Shown: positions 1 to 64,000 of the stretch, in pieces | Numbering within the stretch: the stretch's first letter is position 1 | Layout of the letters: each line of letters begins with the position of its first letter | NCBI GenBank assembly: GCA_965261595.1 | Contig: CBDHDG010000005.1 | Location: 16,977-80,976 of the forward strand | Source of the DNA: a bacterium | Lineage (GTDB): Bacteria > UBA8248 > JACPRG01 > G963555815 | Reading direction: 5' to 3' | Length of the DNA: 64,000 nt | Made by a program: the position numbers and the translations under genes | Notes under the pieces: generated by a model | What the model was told of the DNA's origin: nothing | Database searches by the model: none | What the model saw: the letters and a program-made list of their open reading frames with translations, nothing else

Positions 1-1
1 C

Positions 2-598
2 GAGGTGGAGGAATACGCCCACGGCATGAGCTACGGGGCCAGCGTGCTGCGGGACGGGGTCTCGCTCACCCAGCGCCGGGAGATGCGCTCCCTGGCCCTG
101 CCGTCGGAGATCATGCGGCTCGAGAACCTGAAAGGCTATCTGAAGTTCCCCGGGCCCTGGCCCGTGGCCCGGATCGGGCTCGACTACGTCAAGAGGCCCA
201 AGGCGGCCGAACGGTTCGTGCCGAGAGAGGAAGGGCCTTCGGAGCAGGGCGGTTGGGTCTCCGATGTGACCGCGGCCGATTCCGGAAGCGGGCGCGACAC
301 CGATGCCCCGGCGCCGGACGATGCCGGGAACGAAAGCGAGCATGGCGATACGGGCGCGGCGTGCTCAGCGGCGGAATGGACCGGCGATCAACCCGAGCTC
401 GGTCTCGAGCCGGCCCCGGCCGAATGCCGCGCGGTGGAAGCGGAAGGAGCGGAAATGCCCGAGGTCCCGGTTGCCGGTTCCGGCGGCCGGGATTCCGCTC
501 TTTCCGGGCAACGGGAAGACCCCGCGGCCGATCCGGATGAACCCGAGGACAGCGGCGCCGGCGGCGCGGACGAGCGCTGTCCGGTCGACTGGCTGTGA
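2..598 (+). CDS. Type IV secretion coupling protein (TraD/VirD4-like), C-terminal fragment; 5' end lies outside the window
   Basis: Frame is open from the window edge. ...SEIMRLENLKGYLKFPGPWPVARIGLDYVKRP... resembles the C-terminal core of TraD-type T4CPs and is followed by an acidic Pro/Ala-rich tail. The stop (596-598) overlaps the relaxase start (TGATG). Confidence 0.6.
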   Translation, partial: EVEEYAHGMSYGASVLRDGVSLTQRREMRSLALPSEIMRLENLKGYLKFPGPWPVARIGLDYVKRPKAAERFVPREEGPSEQGGWVSDVTAADSGSGRDTDAPAPDDAGNESEHGDTGAACSAAEWTGDQPELGLEPAPAECRAVEAEGAEMPEVPVAGSGGRDSALSGQREDPAADPDEPEDSGAGGADERCPVDWL

Positions 599-3579
599 TG
601 GTCGTCTCGATCGGCGCCGTCGCGTCCTCTGCCCAGGGCATCTCCTATTACGAGAGGGACGGCTACTACGCGAAGGACGACCCGGCCCACAGGGACGCGA
701 GCGCCTGGACCGGCAAGGGCGCGGAGGACCTCGGCCTCTCCGGCCCGGTCGATCCGGACCTCTTCAAGGCGGTGCTGGAGGGCAAGGTACTCGACGGGAC
801 CGGACGGCAACTCGGACGCGGGGGACCCGATGGGGCCCTGCAGCACCGGCCCGGGCGTGACCTGACCTTCTCGGCTCCCAAATCCGTCTCGCTGGCGGCG
901 CTGGTCGGCGGCGACGCCCGCATCGTCGAGGCCCATGACCGGGCGGTCAAGCGCTCGCTGGCCTGGATCGAGGGCAACGCCGCCGAGACCCGGTTGAAGG
1001 ACCCGGAGACCAGCCGCATGGTCCGCGCCGGGGACCAGAAGACGGTGGCCGCGACCTTCCGGCACGACGCCTCGCGCAATCTGGATCCCCAGCTCCACAC
1101 CCACGCGGTCCTCGCCAACATGGTCCAGGGCGGGGACGGCAAGTGGCGGACCATGGCCAACGAGGCGCTCTACCGCCGCCAGAAGTTGATTGGCTTGATC
1201 TACCGGAGCGAGCTCGCGCGGGAGTTGGGCAAGCTCGGTTACGGAATCGAGAAGAGCCATGCCGACGGACGCTTCGAGATCGCCGGGGTCCCGAGGAAGG
1301 TCATCGAGGCGTTCTCGACCCGGCGGGCCGAGATCGAGGCGGCGGTGGCCGAGCGGGGCATGAGCGGCACCGCCGAGAATCAGCGCCTCGCCGAGCGCGC
1401 GGCGCTGATGACCCGGGCCCACAAGCGCGAGGTCGACAAGGCGGCGCTCAGGGCAAGCTGGGAGAAGCAGGCCGCCGGGCTGGGGTTCGACGCGCGGGCG
1501 CTCGCAGCCGAGGCCATGGCGAGGGACTCCGGCCGGGAGAACGCTCCCGCACGGGATGTCGATCCCGCTTCGGCGAATGCTGCCGGGTCTCCCACCTCCA
1601 TCGCGGAAACCGACCCAACGCGGCGGGAACCGGCAACGAAGGAGCCGGCGGCCGAGGCCGCGGAATGGGCGATGGCGCATCTCGCCGAACGCGAGGCGGT
1701 GTTCTCGCGCGCCGATCTGCTCGCCGCCGCGCTGGCCTGGCAACCGGGCGCCGTGTCCGTCGAGGCGGCGGAGAAGGCGTTGGGCGATCTCGAAGGTCAG
1801 GGACGGCTCCATGCCGCGCCGGCATTGCATGCGGGCGACGGCATGACCACCGACAAGGCCCTAGTCGACGAGCGCGAGACGATCGGGCTGATGCAGGACG
1901 GACAGGACAGAAGCCCGGTGGTGATGCGAAGCTGGATGGTGAGCGCGCGGCTACACAAGGGACCGCTGACCGAGGGGCAGAAGCAGGCCGTCAAGCTGAT
2001 CCTGTCTTCGAAGGACCGCGTCGTCGGCGTGCAGGGCTATGCCGGCACCGGCAAGACCACCATGCTGCGGCGCGCCAACGCGCTCGCGGGCAAGAGCGGC
2101 TACCGCATGATGGGACTGGCGCCGTCGGCCTCGGCGGTGAAGACGCTGGCGACCGAAGCCGGGATCGAGAGCGAGACCCTGCAACGCTTCCTCGCGCGGA
2201 ACGCCGGGGTCGCCGAAGGGCGTTTGACGAAGAAGGGCGAGAAGGAGATGCGCGCGGCGTTCGCGAAGACCGTGCTCGTGGTGGACGAGGGATCCCTCGC
2301 CTCCACGGTCCAGGCCCGCGATCTGCTCAGGATCGCGAATGCGCTCCGCGTCCCCCGCGTAGTCCTGGTCGGCGACGAGAAACAGCTCGACGCTGTCGAC
2401 GCCGGAAAACCCTTTGCGCAGTTGCAGCGGGCAGGCATGAAGACGGCGGTGATGGACGAGATCCTGCGCCAGCGCGACCCGGAGCTGAAAGCGGCCGTGG
2501 AGGCGAGCCTCGCCGGCGAGATCGGCAAGGCCTTCGAGAAGCTCGGCCCCAACGTGGCCGAGGTCCAGGCCGACAACATCGCGGGCGCGGTGGCGGCGCG
2601 CTGGCTCAAGCTGTCCCCCGAGGCGAGAGAGAACACCGGCGTCATGGCGCCGAGCCATGAGCTTCGCCGGGAGATCAACGGCCATATCCGGGAGCGCCTC
2701 GCGCGCGACGGCAGGATCCACGGCCCCGCCTTCACGGGTGAGCGGCTGGTCTCCCACGGCTACACGAACGCCGAGAAGTCGCTCGCCGCCAACTACGCCG
2801 AGGGCGATATCGTCGCCTTCCACCGCCCCTACAAGACGCTCGGAATCGACAAGGGCGACGAGCGGCGGGTCGCCGACGTGGATCACAAGAGCCATACGGT
2901 GATACTCGAAGGCGGGGACGGCAGGACCGTTCCGTGGAAGCCAGGCCGGATCGCCGGGCGGACAGGCGGCGCCGAGGTCTACCGGGCCGATGGGATCGAG
3001 CTTCGCGCCGGAGACCGCATCCGCTGGACCCGCAACGACAAGGGCCTCGGCCTCGTCAACAGCCGCACCGCCGAGGTCGCGAGCGTGAAGGACGGCCGTG
3101 TGGCCTTCCGTCTGGAGGACGGGCGCATGCTCGACATGAAGGCGGGCGATCCCCAGCTGCGCCATCTCGACCACGCCTGGGCCTCGACCGTGCATGCCTT
3201 CCAGGGCCGGACGGTGGACAACGTGATCGCCGCGATGGAGGCCAATCACCCCCACCTCACCACGCAGAAGAGCTTCTATGTGGAGATCAGCCGCGCCCGC
3301 GACCGGGCCGAGTTGGTGACGGACGATGCGGCGCGGCTGCGCGAGCAACTCGAAACCGCCACCGGCGAGCGGATCTCGGCACTAGAGGGGATCGGAGAGG
3401 CGGCGCGGGACGCGCCGGCAAAGGGCATGGAAGCGGGTGAGAGGGCCGGACGATCGCCGGATCGAGGCGTGGAATCCGGTGCCGGGATGGAGCGAGACGG
3501 CGGCGGACAGGCGTCGAAGGATCGGGAACCTGCCCAGCCCGTGCGCGAAAAATCCACCGGGATGGACTTCGGCCTGTAG
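595..3579 (+). CDS. Conjugative relaxase: TrwC/TraI (MOBF)-type N-terminal domain fused to a RecD-like helicase
   Basis: N-terminal GISYYERDGYY. His-triad motif RHDASRNLDPQLHTHAVLANM. Walker A GVQGYAGTGKTT and Walker B VLVVDEGSL in the C-terminal half. 994 aa, coupled to the upstream T4CP gene. Confidence 0.9.
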   Translation: MMVVSIGAVASSAQGISYYERDGYYAKDDPAHRDASAWTGKGAEDLGLSGPVDPDLFKAVLEGKVLDGTGRQLGRGGPDGALQHRPGRDLTFSAPKSVSLAALVGGDARIVEAHDRAVKRSLAWIEGNAAETRLKDPETSRMVRAGDQKTVAATFRHDASRNLDPQLHTHAVLANMVQGGDGKWRTMANEALYRRQKLIGLIYRSELARELGKLGYGIEKSHADGRFEIAGVPRKVIEAFSTRRAEIEAAVAERGMSGTAENQRLAERAALMTRAHKREVDKAALRASWEKQAAGLGFDARALAAEAMARDSGRENAPARDVDPASANAAGSPTSIAETDPTRREPATKEPAAEAAEWAMAHLAEREAVFSRADLLAAALAWQPGAVSVEAAEKALGDLEGQGRLHAAPALHAGDGMTTDKALVDERETIGLMQDGQDRSPVVMRSWMVSARLHKGPLTEGQKQAVKLILSSKDRVVGVQGYAGTGKTTMLRRANALAGKSGYRMMGLAPSASAVKTLATEAGIESETLQRFLARNAGVAEGRLTKKGEKEMRAAFAKTVLVVDEGSLASTVQARDLLRIANALRVPRVVLVGDEKQLDAVDAGKPFAQLQRAGMKTAVMDEILRQRDPELKAAVEASLAGEIGKAFEKLGPNVAEVQADNIAGAVAARWLKLSPEARENTGVMAPSHELRREINGHIRERLARDGRIHGPAFTGERLVSHGYTNAEKSLAANYAEGDIVAFHRPYKTLGIDKGDERRVADVDHKSHTVILEGGDGRTVPWKPGRIAGRTGGAEVYRADGIELRAGDRIRWTRNDKGLGLVNSRTAEVASVKDGRVAFRLEDGRMLDMKAGDPQLRHLDHAWASTVHAFQGRTVDNVIAAMEANHPHLTTQKSFYVEISRARDRAELVTDDAARLREQLETATGERISALEGIGEAARDAPAKGMEAGERAGRSPDRGVESGAGMERDGGGQASKDREPAQPVREKSTGMDFGL

Positions 3580-4222
3580 TGTGGAGAAACTAACCGCCGC
3601 CGGGCATCTCCGCGCTTGCGACGACTCGTTTTTCTTCTACACATCAGACGCATCTTCGATGCTATGAGCGAGTCCGGTCCATCCCAAGGGACCGATTTCT
3701 ACTTTGTAACAGTCGATTAGGCCGTTTTCGGCCTCACACCGCGCCCCCCTGCGCGGGACGAGGCAAGCCGGCCGAAATGGACTTCGGCTTGTAAGCGAGG
3801 AACCGGTGTTGCCGTATCCTTTGGCGGGCTGTATCGTCATGATATTGAGCGGGGTTGTGGTATTTTCGGCGAGCGGTGGAGGGTTTTGGTTCATGGCGGC
3901 GGTGACGCGAGCCCACTTTAGAGAGGTGGTCATCCGGGAGGCCGGCTTGCCGCGCGACAAGGCGTCGCGGACTGGCCACAATCCCGCGACCGGCATGGAG
4001 GCGCCGATATCGCCGCACCGTGTGGTGACGTTCCGGCCGTTGCTCTGGCCGAGGGATTGGGAAAATAGCGGAATGGCGGGCACCGGCCGGAACGTCGGCC
4101 TGGAGTATTTCCGTCCGCCGGTTCGGGCGTCCATCTGCAACGAAGTCCAGGAATTTGTGAAGGCCGGCGCCAAAAGAGACAGCTGATCGAGTTCCGCATG
4201 GGCTTGATCGGAAACACAGATT

Positions 4223-4717
4223 GTGGCATACATGAATCTGGTGGAGGAGGCTCGGCCAGTGAGTGAGTCGTCCAGTTTCAAAATATCCGTTTGGAGCGCT
4301 TTTGCGCCCCAAACCGATCTGGCTATCGATACAGGTTCAGGTGAGCCGCAGGTTCGTGTGGTGGCCAAACAAAGTTCCGGCCTCCATAAGGAAGTATTCG
4401 GCTGGCGCATGTCCGAAGATCTTTTTGCCGGAATCGCCGACGAAAGTGACCGAGACAAACTGAAAGCGGCTTTATTCGACAAGATGGCAATCGACATCGA
4501 TCCGAATAAACGCTCAATCGATTCCCTCAAGTCTTTTGTCGATGTGGCTAACGAGATTCTTGACGCCAACCGTGTCGAATGGATCGGAAGCCAAAACCCT
4601 TCTGGAGACGATGACGAGAAAGGACGCCTGAATCCGCTACTCGCGCTGGTCAATCACCTATCATGGCTGATCGGCATGTTCAAGGACATGCCTAATACAT
4701 CGATCAGTGTTCGATGA
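4223..4717 (+). CDS. Hypothetical protein (164 aa), first gene of the low-GC three-gene cassette
   Basis: ORF with GTG at 4223 (alternative ATG at 4232). Its stop overlaps the next start as ATGA (4714-4717). G+C is visibly lower than the flanks. I recognise no motif. Confidence 0.55.
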   Translation: MAYMNLVEEARPVSESSSFKISVWSAFAPQTDLAIDTGSGEPQVRVVAKQSSGLHKEVFGWRMSEDLFAGIADESDRDKLKAALFDKMAIDIDPNKRSIDSLKSFVDVANEILDANRVEWIGSQNPSGDDDEKGRLNPLLALVNHLSWLIGMFKDMPNTSISVR

Positions 4718-6789
4718 TGGCCAAGAGTCTTACGCCGCCCGCCGATACCGTTGAAGCGGTTGCAGGCCTGTTCGAGCCAAACTCCATTTGCAACCTATCG
4801 ATACGGGAAGACCGTGCGTTCGGTCCCTCCGAGTTTCTTTGTCTCGGATCGATAAGACTTTTCCCGGAGGATAACGGTTTAGAGCACCGTGCTCGGGCCG
4901 TCCGGCGCGGGGCGTTTGAGTGGCGCGCGCCCGATGTCGCGGCGGTCAATAAAGAAATTCAGGAAGTCCTCGGCATTAAAGACCTGAAAGAAGAAGCAGG
5001 TATCCGGGCAAAGGACAAGGTCCTGAGAATTCTCGACATGTTCGGCGCCGTTCCGGTCCGTCTTGGTCTGAGTCATCCGATTTTCGATCCCCATGCTCTT
5101 GAGGACATGCCGTTTCGCCGACCGGTAACGGTCGTAAGTGACACGTCGGGCGTCTTGCAGGGCGGCCTCGGCTTTATATCGCGATATTTGCATCCGGCCG
5201 CCCGTATCAAGGTACCGGCCGTGACGCATATGGAGATTGTTAATTTCGCCGACAGATTTCTTAAAAATAGACGTGCGAGTAAAGTGAAGCGGCCGGACCT
5301 CATGATAGATCACCTCAATAGCCAAGCCGGCCAGAGAGTTCTTGTGCAACTTGAACTGCGTTCGGACGTCGAATTGGAAAGAACCTTCCTGTTAGGCGAT
5401 CCTTTGAGGGGTTCGTTTCAACATGATCAGGACCGGGAACTCAGTCAACTGAATCTCAGTATCCCGATCAAGTCGTACTCAGACCGACTGATTCTGGAAG
5501 CCACACGGCAACATCGGTCACAGGCGGATTCCAGTCATCGGGTCATGTTGCTCACGGGCGACCAAGGTCTAGCGCGCATGGCCATGGCGGAGGGAATAAA
5601 CTCGATATATTTCCACAGCGCGGGAGCCGATGCGTTCTTCGGCAAGCGCTTCACGGGAGCGAATTTCCATCCGTTTTCCGAGGAACTTCACACTACGAGT
5701 ATTCCGGAAATTCTATGGGAACTCGCCACCATTTCCGGCTGTGCGCGGCTGTCCGCGGAAGATCCCGAACGAAATCTAACGGTTCATGCAATCGGCGAAG
5801 ACCTTGCATGGGCTCCCTATCATTCGCAAGACGATCTTCTCTGGGTTGAATTTCCTGACGGTCCAGCGACTTCGTGTGGGCCGGTGGTCCGGAGCGCCGA
5901 AGCGACGCTCTCACCGGAGGCCAAGAGCCACGCCGTCGCGGAAGCGCCCAGCGGAAGCCGAGCCCGCCCGCCCGCCCGTCGGGGACCATTGGGCGAGGGC
6001 GGGGCCGCGAAGGCGGCCCTCTACAAGTTCAATCTCGGTCGTCTATTCGCCCTGATCGATAAATTGGAAATCCGTCAACAGCTTCCTGTCAACGAAGTTA
6101 TGACATCGCTTGGCGTTCGCACCGCAAGCGGACTGAGCGACTATCGTCGTTTCCTGGAGTCGGGCAAAACGATATTCGTGGACGAAGGAAGCTGGTCGGC
6201 GGCCCCTCCTCTGAGTCGTATCGCGGTTGTTCTCCAGAACGCCGATGTCGACGAATTGCGAAAAGAGCTTCGCTTGTTTCCGTCATATGTAGAACTGGAG
6301 CGGGTGTTGTCACAGGAAGCTGTCGGGGGTGCGTTCGATGCGACAACTTTCGGGCGGGCAGCGTATACGTATACGGCCTTGGCGGAGCTTGCGGAGCTTG
6401 GTGCATCCGTTCAGGGAAAGGGCTTTTTCGTCACCCCACGAGATCCCGGCGATGATGAGTTCGCGAAGATCGCCGTATCCGCATATGATCGGTTGGAGCT
6501 AGGCGGCAACTGGGTCGCGACGGGACGCTGGCTTGAAGAACTGATCGTGAATGATGGAATCCACCCCGTCGTTGCGCGGCGACGGCTGCAATCCGCCGCC
6601 AACCATGGCTTGGTCAAGCGCGTTACCGAAGGATCGACTACGGAAACCGGGCATGACCTTCAGACACTGAGGACGCTGGCGTTGAAGGACGGTGTCCCGT
6701 ATGTGAAGGTGGAGTATCTTTACAGAGGTGATTTCCTCATTCCGGGGAAAGCCAGTTCGAGTTTGAAAATCGAAATGATTGAGACATGA
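4714..6789 (+). CDS. PIN-like nuclease domain protein (691 aa) with an uncharacterised N-terminal region and a long C-terminal region
   Basis: Acidic residues are spaced as in PIN/YacL-type domains: VVSDTSGVLQGG, VTHMEIVNFADRF, YSDRLILEA, LLTGDQGLARMA. ATGA overlaps at both ends (4714-4717, 6786-6789). Confidence 0.7.
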   Translation: MMAKSLTPPADTVEAVAGLFEPNSICNLSIREDRAFGPSEFLCLGSIRLFPEDNGLEHRARAVRRGAFEWRAPDVAAVNKEIQEVLGIKDLKEEAGIRAKDKVLRILDMFGAVPVRLGLSHPIFDPHALEDMPFRRPVTVVSDTSGVLQGGLGFISRYLHPAARIKVPAVTHMEIVNFADRFLKNRRASKVKRPDLMIDHLNSQAGQRVLVQLELRSDVELERTFLLGDPLRGSFQHDQDRELSQLNLSIPIKSYSDRLILEATRQHRSQADSSHRVMLLTGDQGLARMAMAEGINSIYFHSAGADAFFGKRFTGANFHPFSEELHTTSIPEILWELATISGCARLSAEDPERNLTVHAIGEDLAWAPYHSQDDLLWVEFPDGPATSCGPVVRSAEATLSPEAKSHAVAEAPSGSRARPPARRGPLGEGGAAKAALYKFNLGRLFALIDKLEIRQQLPVNEVMTSLGVRTASGLSDYRRFLESGKTIFVDEGSWSAAPPLSRIAVVLQNADVDELRKELRLFPSYVELERVLSQEAVGGAFDATTFGRAAYTYTALAELAELGASVQGKGFFVTPRDPGDDEFAKIAVSAYDRLELGGNWVATGRWLEELIVNDGIHPVVARRRLQSAANHGLVKRVTEGSTTETGHDLQTLRTLALKDGVPYVKVEYLYRGDFLIPGKASSSLKIEMIET

Positions 6790-7886
6790 GCCTCCGCGAA
6801 AAACTGGGGAGTAAGCAGGGAACCAGCCGCGATTCTCTTCTGTCGGACTTCGGCGTTCTTTCCAACCCCTTTCCGACTGCGAATCAGACCCTTGATAATC
6901 CTCATTATCCTGTACCGAAGGATGATGAGGCAGAAGAAAGAATTATTACGTTCCTGCGGGAGATGAAATCCGAAGTCCTGGTTGTTCTCGGCACCCAAGG
7001 GGTCGGAAAAACCAATTTCCTCAATTACCTAGACGGGCAAATCCAAGAAGTAAAAGACACACTGGACGGCTACTACATTGTCCGGTATATGGCTGATCCG
7101 GAACCGTCCTTCGACGCGACGGTTCGCATGATCTTTTTGGAATTCGGGATTCCACATCTTAAAAAAATCGCGGAATCTCTATCCAATTCACGCGATGCGT
7201 TGTCTACCGTTAGATCCTATGACCTGAGAGAGGCCCTGTCGGCCCTTTCCGATAATCCTGACGATAACGAACTTCTCGGGCTTTGCCAACAGTGGTTGTT
7301 CGGCTCGCGTCTTCTGAAGGCTCACAGGAACGGCCTCGGTGTCAACTTTAGGCTGGACACAGTGGAATCACGCACGGCAGCATTACGAGACTATATCATG
7401 CTCAGCGCGGAACTGGGATTATTGAAGGGCATATTCCTTTTGCTTGACGAGTTAGAAAAGCAGGCGGGCGTGCTCGGTCCCACAGCGGTGGTCCGCTACC
7501 TGTCGGGTTTACGGGCGATCATGGACGCACTTCCGAAGCATCTGTTTATGATCATAGCTGTTACGCCGGACGCGATGCGCAGGTATTCAAGCGCCCTTCC
7601 CGCCTTTCGGAGCAGGTTGGAAAATCAGATTGAGTTAGAGCCTCTTGCCAATTCCAAAGAGGCAATGGGTTTGGCGAAATTCTATCTGGAGAAAGCGAAG
7701 TCGGCGGTTCCCGTGAAGCAAAGGAAATCGGGCTCGCGAGATTTGGTGACCGAGCCAGAGATGTTAAATATTTTTAACGATTCAATGAAGTTATCGAAAC
7801 GCCGCGGCGACGACGGTGTTCGGCAGCGAGAATTTCTGAACGGGCTACACGACATCGCGGAAAAGAAAATTCAAAAACGTGTGTGA
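6786..7886 (+). CDS. P-loop AAA+ ATPase, ExeA/AAA_22-like (366 aa)
   Basis: Walker A VLGTQGVGKTNF and Walker B IFLLLDELEK. The N-terminal FGVLSNPFP resembles the FGL..PF start of ExeA-like ATPases. Start overlaps the stop of the PIN-like gene. Confidence 0.75.
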   Translation: MSLREKLGSKQGTSRDSLLSDFGVLSNPFPTANQTLDNPHYPVPKDDEAEERIITFLREMKSEVLVVLGTQGVGKTNFLNYLDGQIQEVKDTLDGYYIVRYMADPEPSFDATVRMIFLEFGIPHLKKIAESLSNSRDALSTVRSYDLREALSALSDNPDDNELLGLCQQWLFGSRLLKAHRNGLGVNFRLDTVESRTAALRDYIMLSAELGLLKGIFLLLDELEKQAGVLGPTAVVRYLSGLRAIMDALPKHLFMIIAVTPDAMRRYSSALPAFRSRLENQIELEPLANSKEAMGLAKFYLEKAKSAVPVKQRKSGSRDLVTEPEMLNIFNDSMKLSKRRGDDGVRQREFLNGLHDIAEKKIQKRV

Positions 7887-8046
7887 CCGGGTTGACAGGG
7901 ACGGCTCCGTCATCGATTCAGGATGGCTGCGCGCGCCCCTCACGCATCAGTAATACCAAACTGAACTGGCAATGCACGGCAGGTTTATGCGGTTGCGTTG
8001 GGGGCGGTAGCCCAACAGCGGTACATAATGGAGGCGATCCGGTCGA

Positions 8047-8615
8047 TCAGCCGATCCCGGGATCGGGGCGATCGGGCGCCAATTCGTCCAGCCTGGGGCC
8101 GAAGACACGCTTGAAATCCAGCAGTTTGTCGATCATCCAATCTTCTATTTCTTTCAGCGTCTCCGAGTCGCCGTCAATGCTACCTTGGCGCACGACCGCA
8201 ATGCGGCTCGCCCTGTGATCGTCCAGGCGTTCCCAATTCAAGCGATTCCGAGAGTTCGGATTCGATGGATTCTTTTCGTTCCATGAGGCGGTCGAACAGA
8301 ATCTTGTTCCAATCCCTATCGGTGTTATCGATATAAACTTCAATCCTGGCTCTTTTCTCTTGAACGAAAGTAGCGCCGTATTGAACGCGTTGCGCATGCC
8401 CCGCCGAGAAGTAGTACCAACTTTGAAGCTGCGCCTTGCGCACATTCGTGAATCCTCGCTCTCTGAGCGCGTCCATGATTTCCTGCAAAAAACGCTTGGT
8501 AGCGAAGGTTCTTATCCGAGTCCCCAAGCCAAGGAGTGAAATCGGCGGCCTCGTGCGGCCAAGCCTCACGGAGGTCGGCCTTTTCGATGCGACCAAGTCC
8601 CGCCGTTTCCGTCAT
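8047..8615 (-). pseudogene. DUF4268-containing nuclease-like gene, internally deleted and frameshifted
   Basis: Homology runs through three overlapping frames. The N-terminus is LGRIEKADLREAWPHEAADFTPWL (ORF 8340-8693). The DUF4268 core is WYYFSAG...IEVYIDNTDRDWNKILFDRLMERKESIESEL (8180-8596). The tail is NWERLDDHRASRIAV... (8047-8445). The expected nuclease core between TPWL and DUF4268 is missing. Confidence 0.6.
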
Positions 8616-8689
8616 TGTTCTCTCCCTCCCTTTCGGTTTTCCATCGAACGCATGCGGTTCAGTAGCCGGGTGTTTCTCGACGGCCGGCT

Positions 8690-9073
8690 TCATTTCGAGG
8701 CATCTTCCAGGATCGTCGCCTGGGTCTCCCGGGCCAATTTTATCATCTCGTCGAGTTCGTCGCCGCGCCCTTCGCGGAGCATTTCATCGCGTTTGAGGGT
8801 CGCAACGATGTACGTGCTTCGATAGATGCGCTCGATCAGCGCGACGATTCCTAGCGGCATCACGGTGGGGTCCGCGATGTTCTTGTTCCGGGCGAGGTTC
8901 AGAGCGGCATCGCGGACAAACTCGGCAGCCGGGATTTTATGCTCTGCTGCCGCCGTTTTGACCCGTTCCCACTCGGAATCCGAGAACCGGATTGCCCGCG
9001 GCGTGCGCGTGTCGGTCTGCTTTTCGTCTGGAGTCGCGCCGGTTTCAGCGTCAGTTCGCTCGTTTTCGCTCAT
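8690..9073 (-). CDS. Ribbon-helix-helix (CopG/MobC-like) DNA-binding protein
   Basis: From ATG 9073: MSENER...PRAIRFSDSEWERVKTAAAEHKIPAAEFVRDAAL, a typical RHH beta-strand plus helix pattern. 127 aa. Confidence 0.6.
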   Translation of the reverse strand: MSENERTDAETGATPDEKQTDTRTPRAIRFSDSEWERVKTAAAEHKIPAAEFVRDAALNLARNKNIADPTVMPLGIVALIERIYRSTYIVATLKRDEMLREGRGDELDEMIKLARETQATILEDASK

Positions 9074-9167
9074 GGTTTTCTCTCTCCGGGTCGCGGTTTT
9101 CGTTCGGAAATGCACAGATTTCCCCAGGGAACGGAAGCGGTTCCGTGCTCCACAGCGTCTAATCCCC

Positions 9168-9280
9168 GTATATCGGTGCAGCATACACGGCCGTCACAAC
9201 TGCGACATGAGCGTATACCGGTCGTATGCCGGTCAGAAACAAAATACAGCAATATCAATGTTTTAGACTCGTATATCGGT
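9168..9280. promoter_or_regulatory. Four copies of GTAT[AG][TC]CGGT upstream of the RHH gene (candidate operator or relaxosome-accessory binding sites)
   Basis: gtatatcggt 9168-9177, gtataccggt 9213-9222, gtatgccggt 9224-9233 (abutting tandem with the previous copy), gtatatcggt 9271-9280. All lie 95-207 bp upstream of ATG 9073. Confidence 0.4.
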
Positions 9281-9653
9281 ACGGCATACGCTCGATCCAA
9301 CAACACCGGGGCAGCTATTGGTGCCGTTTGCGCGGGAAACGGGATGACAAGCGCGCACCTAGATGCGAGGGCATCAACGATGCGTGGGGTGTGAGAGTAA
9401 AAGCGCCGACCGGCGTCCGACAGACCAAAATGTGAGGAACGAGCGAAGAGGGGATCTCCGCGGGCGCGTGACGCGCGGGGGAGCCGCCGCGGCGATTGAG
9501 CGGGCGGCCGTGCGGAGCACAGTGCATGGAGCGGTGCAGGACGGATTGAGCAGTGGGGTCCGCACCGGTGCGGTGCACAGTGCAGCGGGACGTGAAGGAA
9601 GGAAGAACGGGCCGCGCCGCCGGGTGGCGACGCGACCCGCGAGGTCGTTCGAC

Positions 9654-10577
9654 TCAGGCGGCGACGCACTGGACCGGGATACCGAGCTTGCGCGCCTTGT
9701 CGACCAGATTGTCGGTGATGCCCGAGCCCGGGAACGCGATGACGCCCTTGGGGAGGAGATCGAGCAGCTCGTCATTGCGCCGGAAGGGCGCCGCGCGTCC
9801 GTGTGCGTCCCAGTTGGGCTTGCAGACGATCTGGTGGACGCCGTTGCGGTCCGCCCACTTGGCCGCGATCTTCTCGACGCCGGGACCACCGCCGTGGACC
9901 AGGACCACATCGTCGTACTTGGCCTTGAGCTTCTCGAGGGTGCGGATGATGGCGCCTGCGTCGCCGGTCTGCTTGCCGCCTGCCACCGCGACGAGCGTTC
10001 CCTGGGGCAGGAGCGCCTTGTTCTCGCGGTCCCTGCGGGCACGCTGGAAGTCGCGGGCGTCGATCATGGCCGAAGTGAGCTTGCCGGTCTGGGAGGTGTG
10101 GGACCCGCGCCGGGGCCGCCAGAGGTCTCCGGTCTCGACCCGGTAGGCCTCGGCCGCTGCATCTCTGAGTTGCTCGAAGGCGTCCCGCCGGTCCGTGAGG
10201 TTCTTGGTTCGGTCGGTGACGAGTTCGAGCTCTCGGGACCGGATCTCCGAGCCGTCCTGCTCTCGCTGGAGGTCGCGCATGTCGGGGAGGAGCCTGTCGG
10301 CCGCGCGGTCGAGGCGTTGGGTCTGGGCGTCGAGCATGTTGACGAATCCCCAGAGCAGGCTCTCGCGCTCGTCGGCGAGTTGCGTTCCGTCGGGCGCGAC
10401 GCCGTGTGCCATGATGCGGAAGGCTTCCGTGACGGCGGAGAGGGCGTTCTCCGGGTCCCAGACCTCCCGGTTGTCGAATTCGTCGCGCTCCGGGGTTGCT
10501 CCGAAGAGAGCCGCCTGGTCGCAGACGGTGGCGGTGACGGACTGGTTCTGTTCTGAGATGTTGTCGATATCGTGCAT
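9654..10577 (-). CDS. DUF2493 (SLOG-like) domain protein typical of conjugative elements
   Basis: C-terminal VLVHGGGPGVEKIAAKWADRNGVHQIVCKPNWDAHGRAAPFRRNDELL...AFPGSGITDNLVDKARKLGIPV matches the DUF2493 pattern. Start taken at MHDIDN (10577). Confidence 0.75.
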   Translation of the reverse strand: MHDIDNISEQNQSVTATVCDQAALFGATPERDEFDNREVWDPENALSAVTEAFRIMAHGVAPDGTQLADERESLLWGFVNMLDAQTQRLDRAADRLLPDMRDLQREQDGSEIRSRELELVTDRTKNLTDRRDAFEQLRDAAAEAYRVETGDLWRPRRGSHTSQTGKLTSAMIDARDFQRARRDRENKALLPQGTLVAVAGGKQTGDAGAIIRTLEKLKAKYDDVVLVHGGGPGVEKIAAKWADRNGVHQIVCKPNWDAHGRAAPFRRNDELLDLLPKGVIAFPGSGITDNLVDKARKLGIPVQCVAA

Positions 10578-11379
10578 GATGCTCTCCTTCCGGGTAGAGG
10601 GTTGAGAACCGTTACGGTTCGTTGTGCGGAGAGAGTCTCCGAACGTGATGGTTGAGTGGCCCACGCGCGCGCAGCAAAGTCACCGTGGCCGCAAGGCCTG
10701 GCGCGGCGAGGGGCGCGAGTGGTGCGGGCGCACAAGCGACCGCAGGGAGCGCGGAGCCTCGGTCGCGTTTCTCGCCACGCCTAGGCGCGCAGCGCCGTAG
10801 CCTTGCGAGCCAGGGCCGGAACGGAGCGGAGCGTAGTGTAGGACCCGCGGAGCGGGTTGGCGCAGCGAGCACGTGTGGGACAATGGGCCATCACGTCGAG
10901 AGGGATATTGTTTGCCACTGTCCCGGACGCCCTGTGCGGTTCCGGGATTGAGACCCGGGTCTCGGGCGCCGGCCCGGCAAGCGTAGCGCGCAGCGAGCGC
11001 CAGCGAGCGGAGGCGATAGGGATAGAAGCGCAAATCGGAGCGGAGCGGAGATTGCAGCGGGGAGCCCGGCCCGAAGGGATCGCCCGAAGACGGCATGGCC
11101 CGTCACCGCAACGGACGCGTATCGACGAGTCGCTCCGCAACCTCGCAGGCGAGATTGCCATGGTGGTAGACCCTCGACTCGTACGGGCGATGCTCCTCAA
11201 GGTAACGGATTGCATTTCGGTTCTCCTTCCGTGTTGCTGGTGCCCGGGGCCCTCTCTCTCCCTCCTCGCGGCGTTCGCCCCTCTCGCGCTTCACTCTCCC
11301 CTCCGTTCCGCCAGAACGGAGGCCGCCCATGCCGCGCGGCGCGGGCGAGGACCTGCCCATGGCAGGGCAGCGGCGCGCA

Positions 11380-11463
11380 TCAGAAGGCCAGTGGCTTGCC
11401 GTAAAGGGCCGCGAGCGCCGCCCGCAGGGCTGGCGCATGCCTGAGATTGACGATGTGCGCCAT
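11380..11463 (-). CDS. Possible 27-aa small ORF downstream of the Toprim gene
   Basis: AAGGAG lies 8 nt upstream of the ATG (11463). Sequence MAHIVNLRHAPALRAALAALYGKPLAF. No other support. Confidence 0.2.
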   Translation of the reverse strand: MAHIVNLRHAPALRAALAALYGKPLAF

Positions 11464-11504
11464 GCTCTCTTCTCCTTTGGAGCCGTTCACCCCTCCCCCG
11501 CTCT

Positions 11505-12521
11505 TCACTCCCTCTCTCCGACCCGCTGCGGCGCGGGGAACAGGGCGGCGAGCCGAAGAGCCAGGGCCCGGGGTCCGAGAGTAACCAGATCGTCGTTGAA
11601 GTCGCCGTATTCGGAGACGATGACGTGGGCGGCGACGCCCGCCCGCGCGCAGCGCCGGGCGAGGCGTTGGGCGGCCCGTTCGCCCTCGGAATCGTTGTCG
11701 CGGGCGATGACGAGCCGTTTGAGCCCGCCAGGTGGAGCGAAGGCGCTGAGGCTTCCGGCCGAGAGCGCGGCCGCCGAAATGACCCCGGGCGCCGCGGTGA
11801 CGATCGACAGCACCGTCTCGATGCCTTCGCCGACGAGCAGCGAAGCGCCGTCGGCGGGCTTGCCGAAGCACACGGCGCGTCCGTGGATGCGGCCGAGCGC
11901 CTTGCGCGGGGCCGCATCCACGGACGCCTTGGCGGGCAAGCGCGAATCGAGCCAGGTGCGCTGCACGCCTTGGATGGCGCCGTCGTCGCCGGTCACGGCG
12001 GCGACCAGCGCCGGAAAACGGCGCAGGGAAGAGCCTTCGCGATAGCGAAGCTCGGGATGGAAGCGCAATGCCGGGAACCGGCAGCGCGCGAGTCCGCGGG
12101 CGTGGAGATAGGCCTCGGCATGGGTGCCGCCGATGGCGCGGCAACCCCGCCAGAGGCGGCGGGCCGCTTCTGTTGCGTCGTAGCCCTCGCCCGGCGCCGG
12201 CGGAGCCGGCAGGGCGAGGGAGGCGCGGGCCTCGGCGAGCGCCGCGCGAAGCGTCGGCGCGCCCGAGCGATGCCGGACGAGATCGAGCAGGTCGCCGTGC
12301 TCTCCGGTGGCCGCGTCGGTCCACTTCCCGGGGACGCCGGGACCGTGCAGGCGGACGAAGAGCGAGCGGCCGCGAGCGCCTTCGAGATCACCGGCGACCC
12401 AGTACCGGCCCTGCTTTTTGCCCTGGGGCAGGTAACGCCGGCAGACGGCCTCGGCGCACGCGCCGAGCGCGGCGGCGATGTCGGCGGCGGGAGATACGGA
12501 ACGGGACGATGGGGGCGGCAT
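11505..12521 (-). CDS. Toprim-domain primase-like protein (ICE/plasmid type)
   Basis: From ATG 12521: LLVGEGIETVLSI (Toprim Glu) and VIARDNDSEGERAAQRL (DxD). N-terminal YLPQGKKQGRYWVAGD...GDLLDL as in DUF7146-type proteins. The upstream part of the 492-aa track ORF is Arg/Gly junk. Confidence 0.75.
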   Translation of the reverse strand: MPPPSSRSVSPAADIAAALGACAEAVCRRYLPQGKKQGRYWVAGDLEGARGRSLFVRLHGPGVPGKWTDAATGEHGDLLDLVRHRSGAPTLRAALAEARASLALPAPPAPGEGYDATEAARRLWRGCRAIGGTHAEAYLHARGLARCRFPALRFHPELRYREGSSLRRFPALVAAVTGDDGAIQGVQRTWLDSRLPAKASVDAAPRKALGRIHGRAVCFGKPADGASLLVGEGIETVLSIVTAAPGVISAAALSAGSLSAFAPPGGLKRLVIARDNDSEGERAAQRLARRCARAGVAAHVIVSEYGDFNDDLVTLGPRALALRLAALFPAPQRVGERE

Positions 12522-12715
12522 AACGGGCCTCCTCTGGATGGACGGGGAACGCCCGATACCGGCCGGCCTCCGCCTCCGGCCGGCGCCGGAGGGCGAAGCG
12601 CCGCGCGCAGCGCTGGCGCGAGGCCCGAACGGGCGCTGTCTCGGAACGGGCAGCAAGAAAAAGGGCCGACGCGCGAAGCGCCGGCCCAGGTAGAGGGAGG
12701 AAACGGAATGCGCGC

Positions 12716-13141
12716 TCAGAACGGGATGTCGTCCATGGGCGCTTCGGCGGACGGCGTCTCCGCCTCCGCGACCGGCGCGCCGTTGCCGTTGGGCTTGTCG
12801 AGGAACTGCACGCGCCCGCCCGGAACCAGCAGGATCTCGGTGGAGAACCGGTCGGAGTCCTCGTCGTCCTTCTTCCAGCGACGGGTCTGCAGCTTGCCCG
12901 CCACATAGACCAGCCGGCCCTTCGTCGCGTGCTTCTCGAACATGTCCACCAGCCCGGGCTGGAAGGTCACCACCCGGTGCCACTCGGTCTTGTCGACCCG
13001 GTCTCCGGTCTGCTTGTCGATGTAGCCCTCGTCGGTGGCGATCGACAGGTTCGCGACGCGTCCGCCGCTGGTGAGGTGGTTGACGGTGACGTCGGCGCCG
13101 AGGCGGCCGATCACTTCAGCGCGATTGAGTCCGAAGGCCAT
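12716..13141 (-). CDS. ssb: Single-stranded DNA-binding protein
   Basis: MAFGLNRAEVIGRLGADV...TEWHRVV OB-fold pattern and the canonical acidic tail DDIPF. AGGAGA lies 6 nt upstream of ATG 13141. Confidence 0.9.
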   Translation of the reverse strand: MAFGLNRAEVIGRLGADVTVNHLTSGGRVANLSIATDEGYIDKQTGDRVDKTEWHRVVTFQPGLVDMFEKHATKGRLVYVAGKLQTRRWKKDDEDSDRFSTEILLVPGGRVQFLDKPNGNGAPVAEAETPSAEAPMDDIPF

Positions 13142-13231
13142 GATCATTCTCCTTAGAGTTAAGGGTGTGGAAGACAACGGGTGATGTGAAAAGGGGGGAG
13201 AGCCTCTCTCTCCGGCCCCTTGGTTCACCCC

Positions 13232-13372
13232 CTAGAAAAGCTCCTCTCCTTCGCCGGTGTCGGCATGGACCGCTTCGGTGAGGATCCTGCGGATGGTGTA
13301 AGAGTCGAGGCCGATCTCGGCGAGCAGTTCGTCACCTGTGGGGAGTTCGAGGTCGAGGTCCTGGTCGATCAT
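13232..13372 (-). CDS. Possible small acidic protein (46 aa)
   Basis: MIDQDLDLELPTGDELLAEIGLDSYTIRRILTEAVHADTGEGEELF, directly upstream of ssb on the same strand. ORF evidence only. Confidence 0.25.
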   Translation of the reverse strand: MIDQDLDLELPTGDELLAEIGLDSYTIRRILTEAVHADTGEGEELF

Positions 13373-13634
13373 GGGCTTGTCTCCTGTTCCGGGATTGCAG
13401 TTCCCGGCATCGGGACCGGGAGACCGTCTCCCTCTTCCCTGCCGGGCGTTTGCCCGGCCCTTGCTTCCCTCTGGCTCGAAGGACGGTGACGGGACCCTGG
13501 GCGAGCTCAGAGGGCGCGACGGACGCCGGCAGCCGCTCGCCGACCTTGCGCGGTCTTCGCCCTCGCCCGGCTGTCGTCGAACACGGACCCGCTCGGGCTT
13601 GCGTGCGGTGCGAGTTTCGAGTCGGATAAGGCGC

Positions 13635-13901
13635 ATGGACGACCAGGGCCTCATCAAGCGGCGCGGCTTCTGGCTGCTGGCGCTCCTGTGGCTGCCCGCC
13701 GGAGTGGTCACGACGGCGGCGGTGCACTTCGCGCCGGAGGCGGAGCCGGAGGTGGAGCCCCGAATGTGGCTGTCGATGCTGCTGATGTCGACGGCGTCGC
13801 TGATGGCGGGACTGCTTGGCCCAATCGTCATCGCCGACTACGCGATGGTCTTGAGCCTTCCGGTGTGGATCGCGTGGTGGTGGCTCGCGCGGCGGGGTTG
13901 A
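13635..13901 (+). CDS. Possible small membrane protein (88 aa)
   Basis: From ATG 13635 there are two or three hydrophobic stretches (FWLLALLWLPAGVV, LSMLLMSTASLMAGLLGPIVIA, VLSLPVWIAWWWL). No homology recognised. Confidence 0.3.
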   Translation: MDDQGLIKRRGFWLLALLWLPAGVVTTAAVHFAPEAEPEVEPRMWLSMLLMSTASLMAGLLGPIVIADYAMVLSLPVWIAWWWLARRG

Positions 13902-14239
13902 GGCCGGCTGACGTCAGGCCGGCTGCGCAGCAATGCAGTCGGCTCACTGCACGGTCTTGCTATCCGGTGTGCCGTTCTCGGCGCGCATGGACCGTGCGGC
14001 CAGGGTGGTGGGAATGTAGCCGCTCATGTCGTGGATAACGATTCTGATCTGCTGTAGATCGTTGTCGAGGTCGTAGGCCGGGGAGAAGGCGTAGTAGGGG
14101 TTCTTCGGCAGGGTGTGCGCGGTCATGTGCGGGCCTCCCTTGAGGGGTCGACGGTGCGCCGGGGGGCGCGGGTGATGGTCCCCCCGCTGGCGGGCGGCAG
14201 GTCGGCAGTACGTACCCCCGGCGAGCCGGCGCATAGAGG

Positions 14240-15250
14240 TCACTGCCCCGTAAAAGACGCCATCGGTGACGTATCCGAAATAATCTCCACCTGTTGGTGG
14301 GACAGCCGCGCGAAGGCCAGACACATGGCCACCTCCTCCCAGCTGTCCCAGGTCCCGTGGTCCTCGCCCGTGGCGACCTCGATCACGGTGTAGCGAGGCG
14401 GAAGGATCGGAAGGCCCCGATGCCAGCCCGACCGCACCCAGGACCGGTGCGCGCACGGCACGCACCGCGCCGCTCCCTGAGAGGGTTCGCCACAGTCCGT
14501 GCAACGCCACCTCGCACGCCTATGGGCGTAGCGCCTTCGGCTGGCCGCGTTCTTCCGTGGATGGCGCCCGGCCTCGAGAGTCGCGCAGGGACCGCAGCGC
14601 GAGGCGTGGTCAAGGATATGTCTTCCGCACCTGCCGCACCGTCCCTCGGCCCTGCGGGCGGCATACTGCTCTTGTTCGGCCGCTTGCCGGGCGTCACGGC
14701 AAGCCCGGCAGGTCGCTCCGCCCGGGACGGGAGGACGGTTCCCGCATCGCGTGCACAGGCCGGCGGCCCGGCATGCCCGGAGGCGCTTCCTGCTTCTCTC
14801 CCGCCCGAGCCTGCGGCAGTCCTTGGGATCCCGGCCTCCGTAGAGCCTGCCGGCGGCCTTGCCCTTGGCGTACCGGGCGCGCTCGGCCTTGCGCCGCTTC
14901 TCGCCGCAGGAGCGGCACAGACTACAGTCGGGAGGAAGGGGCTCTCTTCCGCATTTGGGGCACAGGCCTTGGGCGAGGCGCTCTTTGGTGAGCCGGCGGT
15001 AGCGTTCCCGGTCATGCTCGCGGGCCTTGTCGGGGTTCTTGTAGGACACCTGTGGACGCCTCCCATCGGGGCTGGAATCGGGACGACGGACGCCCGGCCG
15101 GCGCCGGGCCGGCAGGACGTCCTGACAGAGAACGTCAATCAGTGCTTCTGCTTGCGGTCGCAGAACAATCCCGTTGCCATCCAGCCCATATGTTGCATCG
15201 ATGACAATTCCTTCTGTCCAGCAGGAGGTTGAGTAGAATTCATGCAACAT
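14240..15250 (-). CDS. Cys-rich protein with four tandem CxxC-x(7-11)-CxxC zinc-ribbon-like units
   Basis: CPKCG..CSLCRSCG, CTRCG..CRACRDA, CGRCG..CGPCAT, CTDCG..CVPCAH. The first three are followed by, and the first also preceded by, Arg-rich helices containing RY/QY (RERYRR, ERARYAK, EQEQYAAR, SRRRYAHR). Start at ATG 15250. Confidence 0.6.
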   Translation of the reverse strand: MLHEFYSTSCWTEGIVIDATYGLDGNGIVLRPQAEALIDVLCQDVLPARRRPGVRRPDSSPDGRRPQVSYKNPDKAREHDRERYRRLTKERLAQGLCPKCGREPLPPDCSLCRSCGEKRRKAERARYAKGKAAGRLYGGRDPKDCRRLGRERSRKRLRACRAAGLCTRCGNRPPVPGGATCRACRDARQAAEQEQYAARRAEGRCGRCGRHILDHASRCGPCATLEAGRHPRKNAASRRRYAHRRARWRCTDCGEPSQGAARCVPCAHRSWVRSGWHRGLPILPPRYTVIEVATGEDHGTWDSWEEVAMCLAFARLSHQQVEIISDTSPMASFTGQ

Positions 15251-15756
15251 AATTTTTCGGCACCTGTGCACGTAATCGTGCCTCCACCAACAGGGAGACG
15301 CGACTATGTCCAAAGAACTGTTCACACAACCGGACACCATCAAGGCATACCAGGCGGCACCGCTCGCTCGGGGGTGGCGATATCTTCACCATCGCACGGA
15401 ATGCAGTACCAGACCGCTTGCGTTGTAAAGATTGCCGGGACCCGATTGCGCTCGGTTCGCCTTCCTGAAATCCCTATGATTGCAAAAGGTTATGTTGCGG
15501 CGATCCGGACTTCTTCCATAGCAGTCAGAAGAATCTGTCATCGCTGCAACATATTCCGCCAGATAACATTACAGCCCCAGTACTGGACCCCGGAGTTCCG
15601 GAGGTTGATTCCGGTTGCAATGATGATCTCGTCCCGCACGGGCCGCATCTTCCGGACCGCCTGCCGAGACACGATCGTATTCGCCGCCTTGGACTGGTTC
15701 TTGGTCCTTGTGGACCGCCCCTGGGTTATTGGACACTCGGGTGAGGGTATTCGACC

Positions 15757-16674
15757 TCATGCGGCCTCCGCAACTTGAGCGAGTTTTTCCTGCCTTGCCT
15801 GGGCCGGCGTTCGGTAGCCGTAGCCCTCGAGAATCCAATGATGGTTGTACAGGTTTTTGAACTCAAGCAGCGCCCACCGCAGTTCCTCTACGGTGGCGAA
15901 AGAGCGCACCCACAGGAGATTCTCCTTCAAGATGCGGATAAACCACTCACAGTAGCCATTTCCCTCGGGCGCCCGCACGAAGCTGGGCGAACTGGTCATG
16001 CCCAGGTAGGCGATCTCCCGCTGAAAGTCATCGGACAGATAGGCGGGGCCGTGGTCGTGACGAACTTTAAGCCCCTCGGCGACGTCCGCCTCCAAGCCGG
16101 CGAAGCGCTCGGCGACCCCCTGCCGGATCGGCTCCAGGGCCTCGAAGCGGTTGCCGCTCTTGGCCGCATGGATCCCCACGCAGTCCACCGAGCAGTGATC
16201 CACCGCCACGAACACCGAGGCCACCCCCTCCTCGGTGGTCACCGTCGTCGTCATGTCCGTGCCCCACATTCGGTCGGGCCGCTCGGTGCGGATGGTCCCG
16301 TTGTGGGCCTTGGGACCTCGGGGTTTGCCCACCCGGTGGGGGGCCTGAAGCCCCGCCTCCCGCATCAGGCGACGCACCCGCTCCTTGCTGGTGCGGATGC
16401 CCGCGAAGCGCAGCCTCGCCCACACCTTGCGGTAGCCCTCGCCATGGAAGGGAGAGTCCTCCAGGACCTGCCGGATGTGGCCGAGGAGTTCCGCATCGGT
16501 GCACGGGCCCACAGGGCCGCGCTTATTGGGCGTGGGGCGTTCATGAACGGGGACCGCCTCTCGCCGCCGTTGCGCGTAGACCGTGGAGCGCGCCAAGCCC
16601 CAAAGGGCGCACACCCGCTTCAGGCCGTAGGCTCTGCCCGTGGAGGTGAAGCGGGCCTGACTCATCGCCTCCAC
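15757..16674 (-). CDS. IS3-family transposase OrfB (rve integrase core)
   Basis: DRMWGTDMT...VAVDHCSVDCVGIH...HDHGPAYLS...EGNGYCEWF gives a DDE spacing typical of IS3 OrfB. It is in the -1 frame relative to orfA. Confidence 0.9.
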   Translation of the reverse strand: MEAMSQARFTSTGRAYGLKRVCALWGLARSTVYAQRRREAVPVHERPTPNKRGPVGPCTDAELLGHIRQVLEDSPFHGEGYRKVWARLRFAGIRTSKERVRRLMREAGLQAPHRVGKPRGPKAHNGTIRTERPDRMWGTDMTTTVTTEEGVASVFVAVDHCSVDCVGIHAAKSGNRFEALEPIRQGVAERFAGLEADVAEGLKVRHDHGPAYLSDDFQREIAYLGMTSSPSFVRAPEGNGYCEWFIRILKENLLWVRSFATVEELRWALLEFKNLYNHHWILEGYGYRTPAQARQEKLAQVAEAA

Positions 16675-17048
16675 CTCCTGCCGGCTAAAGGGCGGCCGGC
16701 CTCCAGGCGGTCGATCTTCTCCCGCAGGACCTCGCCCTCCATCGTGAGTTCGCCCACCTTGGCCTTGAGCCGGGCGTTCTCCTCGGCCCGCTCATCCGCC
16801 GGGCGGGCTTTGAGCGCCGCCTCGCCCCCGCGAAGGAACGCCTCGCGCCAGGCGGAAAGCCGAGCCGCTGTCGTGCCCAACTCGCGGCAGAGCGTCTCCA
16901 GGCTCTCGCCCCGCAAAAGACGCAGGACCGCCTCCCGCTTGCGCTGGCAGGAGAACCGACCCCGCTCACTGCGATGCCCTGGGGCCTTGGCTCCGTTCGC
17001 CCTGCGGGCGCCCTCCGCCAAAGCCCCCTCTTGCTTTTGTTCGTTCAT
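16662..17048 (-). CDS. IS3-family transposase OrfA (HTH plus leucine zipper)
   Basis: MNEQKQEG...FSCQRKREAVLRLLRGESLETLCRELGTTAARLSAWREAF...ENARLKAKVGELTMEGEVLREKI. Confidence 0.85.
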   Translation of the reverse strand: MNEQKQEGALAEGARRANGAKAPGHRSERGRFSCQRKREAVLRLLRGESLETLCRELGTTAARLSAWREAFLRGGEAALKARPADERAEENARLKAKVGELTMEGEVLREKIDRLEAGRPLAGRRWRR

Positions 17049-17599
17049 CGCGACACCCCTTTCTCCATGAATCATGGATCAATCGAGTGTCCAACAAAAC
17101 CCTAGAGCGGGGGACTTGTACCCCCGGCGCGCAGGGGCCGGATGTCGCCGTCAGCCATTGACCGGAAGCGCTCGACCACGTAGCGGTCGTCATCGAGACC
17201 TTGGCCGAACAGGTGGGTGAGGAAGGTGCTTGCGTTGCCGGGATGGGTCTGGACCGTGGGCATGGTGCCGTCCTCCTTCGGGTCGATGGTTAAGAGAGGC
17301 GGCGATGCCCTCCCCGGGACATCCGTCCGCCGCCCCGCTCACGGCCCGGCTCGGCCTCTTCGCGGCGCATTGCGCGTCTGTGAATAGCGGTGGAGATGTC
17401 GTTGTGGTGAATGTTTCGGTGGGTGGGAATTCGACCCCCTCGGCCACCGCGGGCTGCCCGTGGTTCGGACGGGGGTATCCTAAATCTACCGATTCTGGGG
17501 AAAACTCACGTCCACGGGCTGTCGCCCACCTCAGGGCGGGGGCGACAACCATAACCTTTCCATCAAAACGGGATAACTCAAGTACATGAACCCCTTGGT

Positions 17600-19030
17600 G
17601 AGGGTATGCCAAACTTAGTTGAAAATTGACGGAGCGCCCCCCCAGTGGTGGAGTTGGGTTGTGTGAGATGCACATCCACCCACCGGAGGAAAGGAGACGC
17701 TCCATGAACACGGTGCGACGAGGGAAGAGGCAGGTCAAGGGTGAAGAGCCGAAGCGGGTCACGTTGGCGGATTTTGCGCTGCATGCTCCGGTGGACACGT
17801 TGGTCGAGTTGATCCAGGCGTTGATCCCTTTGGGGTTGATGGCGGTGGGGGATTGCCTGAAGGCGGACGTGGCACGCTTGGCGGGGCGCGCTACCGTCGT
17901 GGGGACGGCTTGGCCAGTCACGTGCGGTGGGGCCGTCAGCGAGGCTCGGTGTATTTGGCCGATCAGAAGCTGCCCATCCAGGTTTCTCGGGTCAGAAATC
18001 GCCTCACCGGCCAGGAGGCGCCGCTGGAGACGTACACGCGCTTGCAGAGGCCGCGCGGGGCCGATGCCGGACTGTTCCGCCGGGTGCTGAAGGGGCTGAG
18101 CTGTCGGGACTATGAGGGATGCGCCGAGGCGGTGCCCGAGGCCTTTGGGCTTTCCCCCTCGACGGTCTCGCGCCGCTTCATCCGGGCCAGCGCCCGCAAG
18201 CTCAAAGAGCTCTGCGAGCGCCCCCTGCAAGGGTATGACTTCGTGGGCCTGGTCCTGGACGGCAAGCGCTTTGAGGACGACCTCATGGTGATTGCCCTGG
18301 GCATCACGGTTCAGGGCGAAAAGGTGGTGTTGGGGTTTGTTCAGACCGGGACCGGGACCGAGCGGGCGTTGACGGCGTTTTTGCGGGAGTTGGTGGAGCG
18401 GGGGCTGCGCTCTGAGGCTGGTCTGCTCTGTGTGATCGACAGCTCCAAGGGCCTTCGGGCGGCGATTCGGCGGGTTTTTGAGGCACACGCGGTGGTGCAG
18501 CGCTGCCAGTGGCATAAGCGCGAGGGCGTGCTCAGCCACCTGCCCAAGGGCCGGCAGGGGCGCATCGGGCGGAAACTCCAGGCGGCTTATGATGAGCCCA
18601 CTTACGAGGGGGCCAAGGGGGCGCTCGGGAGGCTTCGCAAAGAGCTTGAGCTGCTCAACCGCTCGGCGGTGAAGAGCCTGGACGAAGGCCTGGAGGAGAC
18701 CTTGACGCTCCATCGCCTGGGGGTCTTTCCCATCTTGGGGAGAAGCCTGAAGACGACGAACTGCTTGGAGTCGATCATGTCGCTCATTGCTCAGCGAACG
18801 GACAGGGTGGACCACTGGCGCAACAGCGACCAGAAGCAGCGCTGGGTGGCCACGGCGCTCCTCGACATCGAGCCTCGGCTGAACCGGATCCAGGGCTGCC
18901 GGCATCTGCCGGTCTTGAGGGCCGCCATCCGCTCTACGCTCGGCCTTCGGGCTGACTGCGACGAGCGCGAGGTGGCCTAACGTGCACCCAGGGGTCACTC
19001 CGGAATTTCAACTAAGAATGGCATTGACTC
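17600..19030 (+). mobile_element. IS256-family insertion sequence no. 1 (1431 bp)
   Basis: Terminal IRs GAGGGTATGCCAAACTTAGTTGAAAAT and rc GAGTCAATGCCATTCTTAGTTGAAAT. 9-bp TSD CCCCTTGGT at 17591-17599 and 19031-19039. Confidence 0.85.
17704..18980 (+). pseudogene. IS256-family (mutator-type) transposase, frameshifted
   Basis: The N-terminus MNTVRRGKRQ...ADVARLAG (frame of ORF 17626-18090) continues as ARYRRGDGLASHVRWGRQRG...QRCQWHKREGVL... in the frame of ORF 17853-18980. The shift is near 17880-17890. Confidence 0.8.
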
Positions 19031-19112
19031 CCCCTTGGTCATCGGGAGAGAACAGATGTCGACCACCCAGACTTAGTTGGGGCGCTGAACGGTGAGATCC
19101 CTAAGCCGGTAA

Positions 19113-19469
19113 GGGTCCAGCTCTGGGTACGATGTCACCGTCTTCGGGCGATCACCGGAAAGCGATGTCGCCTGTCCGGCATGCGTCAAGGGACGGCTTG
19201 AGCGACGCGAGAATGCCCGGGATGGGAGCGCCTTCTACGGCTGATCGAACTGGCCCAATTGCGGGCACAGGCAATCCTCCTGCCCTGCTTGCGGGACGGG
19301 ATTGCCCGTCAAGGCGAAGGGCGTGTTCCGTTGCCGCGACTGCGGTCAGGCCATGGAGGGATGCCCGGACTGCGACGGCTGGCTGCAACGCAGGAGCGGC
19401 AAGTACGGCCCCTTCCCAGGATGCACGAATTGGCCCGATTGCAGATACACCCGAGACGTTCGGCAGTAA
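19113..19469 (+). pseudogene. Remnant encoding topoisomerase-type zinc-ribbon repeats, 5'-truncated, with an in-frame TGA
   Basis: Reads CPACVKGRLERRENARDGSAFYG*SNWPNCGHRQSSCPACG...CRDCGQAMEGCPDCDGWLQRRSGKYGPFPGCTNWPDCRY. The TGA at 19242-19244 sits where the F.GC..(W/Y)P.C consensus needs Cys. There is no start codon, and IS elements lie on both sides. Confidence 0.6.
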
Positions 19470-19527
19470 CGGCCACGGAACTAGACTCCCGCCGGAGGTT
19501 CCGGTCTCGGCGGTGAACGAATAGGAC

Positions 19528-20612
19528 CCGCATTTCCCATTTGGATCATAAGATTGGACAGACCGAAAGGCGCTTTCTCATGTAAAATCAGCGTGTTGGC
19601 TTCCCCCTGCCACGTTCTCGCGGGGGAACCCTCTGGGTGGAGCGAAAAAGACGGCATTGAGGGTCCATTGTAACCGCAGGCTGAGGCTTGACTTTCACGG
19701 AGCCAGAATCACTTCAGATGCAGGATTGCTGGCCTGCCGGGAGTTGGATGATGCGCTGGGTTTGACGGTGAGAGCACCAGCCCACTTGCAAGAGATCCGT
19801 CATGGCCGGAACGTCCAGCATGAGTTGGTGCCGCTATTGCGCCAGTCAGTCTATAGTCGCCTGGCCGGGTACGAGGACACCAACGATGCCGAGCGATTGG
19901 CGAGAGACCCTGCTAGGCAAGCCGTAGTGGGCCGGCGGGCACTTGAGAAGCAGGCGGCCAGTACCAACACATGGAGCCGGTTCGAGACGGAAGTTCTCTG
20001 CAGCGAGGAGAACCTGAGTAGGCTGAGGCAACTGAACACGGAATGGGTAGAGCGGGCCATGAGCCGCACGCCGCATCAGCGGGTCATCCTGGACATGGAT
20101 AGCTCGGAAAGCCGGGTGCACGGACAGCAGGAAAGGACTGCCTATAACGGTCACTTCGGTTCCCTCTGCTACCATCCCTTATTCTGCTTCAACCAGTTTG
20201 GGGACTGCGAGGGGGCGATGTTGCGTCCGGGCAACGTTCACAGCGCCGATGGGTGGCGAAAGTTGTTGGAGCCCATCACGGCCCGCTATGAGCACGCGGA
20301 TGTTCGCCGTTCCTTTCGGGCCGATGCCGCCTTTCCGAGCCCCGAGGTCTATGAGTACTTGGAAGAGCGTGGCTTCCTCTACGCCATCCGGCTCCCTGCG
20401 AACGAAGTGCTCTACCCACGGATCGACTTCCTGCTGACTCGCCCGGTCGGTCGCCCGCCCAAGAGACCCATCATCTTCTATCACGACTCCCGGTATCAGG
20501 CTGGAAGCTGGGACCACCCCCGAGGGGTGGTGGCGAAGGTGGAATGGCACTCAGGCGAACGCTTCCCTCGCGTCGGATTCATTGTCACGAACCGGACGGC
20601 TCGACCCGAGGG
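19528..20612 (+). mobile_element. IS1380-family remnant X1 (3'-truncated, start codon lost)
   Basis: Left IR CCGCATTTCCCATTTGGATCAT. The ORF 19657-20694 parallels the X2 copy ([28 protein letters not shown]...ILDMDSSES...) but has CTG where X2 has ATG. Homology stops after ...TARPEG at about 20612. Confidence 0.8.
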
Positions 20613-20827
20613 TGACCGAGGCTGCGAAGAGGCTCGCCGTGTCGCGCAACACGCTTTCCATGCTGCTCAACGGCCGGATCGGCATTTCCCCTGAGATGGC
20701 CATCCGGCTCTCTCAGGCTTTCGGGGGGAGTCCTGAAAGCTGGTTGCAGCAGCAGATGCAGTACGATCTATGGCAGACTCAGACGAACCGAGACAAGATT
20801 GCGGTTCTCAGGTTCGTGACCGCCTGA
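20612..20827 (+). pseudogene. higA: HigA-type HTH antitoxin, 5'-truncated, with no toxin partner
   Basis: ...[52 protein letters not shown] fits the HigA/XRE antidote pattern. The reading frame is fused to the truncated IS1380 remnant. Confidence 0.6.
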
Positions 20828-20924
20828 TCGCCGAAGACGAACAGGCCGCGCAGAACCCCGGCGGAAGCGCGATGGTGGTCCGCTTCAACCCCAGATACAT
20901 CGAGCCGTTTTCATGAGCCGTAAA

Positions 20925-20951
20925 ATCCTCATATCATATTGATATGAGGAT
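20925..20951. repeat. Perfect AT-rich hairpin (12-bp stem, 3-nt loop)
   Basis: atcctcatatca tat tgatatgaggat, about 100 nt downstream of the higA remnant. Could be a terminator or an element end. Confidence 0.4.
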
Positions 20952-21032
20952 GAATATTCATTTTCTCCAATCCCGTTCGGAACCCGTCTTTTACAACTTG
21001 TAATCAAAACGAAAGCGGATTCATTAAGGGAA

Positions 21033-21888
21033 TTATAAAGGTTTTGACACTAATTGGGTGAGTTGTTGGACCACCAGGGGAAAGAGATCCTGGTGGCGGT
21101 GATTGTAGCGGAATTCCATCTCCTTCAGGTAGAGGGGGAATCGCTCCTTGGACACGCCATGATGTTTGATGAGCCTCTGCTTGGCGTAGGCCCAAAAGCC
21201 TTCCAGGCCGTTGATGTGCACTTTGCCCCGACTGAAGCGCCGATCATGATCCACCCGCAGGTGGCGATAGCCGCAGAACATCAGGGCGTCATAGACGCTG
21301 GTAGCGGTCGGTGTAGACCACGCTGCCCCGATGGACCCGCTTCACGGTGGAGGCCAAAAGGGTCTGGGCCTTGACATTGCCGACCGCCTCCACCTTCACC
21401 CGGCCACCCCGCTCCAAAATACCGAAAACAGGGACTTTACCCGCTGCGCCTCGGCCTCTCTTCCCCTTGCGCCTGCCCCCGAAGTAGGCCTCGTCCGCCT
21501 CCACCTCCCCTCGAAGAAGCTCCTGTCCCCCCGGCGTTCCGGCCACAAGACTGCGCCTGAGCGTCGTCACAGCCCTGAGCGCCGTCGGATAGCTCACGGC
21601 GAGTTGCTGGGCCATCTTGCGGGCCGAGACCTCCAGCTCAAAGAGCTTCACCACCCAAAGCCACTCCCGGGCTGAGAGGCGAAGCTGGCCCAGCCAGCGG
21701 CCCGTGAACGGCCCGAAGGTGTACCGACACCCAGCGCAGCGAAAGCGCCCTTTCGTGCCCACAACGTAGCATTTTCGACCCTCACAACGAGGGCAGATTT
21801 TACGCCCGTTTTTCTGACACGCCCTGAGCAAATGGCGTCTCGCTGTAACCTCCGTTTTTACAAGCCCTTCAAAGCTCTTTACGTCCAC
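21033..21888 (-). pseudogene. IS1595-family (ISXO2-like) transposase, frameshifted
   Basis: N-terminal Zn ribbon CPRCEGRKCYVV...FRCAGCRYTF, then DEAYFGG...VYTDRYQRL*. It continues in another frame as YDALMFCGYRHLRVDH...INGLEGFWAYAKQRL. The shift is near 21283-21295. Confidence 0.8.
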
Positions 21889-21945
21889 GACACCAGCCTA
21901 ATCCGGTGTCATAGCTTTTACAAGCCCCTAAGGATTTGATGACTC

Positions 21946-22335
21946 TCATAAGAGAGTGCGCCTGCGTTTTTCAAGCCAACTCCGGGCTCGCTCGGAGTTG
22001 ACGGCCCACATGCCGGAGCCCTTGCCTCCGGGGGAATAGAAGGGTGCTTCGGAATCAGGCAATCCCCTCTGCCTGAAAACGGTGGAATCGACACAGTTTT
22101 GATTGTAGGAACTCTGAACAGCTTCCTCGAACTTTCCAGGGATAGGTAATCCAGTATCTTTGCGTTGCTTTTCAAGTGTGTCGAGAATCCACCTCCTCGT
22201 CATTCCATTTTTGTGCGGCAGCAGGAGCTTGATCAAGCCCTCGACATAGGTGTGTTCCTTTCTTAACTTCGCCAATTCGATGACTTCAACAATGTTACGA
22301 CATAATGCGTCATAGTCAGGCCCATTTTCGGCCAT
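21946..22335 (-). CDS. Hypothetical protein (129 aa), low GC
   Basis: Clean ORF from ATG 22335 in a low-GC patch between two different IS1595-type elements. No motif recognised. Confidence 0.5.
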   Translation of the reverse strand: MAENGPDYDALCRNIVEVIELAKLRKEHTYVEGLIKLLLPHKNGMTRRWILDTLEKQRKDTGLPIPGKFEEAVQSSYNQNCVDSTVFRQRGLPDSEAPFYSPGGKGSGMWAVNSERARSWLEKRRRTLL

Positions 22336-22387
22336 TTCTCATCTCCTCAATCATCACCCAGAAAAACCGGCTTGACAAGGGATTGAC

Positions 22388-22479
22388 AAAAAGGGGTCAG
22401 ATCTATTTTTCATCTCATGAGTTGAGCGAGAGTTGCCGTCGACTCGCCGGGCTGCGAAAAATAGATCTAACCCCTTTTT
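22388..22479. repeat. 92-bp element with 23-nt inverted arms (22/23 match) around a 46-nt spacer
   Basis: aaaaaggggtcagatctattttt (22388-22410) against rc of 22457-22479, aaaaaggggttagatctattttt. Lies in the divergent intergenic region upstream of the 22335 start. Confidence 0.7.
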
Positions 22480-22763
22480 CACCACCGAAACATCCTGGAA
22501 GCACATTCAAGATTTCAGATGGTCGGGAAGAACGCACCCCTGGGTTCAAGGTTCATAAAGGATTATCGGAGAACGAAGAATACACGGTTTCGTCAGTCAT
22601 TTTCACATGCAACGTAGAGGATGATTACATATGTATTGACCCGCCTACTGGAGACGAAATCACCGTTACGCGCGAATGGGACGATGTATCGGTAAGGTGC
22701 GTTTTGTCGATAGGCTCTGATGAGGTAGAACCTTGGCAAATCAGCAAGAGAGCCCTTTCGAAG

Positions 22764-23180
22764 CTATTCTTTAGTTGACCTCAGAAGTTCGAGTGTTTCC
22801 AGAAGGCCCTGGATCATATTCTTTAAACTCGCATAATCAGTCTTGAAGACATCCTTCCCCCCTGCCATATTCTCGATGATGAGAGCAACAGAAGAGACGT
22901 GCTCTCCATCCAATAAGATCACATCCATGTCCCGAAGAACGAAGTCCAGAGGATTTAGTTTCTTGGCCAATTCCGCGGCCAGTTCCCTGTCTAGCCTGTA
23001 ATGACATCCACCCTGCATCAAATCGGAGGTGTTATTTCCAGACATCAATACCAAGGCAAGGGACCCGTCTTCTTGACGAACCACCTCACAATCCTTTAGG
23101 GGTCTAGGTTTCACTTCATCCAAAATGTTCTTTACGTATTCGTCACGGCTCATACTATCCAGTAGGTTGTCTTGCATCAT
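22764..23180 (-). CDS. Hypothetical protein (138 aa), low GC
   Basis: ATG-ATG at 23180/23177. The high-GC upstream part of the 246-aa track ORF belongs to a different, IS-derived sequence. No motif recognised. Confidence 0.45.
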   Translation of the reverse strand: MMQDNLLDSMSRDEYVKNILDEVKPRPLKDCEVVRQEDGSLALVLMSGNNTSDLMQGGCHYRLDRELAAELAKKLNPLDFVLRDMDVILLDGEHVSSVALIIENMAGGKDVFKTDYASLKNMIQGLLETLELLRSTKE

Positions 23181-23403
23181 CTTTTCTCTCCAGTTTGTCC
23201 TTCGCCCGCTTCTTGTACGGCCCACGGGGCCCGGGCTTGGGATCGCGCGCCTCGATGAGCTCGACGATCCACTCCATGGTCCGCGCCCATCCGCCAGGCC
23301 GGCCCGCATCGCCGGCGTTCCTTGGCCGTCAGGCAGGCGGGGTGCGCTCAATGAGGGTCTTCTGGCCATCGATAAGGGCTTTGAGGGCGGCCATGCTTTC
23401 ATC

Positions 23404-23426
23404 GGCAACGTTACACTTGACATACC
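23404..23426 (-). repeat. Orphan copy of the IS481-like terminal sequence
   Basis: The rc of 23404-23426 (ggtatgtcaagtgtaacgttgcc) is identical to 29106-29128, the left terminus of the IS481-like element. It is followed by a high-GC remnant (23190-23400). Confidence 0.6.
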
Positions 23427-23466
23427 ACGCACGATCCCCCATATTGGGGTCAGGAGGTATTCTCTC

Positions 23467-24402
23467 ATGGCCCACTCTGTTCTATCTGCCTCGCATTTCC
23501 ACAATGAGGATGCGGCCTTCGCATACGTCGAGAATTCCCTTTGGTCAGATGGCCCTTACTGTCCGTTCTGTGGCGCTACTGAAGATCATGTCCGCAAGCT
23601 GAATGGCAAGACCACCCGCAAGGGTTTGCACAAGTGTTACGCCTGCCAGAAACCGTTCACCATTCGGATCGGGACTATCTTCGAGTCTTCGCACCTGCCG
23701 CTGCACTTGTGGCTGCAAGTGATCCATCTGATGTGCGCCAGCAAGAAGGGCATCGCAACCCGCCAAATTCAACGGATGCTCCAGTGCAGCATGAAGACTG
23801 CGTGGTTCCTTGCCCATCGCATCCGCGAAGCCATGAAAGACGGATCGCTTGATCCCCTGGGCGGCGAAGGCAGGGCGGTCGAGGTCGACGAAACCTATAT
23901 CGGCGGCAAGGAGAAGAACAAGCATGCCAACAAGAAACTGCGCACTGGCCGTGGCTCTGTTGGCAAGGTAGCCGTGCTGTCTCTGGTGGAGAGAAATGGA
24001 CGCGTTCGTTCGATACGCGTTGCGAGCGTCACCGCCGGAAATCTGCGGCCGGTGTTGGTGGCCCAGATTGACAGCAAGTCCAATCTGTACACTGACGAAG
24101 CTGGTCAGTACCGCCAAATGGGGCGAGACTTCGAGCACAATAGCGTCAACCACAGCTCCAATGAGTACGTGCGCGGGAATGCACACACCAACACCGTCGA
24201 GAACTATTTCAGCATCCTCAAGCGCGGTATCACCGGATGCTACTTCCACGTTAGCGAGGCACACCTGCATCGCTATCTGGCCGAGTTCGACTTCCGCTAC
24301 AGCAACCGAGAAGGGTTGGGCGTAGACGACGTTGGCCGCGCCGCGGTCGCTCTGAAAGGGTTCAAAGGCAAACGACTCACCTACGAAACGGCTCACTCGT
24401 AA
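23467..24402 (+). CDS. IS1595-family transposase (apparently intact, 311 aa)
   Basis: CPFCGATE...HKCYACQKPFT Zn ribbon, VEVDETYIGGKEKNKH, LYTDEAGQYRQMG, HTNTVENYFSILKRG, AEFDFRYSNR. Confidence 0.85.
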   Translation: MAHSVLSASHFHNEDAAFAYVENSLWSDGPYCPFCGATEDHVRKLNGKTTRKGLHKCYACQKPFTIRIGTIFESSHLPLHLWLQVIHLMCASKKGIATRQIQRMLQCSMKTAWFLAHRIREAMKDGSLDPLGGEGRAVEVDETYIGGKEKNKHANKKLRTGRGSVGKVAVLSLVERNGRVRSIRVASVTAGNLRPVLVAQIDSKSNLYTDEAGQYRQMGRDFEHNSVNHSSNEYVRGNAHTNTVENYFSILKRGITGCYFHVSEAHLHRYLAEFDFRYSNREGLGVDDVGRAAVALKGFKGKRLTYETAHS

Positions 24403-24523
24403 GCAATCGCTAAACGAGAAAACCCGGCGCTGGCGGGTATGGGCTCGGTTGCAGTTGCCCGACCCGCAACTAGAGTTTTTCTTCATCGTTGAGGACTGAC
24501 TGGTTGTGAGGTATGGTTCACCC

Positions 24524-24706
24524 ATGATGCAGAAGCCCACACATAAGACAGCTTTTAAGCCTGACGATCCTGAGCAATATAGGCGTTTTCTCGAAACCGC
24601 CGAAGAAGTCGAGGTGGATAAAGACCCAAAGGCTTTTGACCGGGCATTCAAGAGCATATCTCTAGCCCTTAAATCCCGAGTTACAGTAAGGGTGCGAAAG
24701 CCGTAG
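24524..24706 (+). CDS. Possible small protein (60 aa)
   Basis: MMQKPTHKTAFKPDDPEQYRRFLETAEEVEVDKDPKAFDRAFKSI... Its 3' end overlaps the convergent GmrSD-like gene. Confidence 0.35.
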   Translation: MMQKPTHKTAFKPDDPEQYRRFLETAEEVEVDKDPKAFDRAFKSISLALKSRVTVRVRKP

Positions 24707-25341
24707 ATTATCGCTTTGGTTGTCTCCCCCGCCCTTTGTTCGAATCACATGATCAAATGTCACAGAATTACTGTGGATAGGCGCTTTGCAAATGTCACAT
24801 CTAATGGGATTATCTAGCGCCGTTCGAATGAATGTTGCGGACTTTGATTCACGGGATGCCCCACGCTTACTGACCTCCCTGTCGAACGTCGGCGGCGGTA
24901 TGCTTGACTGCTTCAAGTGGACAAAATCATCTCGTTCGATAAACGCCTCGAATAGATCGGCATCGGACAGCCTTTGGTGCATTCCCTCAAAGATGGACCA
25001 GTAGAGGTTGGCGATACGATTCAGGCTGCGCCCACCACTTCCCAACCTACTAATCGTGAGAGATACAAACAACTTGTTTGCATGAAGATACTCTTCTAAT
25101 CGATTCCGAACGCGCGTAAAGTCATCTTTTCTATTTTCTTTATCTAGTTTTTTGGAAAACTCCAGAGATGCGAGGAAGGCGTTTGAAAGAAAGAGACCTG
25201 ATCTCGCGTAATAGTAAATAAGAGGGTGGAGCCCTAGAGACCCTGCATGGTTTGTGCTAACCAAAATAAGGCGTTTTTTAACATTCTCTAGGTATTCAAT
25301 GGTTTCCTCTCCAGTTTCATCAGGCGGAAGAGGATTTTCCA

Positions 25342-26729
25342 GAGATACGCTCAGATCTGGTGTATGGGGTGAATTGAAGAAGGCGGCGCATTCCTGCTGA
25401 AATGGGGTTGTGAAGAGCCCGGTTATTCAGCGAGAGAGGAGATGCGCCACCATGGAGAAAGATACGACGGTTACATTTTCGAATCCAGCCTTTCGGGACG
25501 AACTCAGCGAAGTGGTGCGCCACGGCGCACGGCAAATCATTCGACAAGCCGTGGAAGCGGAGTTGCAGGCCTTCCTGGAGGAGCATGCGGCCGAGCGCGA
25601 CGGTCGGGGACGCCGATCGGTCGTTCGCAACGGCTACCTGCCTTCGCGGGAGGTTTTGACGGGAATCGGCCCGGTCCGTGTCCGTGTTCCCCGGACGCGG
25701 GACAGGTCCGGCGGGGGACATTGTTTCCGCTCGGAGTTGTTGCCGCCCTACCTGAAGAAGACGAGGCGGGTGGAAGCGGTTGTGCCGTGGCTGTACCTGA
25801 AGGGGGTATCGACGAATGACTTCGAGGAAGCCTTGCAAGCGTTGTTCGGCGAATCGGTGAAGGGTTTGTCTGCGGCGAGTGTCGCACGTCTCAAGGGCGG
25901 CTGGGAGGTCGAGTACGCCCAATGGCGGGAGCGTGACTGGGGAGGCGAGGAGTTCGTGTATCTGTGGGCGGACGGGATATACGTGAACGTGCGCAGCGAG
26001 GAGCGGCGTTGTCTGTTGGTGGTGGTGGGTTGCGACGTGCGTGGTTGCAAGCACTTCCTGGCCCTGGATGCGGGGTTCCGGGAATCGAAGGAGAGCTGGA
26101 AGGCGGTGCTGTTGAGCCTGCGCGACCGCGGGGTGAAGGCGGCGAAACTGGCGGTGGGCGACGGAGGGCTCGGGTTCTGGTCGGCCCTGGCCGAGGTGTA
26201 CCCAGAAACCCGGGCGCAGCGCTGCTGGGTGCACAAGACGGCGAACGTGCTCGACAAGCTTCCCAAACGCCTTCAGGGCAGCGCGAAGTCGATGTTGCAT
26301 GAGATCTGGCGGGCGGATACACGGGCGAGAGCGGAGGAGGCGTTCAAGCGCTTCGTCGCCACCTACGAAGCCAAATACCCCAAGGCCGCCGACTGCCTGG
26401 CCAGGGATCGGGAGACGCTTCTGTCCTTCTACGACTTCCCGGCGGCTCACTGGCAGCACCTGCGGACTACCAACCCCATCGAATCGACCTTCGCGACCAT
26501 ACGGCTGCGAACGGTGAAGACCAGGAACTGCCTGAGCGAGAAGACGGCGTTGAGCCTCGTGCATCAACTCGCCATGAGCGCCCAGAAACGCTGGCGTCGG
26601 CTACGCGGCTTCCGTCATCTGGCCGGCGTGGTCGCCGACGTGAAGTTCATCGATGGGATTGACGAGAGAGAGATGGGCAGGGAAGCCGCTTGATTCAGGA
26701 CGCCCATACACCAGATTTGACAGTAACTC
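25342..26729 (+). mobile_element. IS256-family insertion sequence no. 2 (1388 bp)
   Basis: IRs GAGATACGCTCAGATCTGGTGTATGGG and rc GAGTTACTGTCAAATCTGGTGTATGGG. 9-bp TSD GATTTTCCA at 25333-25341 and 26730-26738. Confidence 0.9.
25452..26693 (+). CDS. IS256-family transposase (intact, 413 aa)
   Basis: YLKGVSTNDFEEAL, LWADGIYVNVR, AVGDGGLGFWSAL, RAQRCWVHKTANVL, LRTTNPIESTFATIRLR. Confidence 0.9.
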   Translation: MEKDTTVTFSNPAFRDELSEVVRHGARQIIRQAVEAELQAFLEEHAAERDGRGRRSVVRNGYLPSREVLTGIGPVRVRVPRTRDRSGGGHCFRSELLPPYLKKTRRVEAVVPWLYLKGVSTNDFEEALQALFGESVKGLSAASVARLKGGWEVEYAQWRERDWGGEEFVYLWADGIYVNVRSEERRCLLVVVGCDVRGCKHFLALDAGFRESKESWKAVLLSLRDRGVKAAKLAVGDGGLGFWSALAEVYPETRAQRCWVHKTANVLDKLPKRLQGSAKSMLHEIWRADTRARAEEAFKRFVATYEAKYPKAADCLARDRETLLSFYDFPAAHWQHLRTTNPIESTFATIRLRTVKTRNCLSEKTALSLVHQLAMSAQKRWRRLRGFRHLAGVVADVKFIDGIDEREMGREAA

Positions 26730-26920
26730 GATTTTCCATGGTCTTGTTCGCTAGGCTATTAGGAATCTTCAATCCATTCGTGAGACTCACCAGATTGAAC
26801 ACAAACGGCAGAGCGTTATAGCCCTGCCCGGCTATCGGCAGGTCGGTGGATGTAATGGGCGGGGCATGAGCTGGTGGACCGCCCCTGGGTTATTGGACAC
26901 TCGGGTGAGGGTATTCGACC

Positions 26921-27838
26921 TCATGCGGCCTCCGCAACTTGAGCGAGTTTTTCCTGCCTTGCCTGGGCCGGCGTTCGGTAGCCGTAGCCCTCGAGAATCC
27001 AATGATGGTTATACAGGTTCTTGAACTCAAGCAGCGCCCACCGCAGTTCCTCTACGGTGGCGAAAGAGCGCACCCACAGGAGATTCTCCTTCAAGATGCG
27101 GATGAACCACTCACAGTAGCCATTTCCCTCGGGCGCCCGCACGAAGCTGGGCGAACTGGTCATGCCCAGGTAGGCGATCTCCCGCTGAAAGTCATCGGAC
27201 AGATAGGCGGGGCCGTGGTCGTGACGAACTTTAAGCCCCTCGGCGACGTCCGCCTCCAAGCCGGCGAAGCGCTCGGCGACCCCCTGCCGGATCGGCTCCA
27301 GGGCCTCGAAGCGGTTGCCGCTCTTGGCCGCATGGATCCCCACGCAGTCCACCGAGCAGTGATCCACCGCCACGAACACCGAGGCCATCCCCTCCTCGGT
27401 GGTCACCGTCGTCGTCATGTCCGTGCCCCACATTCGGTCGGGCCGCTCGGTGCGGATGGTCCCGTTGTGGGCCTTGGGACCTCGGGGTTTGCCCACCCGG
27501 TGAGGGGCCTGAAGCCCCGCCTCCCGCATCAGGCGACGCACCCGCTCCTTGCTGGTTCGGATGCCCGCGAAGCGCAGCCTCGCCCACACCTTGCGGTAGC
27601 CCTCGCCATGGAAGGGAGAGTCCTCCAGGACCTGCCGGATGTGGCCGAGGAGTTCCGCATCGGTGCACGGGCCCACAGGGCCGCGCTTATTGGGCGTGGG
27701 GCGTTCATGAACGGGGACCGCCTCTCGCCGCCGTTGCGCGTAGACCGTGGAGCGCGCCAAGCCCCAAAGGGCGCACACCCGCTTCAGGCCGTAGGCTCTG
27801 CCCGTGGAGGTGAAGCGGGCCTGACTCATCGCCTCCAC
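26921..27838 (-). CDS. IS3-family transposase OrfB, copy B
   Basis: 305 aa, differing from copy A at one residue in the track translation (EEGMASVF vs EEGVASVF). Confidence 0.9.
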   Translation of the reverse strand: MEAMSQARFTSTGRAYGLKRVCALWGLARSTVYAQRRREAVPVHERPTPNKRGPVGPCTDAELLGHIRQVLEDSPFHGEGYRKVWARLRFAGIRTSKERVRRLMREAGLQAPHRVGKPRGPKAHNGTIRTERPDRMWGTDMTTTVTTEEGMASVFVAVDHCSVDCVGIHAAKSGNRFEALEPIRQGVAERFAGLEADVAEGLKVRHDHGPAYLSDDFQREIAYLGMTSSPSFVRAPEGNGYCEWFIRILKENLLWVRSFATVEELRWALLEFKNLYNHHWILEGYGYRTPAQARQEKLAQVAEAA

Positions 27839-28212
27839 CTCCTGCCGGCTAAAGGGCGGCCGGCCTCCAGGCGGTCGATCTTCTCCCGCAGGACCTCGCC
27901 CTCCATCGTGAGTTCGCCCACCTTGGCCTTGAGCCGGGCGTTCTCCTCGTCCCGCTCATCCGCCGGGCGGGCTTTGAGCGCCGCCTCGCCCCCGCGAAGG
28001 AACGCCTCGCGCCAGGCGGAAAGCCGAGCCGCTGTCGTGCCCAACTCGCGGCAGAGCGTCTCCAGGCTCTCGCCCCGCAAAAGACGCAGGACCGCCTCCC
28101 GCTTGCGCTGGCAGGAGAACCGACCCCGCTCACTGCGATGCCCTGGGGCCTTGGCTCCGTTCGCCCTGCGGGCGCCCTCCGCCAAAGCCCCCTCTTGCTT
28201 TTGTTCGTTCAT
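27826..28212 (-). CDS. IS3-family transposase OrfA, copy B
   Basis: Same as copy A except ADERDEEN vs ADERAEEN. Confidence 0.85.
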   Translation of the reverse strand: MNEQKQEGALAEGARRANGAKAPGHRSERGRFSCQRKREAVLRLLRGESLETLCRELGTTAARLSAWREAFLRGGEAALKARPADERDEENARLKAKVGELTMEGEVLREKIDRLEAGRPLAGRRWRR

Positions 28213-29105
28213 CGCGACACCCCTTTCTCCATGAATCATGGATCAATCGAGTGTCCAACAAAACCCTAGAGCGGGGGACTGGCTTATACAATATATCCCA
28301 AATCTGAGCCCCTAGTTCCTCTACCTGTTCCTGTCGGCACAGATCGAATTTAGCCCAATATTTGTGGCCTCTACCGCCCCTGGCTATGCATCTAGACGCT
28401 ATCGCGTTCGGGGATGTGCGACTTTGAAGGATACGCCGCTCGACGGGATCAATAGGCTGTGCTGCTTGATTGATCTTAAAGAATGAATTCTCCGCGGCTT
28501 CGGTACTCTCTGCCTTAACCCATTGAATAAGAACAGAATTCTTTCCAATTGCGCTTAGATACCTTGCCTTTACAGGATTGGGGACCGACTGCCCTATCAG
28601 ACCAATAAACTCAGCGTATGGTCCAATTTCCTTATTAATGACCTTTCTCGTGCGGTCGGCAATCTTTCGCTGTTCGTCAGTCAGCCCGCTCCCAAAGATC
28701 GCGTTAGAATTAGTGCCGTCGCCATAGTCATCGCGAATCCACCCAATGAGAGCACTCAGCCGGTGCGCGCCATCAATAACAAAAACTTCGTCTCCTCGCT
28801 CCCAAAGAATGACGGCTGGGATTAGATCGCCCTGAAGGAATGCGCGGACCAAATCGTATACTGCCGCTGGCGCCCAGTGCGTCGTTTCGCGCTGAAAGTC
28901 CGGCTTCCTAAGTGAGTTTTGGAAGAAACCATTGCTGCCAAAGTCTGAAATGCTGATTGTTTGTCGTGGACTTCCGCCGGATTGGATCGCCTCCGAGACA
29001 AAGTCGCCACGGGGTATAAGAGCGTCGAGGTTAACCGTCACGGGCGTCATGCGCTTTTCCCCAGTAAATGGTGCCAACTTAATCATAGCTTAGCACCCAT
29101 CACTG

Positions 29106-30156
29106 GGTATGTCAAGTGTAACGTTGCCCAAGGTAATGGGGTACTCGCGCCAGCAATTTTACGAGATCCGTCGCAACTTCAGACCTACGGTGCCGAGGGG
29201 CTGATCGACCGACTGCCTGGGCCGCGCGGACCGCACCCGAACCGGATGGCGGCACAGAGCGAGGCGGCCATCCTGGAGCATGCGATACAGCACCCCTGCC
29301 ACGGTGCGATCCGGGTCGAGCAGGAGATGCGCCTTCAGGGCATCCAGGTCTCCTCGGGCGGGGTGCGCGGGGTGTGGCAGCGCCACGGGCTGTTGACCAA
29401 GCATGAGCGCCTGCTGCGGCTTTTGACGGCCACCGCCGAACGCAAGCTCGAACTCAGCGAGAAGCAGATCCAGCTCCTGGAGCGGTTCTCCCCGGAGTTC
29501 CGCAAACGCCATATCGAAGCACCCCATACCGGCTCCCTGGTGGCCGTCGATACCTTCTTCGTCGGCACCCTCAAGGGTGTGGGCAAGGTCTACCTGCAGA
29601 CCGCGATCGACTGCCATTCGCGCCATGCCTGGGCGCGCTTGTACCCGAACAAGCTGCCGGTGACAGCCGTCCACCTAATGAACAACGACGTGCTGCCGAC
29701 CTTCGAGGCTGCCGGCGCGCGCATCGAGGTCGTGCTGTCAGACAACGGCCGTGAGTTCTGCGGTCGGCCCGACAGGCATCCCTACGAGCTGTTCCTGCAA
29801 CTCGAGGAGATCGAGCACCGCTCTACAAAGGTCAAGCGGCCACAGTCCAACGGCATCGTGGAACGCTTGCACCGAACGCTCCTGGACGAGCACTTCCGGG
29901 TCGAGGGAAGGCGGACCTGGTTCGAAACCATCGATGAGATGCAGACCGTGCTCGACGACTACATGACCGTCTACAACCGCAAGCGGCCACACCAGGGTCG
30001 CGGCATAAACGGCCGGACACCCGGGCAGGCGTTCAAGGACGGCTTGCCAGCCACCAACAAACCGAGCACAATCAAACAGACGGAGAATCCTAAAGCCGCT
30101 TAATCAAACCCCCCGCCGTACGTGCGGCAAACGGGGGGGTACTGTCAGGTGAATAC
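29106..30156 (+). mobile_element. IS481-family-like insertion sequence (about 1.05 kb)
   Basis: Left end GGTATGTCAAGTGTAACGTTGCC. Right end ...GGTACTGTCAGGTGAATACC is an imperfect inverse. Flanks ATCACTG / ATCCCTG may be a degenerate 7-bp TSD. Boundaries are approximate. It sits 19 bp upstream of the GmrSD-like start codon. Confidence 0.6.
29136..30103 (+). pseudogene. IS481-family transposase needing a -1 shift near 29170
   Basis: MGYSRQQFYEIRRNF (frame of ATG 29136), then QTYGAEGLIDRLPGPRGPHPNR...VAVDTFFVG...SDNGREF...RPQSNGIVERLHRTLLDE...YNRKRPHQG in the -1 frame. Confidence 0.7.
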
Positions 30157-30173
30157 CATCCCTGTACAAGCTG

Positions 30174-30755
30174 TCACGAGCACCGTTCTCTTACATATTC
30201 AAACAGAGTTTCAGTGAATGGTTTCTGTCCTGCCGGAAGAATCCATAGTGTTTCCTCATTCCGTACCGAATTACCCACCGCACTTGTTTTTCCCTCGAAT
30301 TTATTATCATACTTGAAGTTTATCATCATAGTTTTATTCGATTTTAACGCTTGTTCTAGCGATGCAAATTCAACCATATCTGCAAGTGTTATTTTCAGTC
30401 CTTGCATCGTTCCCGCTATTTTAGAAAATCGCGTAACAGCATTTTTGTACAGTTCGACAACTTTTCTTCTTGTATCGTCGTTTAGATCGCCGTATATTTT
30501 TATAATGTTGTGCGTATGTTCACATTCTTCTTCATTTTCTAACTCCCAAAGTATCTTTATAGAGTTTTCAAATATTATGACATAAAGCATATGGGAAGTA
30601 ATGTTTCTCTGCCATCTGTGTTTGTCCATTTCCTCCTCAGGATTCTGTCCCGGCACAACCGGAATTATATACTGGGGACTTGATGTCAAGTATTTTGCCA
30701 TATGAAAAAAGGCCTCTGTGGCTTCCAATTTATCTTCTGTCTCACGCATTTTCAT
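30174..30755 (-). CDS. Hypothetical protein (193 aa), low GC, possible HEPN-like fold
   Basis: Rx4H motif RNITSH, then ENSIKILWELENEEECEHTHNIIKIYGDL, which resembles the helical HEPN core. The motif evidence is weak. Confidence 0.5.
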   Translation of the reverse strand: MKMRETEDKLEATEAFFHMAKYLTSSPQYIIPVVPGQNPEEEMDKHRWQRNITSHMLYVIIFENSIKILWELENEEECEHTHNIIKIYGDLNDDTRRKVVELYKNAVTRFSKIAGTMQGLKITLADMVEFASLEQALKSNKTMMINFKYDNKFEGKTSAVGNSVRNEETLWILPAGQKPFTETLFEYVRERCS

Positions 30756-30874
30756 GTCGACTACCCTCCTGCTAAACAGACATTCCCCATTTGAGGGTCA
30801 CACACTATCTGCCTGTAGTGAGCGTACCCGGCTTGCAAGGGACTTTGGCACTTGGGTCAGGCTCGACTACTGGA

Positions 30875-31897
30875 TCACTTCTGAGGCATTGCGACCTCCG
30901 TCCGGCTGGTGACGAGGCTTGTCTGTGAGGCCCGGTCATCTATGGCGGCCATGATGAACTTTCGACAATCCAAGAGAGCACCGATTACGTCCGATTCAAG
31001 GTCTAGTGTATGACCGCGATATTGAAGGATCGCAGAGTCCAAGAAGTCCGGCTGATCAAAGATCGTCAAGGCGACTGGATCGATCTTCTGTGAAGGACCG
31101 AACTTACCCATTGCGCGATCATCAATGTGTTCGAATGCGTGGCGCATTTCTTCGACCGGCCTGCTTATCTTGTTTACGCTGTCAGGCACTTCCAATTCAG
31201 GGCAGAACTGATCAACCAGCGAATGCACCATTCTTGTGCACCGATGCAAAGCAATGATTGCCATTTCGGCTGTTGCCAGTGCGATGAAGGATTTGTGTCG
31301 CTTAGGAATCCCATCGGCCTTCAGTGCCTCATTTCTGGTTTCCATGGCCGACGCCCACAACGCATGTGCTGCGTCAGTTCTCCGGGCGAGGGAAAACAGG
31401 AAGAGCACGAACCCTACACGTTCGGACACAATCCGGTACCATGTCCAAATGGTGTTCGCTACAGGCGCATAGCCGCCCAACCCTGGGCTGGAGTAGGTAT
31501 CTATCTGATCTGTACTAACGACGAGCGCGCCGGGCTCGAATACCAACCGGTCTCCTTTCTGCAATGGGATCGTTTTACCGGGGTCTTGTTCTCCTGGCCG
31601 GAGAGAACGATAGTAGACTGTGTTCCCTTCCCGCCTGACGGGCACGATTCTGCCGCCAAACAAGAACTCGCCTTTGTCTTGTTGAGTGTCTGGGGCGTCG
31701 GGGGCATTGTCAAATACTCCATTCTGATTACAGTTAATCTTTTCCGCCAAAGTCATCATGCGGCGCGGGCCTCTGGTTCGGCGGGTGTCACTTCTGATCA
31801 CTGCACTGGACACAACGCGGACGGTGTGGGTGACTTGCGACATCAGGAGACGTTCGGTGAGCTGCCCGAGGAAGCTGTAAAGACGAGATTTGTTCAT
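30875..31897 (-). CDS. Hypothetical protein (340 aa), low GC, Rx4H motif in the C-terminal half
   Basis: MRHAFEHIDDRA contains RHAFEH (Rx4H). One hydrophobic segment, VGFVLFLFSLA. Lies 119 bp upstream of the 193-aa gene on the same strand. Confidence 0.5.
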   Translation of the reverse strand: MNKSRLYSFLGQLTERLLMSQVTHTVRVVSSAVIRSDTRRTRGPRRMMTLAEKINCNQNGVFDNAPDAPDTQQDKGEFLFGGRIVPVRREGNTVYYRSLRPGEQDPGKTIPLQKGDRLVFEPGALVVSTDQIDTYSSPGLGGYAPVANTIWTWYRIVSERVGFVLFLFSLARRTDAAHALWASAMETRNEALKADGIPKRHKSFIALATAEMAIIALHRCTRMVHSLVDQFCPELEVPDSVNKISRPVEEMRHAFEHIDDRAMGKFGPSQKIDPVALTIFDQPDFLDSAILQYRGHTLDLESDVIGALLDCRKFIMAAIDDRASQTSLVTSRTEVAMPQK

Positions 31898-32261
31898 CGT
31901 CAGTCCCTCATGTGGTGGTTTGTACTATGTTGATCTCAACATTGTACAAAGCAACTCAACAGGGCGAGTTATAGCATCGCCCGTTCTGCAACGCCATCAA
32001 GGCATCGTGGTGTTCGGCGGTTATAGTCGAATCCGATGACGTCCGGCGCGCCGGCCGCTACAGTAGGATGGTTGTTTGCAGGCTGGCCGCTATGCTCGGC
32101 CGAATCATTTTGCGGGATTGGAGGTGTGCGATCGGCGTCTAGGCGGCGGTGCCGGAATTGGATGCAATTAGGGTGATGGTTGCCTAGCGCGGACTTGCCG
32201 CGCCTGTATACTGGATTGAGGATTGATGATTGAGGCTGTGACCCAACAGCTTTCCGATCAT

Positions 32262-33789
32262 GGGGCTGTTGAAAAAGCCGGTTTCGAGACCGGGCGCATG
32301 CAGGATCACGTGGCGGCGGCCGCCCGCAAGTCTGTTCGGGGTGCGTAGGCGTGATGGATATGCAGCGGCTCTTGTCCGGCAACGCGGGCCGTCCAATTGG
32401 CCAATAGGATGGCAACAAGGGCGGCCCCAAGCCGCTTGAGATTGATCGCCGCGGCCGTCAGGTAGGCCTGGATCTTCATGTTGTCGAGACCGCGCCGGAC
32501 CGCGCGCCCGAGGCCGTGCCAGAGCTTCGCCTCGCCGTGGAAGCCTTCCGAACGCCAGAGGTGGCGTTGGTACAGGCGCCGGTCGTCCTCGCTCCATCGC
32601 GCACGCCGGCGCCGCGCTCTGAGCAGCGCCGGATAGTCATGCGGGAGCACCACCTCCTTGTTGATGCGCGTCTTCGGCAGACACTCGCTCCGAAGCGGAC
32701 AGCGTGCGCAGTCGCCGGCCCTGGAATGGAAGAAGCGTCCGCGCCCAGTGACCCGCAGGGGACGCAGGAGCTTTCCACGCGGGCACTTCACGATGTTGTT
32801 CCGGGCGTCGTAGCGGAAGCGACGCAAGGGAACTCTGCTCCCGGACGGATCTCTCCGTGCCGGGATGAGCGGATCGATGCCGCGGCGCTCGAGCCCGCCA
32901 TAGACCTGGGCGTAGGCATAACCGGCATCGGCCGTCACCGTCACGATCTCCCGACCCGCGATCTTCCGAACCTCATCCACCTGCGCCTCGATCATCTCGC
33001 GCTCGTTCACCGCTCCCGTCGTCACAGAAACGTCCAGCACCACGCCTCTCACGTCGTCCACCGTCGTGTGCTGCTTGTAGCACGGCTCAAGCCGCCGGTT
33101 GCACGCCGAGGTCGCCATGCTCGTGTCCGCATCGGTGCGGCTCACCTTCCTGGACTTGCCGCGCCGACCGCCTCGCCTCTTCTCCCCTTCAACCTCCTCC
33201 TCCCCGCGGTTCTCCGTCATCACCTCATCCACATGCCGCTCCACCAAGCTCTCCCAACTGACATCGGCGCGGATCAGCGAGGCGTCGTGCACAACCTCGG
33301 CCGTGGCGACCTTCGCCTCCAGGCACGCCCTCACCGTGCGCTGGAATATCTCCCGGAACCGTTTCTCGCCCCAGCGCTGGCGGATACGGGTCAGGCTCGA
33401 ATGGTCGGGCAGACGCTCGTGCAAGCCATAGCCGATGAACCACCGGATCGCGATGTTCACCTGCGCTTCCCGCATCAGCCTGCGGTCGTGCACAATGCCC
33501 AATAGCAGGCCGGCGAGCATCAACCGCACCGCTACCTCCGGGTCGATGCCGGGCCGGCCGTTGTCAGCGCAATAACAGTCCGCCACTTCCTCGCGCAGCC
33601 AGCCCAGGTCGAGAACACGGTCCACGCGCGCCAGTACGTGATCCTCGGGCACCAGCTGCTCAAGCGAACCGGTGATGAACAACGTCAACTGATCCCGCCC
33701 CTTCCGTCCCAACATCTCCTGGCCTCCCAAAATCGAACACTAGATATCGATACAGAGAAGCACGAAGGCCGAGCTTTTTCAACACCCCC
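32262..33789 (-). mobile_element. IS1182-family-like insertion sequence (1528 bp)
   Basis: IRs GGGGCTGTTGAAAAAGC (32262-) and rc GGGGGTGTTGAAAAAGC (-33789). 5-bp TSD ATCAT at 32257-32261 and 33790-33794. Confidence 0.8.
32306..33715 (-). CDS. IS1182/IS5-type transposase (469 aa from ATG)
   Basis: MLGRKGRDQLTLF...LVPEDHVLARVDRVLD...GRPGIDPEVAVRLMLAGLLLGI..DRRLMREAQVNIAIRWF...TADAGYA... Confidence 0.85.
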   Translation of the reverse strand: MLGRKGRDQLTLFITGSLEQLVPEDHVLARVDRVLDLGWLREEVADCYCADNGRPGIDPEVAVRLMLAGLLLGIVHDRRLMREAQVNIAIRWFIGYGLHERLPDHSSLTRIRQRWGEKRFREIFQRTVRACLEAKVATAEVVHDASLIRADVSWESLVERHVDEVMTENRGEEEVEGEKRRGGRRGKSRKVSRTDADTSMATSACNRRLEPCYKQHTTVDDVRGVVLDVSVTTGAVNEREMIEAQVDEVRKIAGREIVTVTADAGYAYAQVYGGLERRGIDPLIPARRDPSGSRVPLRRFRYDARNNIVKCPRGKLLRPLRVTGRGRFFHSRAGDCARCPLRSECLPKTRINKEVVLPHDYPALLRARRRRARWSEDDRRLYQRHLWRSEGFHGEAKLWHGLGRAVRRGLDNMKIQAYLTAAAINLKRLGAALVAILLANWTARVAGQEPLHIHHAYAPRTDLRAAAAT

Positions 33790-35447
33790 ATCATCGGAAG
33801 GCTCTCGCCCAGGGCCAGCGCACGGCTGGCATACGAGTGACGGAGGTCGTGAATCGTTGCGGAAGCAAGGGTAGGAACCTGGTTGCAGCCCGTTCCTGGT
33901 TGATGGCGCTCGAAACTGTTGTGTTTCTTGATGCGCCCGCAGATGCCGCGAACCTCGCCCGGAATCTGCTTGATGTCTGAGCGATTCCGCGCCAAGCTGC
34001 CAACGCCGCCGCACACATCGCGATTGCCATCACGAACGGCGTGACGTCCGCGACGGGGTGCGGTTCATGCCTTCTACGCCTCCTAGGAAGAGCAGATTGC
34101 GGAGCTGGTGGAAGAGTTCCTGCGGGAGAACGGTATCGTTCCGGAATGGAGATGAACCGCCTGGAACGGGATCGCCCGCGGCATTGGTTCGCGGCAACGG
34201 ACGGCGCACCGGCAGCGCGATGGCATTGGTCAACGCCATCATTGCGACCCTCGCCGGCGGGGGGCTTCCGGGTTCGGGGCGGCTCCGGGCCGGAGTCCGA
34301 ACGGCTACGATTCGCGCGGCCGATGGTCTCGAATCGGCGGAAACGGCGGATCGGCGGCGGCGCACGGCGTCAGGAGCGCGCCTCGATATGGCACGGCGCA
34401 CCGTGTTGAAATAGTGTTGAACTTTACAGGAAGTCGTCAGTCAGGAAAGATAGAGAAACAGATATTAACCTATAATATCAATGCGTTATACAATGGCCGT
34501 AAGCCGTGGGAAAAAGCGATCTATAAATTCCCAGCGCAACGTCAGGATCTCGCTCTTCCGGCATCCGGTCAGCAGCAGCAGCCGGAGCGCCGCAATCACC
34601 GGCGGCCACACCGAGCCGTCCGTTTCCGCGTCCCTCAACACACGGCCCAGCCGCCGGAACTCCTCCGGCGTCAGAAACCGCTCGCACGACCTCTCCTTGT
34701 AGCGGCGCACCGACCGGCACGGGTTCCGGCCGGGCGGCAGTCTTTCCCAGGCTTCCGCCAACGAGAACATTCTCGACAGAACCTTGACCGTCCGGTTGGC
34801 CATTGCAGGCGTGTCACGAAGCCGGTGATGCAGCGCGGAAATCTCCCTTCGTCCTACCTCGTTGATTGACATCGCGCCCAGGGTGGGAAGAATGTGCTTG
34901 CCGAGCACGCACCGGTACGTTGCAACGGTGCTCGGCTTGCAATGCACCTTGACATGGGTGCGCAGGAACCGTTCGGACAGTTCGGCCAACGTGAGCTCCG
35001 GCTCGGGCGGCGCGGGCACGGGGTCCTCCCCCCGCTTGATGCGGTCGATGACCACGGCCGCCCGCTTCCTCGCCTCCTCGGTCGACATGTCCCCATGCCG
35101 TCCGAGGGTCACTCGCTTCGGTCCGGCCGGCCCCCGGGACTGCACTACGTAGACCTTGCGACCCGTGGCATGGACCCGCACCCCGAAGCCCGCCAGGTCC
35201 CGGTCCCAGAAGACGCCATCCGTGGCATCGACGGTGAGTGCATCCACGGTGCGTTTGGTGATCCTGAGCTCGCTCCTTCTGGGCATGGTCGCTCCTTGCC
35301 TTTGTTCTATGGTGATTCGGTATGCAATTCCGTAATCAAATAGAACACACGCTGCATCAAATCGGTGCGTATTTGAGCACAAGCGTGGCGGGAATGCAAG
35401 GGGCAAGAGACGGGATAATGAAAAATAAATTCAATGTTTACAGCACT

Positions 35448-36300
35448 TTATCTCAGCACAGCGTTCTCGGTCGCACCATTGGCGAGGTGAGATATTTTAA
35501 CCACGTTTTCCATCTTGTGAAACCAGCACCGCTGATGGGGCGTGAAGGGGTAGACCACCTCCAGCGCCGCCAACAGCCCCGGGTTGCCGTCGGTGATGAT
35601 GAGGCGAAGGGAGTGACCCAAAAGCCCCCGGTGGTAGAGGTCGTCGAGGAACTTCGTCCATGTGGCCTCGCTCTCCGAGTCGGCCAGACGGAAGTCGATG
35701 ATCTCCCGCCGGCCCGCGAGTGTGACGCCCATCGCGCACAAAAGGACCTTGCGCCGGCTTCTCGACGCCCCGCGCACCTTGAAAGCCAGGCCATCCAGGA
35801 ACACACAACGGTAGTGGTCGCTCAAAGGGCGGTCGTGGAACGCCGCAACGTCTCGGCTGAGCGCCGTGCACACCCGCGAGACGGTGGAGGCGCTCACCGC
35901 TTCACCCAACAACCCCTTCACGCACGCCCCCACCCGGCGGGTGGACACCCCGGCCAGGAAGCAATCGCGAAGCGTGCGGTCCACCACCGCCCGGCGGCGC
36001 CGGTAGCGCGAACGCCCGGCTCTGAAAGCCGCCGCCGCGAACCCGGGGCACACGCAGGGCGCGGATCAGCCCCCCCTCGGTCCCCAGGTCCCGGACGTAG
36101 TGGCCGTTGGCCCAGTCGCGCCGCTTGGGCGTGCGCTCCCGGAACCCGGCCGCCAGGTAGACGGCCCGCTCCTCGGCCATCAGGCCCTCCAAAAACCCTT
36201 TCAGGCTCGCCTCGATGGGCAACTCCACCTCCCACGTCTCATTCAGCTCTTGAAATGCCCGGCCCAAATCCTTATCCCCAAAAAGCAACTTCGGTTGCAT
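35448..36300 (-). pseudogene. IS256-family transposase remnant no. 3 (frameshifted and 3'-truncated)
   Basis: MQPKLLFGDKDLGRAFQ...LRVPRVRGGGFQSRAF, then a shift near 36005-36012, then RYRRRRAVVDR..GVSTRRV...FLDGLAFKVR...IITDGNPGL...HQRCWFHKMENV. Homology ends about 35490. Confidence 0.75.
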
Positions 36301-36464
36301 TGGGTGTGCTCCTCCAAAATGGGTTTCTTGCTCCCAGGAAGAGTACACCCTCTCTTTTTGCCCGAAAACACTTTCTACACACAAAACGGTACATCACCCT
36401 GTGACTTCCTGTCCTTGACACCACCCAGGAGATTTCGGAGCATGCGGGACGGAGCGGCGGATGG

Positions 36465-37766
36465 TTGGGAGGGCGGGAGGTGGCGGCGAAACCCGGGATT
36501 CAAGCCGAGCGCATCCGGTCGGACTTGGTGAGGTTCGCCCGCATCGGGGCGATGCCCGGCGGCGGCGTCCAGAGGCTTTCGTTCTCCCCACAGGAGATCG
36601 CGGCCCGCCAGCTCGCCCTGCACCTGATGCAGGCGGCGGGCCTCACGGTCCGGATAGACGGGATCGGCAACCTCTTCGGCCGGGTGGAGGGGAAAATCCC
36701 GGCGCTTTCCCCCCTCTGGGTGGGCTCCCACATTGACACGGTTCCGGCGGGCGGAAAATTCGACGGAAGCGTCGGCGTGGCGGCGGCCTTGGAGGTCGTC
36801 CGCGTCCTGCGCGAGGATTCGGCGCCCCCGGATCGCCCGGTGGAGGCGGTTGTCTTCGTCTCCGAGGAGTCCAGCCGGTTCGGCCTGGCGACCATCGGAA
36901 GCGGCGTCGTGGCCGGGGTGTTGCGGCCCGAGGAGCTCCTGGAGCTTCGGGACGCGGACGGCCGCCGCTTGGTGGACCTCCTGGCCGCTCAGGGCTTCGA
37001 CGCGGAAACCATCGCGTCTGCGCGCATCGGACCGGACGATGTGCGTGCGTTCTTCGAGGTCCACATCGAGCAGGGCCGGGTGCTTGAGACGGAGGGGATG
37101 GGCATCGGCATCGCCACGGCCATCGCCAACTCCACCCGGTTGCGGATCACGTTTCTGGGCCGGGCCGATCATTCCGGCGCGACACCGATGAGTCTTCGGC
37201 GCGACGCCTTTGTAGCCGCCGCCCACCTGACCACCTATATTGAAACCCTCTGCCGGGAAACCGATCCCCCCGTTGTGGGGACGGTCGGCGTCGTTCGTGT
37301 CGAGCCGGGCGCGATGAACGTCATCCCCGGCCGCGTGGAGCTGGGCGTAGACATCCGCTCCACCTCCGGACCGGCGAAAGAGGCGGTGGCGGAACAGGTG
37401 GAGGCGGAGGCCCGGCGAATCGCCGAAGGGCGCGAGCTGGGCATCGAGGTCGAGCTCCTGGGCCGGGGCGTTCCTGTGGCGCTGGGGAAGGAGATGGTGG
37501 ATCTCCTGGAGGATGTTTGCCGCTCGCGGGGGTGTCCATACCGGCTCTTGCCCTGCGGCGCGGGACATGACGCCATGCAGATGGCCCGGCTCACCAAGGC
37601 TGGCCTGGTCCTCATCCCCTGCCGCGAGGGGGTCAGCCACAACCCGGCCGAGTGGGCCGAGATGGCGGAAATCGTGCAAGGGGCGGAAGTGATCCTCGAG
37701 GCCGTCCGCCGGTTCGAGGGCCGGCGGCCTCAGGGTTCTTCAGACGCCGAAAGGAATGAGACATGA
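36465..37766 (+). CDS. M20-family Zn-dependent amidohydrolase (allantoate amidohydrolase / N-carbamoyl-amino-acid hydrolase type)
   Basis: GGGVQRLSFSPQE..A..L...M..AGL.V.ID.IGNLFGR, WVGSHIDTVPAGGKFDGSVGV, FVSEESSRFG, GRADHSGATPM, GAGHDAM. The TTG start is uncertain. The stop overlaps the pyrR start (ATGA). Confidence 0.8.
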   Translation: MGGREVAAKPGIQAERIRSDLVRFARIGAMPGGGVQRLSFSPQEIAARQLALHLMQAAGLTVRIDGIGNLFGRVEGKIPALSPLWVGSHIDTVPAGGKFDGSVGVAAALEVVRVLREDSAPPDRPVEAVVFVSEESSRFGLATIGSGVVAGVLRPEELLELRDADGRRLVDLLAAQGFDAETIASARIGPDDVRAFFEVHIEQGRVLETEGMGIGIATAIANSTRLRITFLGRADHSGATPMSLRRDAFVAAAHLTTYIETLCRETDPPVVGTVGVVRVEPGAMNVIPGRVELGVDIRSTSGPAKEAVAEQVEAEARRIAEGRELGIEVELLGRGVPVALGKEMVDLLEDVCRSRGCPYRLLPCGAGHDAMQMARLTKAGLVLIPCREGVSHNPAEWAEMAEIVQGAEVILEAVRRFEGRRPQGSSDAERNET

Positions 37767-38320
37767 ACAGCGAGGCGCGCTGCATTCTCACGGCGGGCGA
37801 CATCCAACGGGCCCTGGACCGCATGGGGGCCGAAATCGTCGAACGGAACCGGGGCATTCGCGGCCTGGCCCTCGTGGGAATCCGGACGCGCGGGGAGTTT
37901 CTGGCCCAGCGTCTTCAGCAGTCCATCGCCTTTCACGCCGTCACGGGTTCCGGAGAGGGCGGGAAGGTGCCGGTGGGCGTGCTCGACACCACCATCCACC
38001 GGGATGACTACGACCCCCTGCGCGGGGAGGTGCAGATCCACAGGACCGAAATCGCCTTCGATGTGGAGGGGCTTCACCTGATCCTGGTGGACGATGTTCT
38101 TTGGACGGGGCGGACGGTGCGGGCCGGGATGACGGGGGTGATGAGCTTCGGGCGGCCCAGCCGGATCAGTCTGGCGGTCCTGGTGGACCGCGAAGGTCGG
38201 GAGCTTCCCATCAGCGCCGATTTTTGCGGCCGGGAGATTTCGACCGCGCCGGACGAGCGCGTGAAGGTGCTGCTTCAGGAGGTCGACGACCGCGATGAGG
38301 TCCTGGTGATCCGGAACTGA
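37763..38320 (+). CDS. pyrR: Bifunctional pyrimidine regulatory protein / uracil phosphoribosyltransferase PyrR
   Basis: LALVGIRTRGEFLAQRL, DTTIHRDD, PRPP loop LILVDDVLWTGRTVRA, LAVLVDREGRELPI. Confidence 0.9.
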   Translation: MNSEARCILTAGDIQRALDRMGAEIVERNRGIRGLALVGIRTRGEFLAQRLQQSIAFHAVTGSGEGGKVPVGVLDTTIHRDDYDPLRGEVQIHRTEIAFDVEGLHLILVDDVLWTGRTVRAGMTGVMSFGRPSRISLAVLVDREGRELPISADFCGREISTAPDERVKVLLQEVDDRDEVLVIRN

Positions 38321-38551
38321 GGGGAAAACCGCGGGGGGCGCTTTTTGTAAGGCGCCCCCCCGCACCCCCCCGCAAAACTTTCTGACGGCCCGGCATTTCA
38401 TGCCGGGCCTGCTGGGGTTGGGCGTCAGGCCGGCCGGCCTGAGAGTCTGTGCGTTTCCGGTGGCTTGGGTCTTTGTCCGGATGCCCGTCTGCCTACGACA
38501 CTTGCGTGTCTTCGGCAGCCGCAGCATCCGGACAAGGGGCCAGGTTTCTTG

Positions 38552-38586
38552 CGACAGCGTGCGGCCCGGAGGGCCGCACGCTGTCG
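38552..38586. repeat. Perfect 16-bp-stem GC-rich hairpin in the pyrR-mce intergenic region
   Basis: cgacagcgtgcggccc gga gggccgcacgctgtcg, with no adjacent T-tract. Further hairpins nearby include ggcccggcat ttc atgccgggcc at about 38388-38410. Confidence 0.7.
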
Positions 38587-38695
38587 CCTCTTGAAAGTTT
38601 TCTGGGGGGTTCCCAACCCCTGGGAGGGGTTCGAGGGGGCGGCTTTCAAAAAGCCCCCTCCGAGGTTTTATGTTTTGCCTTTAGGAGGTTTTGGC

Positions 38696-39112
38696 GTGGA
38701 GATTGGAAAGTTGGACCACATCGGCGTGGCCGTTCGGGACATGGAGCGGGCCATCGCCCAATACGAAAAGACATTGGGGGGCAAGGTCCGCAGCCGCCAT
38801 CCCAATCACAACAACGAAGTGGACGCCGCCTTCGTCCTGATTGGCGACACCGCCATCGAGTTCCTCGCCCCGACGAAGGAAGGAAGCGTTATGGACAAGT
38901 TTCTGGAAAAGCGGGGGGAGGGGATTCATCACCTGGCGTACAAAGTCCCGGACATCCACCGGGCCGTCCAGACCCTGATCCAGGACGGTCTGACGCCGCT
39001 CGACAAAGAACCGCGGCCCGGCATTCTGGGAGAGTTGATTTTCTTCTTCCACCCCAAGAGCACCCACGGCGTCCTGATAGAGCTTGTCGAAGCGGCCCCT
39101 GAGGGCGGTTAG
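38696..39112 (+). CDS. mce: Methylmalonyl-CoA epimerase (VOC/glyoxalase family)
   Basis: GTG 38696 is preceded by TAGGAGG. KLDHIGVAVRDMERAIAQYEKTLGG...AIEFLAPT...GEGIHHLAYKVPDI...FFHPKSTHGVLIELVE. Confidence 0.85.
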   Translation: MEIGKLDHIGVAVRDMERAIAQYEKTLGGKVRSRHPNHNNEVDAAFVLIGDTAIEFLAPTKEGSVMDKFLEKRGEGIHHLAYKVPDIHRAVQTLIQDGLTPLDKEPRPGILGELIFFFHPKSTHGVLIELVEAAPEGG

Positions 39113-39339
39113 GGGATGCCCTTTTTTTTGGCCGGTCCATTGGAAGCGCAAGAATCACAAACGGATTGCGGATTAACGATGATGGCCGGGATGGTTGTTC
39201 GTTCTCCCGTTTGAATCCTCAACAATTTCGATGACGGTCGGGGATGGCCGGAGGTCGGTTGAGCCCGCGCCCTCCAGCCCTTTCAGATGATCTGACGAAC
39301 GACTGATTCGTAATGTCCCCGGCCGGCGGCGCATCGGCG

Positions 39340-40404
39340 TCACGACGGGAGCTCGCAAGGAGCTTCCCCCGGGCTCGGGGTCAAATCACCCTTCCGCGAC
39401 ATCCGCGAAAAGAGTTTTTCAGGAGTCTGCCGGCAGAGGCGGAAGAGTCCTTTCTTCCCGGGCTTGCGTCTGCTCGGCGCCGTTTCTCCGCCGCAGAGGG
39501 TTTCCGCCAGGTTGAACATGGCCCGGGTGACCGGCGAGCGGGGCGCGCATTCCCATAAAGAGAGTCCCCGGTTGATGGCGTGAATCACCGTGCGATAATC
39601 CGAAGGAAGAGATGTGAGGACCGGGATGCCCACTGTCTTCCCGATTTCCTCCGGGCTCATATCGTCCTCGGCCGGATTGTACCGATTGACGATGAGGCGG
39701 ATTTTCTTCTCATAGCCCAGGGTCGTGAAGACATTCAGGGTGCGCTTGGCGTGGGCGACGGCCGCGAGGTGAGGAAGGGTGACCAGCAGAATCGTCCCGG
39801 ACAGATCCAGGGTTTTCAAATTGGCGGGAGAGAGATTGTTGCCGGTGTTGATGAGGACGAAATCGAACATCTCCCGCATCTCCAGGATGATCGGACCGAT
39901 ATTTTCCGCCGTCACCTTTTCGGCCTGTTGGATCTCCTTCGGGGCGGCCAGCACCTCGACGCCAGAGGCGTGAGGAATAAGCGCTTCGTGGAGGGCGGTT
40001 CGGATGGGCAGGTCATTGCGTTCGGCGATCTCGGCCAGGGTGGCGGAGGGGGAGAGGTTCAGGAAGAAGGAGACGTCCCCGAATTCCAGATCCATGTCGA
40101 TGAGAGCGACCTTCTTGTTTTGCTCCCGCGCCAGCAGGATTCCCAGGTTGACCGTCAGGGTGGTCAGCCCGCTCCCGCCCTTGGGGCTGAAGAGGGTGAT
40201 GACCTGCCCGAGCCGCCGGGCGTCTTTGACCCGCTCGATCCGGGAAAGCGCGGCGATGGCCTCTTCGGAGTCGAAAGGGAAGGCCAGGAAATCCCGGAAG
40301 CCGGAGCGCACACCGCGAATCAGGTGGTCCTCCGTTCCGCCCTTACTCACGCCGAGAAGGACCGATTGGGGCGAGGAATCCGATATCTCGGCCGCAACGG
40401 CCAT
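39340..40404 (-). CDS. cpaE: CpaE/TadZ-like MinD/ParA-family ATPase; the N-terminal receiver-like part appears cut off by an in-frame TAG
   Basis: Deviant Walker A FSPKGGSGLTTLTVNLG. The same frame upstream reads ...FREVRSLAESMDGWTFLGG...VAIFVNLDANPD*AMAVAAE, with TAG at 40408-40410. A further frame change falls in the T6 run at 40556-40561. Confidence 0.7.
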   Translation of the reverse strand: MAVAAEISDSSPQSVLLGVSKGGTEDHLIRGVRSGFRDFLAFPFDSEEAIAALSRIERVKDARRLGQVITLFSPKGGSGLTTLTVNLGILLAREQNKKVALIDMDLEFGDVSFFLNLSPSATLAEIAERNDLPIRTALHEALIPHASGVEVLAAPKEIQQAEKVTAENIGPIILEMREMFDFVLINTGNNLSPANLKTLDLSGTILLVTLPHLAAVAHAKRTLNVFTTLGYEKKIRLIVNRYNPAEDDMSPEEIGKTVGIPVLTSLPSDYRTVIHAINRGLSLWECAPRSPVTRAMFNLAETLCGGETAPSRRKPGKKGLFRLCRQTPEKLFSRMSRKGDLTPSPGEAPCELPS

Positions 40405-41116
40405 CGCCTAATCCGGGTTGGCGTCCAGGTTGACGAAGATCGCGACCGGCGCCCCCTCCCGGGCCGCGACGACGGCCTCCGTCCAATCCGGGACGCCCCC
40501 CAGAAATGTCCACCCATCCATGGACTCCGCGAGGCTCCGCACCTCCCGGAAAATCTTTTTTCCGGATCGACGGCCAGGACGCCCCAGGGCTGTCCCGGCC
40601 CTCCATCGGATATTCCTTCGCGTTCCTTCGGATGGTCGCGCATGGTCATACCTTATATATCGGTTGTCGGGGCCGCGAGATGAGTCCCGGGGGTTTGTCC
40701 CGTGTTTACGAAGGCTTTCGGGGAAACGGCGCCGCCCTCCCGTTTCGCTCAGGGGGAGGGGGGGGGAGGGAGACGGGTGTGGAGCGAAGGTTCCCGCGAG
40801 TTCCGGATTTTGGATGGGGTTGCATGGTCCTCATCTTTTCGGTAAACTGATTGGATGGAGATTTTCTTCTTCAGACCCGTGCTTTTGCGTCCCGATCTCG
40901 CGACCGGTTTGCCGTTATCGGACATGAGTGACTCGGACGGCGTTTCCGGGGGGGAGAGGGGAGGGGGCAACCCGGATTTTTTCCCGCCGGAATGCGGTGA
41001 CTCTTCACGCCGTCTTCTTTCAATCCTTCATCGGCGAATCGGCCCGAAGGCTTTAGCGGACAACAGAAAGTTTCACCGGGCCTTTCGCCCGTGACCCGCC
41101 GAATGGGCGAGGCCGC

Positions 41117-41464
41117 CTACTCCGCCTGGACGCCGCCCGTGACGACGCCCCCCGCAAGGTCCCGGCGGGCGGCGACGATGGAGATCGTGAACCCCGCGAT
41201 CACGTCCAGCAGCGACATCAGGCCGATGATCAGAAAAGCGGAATTGCCCGCGCCGGGCGCCAGGATGAACTCCACCAGAAACACAATGAAGACCAGCATG
41301 GACAACGTGTGGTTGATCACGGAAACCTTCGTGGTTCGGGTGGCGCGGAAGAGCTCGAAGTACAGGGCCAGGATGCCGAGGACAATCAGGGAGTCGCCGA
41401 AGGTCGCGACCCATTCCCCCCCCCCAAAAAAGACAGCGGAAGGGTGAACAGTGTGGCGTCTCAC
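41117..41464 (-). CDS. Small integral membrane protein (start uncertain)
   Basis: Three hydrophobic helices (LIVLGILALYFELF, LSMLVFIVFLVEFIL, FLIIGLMSLLDVIAGFTISIV). The candidate GTG is at 41464. A C10A6 homopolymer (41416-41431) lies in the 5' region. Confidence 0.45.
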   Translation of the reverse strand: MRRHTVHPSAVFFGGGEWVATFGDSLIVLGILALYFELFRATRTTKVSVINHTLSMLVFIVFLVEFILAPGAGNSAFLIIGLMSLLDVIAGFTISIVAARRDLAGGVVTGGVQAE

Positions 41465-41695
41465 AAATACGTGACATGTGTTTTGCCTTTTCCAAGCGAG
41501 GGTGTCACTGGCAGCTTGTCTGCCAGTGCCGCCTCGGAGCAACCCCGCAATGAGATGGAGTTTCCGGTGTCGGGATACCCTTTGGCTTTCCCAAAAAATG
41601 CGGCGTCGGCGGACAGACACAACCGTGTCGCGCCGCCAGTGGCGCCCTTTTCTGAGAAGCTTCAGAATTCGTGAGGTTATTTCTGAGACACGACG

Positions 41696-42718
41696 CTAGG
41701 GGGACGGTTCGTGGGCGGCTTGCAAGGGCCGCGGGTCGGATTCACCGGTGACGTCCACCTCGAAGCCCATGTCCCGAATCATCCGGTGGGCCTCGTCGGG
41801 GGGCTGGCCGGGGGTCGTGAGATAGCCCGAGACGAAGATGGAGTTGGCCGGGTAGAAGGCGAGCGGCTGGAGGGCGCCCAGTTGGATTTCCCGGCCTCCC
41901 GCCACGCGGATCTCCGAGCGAGGATTGAAGAACCGGACCAGGGAGAGAAGCCGCAGGCAGCGCGCGGCCCCCAGCGCGGCCGTTTCCGCCAGGGGCGTTC
42001 CCCCGAGGGCGTGCAGAAAGTTCACGGGGATGGACTCGGGCTGAAGCGCGCGAAGCGTCCGGCACACATCGTAGATGTCTTCGCTCGATTCGCCCTGGCC
42101 GAAAATCACCCCGGAGCAAAGCTCCATGCCCGCCCCGCGCGCGGAGTGGAGCGTTTGGAGGCGATCGGCGTAGGTGTGCGTGGAGCAGATGGAGGGGTAG
42201 TGCCGCTCGCTGGTGTTGAGGTTATGGTTCAGCCGGTCCACGCCGTGCGCCCGGAGGCGTCCGGCCTCCGCCTCGCCGAGGATCCCCAATGAGCAGCAGA
42301 TCGAGAGGTCGGTTTCGGCTTTGATCCGCCGGACCGCCGAGCCGATGTGTTCGATCTCCTCATCCGTGGGTCCGCGCCCGCTGATGACGATGCAATACCG
42401 GCGCGATTTCGCCGCCACCGCCCGCTTCGCCCCTTCGAGCAGGGCCGCTTCATCCATCAGCCGGTATTTTTCGATCGGGGCGGAGGAGACCGCCGATTGG
42501 GAGCAGTAAGCGCAGTCTTCCGGGCACAGACCGCTTTTGGCGTTGACGAGGAGGTGGATCTGGACCTTCCGGCCGAAGAACGCCCGCCTGACCCGGAAGG
42601 CCGCGTGAAGGATGGGGAGGAGGTCGTCCGCCGGGGCGTTGATGATCGCCTCCGCCTCATCCCGGCCGGGCGCGTCCCCGTTCAAAGAGCGTCTCGCCAA
42701 ATCCTGATAATCCATCAT
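41696..42718 (-). CDS. bioB: Biotin synthase (radical SAM)
   Basis: CPEDCAYCSQS radical-SAM cluster motif; ICCSLG; YNHNLNTS-like LNHNLNTSERHY; ELCSGVIFG. Confidence 0.9.
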   Translation of the reverse strand: MMDYQDLARRSLNGDAPGRDEAEAIINAPADDLLPILHAAFRVRRAFFGRKVQIHLLVNAKSGLCPEDCAYCSQSAVSSAPIEKYRLMDEAALLEGAKRAVAAKSRRYCIVISGRGPTDEEIEHIGSAVRRIKAETDLSICCSLGILGEAEAGRLRAHGVDRLNHNLNTSERHYPSICSTHTYADRLQTLHSARGAGMELCSGVIFGQGESSEDIYDVCRTLRALQPESIPVNFLHALGGTPLAETAALGAARCLRLLSLVRFFNPRSEIRVAGGREIQLGALQPLAFYPANSIFVSGYLTTPGQPPDEAHRMIRDMGFEVDVTGESDPRPLQAAHEPSP

Positions 42719-42815
42719 GGATGGACCGGCTTCCATCGTCACCGGCGGGGTCCTCGGTCTATGGAGTCTTGCGGGCGGCTCTTCCCCGGAAGCGGATGAT
42801 CCCCGGCCCGTCCCA

Positions 42816-44120
42816 TCACGAGGATGCGGCCGCGGGCGGGGGGGCGCCGTACAGGATGTTGCTGAGCGCGTCGCGGACCGACTCGGGGTCCATGCCGTTG
42901 GAGCGAAGAAAAGGCCCGCTTTCGTCCAGGACGCGCTGGATGTCTCCCAGGAGACGGAACCGCTGGAAGTAGGCGTCGTGGTGAATGTCCATCGCCTCGC
43001 CGACGAGGGAGATGAAGTTGCGGACGGCGAACGGTTGATTCGCCTCCTCGCCGCAGAGCTCCCGGTAGCAGCTGTGATACGTGGCGGCCAGGGTGTCGAT
43101 GCCCGCCGCCCGGGCCTCCCGGAAGAGCGTTTCCCTCATGTCCTCCTTGGCCGCTTCCAACAGGAGCGTCGGGCACTGATAGCCGTTCTGGACGAGCTGG
43201 GGGATCTCCACCAGCTCGAGGCCCGGCACGGAGCGCAGGATCTTGCGGACGTCCTCGTTGATTCCCGGCATGCCCGTGTGCTCGTGAAGCCCCACGCGCT
43301 TCTCGACCGGCCGGACGTACAGGGCCTTCAACGCGTCCAACCGGTCCGCCAGAAACCGGGTGATGTGCTCGAACGGCATGTCGGTGGGTTTTCCCAGGGG
43401 AGGGCGCTCGGTGTACTGCATCTGGCAGGAAGGGCAGAAGGTCACCACCTTGTCCGGATCGAAAGCGGCGAAGTGGCTGAGGGAGTTGGCCTTCATCCTC
43501 CCGCCCCCCTCCTCGTCCCCCGCACGGAGGTGGTTGACGCCGCAGCAGTTCGCCGCGCCGCCCTCGACGACGTAATCCACGTTCAGCTTCTCGAAAACGT
43601 CCAGGACAGTGAAAACGATGTGGGGCGTCTGGAGAAGGTTGCAGCCGAAGTAGAAGACGATGTCCGCTTGGGATTTTTTCCCCCGGCGGACGGCCGTCAG
43701 GTGGCGGAACCGCTCGGGCGCCATCTGGACGCCCGCGACCAGTTTCAGTGTCTGGCTGAAGCGCTTGAAGAATTCGCCCGTTTCCGCTTTTATCCCGGCC
43801 GCGCCGACCTCTTCCACCCTCAGCTTGGTTCGGGCGTAGGCGAGCATGGTTCGCGGGTTCACCGGCTCCGGGCAGGCGTCGATGCAGAGCCCGCTCATCA
43901 TGCAGGCCTCCGCCCAGGCGGCGCCCTCGCCGCGGACTTCTTTGTCCTGGATCAGGTCGATGACGTCCCGCGTCACCCGCTCGGGATCGGTGCCGGCGAG
44001 ATCGGTGTAGGGGACCATCGGGCACGCCTTGAAGCACTCGCCGCAATACGTGCAGGCGGCGGCCATCCGCGCGATGTCCTCGTTCATGTAATCAATGTGA
44101 GATGTCGGCAAAGTTGTCAT
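42816..44120 (-). CDS. Fe-S oxidoreductase with two 4Fe-4S motifs and two CCG domains (HdrD/GlpC-like)
   Basis: CTYCGECFKACP and CMMSGLCIDACP. CCG-type motifs FGCNLL...NCCGVN and CPSCQMQY...YHSCYREL. GAGGAG lies upstream of ATG 44120. Confidence 0.8.
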   Translation of the reverse strand: MTTLPTSHIDYMNEDIARMAAACTYCGECFKACPMVPYTDLAGTDPERVTRDVIDLIQDKEVRGEGAAWAEACMMSGLCIDACPEPVNPRTMLAYARTKLRVEEVGAAGIKAETGEFFKRFSQTLKLVAGVQMAPERFRHLTAVRRGKKSQADIVFYFGCNLLQTPHIVFTVLDVFEKLNVDYVVEGGAANCCGVNHLRAGDEEGGGRMKANSLSHFAAFDPDKVVTFCPSCQMQYTERPPLGKPTDMPFEHITRFLADRLDALKALYVRPVEKRVGLHEHTGMPGINEDVRKILRSVPGLELVEIPQLVQNGYQCPTLLLEAAKEDMRETLFREARAAGIDTLAATYHSCYRELCGEEANQPFAVRNFISLVGEAMDIHHDAYFQRFRLLGDIQRVLDESGPFLRSNGMDPESVRDALSNILYGAPPPAAASS

Positions 44121-44230
44121 CGTCTTCTCCTCAAACGTCCACTCGCCGCTGAGCGTTACGGTAAGTTTCATTGTAGACCCGGAATCGCGCATCTCCAAGC
44201 CGCCCCGTATAGGAACGCGCGCGGTTTCCC

Positions 44231-44557
44231 TTACGCGATGAGCCAGCGGAACAGGTGGAAGGTCGCGAGGGCGATTCCGATAATGAGCAGGACATTGCGA
44301 AACCACAGGGCGGCCCCCAGGGCCGCGAGCGCCGCGTAGAGTGCCGGGTTGGCCTCGAAGCCGGCGAACTCGCCCCCCGGAAAACCGACCAGAGAGACGG
44401 TCAGGGTGGCCAACGCCGCCACCGGCGCCGCTTCCAGGCAATGTTTCAAAAAGGGCGGCAGGCGGAGCCGTCCCGCCGTCGCGAGGATGGGACCCCGGGA
44501 CAGGTACGTGACGGCCGCCATCGCCAGGATCAGGTAGAAGACCGGCTGCGTAACCAA
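44231..44557 (-). CDS. azlD: Branched-chain amino acid transport protein AzlD
   Basis: 108-aa hydrophobic protein, ILAMAAVTYLSRGPILA...LPPFLKHCLEAAPVAALATL. The TTG start overlaps the end of azlC. Confidence 0.65.
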   Translation of the reverse strand: MVTQPVFYLILAMAAVTYLSRGPILATAGRLRLPPFLKHCLEAAPVAALATLTVSLVGFPGGEFAGFEANPALYAALAALGAALWFRNVLLIIGIALATFHLFRWLIA

Positions 44558-45258
44558 TTCAGGTAGCCTCCCGCGACAGAGATGAGGACGATGGTGACCA
44601 GGACGGCGTGCGCGTGGGGGAGAACGGCGGCGGCGCCGGCCGTGACGGGGACGGCCAGCAGGGCGACCGCGATCTCGGCGGGGCCGCGAAGCAGGGGAAT
44701 GAGGATGGCGATAAAGACGGCGGGGTTGACGATCTCCAGGCCCATGTCCCGGATCTCGGGAAGCGATTCCAGCAGGTAGCCGCCGATAAAGCTCGCGGGG
44801 ATCCAGGTGAGGTAAATGAAGAGGGTGACCGCGAGATAGTAGGCGTCCTTGCGCGGCGCTTCGGGATCGCGCAGGCACCGGGCGATGGACAGGGCGTAGG
44901 CCGCGTCCACCAGCCCAAAGCCGATGAAGGCCAGCCAGCGGGGCCTCCGGTCCCGGAAGTGGGGGGCCAGCGAGGCCGCGTAGAGGACGTAGCGCAGGTT
45001 CACAAGGAACGTGGTGAGGACGATGAGGACGAACCCGGCTCCCTGTTTCATCAGCCCCACGGCGATGAGCTGGGCCGGCCCCGCGTAAACGATGGCCGAC
45101 ATCAATCCGGCCTCGACCCAGGTCAGCCCGGCGGCACGGGCCAGCGCCCCGAAGATGAAACCGATGGCCGTCAGGCCGATGACGATGGGGAAAGACTCGC
45201 CCAGTCCCCTGCGAAATTCCGCCCGCGCGGCGTCCGATTCAATCATGAAGGCGTCCAA
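44530..45258 (-). CDS. azlC: AzlC-family branched-chain amino acid permease
   Basis: FRRGLGESFPIVIGLTAIGFIFGALA...SAIVYAGPAQLIAVGL...NLRYVLYAASL. Confidence 0.8.
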   Translation of the reverse strand: MDAFMIESDAARAEFRRGLGESFPIVIGLTAIGFIFGALARAAGLTWVEAGLMSAIVYAGPAQLIAVGLMKQGAGFVLIVLTTFLVNLRYVLYAASLAPHFRDRRPRWLAFIGFGLVDAAYALSIARCLRDPEAPRKDAYYLAVTLFIYLTWIPASFIGGYLLESLPEIRDMGLEIVNPAVFIAILIPLLRGPAEIAVALLAVPVTAGAAAVLPHAHAVLVTIVLISVAGGYLNWLRSRSST

Positions 45259-45315
45259 AGGTTCGTCGGGCTTGGCGGCCGCCCCGCGTGAGGCGGCGCG
45301 AAACGCTTCCGCCGC

Positions 45316-46578
45316 TCACAAGGCGGGGGAGGCGGCCCGGCCGATGGACCGGGGCAGGAGCAGGTAGTACGCCCCCGGGTGTTTCATCCGTCCCGCGTAG
45401 GCTTCGGCCCGGTCCCCCGTCCCCCAGAAGATGTCGCCCCGGACCGGACCTCGAATGGCGCCGCCCGTATCCTGGGCGATGAACAATCGGCGCAAGGGCC
45501 GCCGATCTCTCCAGGACCGGCCTTCCGCGGGGGCGTAGGTGTCGAGCCAGAGCGGGACGCCGAGAGGGATGAACCGCCTGTCCACGGCCAGCGATCGGAG
45601 GGCCGTCAGCGCGACGCCCTGCGCCCCGATGGGGCCGTCGCCTTCGATTTCCCGGAAAAAGATGTAGGACCGATTCTTTTCCAAAAGGGCGCGTCCCTTT
45701 TTCGGATGGCTCTTCACCCAGGCCCGGATGGACTGGAGCGTGACGCCCTCGCGTGCGAGGGCGCCGGTGCGGATCAGTTCCCGCCCGATGGAGCGGTAGG
45801 CGTGGCCGTTTTGGCCGTCATAACCGATCCGCAGGAGGGTTCCGTCTTCCAGGATCACCCGGCCCGAGCCCTGGACGTGAAGAAAGAAGGCGGCGACGGG
45901 ATCGTCCACCCAGACGATTTCGAGTCCCCGTCCTTCCAGGGCGCCGGCGTTGATGCCCGCCCGGTCGTCGTACGGCCTGAGCTTGCCCCCTTCGACCTTG
46001 CCGACGATCCGCCGCCCCCGCAGGTCCCTTTGGAATTGGCCCAGGTCGACCGTGACCAGGTCTTTCGGCCGGTTGTAAAGAGGGTGGAAGTACGGCCCGC
46101 CGCGCGTGCGGGAGCCGCGGAGGACCGGCTCGTAGTAGCCGGTGAACAGCCCGTTCGGGTCATCGTGGTCGGCCGCCCGGTAGGGGATGAACCATTTCTC
46201 GAAAAAGGCCCGCGCGCCCGGATTGTCCCGGGGACGGCCGTCCTCCAGCCGGGCCGCTTCGGCGCAGACGGCCCGCCAGTCGGCGACGCGTCCGGCGAAG
46301 CGCTTGCCGTCGATGGGCCGTGGGTCCGGCTGCCGATGAAGGCGTTCACAGGATTTCCGGAAGACGGGAAGGACCTCCGCGTGACGCTCCGCCCGCCACC
46401 CCGGCAGGTCTTTGAAGGCGGTCCGCTCCAGGATCAGTTGTGCGCGTCCGTGGACGGGGCCGGAGATTCGCTCGGGAGCGGAAGGCCCGAGGGAAATCGC
46501 GCAGCCGGAAAGGGCGAGGAGAAGAAGGAAGAACCCCCCGAGCGGGCCAAGGGGGGAACGCCGACGGGTCATCTTCAT
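45316..46578 (-). CDS. mltA: Membrane-bound lytic murein transglycosylase A (lipoprotein)
   Basis: Signal peptide plus lipobox LLLALSGCA. TGYYEPVLRGS, and the 3D-domain end AQDTGGAIRGPVRGDIFWGTG. Confidence 0.85.
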   Translation of the reverse strand: MKMTRRRSPLGPLGGFFLLLLALSGCAISLGPSAPERISGPVHGRAQLILERTAFKDLPGWRAERHAEVLPVFRKSCERLHRQPDPRPIDGKRFAGRVADWRAVCAEAARLEDGRPRDNPGARAFFEKWFIPYRAADHDDPNGLFTGYYEPVLRGSRTRGGPYFHPLYNRPKDLVTVDLGQFQRDLRGRRIVGKVEGGKLRPYDDRAGINAGALEGRGLEIVWVDDPVAAFFLHVQGSGRVILEDGTLLRIGYDGQNGHAYRSIGRELIRTGALAREGVTLQSIRAWVKSHPKKGRALLEKNRSYIFFREIEGDGPIGAQGVALTALRSLAVDRRFIPLGVPLWLDTYAPAEGRSWRDRRPLRRLFIAQDTGGAIRGPVRGDIFWGTGDRAEAYAGRMKHPGAYYLLLPRSIGRAASPAL

Positions 46579-46889
46579 TGGACGCTCGGATAACGACTCG
46601 ACATCGGAAATGGCCAAAGACATTCCAATTGAAAGTAATAGGATGGGTCGGTTTCGTCAAGTGAAATGGAGTTTGGGGGGGACCTCCATCTCTGAAGTCG
46701 CCGGTCCCCGGGAAGGATGCGACGTCTGGGTTTCCCATGTTTTGGACCCATGCCTGCGGCGGAGGATCCGTAATTTGATACAATCCGGATGGAAGCGGTG
46801 GATTCCGGTTCCGGCGCGAAGTCGCGGAACCGGATTCGTCCAGGACGTCTCAAAGACTGCCGACTCCCGGTCAACGGGCAAGACGCCGC

Positions 46890-46899
46890 GGGGGGGGGG
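46890..46899. repeat. G10 homopolymer just upstream of the methyltransferase SD/ATG
   Basis: Ten consecutive G, 6 nt before GAGGA (46906-46910) and 17 nt before ATG 46916. Confidence 0.9.
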
Positions 46900-46915
46900 C
46901 TGTCCGAGGATTTTC

Positions 46916-47590
46916 ATGGAGCGATCGATGCGAGAGGTGAATCTTCTGGACGCGTATCCCAGGATCCAGCGTCCGATCAAAGAGCGGGCGCAATGGAAAG
47001 ATCGGACCGAAGAGGGCCGGGCCGTCGCCAAGCGGTTCGGCCGGGAGTATTTCGACGGGACCCGGGATCAGGGGTGCGGAGGTTACCGTTACGATGGCCG
47101 GTGGAAGCCGGTCGCGAAGCGGATGATCGAATATTACGGTCTCACCGGCCGCGAAAGGATACTCGACATCGGAAGCGGGAAGGGCTTCCTGCTTCACGAT
47201 TTTCGTGGATGGATGCCCGAAGCGGAGGTCGCGGGAGTCGATATCTCCGCCTACGCGATCGAACACACCCTGGAGGACATCAAGCCGTTCATGCAGCGGG
47301 GCCATGCCGCGGACCTGCCCTATCCGGACAACACCTTCGACTTGGTCATTTCCATCAATGTCATTCACAACCTTTGGGACAAGGAATGCCGCCGGGCCCT
47401 CCGGGAGATGGAGCGCGTCGGGCGCAAACACAAATATCTCCAGATGGACTCTTTCCGGAACCGGGAAGAGGAGGAAAAGCTGAGGAATTGGCAGTTGACC
47501 GTGGAGTTGTTCTATATCACGGACCAGTGGAAGCGTATGTTTGAAGAAGAAGGATACTCGGGCGAATTTTATTGGACGATCACCGAATGA
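46916..47590 (+). CDS. Class I SAM-dependent methyltransferase
   Basis: Motif I ILDIGSGKGFLL, then VAGVDIS and FDLVISINVIHNL. GAGGA lies 5 nt upstream of the ATG. Confidence 0.8.
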   Translation: MERSMREVNLLDAYPRIQRPIKERAQWKDRTEEGRAVAKRFGREYFDGTRDQGCGGYRYDGRWKPVAKRMIEYYGLTGRERILDIGSGKGFLLHDFRGWMPEAEVAGVDISAYAIEHTLEDIKPFMQRGHAADLPYPDNTFDLVISINVIHNLWDKECRRALREMERVGRKHKYLQMDSFRNREEEEKLRNWQLTVELFYITDQWKRMFEEEGYSGEFYWTITE

Positions 47591-47627
47591 GGGCGACAAA
47601 GGCGGCCGGCCTGGAACCGCCGAATGG

Positions 47628-47637
47628 CCCCCCCCCC
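47628..47637. repeat. C10 homopolymer downstream of the methyltransferase gene
   Basis: Ten consecutive C, 38 nt after the stop. It is the complement of the upstream G10. Confidence 0.9.
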
Positions 47638-47711
47638 TTCCGGCCCGGAGTCAATACACCCGTTGATCGGGTCTCCAATGTCAGCCGTTTCCTCATCCAT
47701 TCCCACCCGAT

Positions 47712-47742
47712 AAAAAAAGGGCCACGGGATTTCCCGTAGCCC
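47712..47742 (-). terminator. Rho-independent terminator after tRNA-Phe
   Basis: On the minus strand: GGGCTACGGGA-AAT-CCCGTGGCCC followed by T7. Confidence 0.8.
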
Positions 47743-47753
47743 TTTGAATTTCA

Positions 47754-47829
47754 TGGTGCCGGGGGGCGGAATCGAACCGTCGACACATGGATTTTCAGTC
47801 CACTGCTCTACCGACTGAGCTACCCCGGC
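47754..47829 (-). tRNA. tRNA-Phe (anticodon GAA), CCA encoded
   Basis: GCCGGGGTAGCTCAGTCGGTAGAGCAGTGGACTGAAAATCCATGTGTCGACGGTTCGATTCCGCCCCCCGGCACCA. The cloverleaf folds with a 7-bp acceptor stem, anticodon loop CTGAAAA and T-loop TTCGATT. There is one A.C mismatch in the T stem. Confidence 0.9.
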
Positions 47830-47854
47830 ACCGTTTGTTTTTCAATGAGTTACA

Positions 47855-48847
47855 CTAACGGCCTTCCACTTGATAGGCGCTAGTGTCTGTTTTACTGCCT
47901 TCTGCGCCGTCAAGAAGCGCCACCGCCTGGGCCTTGTGACGGTCCGTCAGGTGCGAATACCGCATGACCATCCGCCTCGTCTTAGCGCCCCCTTGAAGCC
48001 TGTACGGATGCTCTGTATCGCCTCCCCGTCCTGGGGTCGACAGAACACAAATCCCCCGTCCAGACGGGTACGGGATGCTCTCCAATATCGCACGGGCCGT
48101 TGCGTTCAGTGGGACCGTCCGACCTTCACCGGACTTCGCCTCTCCGACTCTCAGATACCCCCCTCTGAGGTCCACATCTTGCCACTTCAGGCGAAATATC
48201 TCGCCCTGTCGAAGCCCTGTGTGACGGGCGAAATCGTAAATCCGGCAGATGCGCGGGTGCATCTCGGCCCGAAGCCGTTCCCGTTCTTCCGGTTCCAGAA
48301 TTCAGCAACGGGCGTTATTCTCCTTCAAAAATTTGACTTTGGCAACCGGGTTGCTTCCGGCCTTCCCGCCCTCAATGGCACGATTGAACAGCGTTTTCAA
48401 AAGCGCCAGTTCCCGGTTGACCGTCGCGGGTTTCTTCCCCTGGTCCAGCCTGTTCGTTTGGTAGCCGTGGACCATTTCCGGCGTGATGGCGTCCAGGTAC
48501 AGGTCCCCAAAAGCGGGTAGAAGGGCCTTGATGCTGGCTTCATCCCGCTTCGCGGATTTCTTTCGGGCGGAATAGACGCGGGCATATTCCTCCCCGTACT
48601 GCCGAAACGTCACTCGCCGGACCATCTTCTTGTCCAGATGCTTTCCTTCGGCGATCTCCGTCCTCCGCTTCCCCATCACGGTCACGGCCAGCCGCTTGTT
48701 CGGCCCGATCCATTCCCGGACCCGCCTTCCACCGGCGTAGTAATCCAAGAAATAATTGCCCTTGGTATCCTGGTGCACCCCAGGCGGGAGACGGAGGGCC
48801 TTTCGCTTGGATGACCCGCGCGATTTCCGGGAGGTCGGTGCGTTCAT
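47855..48847 (-). pseudogene. int: Tyrosine integrase adjacent to tRNA-Phe, decayed
   Basis: In-frame TGA at 48302-48304 (..KENNARC*ILEPEERERL..). The conserved VFCRPQDGEAIQSIRTGFKGALRRGG lies in another frame. The HxxR box between it and MVMRYSHL is absent. Confidence 0.8.
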
Positions 48848-49038
48848 GGCTTTTTCCTCCGTTTCTTAGGGCGTTTGGCCGTCCCCTCGGCCTCGCGGTC
48901 CAGGGCCTCGGCGATAAAGCGCCGGGCAACCGCCGAGACAGTTGATCGCTCTCGCTCCGCAATGGCCTCTAAATGCCGGGAGTCCTCGGCGCTCATCCGA
49001 AGATGGAAACCAACCTCATATCTTGTTTTACGCTTCAT
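48844..49038 (-). CDS. Small RHH/CopG-like protein
   Basis: MKRKTRYEVGFHLRMSAEDSRHLEAIAERERSTVSAVARRFIAEAL. Its stop overlaps the integrase start. Confidence 0.5.
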   Translation of the reverse strand: MKRKTRYEVGFHLRMSAEDSRHLEAIAERERSTVSAVARRFIAEALDREAEGTAKRPKKRRKKP

Positions 49039-49238
49039 GTAGAACACAATAGAATATTTAGCTACGGATGTCAACCGCCTTTCAACCTTTCAACGAATGA
49101 TCTTGGCGGCGGTCTTGTTGCCCTCGATGTACCAGTTCCAGGCCCTCCACGTCGAATCGGAGGGGTTTCCCCAACTTCACCTTCGGAATGCGCCCCATGA
49201 TGGCCCATTGGCGAACGGGCAGCGCGGTAAGGAGGGTG

Positions 49239-49281
49239 GGTAACCGCTGCGTAACCGCTGGGTAACCGCTAGGTGGTTACC
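49239..49281. repeat. Iteron-like array: three tandem 11-bp repeats plus an inverted half-site
   Basis: ggtaaccgctg / cgtaaccgctg / ggtaaccgcta, then ggtGGTTACC. Confidence 0.75.
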
Positions 49282-49373
49282 TTTTTCGGCGGCCGGGGAG
49301 ATCCGCTCAACCCGCGTCGTTGCAGGCTTTAGCGGTATCGGCGGGGGAGGAAGGCTGCGGGCGCTTACAGGGC

Positions 49374-49564
49374 ATAACCGAAGTAACCGCATTTGTAAGG
49401 GGGGGGAGCCTATAGAATGTTGTCGGGGGGGCCACCTATCACCCCGTAGGCGTCCTCCTTGAATAGCAATAATCCATTTTAAAACAACTTGTTGCACTGA
49501 ATCCATATGGGGCCCGAGTGCAATTTATAGCCCCCTAGTCCCCCAAAGCGGTTACTTCGGTTAC
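49374..49564. repeat. 17-nt inverted repeat pair (GTAACCG-containing) bracketing an AT-rich stretch; candidate replication origin
   Basis: ataaccgaagtaaccgc (49374-49390) against gcggttacttcggttac (49548-49564), 16/17 complementary. The AT-rich segment is ...gaatagcaataatccattttaaaacaacttgttgc... The pair ends 32 bp from the helicase gene stop. Confidence 0.6.
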
Positions 49565-49595
49565 GGCCAAGGGCGACGGGAGGGGTGGAAATTCC

Positions 49596-52264
49596 TCACT
49601 CAGAATCCCAATCGGGCTGATCGTTTTCGGACTGGGCTTCGAGCGCAGAGAGGGGTGGGAATTCCTCACCCAAGAGGGCCGCCACCGCCGGGCACCTCAC
49701 CTTCAGGACGCGGTGATTTTTTCCCTTAATCTTCACGACGTAGGAATTGCGCCCCGTAGCGCATTCCGTAAGTCCCTCCTTGCCGAGGTCCTGGTGGAGC
49801 CGCCCCTGGCGGACGGCAAACGGCTCCCCGGACTCCTCGCAGAAACGAGAAACCGCACGGAAGGATGCTACGGGGAGCAGGTAGAGGTCGTTCTTGTCGT
49901 GCCATCCCAAGAACTCCGCCCGCCCGGTGTAATCCTTCCCGAACTCGAACTGCTTGCGGGCGAAAACGATCGCCTTCCCCTGAGTAAGCAAATTCGCCAG
50001 GACCTGAAAAAACCGCACGGAGGGGCGCTCCTCCTCCACCGCTTTTGATTGCACCGCCGCCAGTTCCGCCAGGGCTTCCCACCCCTCGGCGCGCAGGGCC
50101 TCCGCCACGGCGTGCGGGCAGGCGCCCACCGCCTCCGCGTACTCGAGGCCGCTCTCCATGCCAAGCCACAGGTGGGCAATGACCTCCGGGATGCGCAGGT
50201 GCCGCCCCCGGGCAGTGGCTTTGCGCCGCGCTTTCTCGAACACTTTGGCCAGCTTCTTGCGGAGCTTGGGTATCTGCGGCGCCAACCAGAGCACGTAGCC
50301 TGCCATTGCGTGAGGGAGGCGAGAATCCCCCTGCTGCACCGCGCTCAGGGCCTTCAGGTCCACGTCCTCGCGCGTGACCTCGACAATCAGCATTCGCGCC
50401 AAAAGACTCTGGCCGGGAGGCCGCCCCTCACCCGTCGAGATGATGATCCCCCGGGGGGAATAGGCGGGGCGGTCGGTCAGGTCCGCCCGAAGCCTCCCCC
50501 GCCCGGCAAGGTTCCCCTGGGAGCGCAAGAGTCGAGCGGCCGTGCTTTCCAGCTTGCGGCGGTCGTTGCCTGAGGGGGCGAAGTCGTCCACCACGAACGG
50601 GAGGTCCTTCAGCGCAAAAGCCTGCTTTTCCAACTGGTTGGCCGTCGAACTCCACGCGCCAGGCAGATGAGTCCGCTCAAAATCTCCGAAGTGGCTGAGG
50701 AAGAGGGGGGCCAGAGTGGATTTCAACGAGCCCGTCTGTCCTTCCAGCCAGAGGTTAAGGTCACAGGGAAATATGGACGCCAGGGGGGCTCGAAACATGA
50801 CGGCCCAAAGGGGGAGCGTAATGCGGAGGGGGGCGAGGCGGAGAAGTTTGAGGCTTTCCTCCATCGCACCCGCCGGGTCTTTGGGTTCTCGGGGCAGAGA
50901 GTAGCGCGTGAGCTCCTGACCCAGGTCCACCTCGAAACCCTCATGTCCGACGGCGCCGCCTGATGTGAGGTAGACCCACTCGCCGTCCATCTCGCGCCAC
51001 CCCGTGTGGGTGAACACGTGGCGCCGCCGCGCTTTCGGCGACAGCACCTGAATGGCCTCACGGAGATAGTCCTTCGTTGCGGGTCCGGCGGCCACGATGG
51101 CCTTGAGCCCCCACCGGTCGGTGACCCAACCCAAGCCCCCGAATTGCGCGGCAGGGATTGTTTTAGGCGGAAGCGGCTCGCCGGTGTCCGTGGCGCCCTC
51201 GATGCGGAAGGCCGTCGTTGTCTCAACGCCATCATCGAGGATGAGTTCTTCCGTCACGTGGCAGACGAAATTGTTCGTGAGGGGATGCGCGACCGGCCCC
51301 TCGCGCGTCTGGCGCCACCTGATGATCCTGCCATCCTTGATTTCGTAGTGCGACCCGCCAGGGGCCTCCCGCGCCTCCCGCGCCCCGCCACGGAGTGCAA
51401 GCCACTTCCGCAGGCAGGCGACCACCTTCTTGCCGTCTCCCCGGAGAAGTTCCGCAAGCGTCGGTCCACCTGTGGTGGGGCGCCCGCCTTTAAGGGCCTC
51501 GGCCGTCCCCGTGTCTCCGCGCTTCCACGACTCCTCATCCCCTGCGGCCCGCGCAGCCTCTCTCACGATGCGTGCGGTCAGGTCCTTTCCCATGCCGCCC
51601 CGCAGGAGGAACCCCTCCACGGCCAGCGCGGCGTGATGGCGGCTTCCCTTTTCCGGCCAGTAGCGGGCGAGAACGGCAGTAGAGGCCACCACCGCGGCCA
51701 AACGCCGGAGATCCTCTCCGTCCACGCGGGGAGGAGGAGGGGGGGCTGCTTCTTCCACCCAAAGCGCTCACCTGTGGGGTGGACAGAGTTCGGTACGAGG
51801 GTCTGCACCCTGTTGGACCGGAGCTCTATGAGCATCTTCCCGTCTGGGTCGATGAATTTTTGAGTCTTGAGGGCAGGTGTGCAGCAGTACCAAAAGTGAG
51901 AAAGGGGATTCCCGGGTCTCCCGTGGACACAATCCGTTGGGGGGAGAAACGCGCCCGCCACGGCGCAAGCTTCGGATGCATCCAAGTCCACGTCCACCAG
52001 CCCGCCCGACGGCTCTCCGAGGAGCAGGCCGATGTTCGAGCCGCTGTGGAAGTAACGCTCCAAATCGTTATCGGCAATCCGGAGCTTCTGACACTCGGGC
52101 AAAGTGGGTCCCCTCTCCCCGGGGGGTACGGGTACGGGGCAGGCCTTTCAGGCCTGCATATAAAAGCGAGCCCAGGCAAGCGCCCAATCCCCATTTTTCG
52201 GGAAGGGAGTGCGCGTCATCTTGCGCCGGGGGGGCTGGTTTTTACTGGAGCGTTTTTTAGTCAT
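49596..52264 (-). pseudogene. PrimPol-helicase (bifunctional primase/polymerase N-domain plus DUF927/SF3-like helicase) with an in-frame TGA and a frameshift
   Basis: ATG 52264: MTKKRS...WALAWARFYMQA*KACPVPVPPGE.., with TGA at 52148-52150. PrimPol motifs NIGLLLG, LVDVDLD, SHFWY, HPTGERFGW. The frame changes in a G7 run (51739-51745) into the 720-aa ORF, which has Walker A EGQTGSLKST and Walker B LPFVVDDF. Confidence 0.75.
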
Positions 52265-52481
52265 CGCCGCGCCCCCTTGCGGGACGCCGAGAGGCGGCGA
52301 TAAAGGCGTCCACGTCCGAAATTTTAGACCGGACGGCCCCGCTGATCTTCACGTTAGGGATACGGCGCTGGTTCGTCCAGGCGCGTAAAGTCCATTCGGC
52401 CAGCCCGAGATACTCGGCCGCCTCCCGTGTGGTGAGAAGCCGACGGGTGGCGGGGCGATCGTTTTTCTTTTTGAGATCCAT
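52257..52481 (-). CDS. AlpA/excisionase-type HTH protein
   Basis: MDLKKKNDRPATRRLLTTREAAEYLGLAEWTLRAWTNQRRIPNVKI. Its 3' end overlaps the PrimPol ATG by 8 nt. Confidence 0.7.
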   Translation of the reverse strand: MDLKKKNDRPATRRLLTTREAAEYLGLAEWTLRAWTNQRRIPNVKISGAVRSKISDVDAFIAASRRPARGRGDD

Positions 52482-52563
52482 CGAAGTTCTCCTCAAAAAA
52501 AACCGCAGCGGGAAACCCCCCTGGACTTACCCCGGTTTCGTGGAGAGTTAAGCACTTGGGTTT

Positions 52564-53412
52564 TCAGGGTGTGCGTTGTTGTCTCCTTTCGTAGTTAACG
52601 GGTGACAGGTTGTCGATGGAGGAGTGCCGACGATGCGGGTTGTAGAAGCCCTCGATGAACCCGAACACCTCCATGCGCGCCTCGGCCCGGGTGCGGAAAC
52701 TGTGGCGAGCGAGGAGCTCGCACTCCAGCGTGGCGAAAAAGCTCTCACACAGCGCGTTGTCGTAGCAGTCCCCGACCGAACCCATGGAGGGACGCACGCC
52801 CGCCTGCCGGCAGCGCTGCCCAAAGGCGACCGAGGTGTACTGCGTGCCCTGGTCGGAGTGGTGGATGACGGCCCGGGGACGGCGCTTATACAGCGCCATG
52901 TCGAGCGCGTCGAGCACCAACTCGGCCCGCAGGTGTGTGGCCATCGACCACCCCACGATGCGCCGGCTGAACGCATCGAGCGCCACGGCCAGATACAAAA
53001 ACCCCGCCCATGTCGGAACGTAGGTGATGTCGGCCACCCACAGCCGGTCGGGGGCCTCGGCCGTGAAGTTGCGGTCCACCAGATCAGGGGCCGGCCGCGC
53101 CTCCTGCCGGCGCTGCGTCGTGCGCGCTCCCTTGCGCCGACTGACGCCCGCAAGTCCCGCCCCACGCATCAGCCTGGCGACGCGCTTGCGGCCCACACGC
53201 ACTCCCTCAGCCTCCAACTCGGCATGGACGCGCGGCACGCCGTAAGTCCCCCGAGAACGCTCGTGGATCGCCTGAATGCGTTTGGTGAGCGCCCGATCGG
53301 CACACGAGCGGGCACACGGCGCGCGCCTGCGCCACGCGTAGTAGCCGCTGGAGGAGACGCCCAGCACCCGGCACATGGTGGCGGTCCGATACATGGCCTG
53401 GTTCGCCCTCAC
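52564..53412 (-). CDS. IS3-II transposase OrfB
   Basis: DRLWVADITYVPTWAGFLYLAVALDAFSRRIVGW...HHSDQGTQYTS...GSVGDCYDNALCESFF...YNPHRRHSSI. Confidence 0.9.
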   Translation of the reverse strand: MRANQAMYRTATMCRVLGVSSSGYYAWRRRAPCARSCADRALTKRIQAIHERSRGTYGVPRVHAELEAEGVRVGRKRVARLMRGAGLAGVSRRKGARTTQRRQEARPAPDLVDRNFTAEAPDRLWVADITYVPTWAGFLYLAVALDAFSRRIVGWSMATHLRAELVLDALDMALYKRRPRAVIHHSDQGTQYTSVAFGQRCRQAGVRPSMGSVGDCYDNALCESFFATLECELLARHSFRTRAEARMEVFGFIEGFYNPHRRHSSIDNLSPVNYERRQQRTP

Positions 53413-53723
53413 GAACCCGTAGATCCGGACGGGATCGAATCGGTCTCCCGAGCAAACCAGGCCGCGGCTTTTGCTAAGATCTCCCGCTCCTGGCGGAGCT
53501 GTCGGTTCTCGCGGCGAAGTCGGCGCAACTCCTCCCGCTCATCGCTCGTGAGCCCGTCTTTGCGACGCCCCTCGTCAACGTCGGCTTGATGGGCCCAGGT
53601 GCGGATCGTCTGCGCCGAGGGCTCGAACTCGTGCGCCAGCGCCTCGGGCGTGCGTCCCGCCCGGACCAACTCTACCATCTGGCAGCGGAACTCCATTGGA
53701 TAGCGTGGGTGAGTCTGTGGCAT
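53409..53723 (-). CDS. IS3-II transposase OrfA
   Basis: MPQTHPRYPMEFRCQMVELVRAGRTPEALAHEFEPSAQTIRTW...LRRLRRENRQLRQEREILAKAAAWFA. Confidence 0.85.
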   Translation of the reverse strand: MPQTHPRYPMEFRCQMVELVRAGRTPEALAHEFEPSAQTIRTWAHQADVDEGRRKDGLTSDEREELRRLRRENRQLRQEREILAKAAAWFARETDSIPSGSTGS

Positions 53724-53781
53724 CGTGAACACCTCCTTTACCCCCAAATCATCAGGTGTCCACCAAACCGGGTCAACTCCA

Positions 53782-54550
53782 CCCCTTTGAAATCAGGTCA
53801 TCCAAGACAGGAACCAGCTGTTCAGTCCGTACCAATACTTCATCGGCGGATTGCCCCCATACTAGGCCGAGATAGCGAACCTGCGGTACTCCGAGCTCGA
53901 GTCGCAACTGTAGATCCTTAAGTTTTTGCTGGGCGCCGCCTGGGCTTAGCCGACCAATATCATCGTTCCAGAATGAAGTACCAGTGAAGACTAGGTAAAT
54001 GCATCCCATCGCCAGAATAGCTAATGAACTCCACTTAACCGTTCGTACCTGGTTCAACTGTATCACAAATCGAGGCAATTTTACGGCATTGGGTCCGACC
54101 CCTGGCCATAACAACAAAAGCGATGGAACAACCCAGCGAGTGACTATGGCCGTCACAATTAACCCAGAGATCGCAAAAGTCCCAAGATGGATCAACCCTT
54201 CAAATCCGGCCAAGAGCAGCGCAGAAAAACCAACGCAAGTACTCATCGCGGCCATCCGAAGTGTTGGCCATATCCGTTGTAAGTGTGCCTCGATCCGTTT
54301 CGGCGTGTTAGCAACTGGTAGAACAGCATGTATGGGGTAATCCACTCCTATCCCCATGAGAGCAACCCCAAATGACAGAGTTATTCCGTGGATTGAACCA
54401 AAGAGGAATGTAACTGCCGTGACTGCAGCCAATACTCCGGATACCAAAGGGACTGCAATAAGAACCAAGAGAGGCACTGAACGAAAGACCCATAGCAAAA
54501 ATGCAGTAACGAGAATCGACCCCATAACGGAAAATAACAATGCATCATCC
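53782..54550 (-). pseudogene. Internal fragment of an MMPL/RND-superfamily exporter gene, trapped between inverted IS3-II copies
   Basis: TM-rich ...GIGVDYPIH...AISGLIVTAIVTRWVVPSLL... It continues in frame upstream across IS3-II copy 2 into 57219-57297 (..KMTLFVTGIPVVAIQTRNIIRD|DALLFSVMG..). Low GC. Confidence 0.7.
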
Positions 54551-54608
54551 TGGAGTTGACCCGGTTTGGTGGACACCTGATGATTTGGGGGTAAAGGAGG
54601 TGTTCACG

Positions 54609-54923
54609 ATGCCACAGACTCACCCACGCTATCCAATGGAGTTCCGCTGCCAGATGGTAGAGTTGGTCCGGGCGGGACGCACGCCCGAGGCGCTGGCGCA
54701 CGAGTTCGAGCCCTCGGCGCAGACGATCCGCACCTGGGCCCATCAAGCCGACGTTGACGAGGGGCGTCGCAAAGACGGGCTCACGAGCGATGAGCGGGAG
54801 GAGTTGCGCCGACTTCGCCGCGAGAACCGACAGCTCCGCCAGGAGCGGGAGATCTTAGCAAAAGCCGCGGCCTGGTTTGCTCGGGATACCGATTCGATCC
54901 CGTCCGGATCTACGGGTTCGTGA
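54609..54923 (+). CDS. IS3-II transposase OrfA, copy 2
   Basis: Identical to copy 1 except FARDTD vs FARETD. Confidence 0.85.
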   Translation: MPQTHPRYPMEFRCQMVELVRAGRTPEALAHEFEPSAQTIRTWAHQADVDEGRRKDGLTSDEREELRRLRRENRQLRQEREILAKAAAWFARDTDSIPSGSTGS

Positions 54924-55776
54924 GGGCGAACCAGGCCATGTATCGGACCGCCACCATGTGCCGGGTGCTGGGCGTCTCCTCCAGCGGCTACTACGCGTGG
55001 CGCAGGCGCGCGCCGTGTGCCCGCTCGTGTGCCGATCGGGCGCTCACCAAACGCATTCAGGCGATCCACGAGCGTTCTCGGGGGACTTACGGCGTGCCGC
55101 GCGTCCATGCCGAGTTGGAGGCTGAGGGAGTGCGTGTGGGCCGCAAGCGCGTCGCCAGGCTGATGCGTGGGGCGGGACTTGCGGGCGTCAGTCGGCGCAA
55201 GGGAGCGCGCACGACGCAGCGCCGGCAGGAGGCGCGGCCGGCCCCTGATCTGGTGGACCGCAACTTCACGGCCGAGGCCCCCGACCGGCTGTGGGTGGCC
55301 GACATCACCTACGTTCCGACATGGGCGGGGTTTTTGTATCTGGCCGTGGCGCTCGATGCGTTCAGCCGGCGCATCGTGGGGTGGTCGATGGCCACACACC
55401 TGCGGGCCGAGTTGGTGCTCGACGCGCTCGACATGGCGCTGTATAAGCGCCGTCCCCGGGCCGTCATCCACCACTCCGACCAGGGCACGCAGTACACCTC
55501 GGTCGCCTTTGGGCAGCGCTGCCGGCAGGCGGGCGGGCGTCCCTCCATGGGTTCGGTCGGGGACTGCTACGACAACGCGCTGTGTGAGAGCTTTTTCGCC
55601 ACGCTGGAGTGCGAGCTCCTCGCTCGCCACAGTTTCCGCACCCGGGCCGAGGCGCGCATGGAGGTGTTCGGGTTCATCGAGGGCTTCTACAACCCGCATC
55701 GTCGGCACTCCTCCATCGACAACCTGTCACTGGACCGCCCCTGGGTTATTGGACACTCGGGTGAGGGTATTCGACC

Positions 55777-56694
55777 TCATGCGGCCTCCGCAACTTGAGC
55801 GAGTTTTTCCTGCCTTGCCTGGGCCGGCGTTCGGTAGCCGTAGCCCTCGAGAATCCAATGATGGTTGTACAGGTTCTTGAACTCAAGCAGCGCCCACCGC
55901 AGTTCCTCTACGGTGGCGAAAGAGCGCACCCACAGGAGATTCTCCTTCAAGATGCGGATAAACCACTCACAGTAGCCATTTCCCTCGGGCGCCCGCACGA
56001 AGCTGGGCGAACTGGTCATGCCCAGGTAGGTGATCTCCCGCTGAAAGTCATCGGACAGATAGGCGGGGCCGTGGTCGTGACGAACTTTAAGCCCCTCGGC
56101 GACGTCCGCCTCCAAGCCGGCGAAGCGCTCGGCGACCCCCTGCCGGATCGGCTCCAGGGCCTCGAAGCGGTTGCCGCTCTTGGCCGCATGGATCCCCACG
56201 CAGTCCACCGAGCAGTGATCCACCGCCACGAACACCGAGGCCACCCCCTCCTCGGTGGTCACCGTCGTCGTCATGTCCGTGCCCCACATTCGGTCGGGCC
56301 GCTCGGTGCGGATGGTCCCGTTGTGGGCCTTGGGACCTCGGGGTTTGCCCACCCGGTGGGGGGCCTGAAGCCCCGCCTCCCGCATCAGGCGACGCACCCG
56401 CTCCTTGCTGGTGCGGATGCCCGCGAAGCGCAGCCTCGCCCACACCTTGCGGTAGCCCTCGCCATGGAAGGGAGAGTCCTCCAGGACCTGCCGGATGTGG
56501 CCGAGGAGTTCCGCATCGGTGCACGGGCCCACAGGGCCGTGCTTATTGGGCGTGGGGCGTTCATGAACGGGGACCGCCTCTCGCCGCCGTTGCGCGTAGA
56601 CCGTGGAGCGCGCCAAGCCCCAAAGGGCGCACACCCGCTTCAGGCCGTAGGCTCTGCCCGTGGAGGTGAAGCGGGCCTGACTCATCGCCTCCAC
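55777..56694 (-). CDS. IS3-family transposase OrfB, copy C
   Basis: 305 aa. Differs from copy A at PNKHGP and REITYL. Confidence 0.9.
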   Translation of the reverse strand: MEAMSQARFTSTGRAYGLKRVCALWGLARSTVYAQRRREAVPVHERPTPNKHGPVGPCTDAELLGHIRQVLEDSPFHGEGYRKVWARLRFAGIRTSKERVRRLMREAGLQAPHRVGKPRGPKAHNGTIRTERPDRMWGTDMTTTVTTEEGVASVFVAVDHCSVDCVGIHAAKSGNRFEALEPIRQGVAERFAGLEADVAEGLKVRHDHGPAYLSDDFQREITYLGMTSSPSFVRAPEGNGYCEWFIRILKENLLWVRSFATVEELRWALLEFKNLYNHHWILEGYGYRTPAQARQEKLAQVAEAA

Positions 56695-57068
56695 CTCCTG
56701 CCGGCTAAAGGGCGGCCGGCCTCCAGGCGGTCGATCTTCTCCCGCAGGACCTCGCCCTCCATCGTGAGTTCGCCCACCTTGGCCTTGAGCCGGGCGTTCT
56801 CCTCGTCCCGCTCATCCGCCGGGCGGGCTTTGAGCGCCGCCTCGCCCGCGCGAAGGAACGCCTCGCGCCAGGCGGAAAGCCGAGCCGCTGTCGTGCCCAA
56901 CTCGCGGCAGAGCGTCTCCAGGCTCTCGCCCCGCAAAAGACGCAGGACCGCCTCCCGCTTGCGCTGGCAGGAGAACCGACCCCGCTCACTGCGATGCCCT
57001 GGGGCCTTGGCTCCGTTCGCCCTGCGGGCGCCCTCCGCCAAAGCCCCCTCTTGCTTTTGTTCGTTCAT
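56682..57068 (-). CDS. IS3-family transposase OrfA, copy C
   Basis: As copy B, with LRAGEAALK instead of LRGGEAALK. Confidence 0.85.
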   Translation of the reverse strand: MNEQKQEGALAEGARRANGAKAPGHRSERGRFSCQRKREAVLRLLRGESLETLCRELGTTAARLSAWREAFLRAGEAALKARPADERDEENARLKAKVGELTMEGEVLREKIDRLEAGRPLAGRRWRR

Positions 57069-57297
57069 CGCGACACCCCTTTCTCCATGAATCATGGATC
57101 AATCGAGTGTCCAACAAAACCCTAGAGCGGGGGATCACCCGTTAACTACGAAAGGAGACAACAACGCACACCCTGAAAACCCAAGTGCTTAACTCTCCAT
57201 GAAACCGGGGTAAGTCCATCCCGAATTATGTTCCTTGTTTGAATGGCGACCACCGGTATCCCCGTAACAAACAATGTCATTTTTCGATCCTTATATT

Positions 57298-58964
57298 CCG
57301 CATTTCCCATATGGATCATAAGTTTTGTCGGACCGAATGCCATTTTCTCGTGTAAGATCAAGGTGTTGGCCTCTCCCTGCCATCATCTTGCGAGGGGACC
57401 CAATGGGTGAAGCGAAGAAGGGGGCTTTGAAGATCCGTTTTGACCGTCGGCTGAGGCTTGAGTTTCACGGAACCAGAATCACTTCGGATGCGGGATTGCT
57501 GGCCTGCCGGGAGCTGGATGATGCGCTGGGTTTGACGGTGAGAGCGCCAGTGCAATTGCAAGAGATCCGTCATGGCCGGAACATCCAGCATGAGTTGGCG
57601 CCGCTATTGCGCCAGTCGGTCTATAGCCGCTTGGCAGGGTATGAAGACACCAACGATGCCGAGCGGTTGGCCCAGGACCCCGCGATGCAAGCCGTGGTCG
57701 GCCGCCGAGCGCTTGAGAAGCAGGCGGCGGGCGCCAACACCCTGAGCCGGTTCGAGACCGAGGTTCTCACCAGGGAGGAGAATCTCAAGGGGCCGGAGCG
57801 AGCTGAACCGGGAGTGGGTGGACCGGGCCATGGCACACTCACCCCATCAGCGAATCATCCTGGACATGGACAGCTCGGAAAGCCCCGTCCATGGGGAGCA
57901 GGAAGGTACGGCCTACAACGGCCACTTTCGTTGCACCTGTTATCACCCTCTTTTTTGCTTTAACCAGTTCGGGGACTGCGAAGGGGCGATGTTGCGCCCC
58001 GGCAACGTGCACAGCGCCGATGGCTGGCGCGAGTTGCTTTCGCCCATCGCGGCCCGGTATGAGCGGGCGGGTGTTCGCCGTTACTTCCGAGCCGATGCCG
58101 CCTTTGCGCGCCCGGAGGTTTATGAGTGCCTGGAAGCGCACAGCTTCCATTACGCCATCCGCCTTCCCGCCAACGACGTGGTGCAGCGAGAGATCGACTT
58201 CCTCCTCACCCGCCCGGTCGGTCGCCCGCCCAAGAGACCCATCATCTTCTATTACGACTTCCGGTATCAGGCTGGAAGCTGGGACCGTTCCCGGCGGGTC
58301 GTGGCGAAGGTGGAATGGCACTCAGGCGAACTCTTCCCTCGCGTCGGATTCATTGTCACGAACCTGACGGCTCGACCCGAGGGGGTCGTGCACTTCTACA
58401 ACCAGCGAGGCACAGCCGAGCAATGGATCAAGGAAGGCAAGTACGCCCTGAACTGGACACGCCTTTCCTGTCACCGGTTCGTGTGCAACCAGGTGCGGCT
58501 CCTTCTCTTCGTCCTGGCGTACAACCTGGGCAATTTCCTGCGCAGGCTAGCCTTGCCCAGGGGGCTCAAGCACTGGTCGCTGCGAAGCCTCCAGGTCAAG
58601 CTCATCAAAATGGGCGGGAGGATTGTGCGGCACGCCCGGCAGATCATCTTTCAATTGGCCGAAGTAGCGGTATCCAGGGAAGAGTTCGCCATCATCCTGG
58701 ACCGAATCAACCGATTACGGCCGGTGCCGGTCTAACCTTGTGCAGAGGGTTCCCGGCAGCATGAGGTGATTGGTTAACGGGTTGAACCGCGAATAAAGGG
58801 GACCGAAGGGCGAGGGTCCGCCTTTTGGGGCAGTCGATGGCCGTCAGCACCTTGTTGCGGAGGGTTGGAAGGCTCTTGACAGACCCATCGGAAGGGGGTC
58901 AACTGGTTTTCATCGGGAAAGGGGACCGGAAACCACCCAAGCAAGTTGATATGGGAAATTCCGG
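57298..58964 (+). mobile_element. IS1380-family element X2 (1667 bp)
   Basis: IRL CCGCATTTCCCATATGGATCAT and IRR ...GATATGGGAAATTCCGG. Inserted in the MMPL gene. No clear TSD. Confidence 0.8.
57403..58735 (+). pseudogene. IS1380-family transposase (X2), frameshifted near 57790
   Basis: [38 protein letters not shown]...EENLKG, then a shift, then ..ELNREWVDRAMAHSPHQRIILDMDSSESPVHGEQEG...FYNQRGTAEQWIKEGK... Confidence 0.8.
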
Positions 58965-58979
58965 TTTGATCACATAATC

Positions 58980-59929
58980 CCGCATTTCCCATATGGATGA
59001 TAATTTTTAACGCCCCGAAGGCCGTTTTCTCGTGTAAAATCAAGGTGTTGGCCTCTCCCTGCCATCATCTTGCGAGGGGACCCGATGGGTGAAGCGAAAA
59101 AGAGGCCGTTGAGGCTCCAATTCGACGGTCGGCTCAGGCTGGAGTTTCACGGAGCAAAGGTTACGAGTGACGCCGGTTTGCTTGCCTATCGTGAACTGGA
59201 TGAGGTGTTGGGGCTGACGAAGGCGGCCGAGGGGTTTCTGTCCGATTCACGGACGGGCGGGAACACCCGGCACAGCCTCACCGCTTTGGTGCGCCAGTCG
59301 GTCTACAGCCGCCTGGCAGGATATAAAGACACCAATGATGCCGAGCGGCTCTGTGTCGATCCCGCCATGCGTCAGGTGGTTGGGGGGCGAGCGAAGTATC
59401 ACACCGCTGCCTCCACCAGCCAGATGAGCCGATTCGAGACGCAGACCCTCACCCGGCCCCTTAACCCCTCAAGGCGCTGAGCGGTCTGCCCGGTGTGTTG
59501 GTGGATCGTGTCCGCAAACGCAAGCCGATTCGCAAGCTGATCCTGGACATGGACAGTTCGGTCAGCCCGACCCACGGTGAGCAGGAAGGCTCTTCCTACA
59601 ACGGCCACTTCGGCTGCACCTGCTATCACCCACTGTTTTGCTTCAACCAGTTTGGCGATCTGGAGCGGGCGCTGTTGCGCAACGGCAAGGTCCACAGCGC
59701 TGATGACTGGTGGTCTGTATTGGAGCCGGTGGTAGCTCGCTACCGGGATGCGAAGGTCTGTCGGTTTTTTCGAGGCGACGCGGCATTTGCCAAGCCGGAG
59801 GTGTACCGATACCTTGAGGCGGAGGGCTACTCCTATGCGATTCGGCTTCCGGCCAACGCCATCTTGTACAGGGACATCGAATGCCTTCTGACCCGGCCGG
59901 TTGGCCGACCGCCCAAAAGGCCCATTATC
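58980..59929 (+). mobile_element. IS1380-family element Y1: 5' 950 bp only, directly abutted by Y2
   Basis: ORFs 59070-59480 and 59495-59950 repeat at +950 (60020-60430, 60445-...). Y1 ends after ...GGCCCATTATC, where the Y2 IRL CCGCATTTCCC begins. Confidence 0.8.
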
Positions 59930-61623
59930 CCGCATTTCCCATATGGATGATAATTTTTAACGCCCCGAAGGCCGTTTTCTCGTGTAAAATCAAGGTGTTG
60001 GCCTCTCCCTGCCATCATCTTGCGAGGGGACCCGATGGGTGAAGCGAAAAAGAGGCCGTTGAGGCTCCAATTCGACGGTCGGCTCAGGCTGGAGTTTCAC
60101 GGAGCAAAGGTTACGAGTGACGCCGGTTTGCTTGCCTATCGTGAACTGGATGAGGTGTTGGGGCTGACGAAGGCGGCCGAGGGGTTTCTGTCCGATTCAC
60201 GGACGGGCGGGAACACCCGGCACAGCCTCACCGCTTTGGTGCGCCAGTCGGTCTACAGCCGCCTGGCAGGATATAAAGACACCAATGATGCCGAGCGGCT
60301 CTGTGTCGATCCCGCCATGCGTCAGGTGGTTGGGGGGCGAGCGAAGTATCACACCGCTGCCTCCACCAGCCAGATGAGCCGATTCGAGACGCAGACCCTC
60401 ACCCGGCCCCTTAACCCCTCAAGGCGCTGAGCGGTCTGCCCGGTGTGTTGGTGGATCGTGTCCGCAAACGCAAGCCGATTCGCAAGCTGATCCTGGACAT
60501 GGACAGTTCGGTCAGCCCGACCCACGGTGAGCAGGAAGGCTCTTCCTACAACGGCCACTTCGGCTGCACCTGCTATCACCCACTGTTTTGCTTCAACCAG
60601 TTTGGCGATCTGGAGCGGGCGCTGTTGCGCAACGGCAAGGTCCACAGCGCTGATGACTGGTGGTCTGTATTGGAGCCGGTGGTAGCTCGCTACCGGGATG
60701 CGAAGGTCTGTCGGTTTTTTCGAGGCGACGCGGCATTTGCCAAGCCGGAGGTGTACCGATACCTTGAGGCGGAGGGCTACTCCTATGCGATTCGGCTTCC
60801 GGCCAACGCCATCTTGTACAGGGACATCGAATGCCTTCTGACCCGGCCGGTTGGCCGACCGCCCAAAAGGCCCATTATCTTCTACCACAGCGTCTCCTAT
60901 CAGGCGGCTAGTTGGGAGAAGCCTCGCCGGGTGGTGGTGGCGGTCGAGTGGCACCAGGGCGAGTTGTTTCCAAGAGTCAGCTTCATCGTGACCAACCTGC
61001 ACTGGCGGGAAGAGAACGTCGTGAGGTTCTACAACCAGCGTGGGACGGCGGAGCAGTGGATCAAGGAGGGCAAGTACGCCCTGAACTGGACGCGCCTGTC
61101 CTGCCACGGCTTTGAAGAGAACCAGGTCCGCTTGCAACTATTTGCCTTGGCGTACAACCTGGCAAACTTCCTGCGGCGGCTGGCGTTGCCCAGAGCGGTG
61201 AAGCACTGGTCGCTGACGACGTTACGCGAGAAGCTGATTAAGATTGGGGCCAAGGTGGTCACCCACGCCCGGCACACCACCTTCCAGATGGCCGAGGTGG
61301 CCGTGCCGCGTCAACTGTTCAGGGCAATCCTTGAACGAATTCGACGGTTGTGGTTACCGCCTCCCGTACCAGATACCGGATGACGGAGCAGATGGCCCGG
61401 AAGCTTAGTGACGTGGTGGAGACGGGGGATCAGTCTGTGCCGAACTCCCCTGAGTGTGCCGGTAGAGCTGGGTTTTCAAGGGATTGCGGCTTTAGGACGG
61501 CCGTTGCCCCTCGATTGAGCAGAGGGTTCTGCAAAGAGACCCTGAATCTGTAGTAAAATGGGGTACTTTGATGACACAGGAGGACCGCAGGATGGCTAAG
61601 AGTGGTCATCTGGGAAATCCCGG
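59930..61623 (+). mobile_element. IS1380-family element Y2 (1694 bp)
   Basis: IRL CCGCATTTCCCATATGGATGA and IRR ...CATCTGGGAAATCCCGG. Confidence 0.8.
60035..61383 (+). pseudogene. IS1380-family transposase (Y2), with a frame break near 60410-60425 shared with Y1
   Basis: ...[17 protein letters not shown] while the next frame reads [32 protein letters not shown].... The same break occurs at 59460-59475. Confidence 0.75.
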
Positions 61624-62231
61624 TTTAAATCAAGACAACTCTTGTATTGACCACCCGTTGCTCTTTAACTCAATTAGAGCCCTCTTTACCGGGGCTGTCA
61701 ACACCATTTCGGGCGCCTGAAACCCTGATCGGAGCGGTATCCGCCATTGGAAAACCATGTCAGCGCCGGCGTGTAAACGGGCTTGACCACCAGGTTTGGA
61801 GTCTTCGTCATTTTGCCCTTGTGTGGACTCCGCTTAGGGTCGCTAGACAGGCACCGGGCATCATCGCTTGATTCTCTCCAAGATAAGGGCAAATGTCTTC
61901 CTGGATACACCGACCTCGGCCAACTGGAAGGTGATGTGGCGGGCGTACCGCACGAGCCGGCCGCCCATTTTGAGGAGCTTAAGCTGAAGGCCGCGTAACG
62001 ACCAGTGCTTGATCCCTCTCGGCAGGCCAGCAATCCCGCATCCGAAGTCATTCTGGTTCCGTGAAACTCAAGCCTCAGCCGACGCTCAAAACGGACCTTC
62101 AACGCCCACTTTTTCGCTTCACCCATTGGATTACCCCGCGAGAGGATGGCTCGGGGAGGCTCATGCATTGATTTTACTCCAGAAAATGTCCTCCGGTCCG
62201 ACAAAAGTTATGATCCATATGGGATATCTGG
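61624..62231 (-). mobile_element. Internally deleted IS1380-family derivative Z (about 0.6 kb, non-autonomous)
   Basis: The IRL-like end is the rc of 62221-62231 (CCAGATATCCC..ATATGGATCAT). The N-terminal 36 codons ([36 protein letters not shown]) join directly to the C-terminal ...IKHWSLRGLQLKLLKMGGRLVRYARHITFQLAEVGVSRKTFALILERIKR*. It abuts Y2 tail-to-tail at CCGG. Confidence 0.65.
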
Positions 62232-62432
62232 GATAATGTTAGCATTATGCGCATTCTGACTCTACCAGGGCCCAAAGGGGAATTGCGTCTCCAACGGTCG
62301 GGGAAGGCCGCTCACTCTCGCTCTCGAGGGGGACGGAAAAGGGAGGATGTCACAATGTACCGAAAGATCATGACCGTTTTGCTGGCTTTAGGTTTTCTGG
62401 GTAAATAAGGGTTTGGGACAAAGGAGATAGTT

Positions 62433-62663
62433 ATGTCGAAGGTACTTTTGAGTCTTGTCCTGCTTGGTGTCGTAGGCCTTACTGGTTGTGCCAGTAAAGC
62501 CGGTCCCTTTGTTACGAACATTAGTAGCGATGGGCGCGGCGGGATTGTCATAGAGAAATGCATGGTGCGCCTGGATCGGACGATCAATACAGTAGAGGCG
62601 TCGGATTGCACCAACACGAGCATCCGATTGACGCGCCCACCAGAAACTGGAAAGCAACCCTAG
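62433..62663 (+). CDS. Small lipoprotein (76 aa)
   Basis: AAAGGAGA lies 5 nt upstream of the ATG. Signal peptide plus lipobox MSKVLLSLVLLGVVGLTGC. Confidence 0.65.
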   Translation: MSKVLLSLVLLGVVGLTGCASKAGPFVTNISSDGRGGIVIEKCMVRLDRTINTVEASDCTNTSIRLTRPPETGKQP

Positions 62664-63150
62664 CCTAGATGTAGGTCCACGGCCAGCTCGTTTTCTGGTT
62701 CGCCGCCAGTTGGTTGAATTTCAGGAAGCGGCCCCTGCGCCCGTTCGTACTTCAAGGGCAACGGCCCCTGCCGCCGCCGGCGCGCCACGTCCCTGAGCAA
62801 GTCCCTGACGGACCGGACAGCCTCAAACGCTTCCCGTTCTTCCTGGTGACGCTCACGCTTCCGCTCACAGGCACCCTCCGTCCCCAGCTCAACCGTCAGG
62901 GTGTCCAAGTCGCGCACCAAGGCCTTGAGCCGCCTACCGTCCCGTTTCACCAGGCCAACAGCCTCGAGGGCCAGGACGTTCTTTCGTTCTGTGTCCCGAC
63001 ACCGCCCCGTAAGACGGGCCAGGGCCGCCAGGCTTCGCACTTCACCCTCATTCAAGAGCGTGTCCCACGTACTTTCAGCACTTCGCGGTAACCTCTCCCG
63101 AAAAGCGTCGTGCCGCCCACACCGCCGAATAGTGGGACAGTCTTGCCTCA
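62660..63150 (-). pseudogene. 3' fragment of an unrelated high-GC gene (wHTH-like plus coiled coil), fused in frame by chance to the MMPL N-terminus
   Basis: ...WDTLLNEGEVRSLAALARLTGRCRDTERKNVLALEAVGLVKRDGRRLKALVRDLDTL...ERHQEEREAF... There is an abrupt GC jump at about 63150. The junction coordinate is approximate. Confidence 0.35.
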
Positions 63151-63847
63151 CGTTTTTTGGGGTATTAGGGGTTGTCTTTGGGGTATATTCCTCAAACTTC
63201 TTCCTTATTAGGCCTAGATCGTGCTGAAGAGAGTCTATGACAAATGGCCGACTACGTACCTCCGCAACGAATATGGTACTTCTTCTATCTTTCGAAAACC
63301 AAACCCCGTCATGTCTCTGCAATTCATTGCCAACGCTCATATTCTTCATCACCTGTAAGAACTCTCCACTTGGATCGTTGGCAAAGTAACGCTTCTGGAG
63401 TATTCCGCGAGATGACGATAACCCCTTAACCTGTCTTTCCAAGGATTCCCGTAACCCCCTCGCAGTAAAGCTCCCTCCTTTAACACCGGGACTGAGGAGA
63501 TAACGATTCCTAAAGAGAAAAGATATGTCGTCTTGGATGAACCCAGCCTCACCGTTGAGGATTTGTACAAACCGACCGCTCGCCATCAGATCCCTAGCCA
63601 TTCTTTTATTCAATCTCGCGAGCGATTCCGCATTATCCTCATTCATTGATACCAACATTGTCCTTGACCCATTACCTTCTCTAAGTAGCAACAATAATAG
63701 CCTGTCTTGAGCGTTCGAACCATTTGGCAGAAATATAGAAAAATCGGTCACTATTTTACCTTTCATCACAACTCCCCATCCAGCTAAACCGATAAAGCCA
63801 AGCCACAATAATATAATAAGCTTTCTTTCTGACCCTCTTTTACTCAT
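63150..63847 (-). pseudogene. N-terminal fragment of an MMPL/RND-superfamily predicted exporter (COG4258-like)
   Basis: MSKRGSERKLIILLWLGFIGLAGWGVV..TDFSIFLP...RTMLVSM...FRNRYLLSP...ANDPSGEF... Low GC. It matches the style of the 53782-54550 fragment. Confidence 0.6.
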
Positions 63848-64000
63848 TACTTAAATTCATTATAGTCCGATCTCCAGTCCTTTCTATGTACTGGAATTCT
63901 CAATTTTCACATTAGCCCCCATGAGAAATATTGTCTTTAAGAAGAGATTCAATCTCCAACTCTTTGGGGGTATGTTTATTTCCCCCAATCAAAAGATCCA

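Follow-up and report, generated by a model that had tools for sequence, protein, structure and literature searches.

Organization of the locus and of its products

The window, i.e. the whole 64,000-nucleotide stretch of bacterial DNA that was analysed, contains three consecutive forward-strand ORFs, whose coordinates, obtained by ORF calling, are reported in Table 1 along with those of the features recognized within and around them. An earlier inspection of the letters, here called the sequence-only reading, had described the three genes as chained by ATGA stop/start overlaps. These were confirmed, at 4714-4717 between gene 1 and gene 2 and at 6786-6789 between gene 2 and gene 3. The 164 aa originally assigned to gene 1 correspond to its maximal ORF, opened by the GTG at 4223; the likely start is the GTG at 4259, giving 152 aa, because a Shine-Dalgarno-like run, GGAGGAGG, lies directly 5' of it, the gene caller chooses it and it is kept in the closest relative.

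Table 1. Features of the three-gene cassette and of its borders (positions refer to the window)
Feature	Position	Strand	Basis or remark
Leader, presumed promoter/5' UTR	4064..4258	+	homology to locus L001 starts here and is lost upstream
Gene 1	4259..4717 (maximal ORF from GTG 4223)	+	~152-aa acidic orphan; ATGA overlap with gene 2
Gene 2	4714..6789	+	691 aa
Gene 2, N-terminal alpha/beta domain, residues 1-115	4714..5058	+	AF2 pLDDT >90
Gene 2, predicted PIN nuclease domain, residues ~135-300 (PIN_4/SMG6/YacL type)	5116..5613	+	profiles, Foldseek, conservation
Gene 2, predicted catalytic acids	D143 5140-5142, E174 5233-5235, D257 5482-5484, D283 5560-5562	+	conservation
Gene 2, small acidic alpha/beta domain 301-383, then linker 384-435	5614..6018	+	AF2 secondary structure, charge
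Gene 2, winged-helix (wHTH) array, residues 436-691 and stop	6019..6789	+	AF2 pLDDT >90
Gene 3, AAA+ ATPase, 366 aa	6786..7886	+	PF10923, AF2 model, Foldseek, motifs
Gene 3, N-terminal motif FGVLSNPFP			
Gene 3, Walker A G69-T76	6990-7013	+	
Gene 3, ~100-aa helical insert between strands 2 and 3	7110-7421	+	
Gene 3, Walker B LLLDELEK	7437-7460	+	
Downstream non-coding tail	7887..8071	+	end of the block common to L001

The G+C content, evaluated over 500-nt windows, is 0.49-0.61 over 4250-8000, a trough also summarised as 52-56 %, against 0.68-0.75 (~70 %) over 1-3500 and 9500-12500, so that the estimate made by eye, about 50 % against 65 %, was roughly right in direction and size. GC3 is 0.56-0.60 in the cassette and 0.8-0.88 in neighbouring genes. 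The cassette is flanked by a relaxase gene (TrwC + AAA_30 in profile searches, 595-3579), located upstream, and by a NikA-like gene on the other side. Its placement immediately after the relaxase was slightly generous, since a gap of about 645-680 bp, holding the remnant of a HU-like ORF, separates the relaxase end from gene 1. The element that carries the cassette is conjugative and lies on a 1.12-Mb contig; its designation as an ICE is compatible with these data. As had also been noticed, a neighbouring defence gene is damaged, being a frameshifted DUF4268/PDC-S11 remnant, while the cassette operon is intact, with its three ORFs and the PIN and Walker residues present. The leader would contain the promoter region; a simple scan for a sigma-70 consensus promoter gave no match in it. 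In the tail, RNA structure was not significant (z = -0.25) and no Rfam match was found.

Homologues of the gene 1 product form 194 representative clusters among 1.84 billion proteins, every one about 150 aa long and standalone, with a median pI of 4.9. They share a conserved C-terminus, ...N.LLAL..HL.WL..CF..RPGISVSVR, which runs into the ATGA overlap. Profile and sequence searches revealed no Pfam family, no PDB relative and no relatives outside the cassette; RHH, AbrB, PhD and HTH antitoxin domains were sought, and none was found.

In the gene 2 product, the four acidic positions previously proposed as those of a PIN nuclease are D143, E174, D257 and D283, all invariant in 110 homologues. 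Foldseek searches with the AF2 model, which matches the SMG6/EST1A-type PIN fold, retrieved SMG6, EST1A, 3ix7, AF0591, Nmd4, PRORP, PINA and SiRe_0806. The PIN_4 profile scores 21.5 bits on the protein of the window, 0.4 bit below the Pfam gathering cut-off of 21.9, and matches 25/25 homologues, the best at 1.2e-5. The PIN domain is the best-conserved region of the protein (66 % identity); residues and fold together predict a genuine, active-looking nuclease. The N-terminal domain, for which family searches gave no match, is fast-evolving (mean identity 34 % to homologues), and the linker is basic, disordered and hypervariable (pLDDT <50 for 384-431, entropy 3.3 bits, 11 % identity). The winged-helix array, presumed to be a nucleic-acid-binding or recognition region, matches MarR, IclR, the UFL1 tandem winged helices, Stn1 and CapW in Foldseek searches and ends in a conserved beta module, TEGSTT...LYRGD(Y/F)LIPGK; E639-G640-S641-T642 and R671-G672 are invariant.

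Gene 3 had been read as an ExeA/AAA_22-like AAA+ ATPase. The AAA+ assignment stands, and the Walker motifs recognized at that time (G69-T76 for Walker A, D221 and E222 for Walker B) are invariant in 119 homologues. The AAA_22 model, with 18.9 bits, stays below its cut-off of 27, and the ATPase_2, NACHT and NB-ARC models are also below threshold; BrxC_BrxD and ORC/Cdc6 fit better. PF10923 (BrxC_BrxD) matches with 27.9 bits, above its cut-off of 22.2, over profile positions 160-323 only, of 414, and most homologues bear a precomputed match to it too. The AF2 model (pLDDT 85, pTM 0.79) retrieves archaeal ORC2/Cdc6/Orc1, ORC4, TnsC, RdrA, MuB and the N-terminal part of BrxC. The protein has conserved arginines (R266/R275/R277) and a helical lid, and no winged helix; judging from sequence and model, it is best described as a standalone, BrxD-like AAA+ ATPase of the ORC/Cdc6 clade, active-looking. 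ExeA/GspA-type AAA_22 ATPases belong to the same broad AAA+ clade, and the FG..NPF-type motif is one that we take to resemble the ExeA N-terminus. No secretion genes lie near gene 3.

Conservation, spread and genomic neighbourhoods

The order and strand of the trio are kept in 53/57 loci from a search seeded with gene 2 and in 74/78 from one seeded with gene 3, the exceptions being truncated or degraded copies. The gene 1/gene 2 ATGA overlap is present in 49/52 related loci, and an ATGA or GTGA overlap joins gene 2 and gene 3 in 48/56; being kept across related loci from different phyla, these overlaps are not due to chance. Clustering of all flanking ORFs did not reveal a fourth conserved gene. 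In inheritance and in transfer, the three genes behave strictly as a single unit.

The trio was detected in ~57-103 species out of 185,579 species representatives (<0.1 %), with one copy found per genome and a patchy distribution over Alpha-, Beta- and Gammaproteobacteria, Cyanobacteria, Acidobacteriota, Binatia, Planctomycetota, Gemmatimonadota, Nitrospinota and Armatimonadota. A Binatia chromosome (locus L001) carries a 4.0-kb block, 89.7 % identical over 4064-8071, between unrelated flanks. The alignment continues at ~85 % identity through the tail to ~8075, where it collapses, which suggests that the tail moves along with the cassette; in relatives more distant than the closest one, the non-coding ends are no longer conserved. 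Among homologues, the catalytic cores are 66-81 % identical, while gene 1, the gene 2 N-terminal domain and the first winged helix reach 27-39 %. By tblastn, no match was found in the 72,556 plasmids of PLSDB, and the INPHARED and IMG/VR phage and virus sets contain no relatives of the cassette; viral structural matches are weak and limited to PhoH-family and PIN proteins. Neither terminal inverted repeats nor target duplications are present at the cassette. Its patchy spread, its GC3, the L001 block within unrelated flanks and the disrupted copies indicate that it is horizontally mobile.

In seven of roughly 94 distinct loci the trio lies inside or beside Hma or BREX, a defence context of the kind anticipated by the sequence-only reading. 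In three loci it separates two hma genes, the order being hmaB-trio-hmaA in L017 and L050 and hmaA-trio-hmaB in L038 (hma matches with E = 0 to 1e-109). In L046, L137 and L057 it adjoins genes for HmaC or a PLD-helicase, and in L020, a PglXI-type BREX locus, it is found between the BREX helicase and PglZ genes, 80 bp downstream of the former and on its strand. Candidates embedded in Hma have proved to be real defence systems in 7/9 cases tested (Payne et al., bioRxiv 10.1101/2024.01.29.577857). About 90 % of the loci, window included, lack BREX and Hma genes over the surrounding 8-10 kb, and the window's first 25 kb contain none. Other neighbours are MmeI, reverse transcriptase, SNF2, T5orf172, KAP NTPase, Eco57I, Abi_alpha, DrmD-like helicases, resolvases and IS elements. 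Several copies stand alone amid housekeeping genes, e.g. in Blastomonas (L059) and Vicinamibacterales (L062), and many of the 110 nearest neighbour genes are ordinary metabolic ones. In the closest relative, L063, the cassette adjoins TA pairs. Relaxase genes are found near it in 2-3 other loci; in most loci the vicinity is free of conjugation genes.

Proposed function and alternative explanations

By profile searches, the trio could be assigned to no described system, in line with the sequence-only reading, which had matched it to none. In PADLOC-DB v2 (models to 2023), genes 1 and 2 had no match, and gene 3 had only a weak one, to mad8 (5e-4); Pfam and NCBIfam returned only the PIN_4 and BrxC_BrxD domains, and no sequence relatives of the cassette proteins were found in the PDB. 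The cassette is intact, conserved as a block in ~100 species, without catalogued match and repeatedly nested in known anti-phage systems; for these reasons it is most likely a novel immune system. Domains and context point, with better than even probability, to a self-contained, horizontally mobile, three-component system of uncatalogued type, defending against invaders such as phages and plasmids. The earlier interpretation as a candidate uncharacterised system is supported, and none of the refutation tests that were run went against it.

For the function and mechanism of the cassette, we infer the following scheme. The gene 3 ATPase, which does not have the usual ORC/Cdc6 winged helix, would pair with the winged-helix array of gene 2, forming an ATP-dependent, ORC-like nucleic-acid-binding switch. 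Once foreign DNA or a sign of infection is recognised, the switch may assemble or be remodelled, driven by ATP, so that the PIN active site is freed or positioned and would then cleave nucleic acid. RNA is the likelier substrate, since the PIN domain is of SMG6/YacL type, and its cleavage would lead to abortive infection; the less likely alternative is DNA, either structured or single-stranded. The fast-evolving parts, i.e. gene 1, the gene 2 N-terminal domain and the first winged helix, are candidate sensor or specificity surfaces. Gene 1 would be translated first, in a ratio fixed by ATGA coupling, and its product most likely silences the nuclease until the trigger, like an antitoxin, or may bridge nuclease and ATPase.

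A rather unlikely alternative is an addiction module, in which the PIN protein is the toxin, gene 1 the antitoxin and the ATPase a regulator, and loss of the cassette kills the cell, stabilising the conjugative element. The small, acidic upstream product, translationally coupled to the PIN gene as in VapBC, would fit, as would the conjugative carrier, the TA pairs adjoining the cassette in L063 and its persistence as a lone insertion amid housekeeping genes. However, PLSDB, rich in addiction modules, yielded no match, the PIN domain belongs to a 691-aa multidomain protein rather than to a ~130-aa VapC, gene 1 has none of the antitoxin domains sought and a conserved AAA+ ATPase is obligatory; nesting in Hma and BREX favours immunity, and a strong addiction module would not be expected to decay, as several copies have done. 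The two readings overlap in part, since many TA modules double as defence systems. It is improbable that the cassette is a non-autonomous back-up or accessory of BREX/Hma-type systems, dependent on a methyltransferase/helicase system and firing e.g. upon its inhibition, in the manner of PrrC with EcoprrI, with gene 3 in a BrxD-like role. Recruitment of back-up nucleases, PIN among them, is reported for BREX/BR loci (PMC12839542), and the BrxC_BrxD match of gene 3, the arrangement in L020 and the embedding in three Hma loci agree with this role. Against it stand the absence of BREX and Hma genes from the surroundings of most copies and from the first 25 kb of the window, the transfer of the 4-kb block alone, and the pairing of BrxD, in type 2 BREX, with the BrxHI helicase and not with a PIN protein (PMC12839542).

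The occurrence of TnsC and MuB among the structural neighbours of gene 3, the movement of the 4-kb block, which carries no integrase, from one genome to a distant one, its location between relaxase and NikA-like genes and the relaxases adjoining it elsewhere could suggest a mobility module, in which a TnsC/MuB-like ATPase selects the target and the nuclease moves the cassette, or else an aid to conjugative DNA processing. This is very unlikely, as terminal repeats and target duplications are missing, the ends are not conserved past the closest relative, a single copy is found per genome and conjugation genes are mostly not nearby; moreover, to our knowledge, PIN domains do not act as transposases. 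Housekeeping RNases, YacL and PhoH2 among them, also contain PIN_4 domains, and the few, weak viral structural matches are PhoH-family and PIN proteins. A PhoH2- or YacL-like RNA-processing or regulatory complex, acquired horizontally by chance, has nonetheless the slightest probability, given the presence in <0.1 % of species, the patchy phylogeny and foreign composition, the frequent decay and the location in islands and inside defence systems.

Comparison with known systems

As in VapBC, a small upstream gene overlaps the start of the PIN gene, and the catalytic acids are conserved. However, the VapC-type profile PF01850 matches only 5/25 gene 2 homologues, weakly; gene 2 is five times larger, with four extra domains, gene 1 carries no antitoxin DNA-binding domain and a third gene, the ATPase, is obligatory. 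Archaeal PINA (5f4h), the fourth-best structural match of gene 2, and PhoH2 similarly join a PIN domain functionally to a P-loop ATPase. There, the two are fused in one chain and the ATPase is RuvB-like or PhoH-type, whereas in the cassette they are separate and the ATPase is ORC/Cdc6-like.

HEC-03, one of the Hma-embedded candidates chosen for testing (bioRxiv 10.1101/2024.01.29.577857), and OLD-ABC + PIN also combine an ATPase with a PIN nuclease and are embedded in Hma/BREX. They consist of two genes, an ABC ATPase and a small VapC-like PIN, while the cassette has three, with an AAA+ ATPase of the ORC/Cdc6 clade and a PIN_4-type domain in a 691-aa protein; the PADLOC models covering these candidates do not match genes 1 or 2.

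BrxD (PF10923, formerly DUF2791), the standalone ORC/Cdc6 ATPase of type 2 BREX, resembles gene 3 in its size of ~370 aa, in the helical insert after strand 2, in the conserved arginines and helical lid and in having no DNA-binding domain (PMC12839542). Nevertheless, PglX, PglZ, BrxC and PglW are not conserved beside gene 3, the window's first 25 kb contain none of them, and its obligate partners are the PIN-wHTH protein and the orphan, instead of the BrxHI helicase.

The association of an ORC/Cdc6 ATPase with a nuclease and a multi-wHTH recognition protein is a described theme of conflict systems (PMC10853773). Compared with SspABCD (SspB/SspC) and the mobile Orc/Cdc6-REase-wHTH neighbourhoods of that paper, to which no sequence similarity was detected, the cassette has no modification genes; its nuclease is a PIN domain rather than a restriction-endonuclease fold or an SspB nickase, its winged helices are fused to the nuclease and not to the ATPase, and it contains an extra orphan gene.

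Organisation and conservation of the cassette

The cassette consists of three open reading frames, encoding an orphan protein (gene 1), a predicted PIN nuclease (gene 2) and a predicted AAA+ ATPase (gene 3). Their chaining by ATGA stop/start overlaps and their low G+C content, both noticed in an initial sequence-only reading, were recovered in the analysis: G+C ranges between 0.49 and 0.61 over positions ~4250-8000, against 0.68-0.75 in both flanks, and GC3, at 0.8-0.88 in the neighbouring genes, drops to 0.56-0.60 in the three of the cassette. Gene 1 likely starts at the GTG at 4259, giving a product of 152 aa; this codon follows closely on the run GGAGGAGG and is the start chosen by gene callers, and the ATG at 4232 is not kept in the closest relative. 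The coordinates of the cassette, of its surroundings and of the gene 2 domains are collected in the table.

Features of the cassette and its surroundings (window positions), with the domains of the gene 2 product (residues)
Feature	Position	Strand	Remark
TrwB-type coupling protein, C-terminal end	5-598		upstream of cassette
TrwC relaxase/helicase	595-3579		upstream of cassette
Gene 1 ORF	4223-4717	+	maximal ORF
ATGA overlap, genes 1/2	4714-4717	+	stop/start
Gene 2 ORF	4714-6789	+	691 aa
Gene 2, N-terminal alpha/beta domain	residues 1-115		AF2 model
Gene 2, PIN domain	residues ~135-300		AF2 model, pLDDT ~90
Gene 2, small acidic domain	residues 301-383		AF2 model
Gene 2, disordered hypervariable linker	residues 384-431		AF2 model
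Gene 2, C-terminal winged-helix array	residues 436-691		AF2 model
ATGA overlap, genes 2/3	6786-6789	+	stop/start
Gene 3 ORF	6786-7886	+	366 aa
NikA-like, YspA/SLOG, DUF7146-Toprim and SSB proteins		opposite	downstream of cassette, then many insertion sequences
Insertion sequence copies	15757-17075, 26921-28239, 55777-57095		HTH_21/rve
Low-GC3 ORFs	30875-31897, 62660-63847, 21946-22335, 46871-47599	-	GC3 0.55-0.60, cassette-like; no Pfam family
tRNA-Phe	47754-47829	-	sole tRNA in window

Relatives of the cassette were collected by scanning one genome per species, for a total of 185,579 species, with gene 2 patterns, which identified 57 loci. In 53 of them genes 1, 2 and 3 were found by tblastn in the same order and orientation, and the remaining four are either cut by contig ends or visibly degraded. 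An independent scan, seeded on gene 3, revealed 103 relatives, of which the best 80 were kept and 78 were newly fetched. Many of the loci found in this way are located in Cyanobacteria, Desulfobacterota, Planctomycetota, Gemmatimonadota, Nitrospinota and Thiomargarita, the taxon labels of several metagenome-assembled genomes being used as written in the records. All three genes are present in order in 74 of the 78 loci and the other four are truncated; among the best 80 of the 103 relatives, therefore, the ATPase subfamily of gene 3 is never seen with another partner. The trio, initially singled out as an intact operon, is thus conserved as a block whichever of the two genes seeds the search.

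Genes 1 and 2 overlap by ATGA in 49 of 52 loci, and genes 2 and 3 by ATGA or GTGA in 48 of 56. All-against-all clustering of the flanking ORFs revealed no fourth conserved gene, the other recurrent clusters being shadow ORFs inside the three genes. Decayed orthologous cassettes were also observed (loci L039, L048, L053 and L054, and also L049 and L056), with insertions that fall within gene 2 or separate it from gene 3, with frameshifts, or with gene 3 lost; they point to ongoing gain and loss of the system.

The three encoded proteins

No match to gene 1 was found in Pfam, NCBIfam or PADLOC, nor any relative in the PDB, and its 52 homologues contain neither a Pfam domain nor a consistent weak match. 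When 1.84 billion representative proteins were searched by profile, 194 clusters were detected, all composed of standalone proteins of ~150 aa, aligned up to the very C-terminus; no fusions to known domains were found among these representatives. The family is acidic (median pI 4.9), and conservation peaks in the C-terminal ...N.LLAL..HL.WL..CF..RPGISVSVR, whose end falls in the gene 2 overlap. At the sequence level, gene 1 defines a new protein family, without relatives whose structure or function is known. An origin by duplication of part of gene 2 or gene 3 was rejected, the hhalign probabilities being ~1 % or less. A local likeness was observed between the gene 1 tail (residues 137-152, window ~4667-4714; L..CF.DRPGISVSVR) and the first helix/strand of gene 2, VAGLFEPNSICNLSIR (residues 16-31, window ~4759-4806). 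It may be due to chance, since the hhalign probability is only 1 %, or might point to an interface based on strand-swap or mimicry.

For gene 2, the Pfam PIN_4 model scores 21.5 bits (E = 3e-4), just below its gathering cut-off of 21.9, and is matched at E <= 0.1 by all 25 homologues compared, the best reaching 1.2e-5. The four acidic positions originally picked by eye as a PIN active site proved to be invariant in 110 aligned homologues (D143, E174, D257 and D283). An AlphaFold2 (AF2) model was built from the alignment of these 110 sequences, with a mean pLDDT of 85, and was compared with the PDB by using Foldseek. Its PIN domain matches SMG6, EST1A, the T. thermophilus structure 3ix7, AF0591 and Nmd4 with probability 1.0, and further matches were obtained with PRORP, the archaeal PIN-ATPase PINA and the cA4-binding SiRe_0806, while the C-terminal half resembles winged helices of the MarR, IclR, UFL1, Stn1 and CapW types. 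No sequence relative of gene 2 with a solved structure was found, nor any viral structural relative at E <= 1e-3. The modelled alpha/beta/alpha fold and the catalytic residues place gene 2 in the PIN superfamily, although the Pfam threshold is marginal, and its active site, in which the four acidic residues would bind the catalytic metal, is predicted to be intact.

Gene 3 exceeds the threshold of PF10923 (BrxC_BrxD), with 27.9 bits for a cut-off of 22.2, and most of its homologues carry a precomputed PF10923 match; it remains below threshold for AAA_22, ATPase_2, NACHT and NB-ARC. The Walker A motif GTQGVGKT (69-76), recognised from the start together with Walker B, is invariant in 119 homologues, as are the Walker B residues DE (221-222) and several arginines. 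The AF2 model (pLDDT 85, pTM 0.79) shows an AAA+ core of five parallel strands with a helical lid. A helical insert of ~100 residues (109-212) lies between strand 2 (96-102) and strand 3 (215-221), much longer than the usual helix-extension-helix initiator-specific motif. The model ends in three lid helices (290-365), and a C-terminal winged helix is absent. ORC/Cdc6 proteins normally bind DNA through a helical insert and a C-terminal winged helix.

The best structural matches of gene 3 are archaeal ORC2/Cdc6/Orc1 (E ~1e-6) and eukaryotic ORC4/Cdc6, followed by TnsC, RADAR RdrA, MuB and the N-terminal part of BrxC; by sequence, relatives with solved structures match at the P-loop level only. 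Sequence and model together place gene 3 in the ORC/Cdc6 clade and in PF10923, the missing winged helix apart, and predict an intact AAA+ ATPase. The label "ExeA-like", assigned in the sequence-only reading, is consequently right at the level of the broad clade but not specifically, AAA_22 (PF13401) scoring 18.9 bits for a cut-off of 27, over residues 63-141 only. BrxD has been published as a standalone ORC/Cdc6-type ATPase, likewise without a winged helix (PMC12839542), a description with which the gene 3 model agrees.

Carrier, mobility and genomic neighbourhoods

The flanking TrwB, TrwC and NikA-like genes identify the carrier of the cassette as a conjugative element; the contig encoding the window proteins has a length of 1.12 Mb. 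Of the original description of the cassette as ICE cargo, the conjugative nature of the carrier thus stands, while integration is only probable; the tRNA-Phe gene is a possible integration site. The relaxase flank has no near match in PLSDB. A 336-aa protein with a C-terminal YspA/SLOG (YAcAr) domain, encoded at 9654-10664 (-), adjoins the NikA-like gene and lies upstream of the Toprim and SSB genes; a set of NikA-like, YspA/SLOG and Toprim/SSB genes is typical of the early-entering side of conjugative elements.

In the gap between relaxase and cassette, an ORF at 3806-4186 (+) retains no more than 29 residues of a bacterial HU/IHF-type DNA-binding domain (PF00216, 23.6 bits); it is probably a relic, truncated when the cassette inserted. 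On the other side, a broken DUF4268 gene (8047-8596, -), kin of the PADLOC candidate PDC-S11, is found just outside the block common to the window and a Binatia chromosome. Its profile positions 6-88 fall in the frame of ORF 8183-8596 and positions 85-139 in that of ORF 8050-8445, and the PDC-S11 model is unmatched over its N-terminal ~170 residues. The window is rich in insertion sequences after ~14 kb: one with two ORFs (137 and 305 aa; HTH_21/rve integrase core) is present in three near-identical copies, and Mutator, IS1595-type, DDE_Tnp_1_4 and DUF772 transposases occur elsewhere. The four low-GC3 ORFs may represent further cargo of foreign origin.

The block shared with the Binatia relative extends over 4.0 kb (4064-8071) at 89.7 % identity, similarity ending ~160 bp 5' of gene 1 and ~190 bp 3' of gene 3. 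The flanks are dissimilar, and the cassette is thus transferred compactly, as one unit. The terminal repeats, inverted or direct, that a transposon would have were not found at 4064/8071 in a search over 3600-8700. The ~185 bp of non-coding sequence following gene 3 (7887-8071), ~85 % identical to the Binatia locus, move with the cassette. This tail contains no significant RNA fold, Rfam match or terminator consensus, and a regulatory RNA was rejected, the folding energies being no better than those of shuffled sequences. A strong hairpin at 4024-4100 (17-nt arms, 94 % complementary, -42.7 kcal/mol, z = -3.4) spans the left edge of the block, with one arm outside and one inside the common sequence, and the Binatia relative lacks it in this form; Rfam comparison over 3400-9500 returned only a chance-level miRNA match, at this hairpin (4026-4099). 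Relatives of gene 2 were detected neither in 72,556 plasmids (PLSDB) nor in 50,697 phage records (INPHARED) by tblastn, nor in IMG/VR by pattern scan.

Protein-family annotation of the neighbourhoods, performed on the non-cyanobacterial loci, revealed heterogeneous nearest neighbours: mobile-element genes (transposases, resolvases, relaxases), defence-type genes (Eco57I, SNF2/DrmD-like helicases, Abi_alpha, DUF499) and many ordinary metabolic genes. In Peteryoungia the cassette is located in an island with a reverse transcriptase, SNF2, IS66, T5orf172 and MmeI; in Agrobacterium it is near a KAP NTPase and a resolvase, and in Rhizobium near resolvases. In the closest relative the cassette lies between LexA-ImuAB-DnaE2 and VapBC, and in Blastomonas and a Vicinamibacterales genome only housekeeping genes surround the cassette.

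Most informative are the loci in which the trio lies within or next to Hma or BREX genes. It is located between hmaB and hmaA in L017 and L050, and between hmaA and hmaB, with hmaC beyond, in L038; in L046, L137 and L057 it adjoins HmaC or PLD-helicase/HmaB-like genes. Locus L020, the only one of the 57 + 78 loci with BREX genes by the trio, of the PglXI type, shows the order PglXI, AbiEii-like gene, BREX helicase, trio, PglZ, which places the trio inside a BREX locus. The AbiEii-like nucleotidyltransferase ORF (L020 3932-4636) is itself embedded between PglXI and the helicase, so that two nested modules are present. Nesting in or beside known defence systems is thus recurrent, while many other loci are neutral. 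Genes embedded in Hma were defence systems in seven of nine tests (Payne et al., bioRxiv 10.1101/2024.01.29.577857), and BREX and related loci are reported to recruit back-up nucleases, PIN included (2026 BREX survey, PMC12839542); the trio is described in neither study.

Proposed function and relation to known systems

The trio is probably an autonomous defence system of ATPase/PIN design, as suggested by the predicted PIN site, ATPase and winged-helix array, by the strict linkage and translational coupling of its genes, by its horizontal transfer and by its repeated occurrence within defence loci. The catalytic cores are its best conserved parts (66-81 % identity), while the most variable, at 27-39 %, are gene 1 and, in gene 2, the N-terminal domain and the first winged helix, as would be expected of parts that meet fast-evolving invader molecules. 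In the simplest model, gene 3, lacking a winged helix, and gene 2, containing several, would form a complex, in which ATP binding or hydrolysis by gene 3 would control the engagement of nucleic acid by the winged-helix array, switching the PIN site on or off. Gene 1, acidic, made first and system-specific, is the best candidate for an inhibitor of the nuclease, or for an adaptor. PIN domains of the SMG6/YacL type usually cut RNA, in which case abortive infection would follow; DNA targets are also possible.

In a more specific and rather improbable version, the trio would represent a new class of immunity, with an origin-recognition-like machine at its core. The BrxD-like ATPase would borrow the winged-helix array of the PIN nuclease and assemble, in an ATP-dependent manner, on a feature of the invading replicon, for example the origin of a phage or plasmid, or conjugative DNA on entry; assembly would license the nuclease, with the acidic orphan as built-in inhibitor or trigger receptor. 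In view of its nesting within BREX and Hma, the trio may moreover act as a tripwire, firing when these systems are blocked by anti-restriction proteins. The same nesting could be read as that of a back-up module dependent on BREX or Hma, which is unlikely. An addiction or toxin-antitoxin-like role, the other half of the original proposal, overlaps with autonomous defence and is rather doubtful, though better placed than dependence on BREX or Hma. A helper function in mobility or conjugation is very improbable, and housekeeping RNA processing slightly more so.

If protective, the trio would be a new entry in the catalogue of bacterial immune systems and the first case in which a PIN nuclease is paired with a standalone ORC/Cdc6-type (BrxD-like) ATPase. 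As a tractable model of three proteins, it would serve to study the role of BrxD-like ATPases, and it would be a further example of the "embedded in Hma/BREX" route to defence genes. The system is rare and found mostly in uncultured environmental bacteria, cyanobacteria and rhizobia, which explains its absence from screens centred on E. coli and Bacillus and from PADLOC-DB v2.0.0. An intact immune or addiction module as cargo would alter the range of phages and plasmids that the host of the element tolerates.

Comparison with PADLOC-DB v2.0.0, including the PDC/HEC candidates, gave no match at E <= 0.1 for genes 1 and 2, and matches limited to the P-loop region for gene 3 (mad8, 5e-4; DpdH, 0.015; PtuA, 0.02). 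The initial impression that the combination fits no named system is borne out to this extent: by profile comparison, the trio belongs to no PADLOC v2 system, and no description of it was found in the literature on BrxD/DUF2791, Cdc6 and PIN defence proteins. With BREX type 2 it shares an ATPase of PF10923, the family of BrxD, but no PglX, PglZ, BrxC/PglY, PglW or BrxHI is conserved around it in the 57 + 78 loci and no BREX core gene is present among the scanned window genes; lacking these, it is not a BREX member. VapBC consists of two genes, a small RHH/AbrB/PhD/HTH antitoxin and a ~130-aa VapC PIN toxin, whereas the cassette has three, with a first gene devoid of Pfam domains in 52 members and a far larger PIN protein (691 aa) with extra domains; PF01850 matches are weak and limited to 5 of 25 gene 2 homologues. 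By its predicted architecture, the trio is not a VapBC system.

The general working design is that of the ATPase-plus-nuclease defence modules, and the trio would work like the ATPase and PIN modules embedded in Hma and BREX. The closest such case, HEC-03, combines an ABC ATPase with a VapC-like PIN, and the PADLOC models covering such candidates miss genes 1 and 2. The most specific likeness is to the theme of ORC/Cdc6 ATPase, nuclease and multiple winged helices, described by comparative genomics (PMC10853773).
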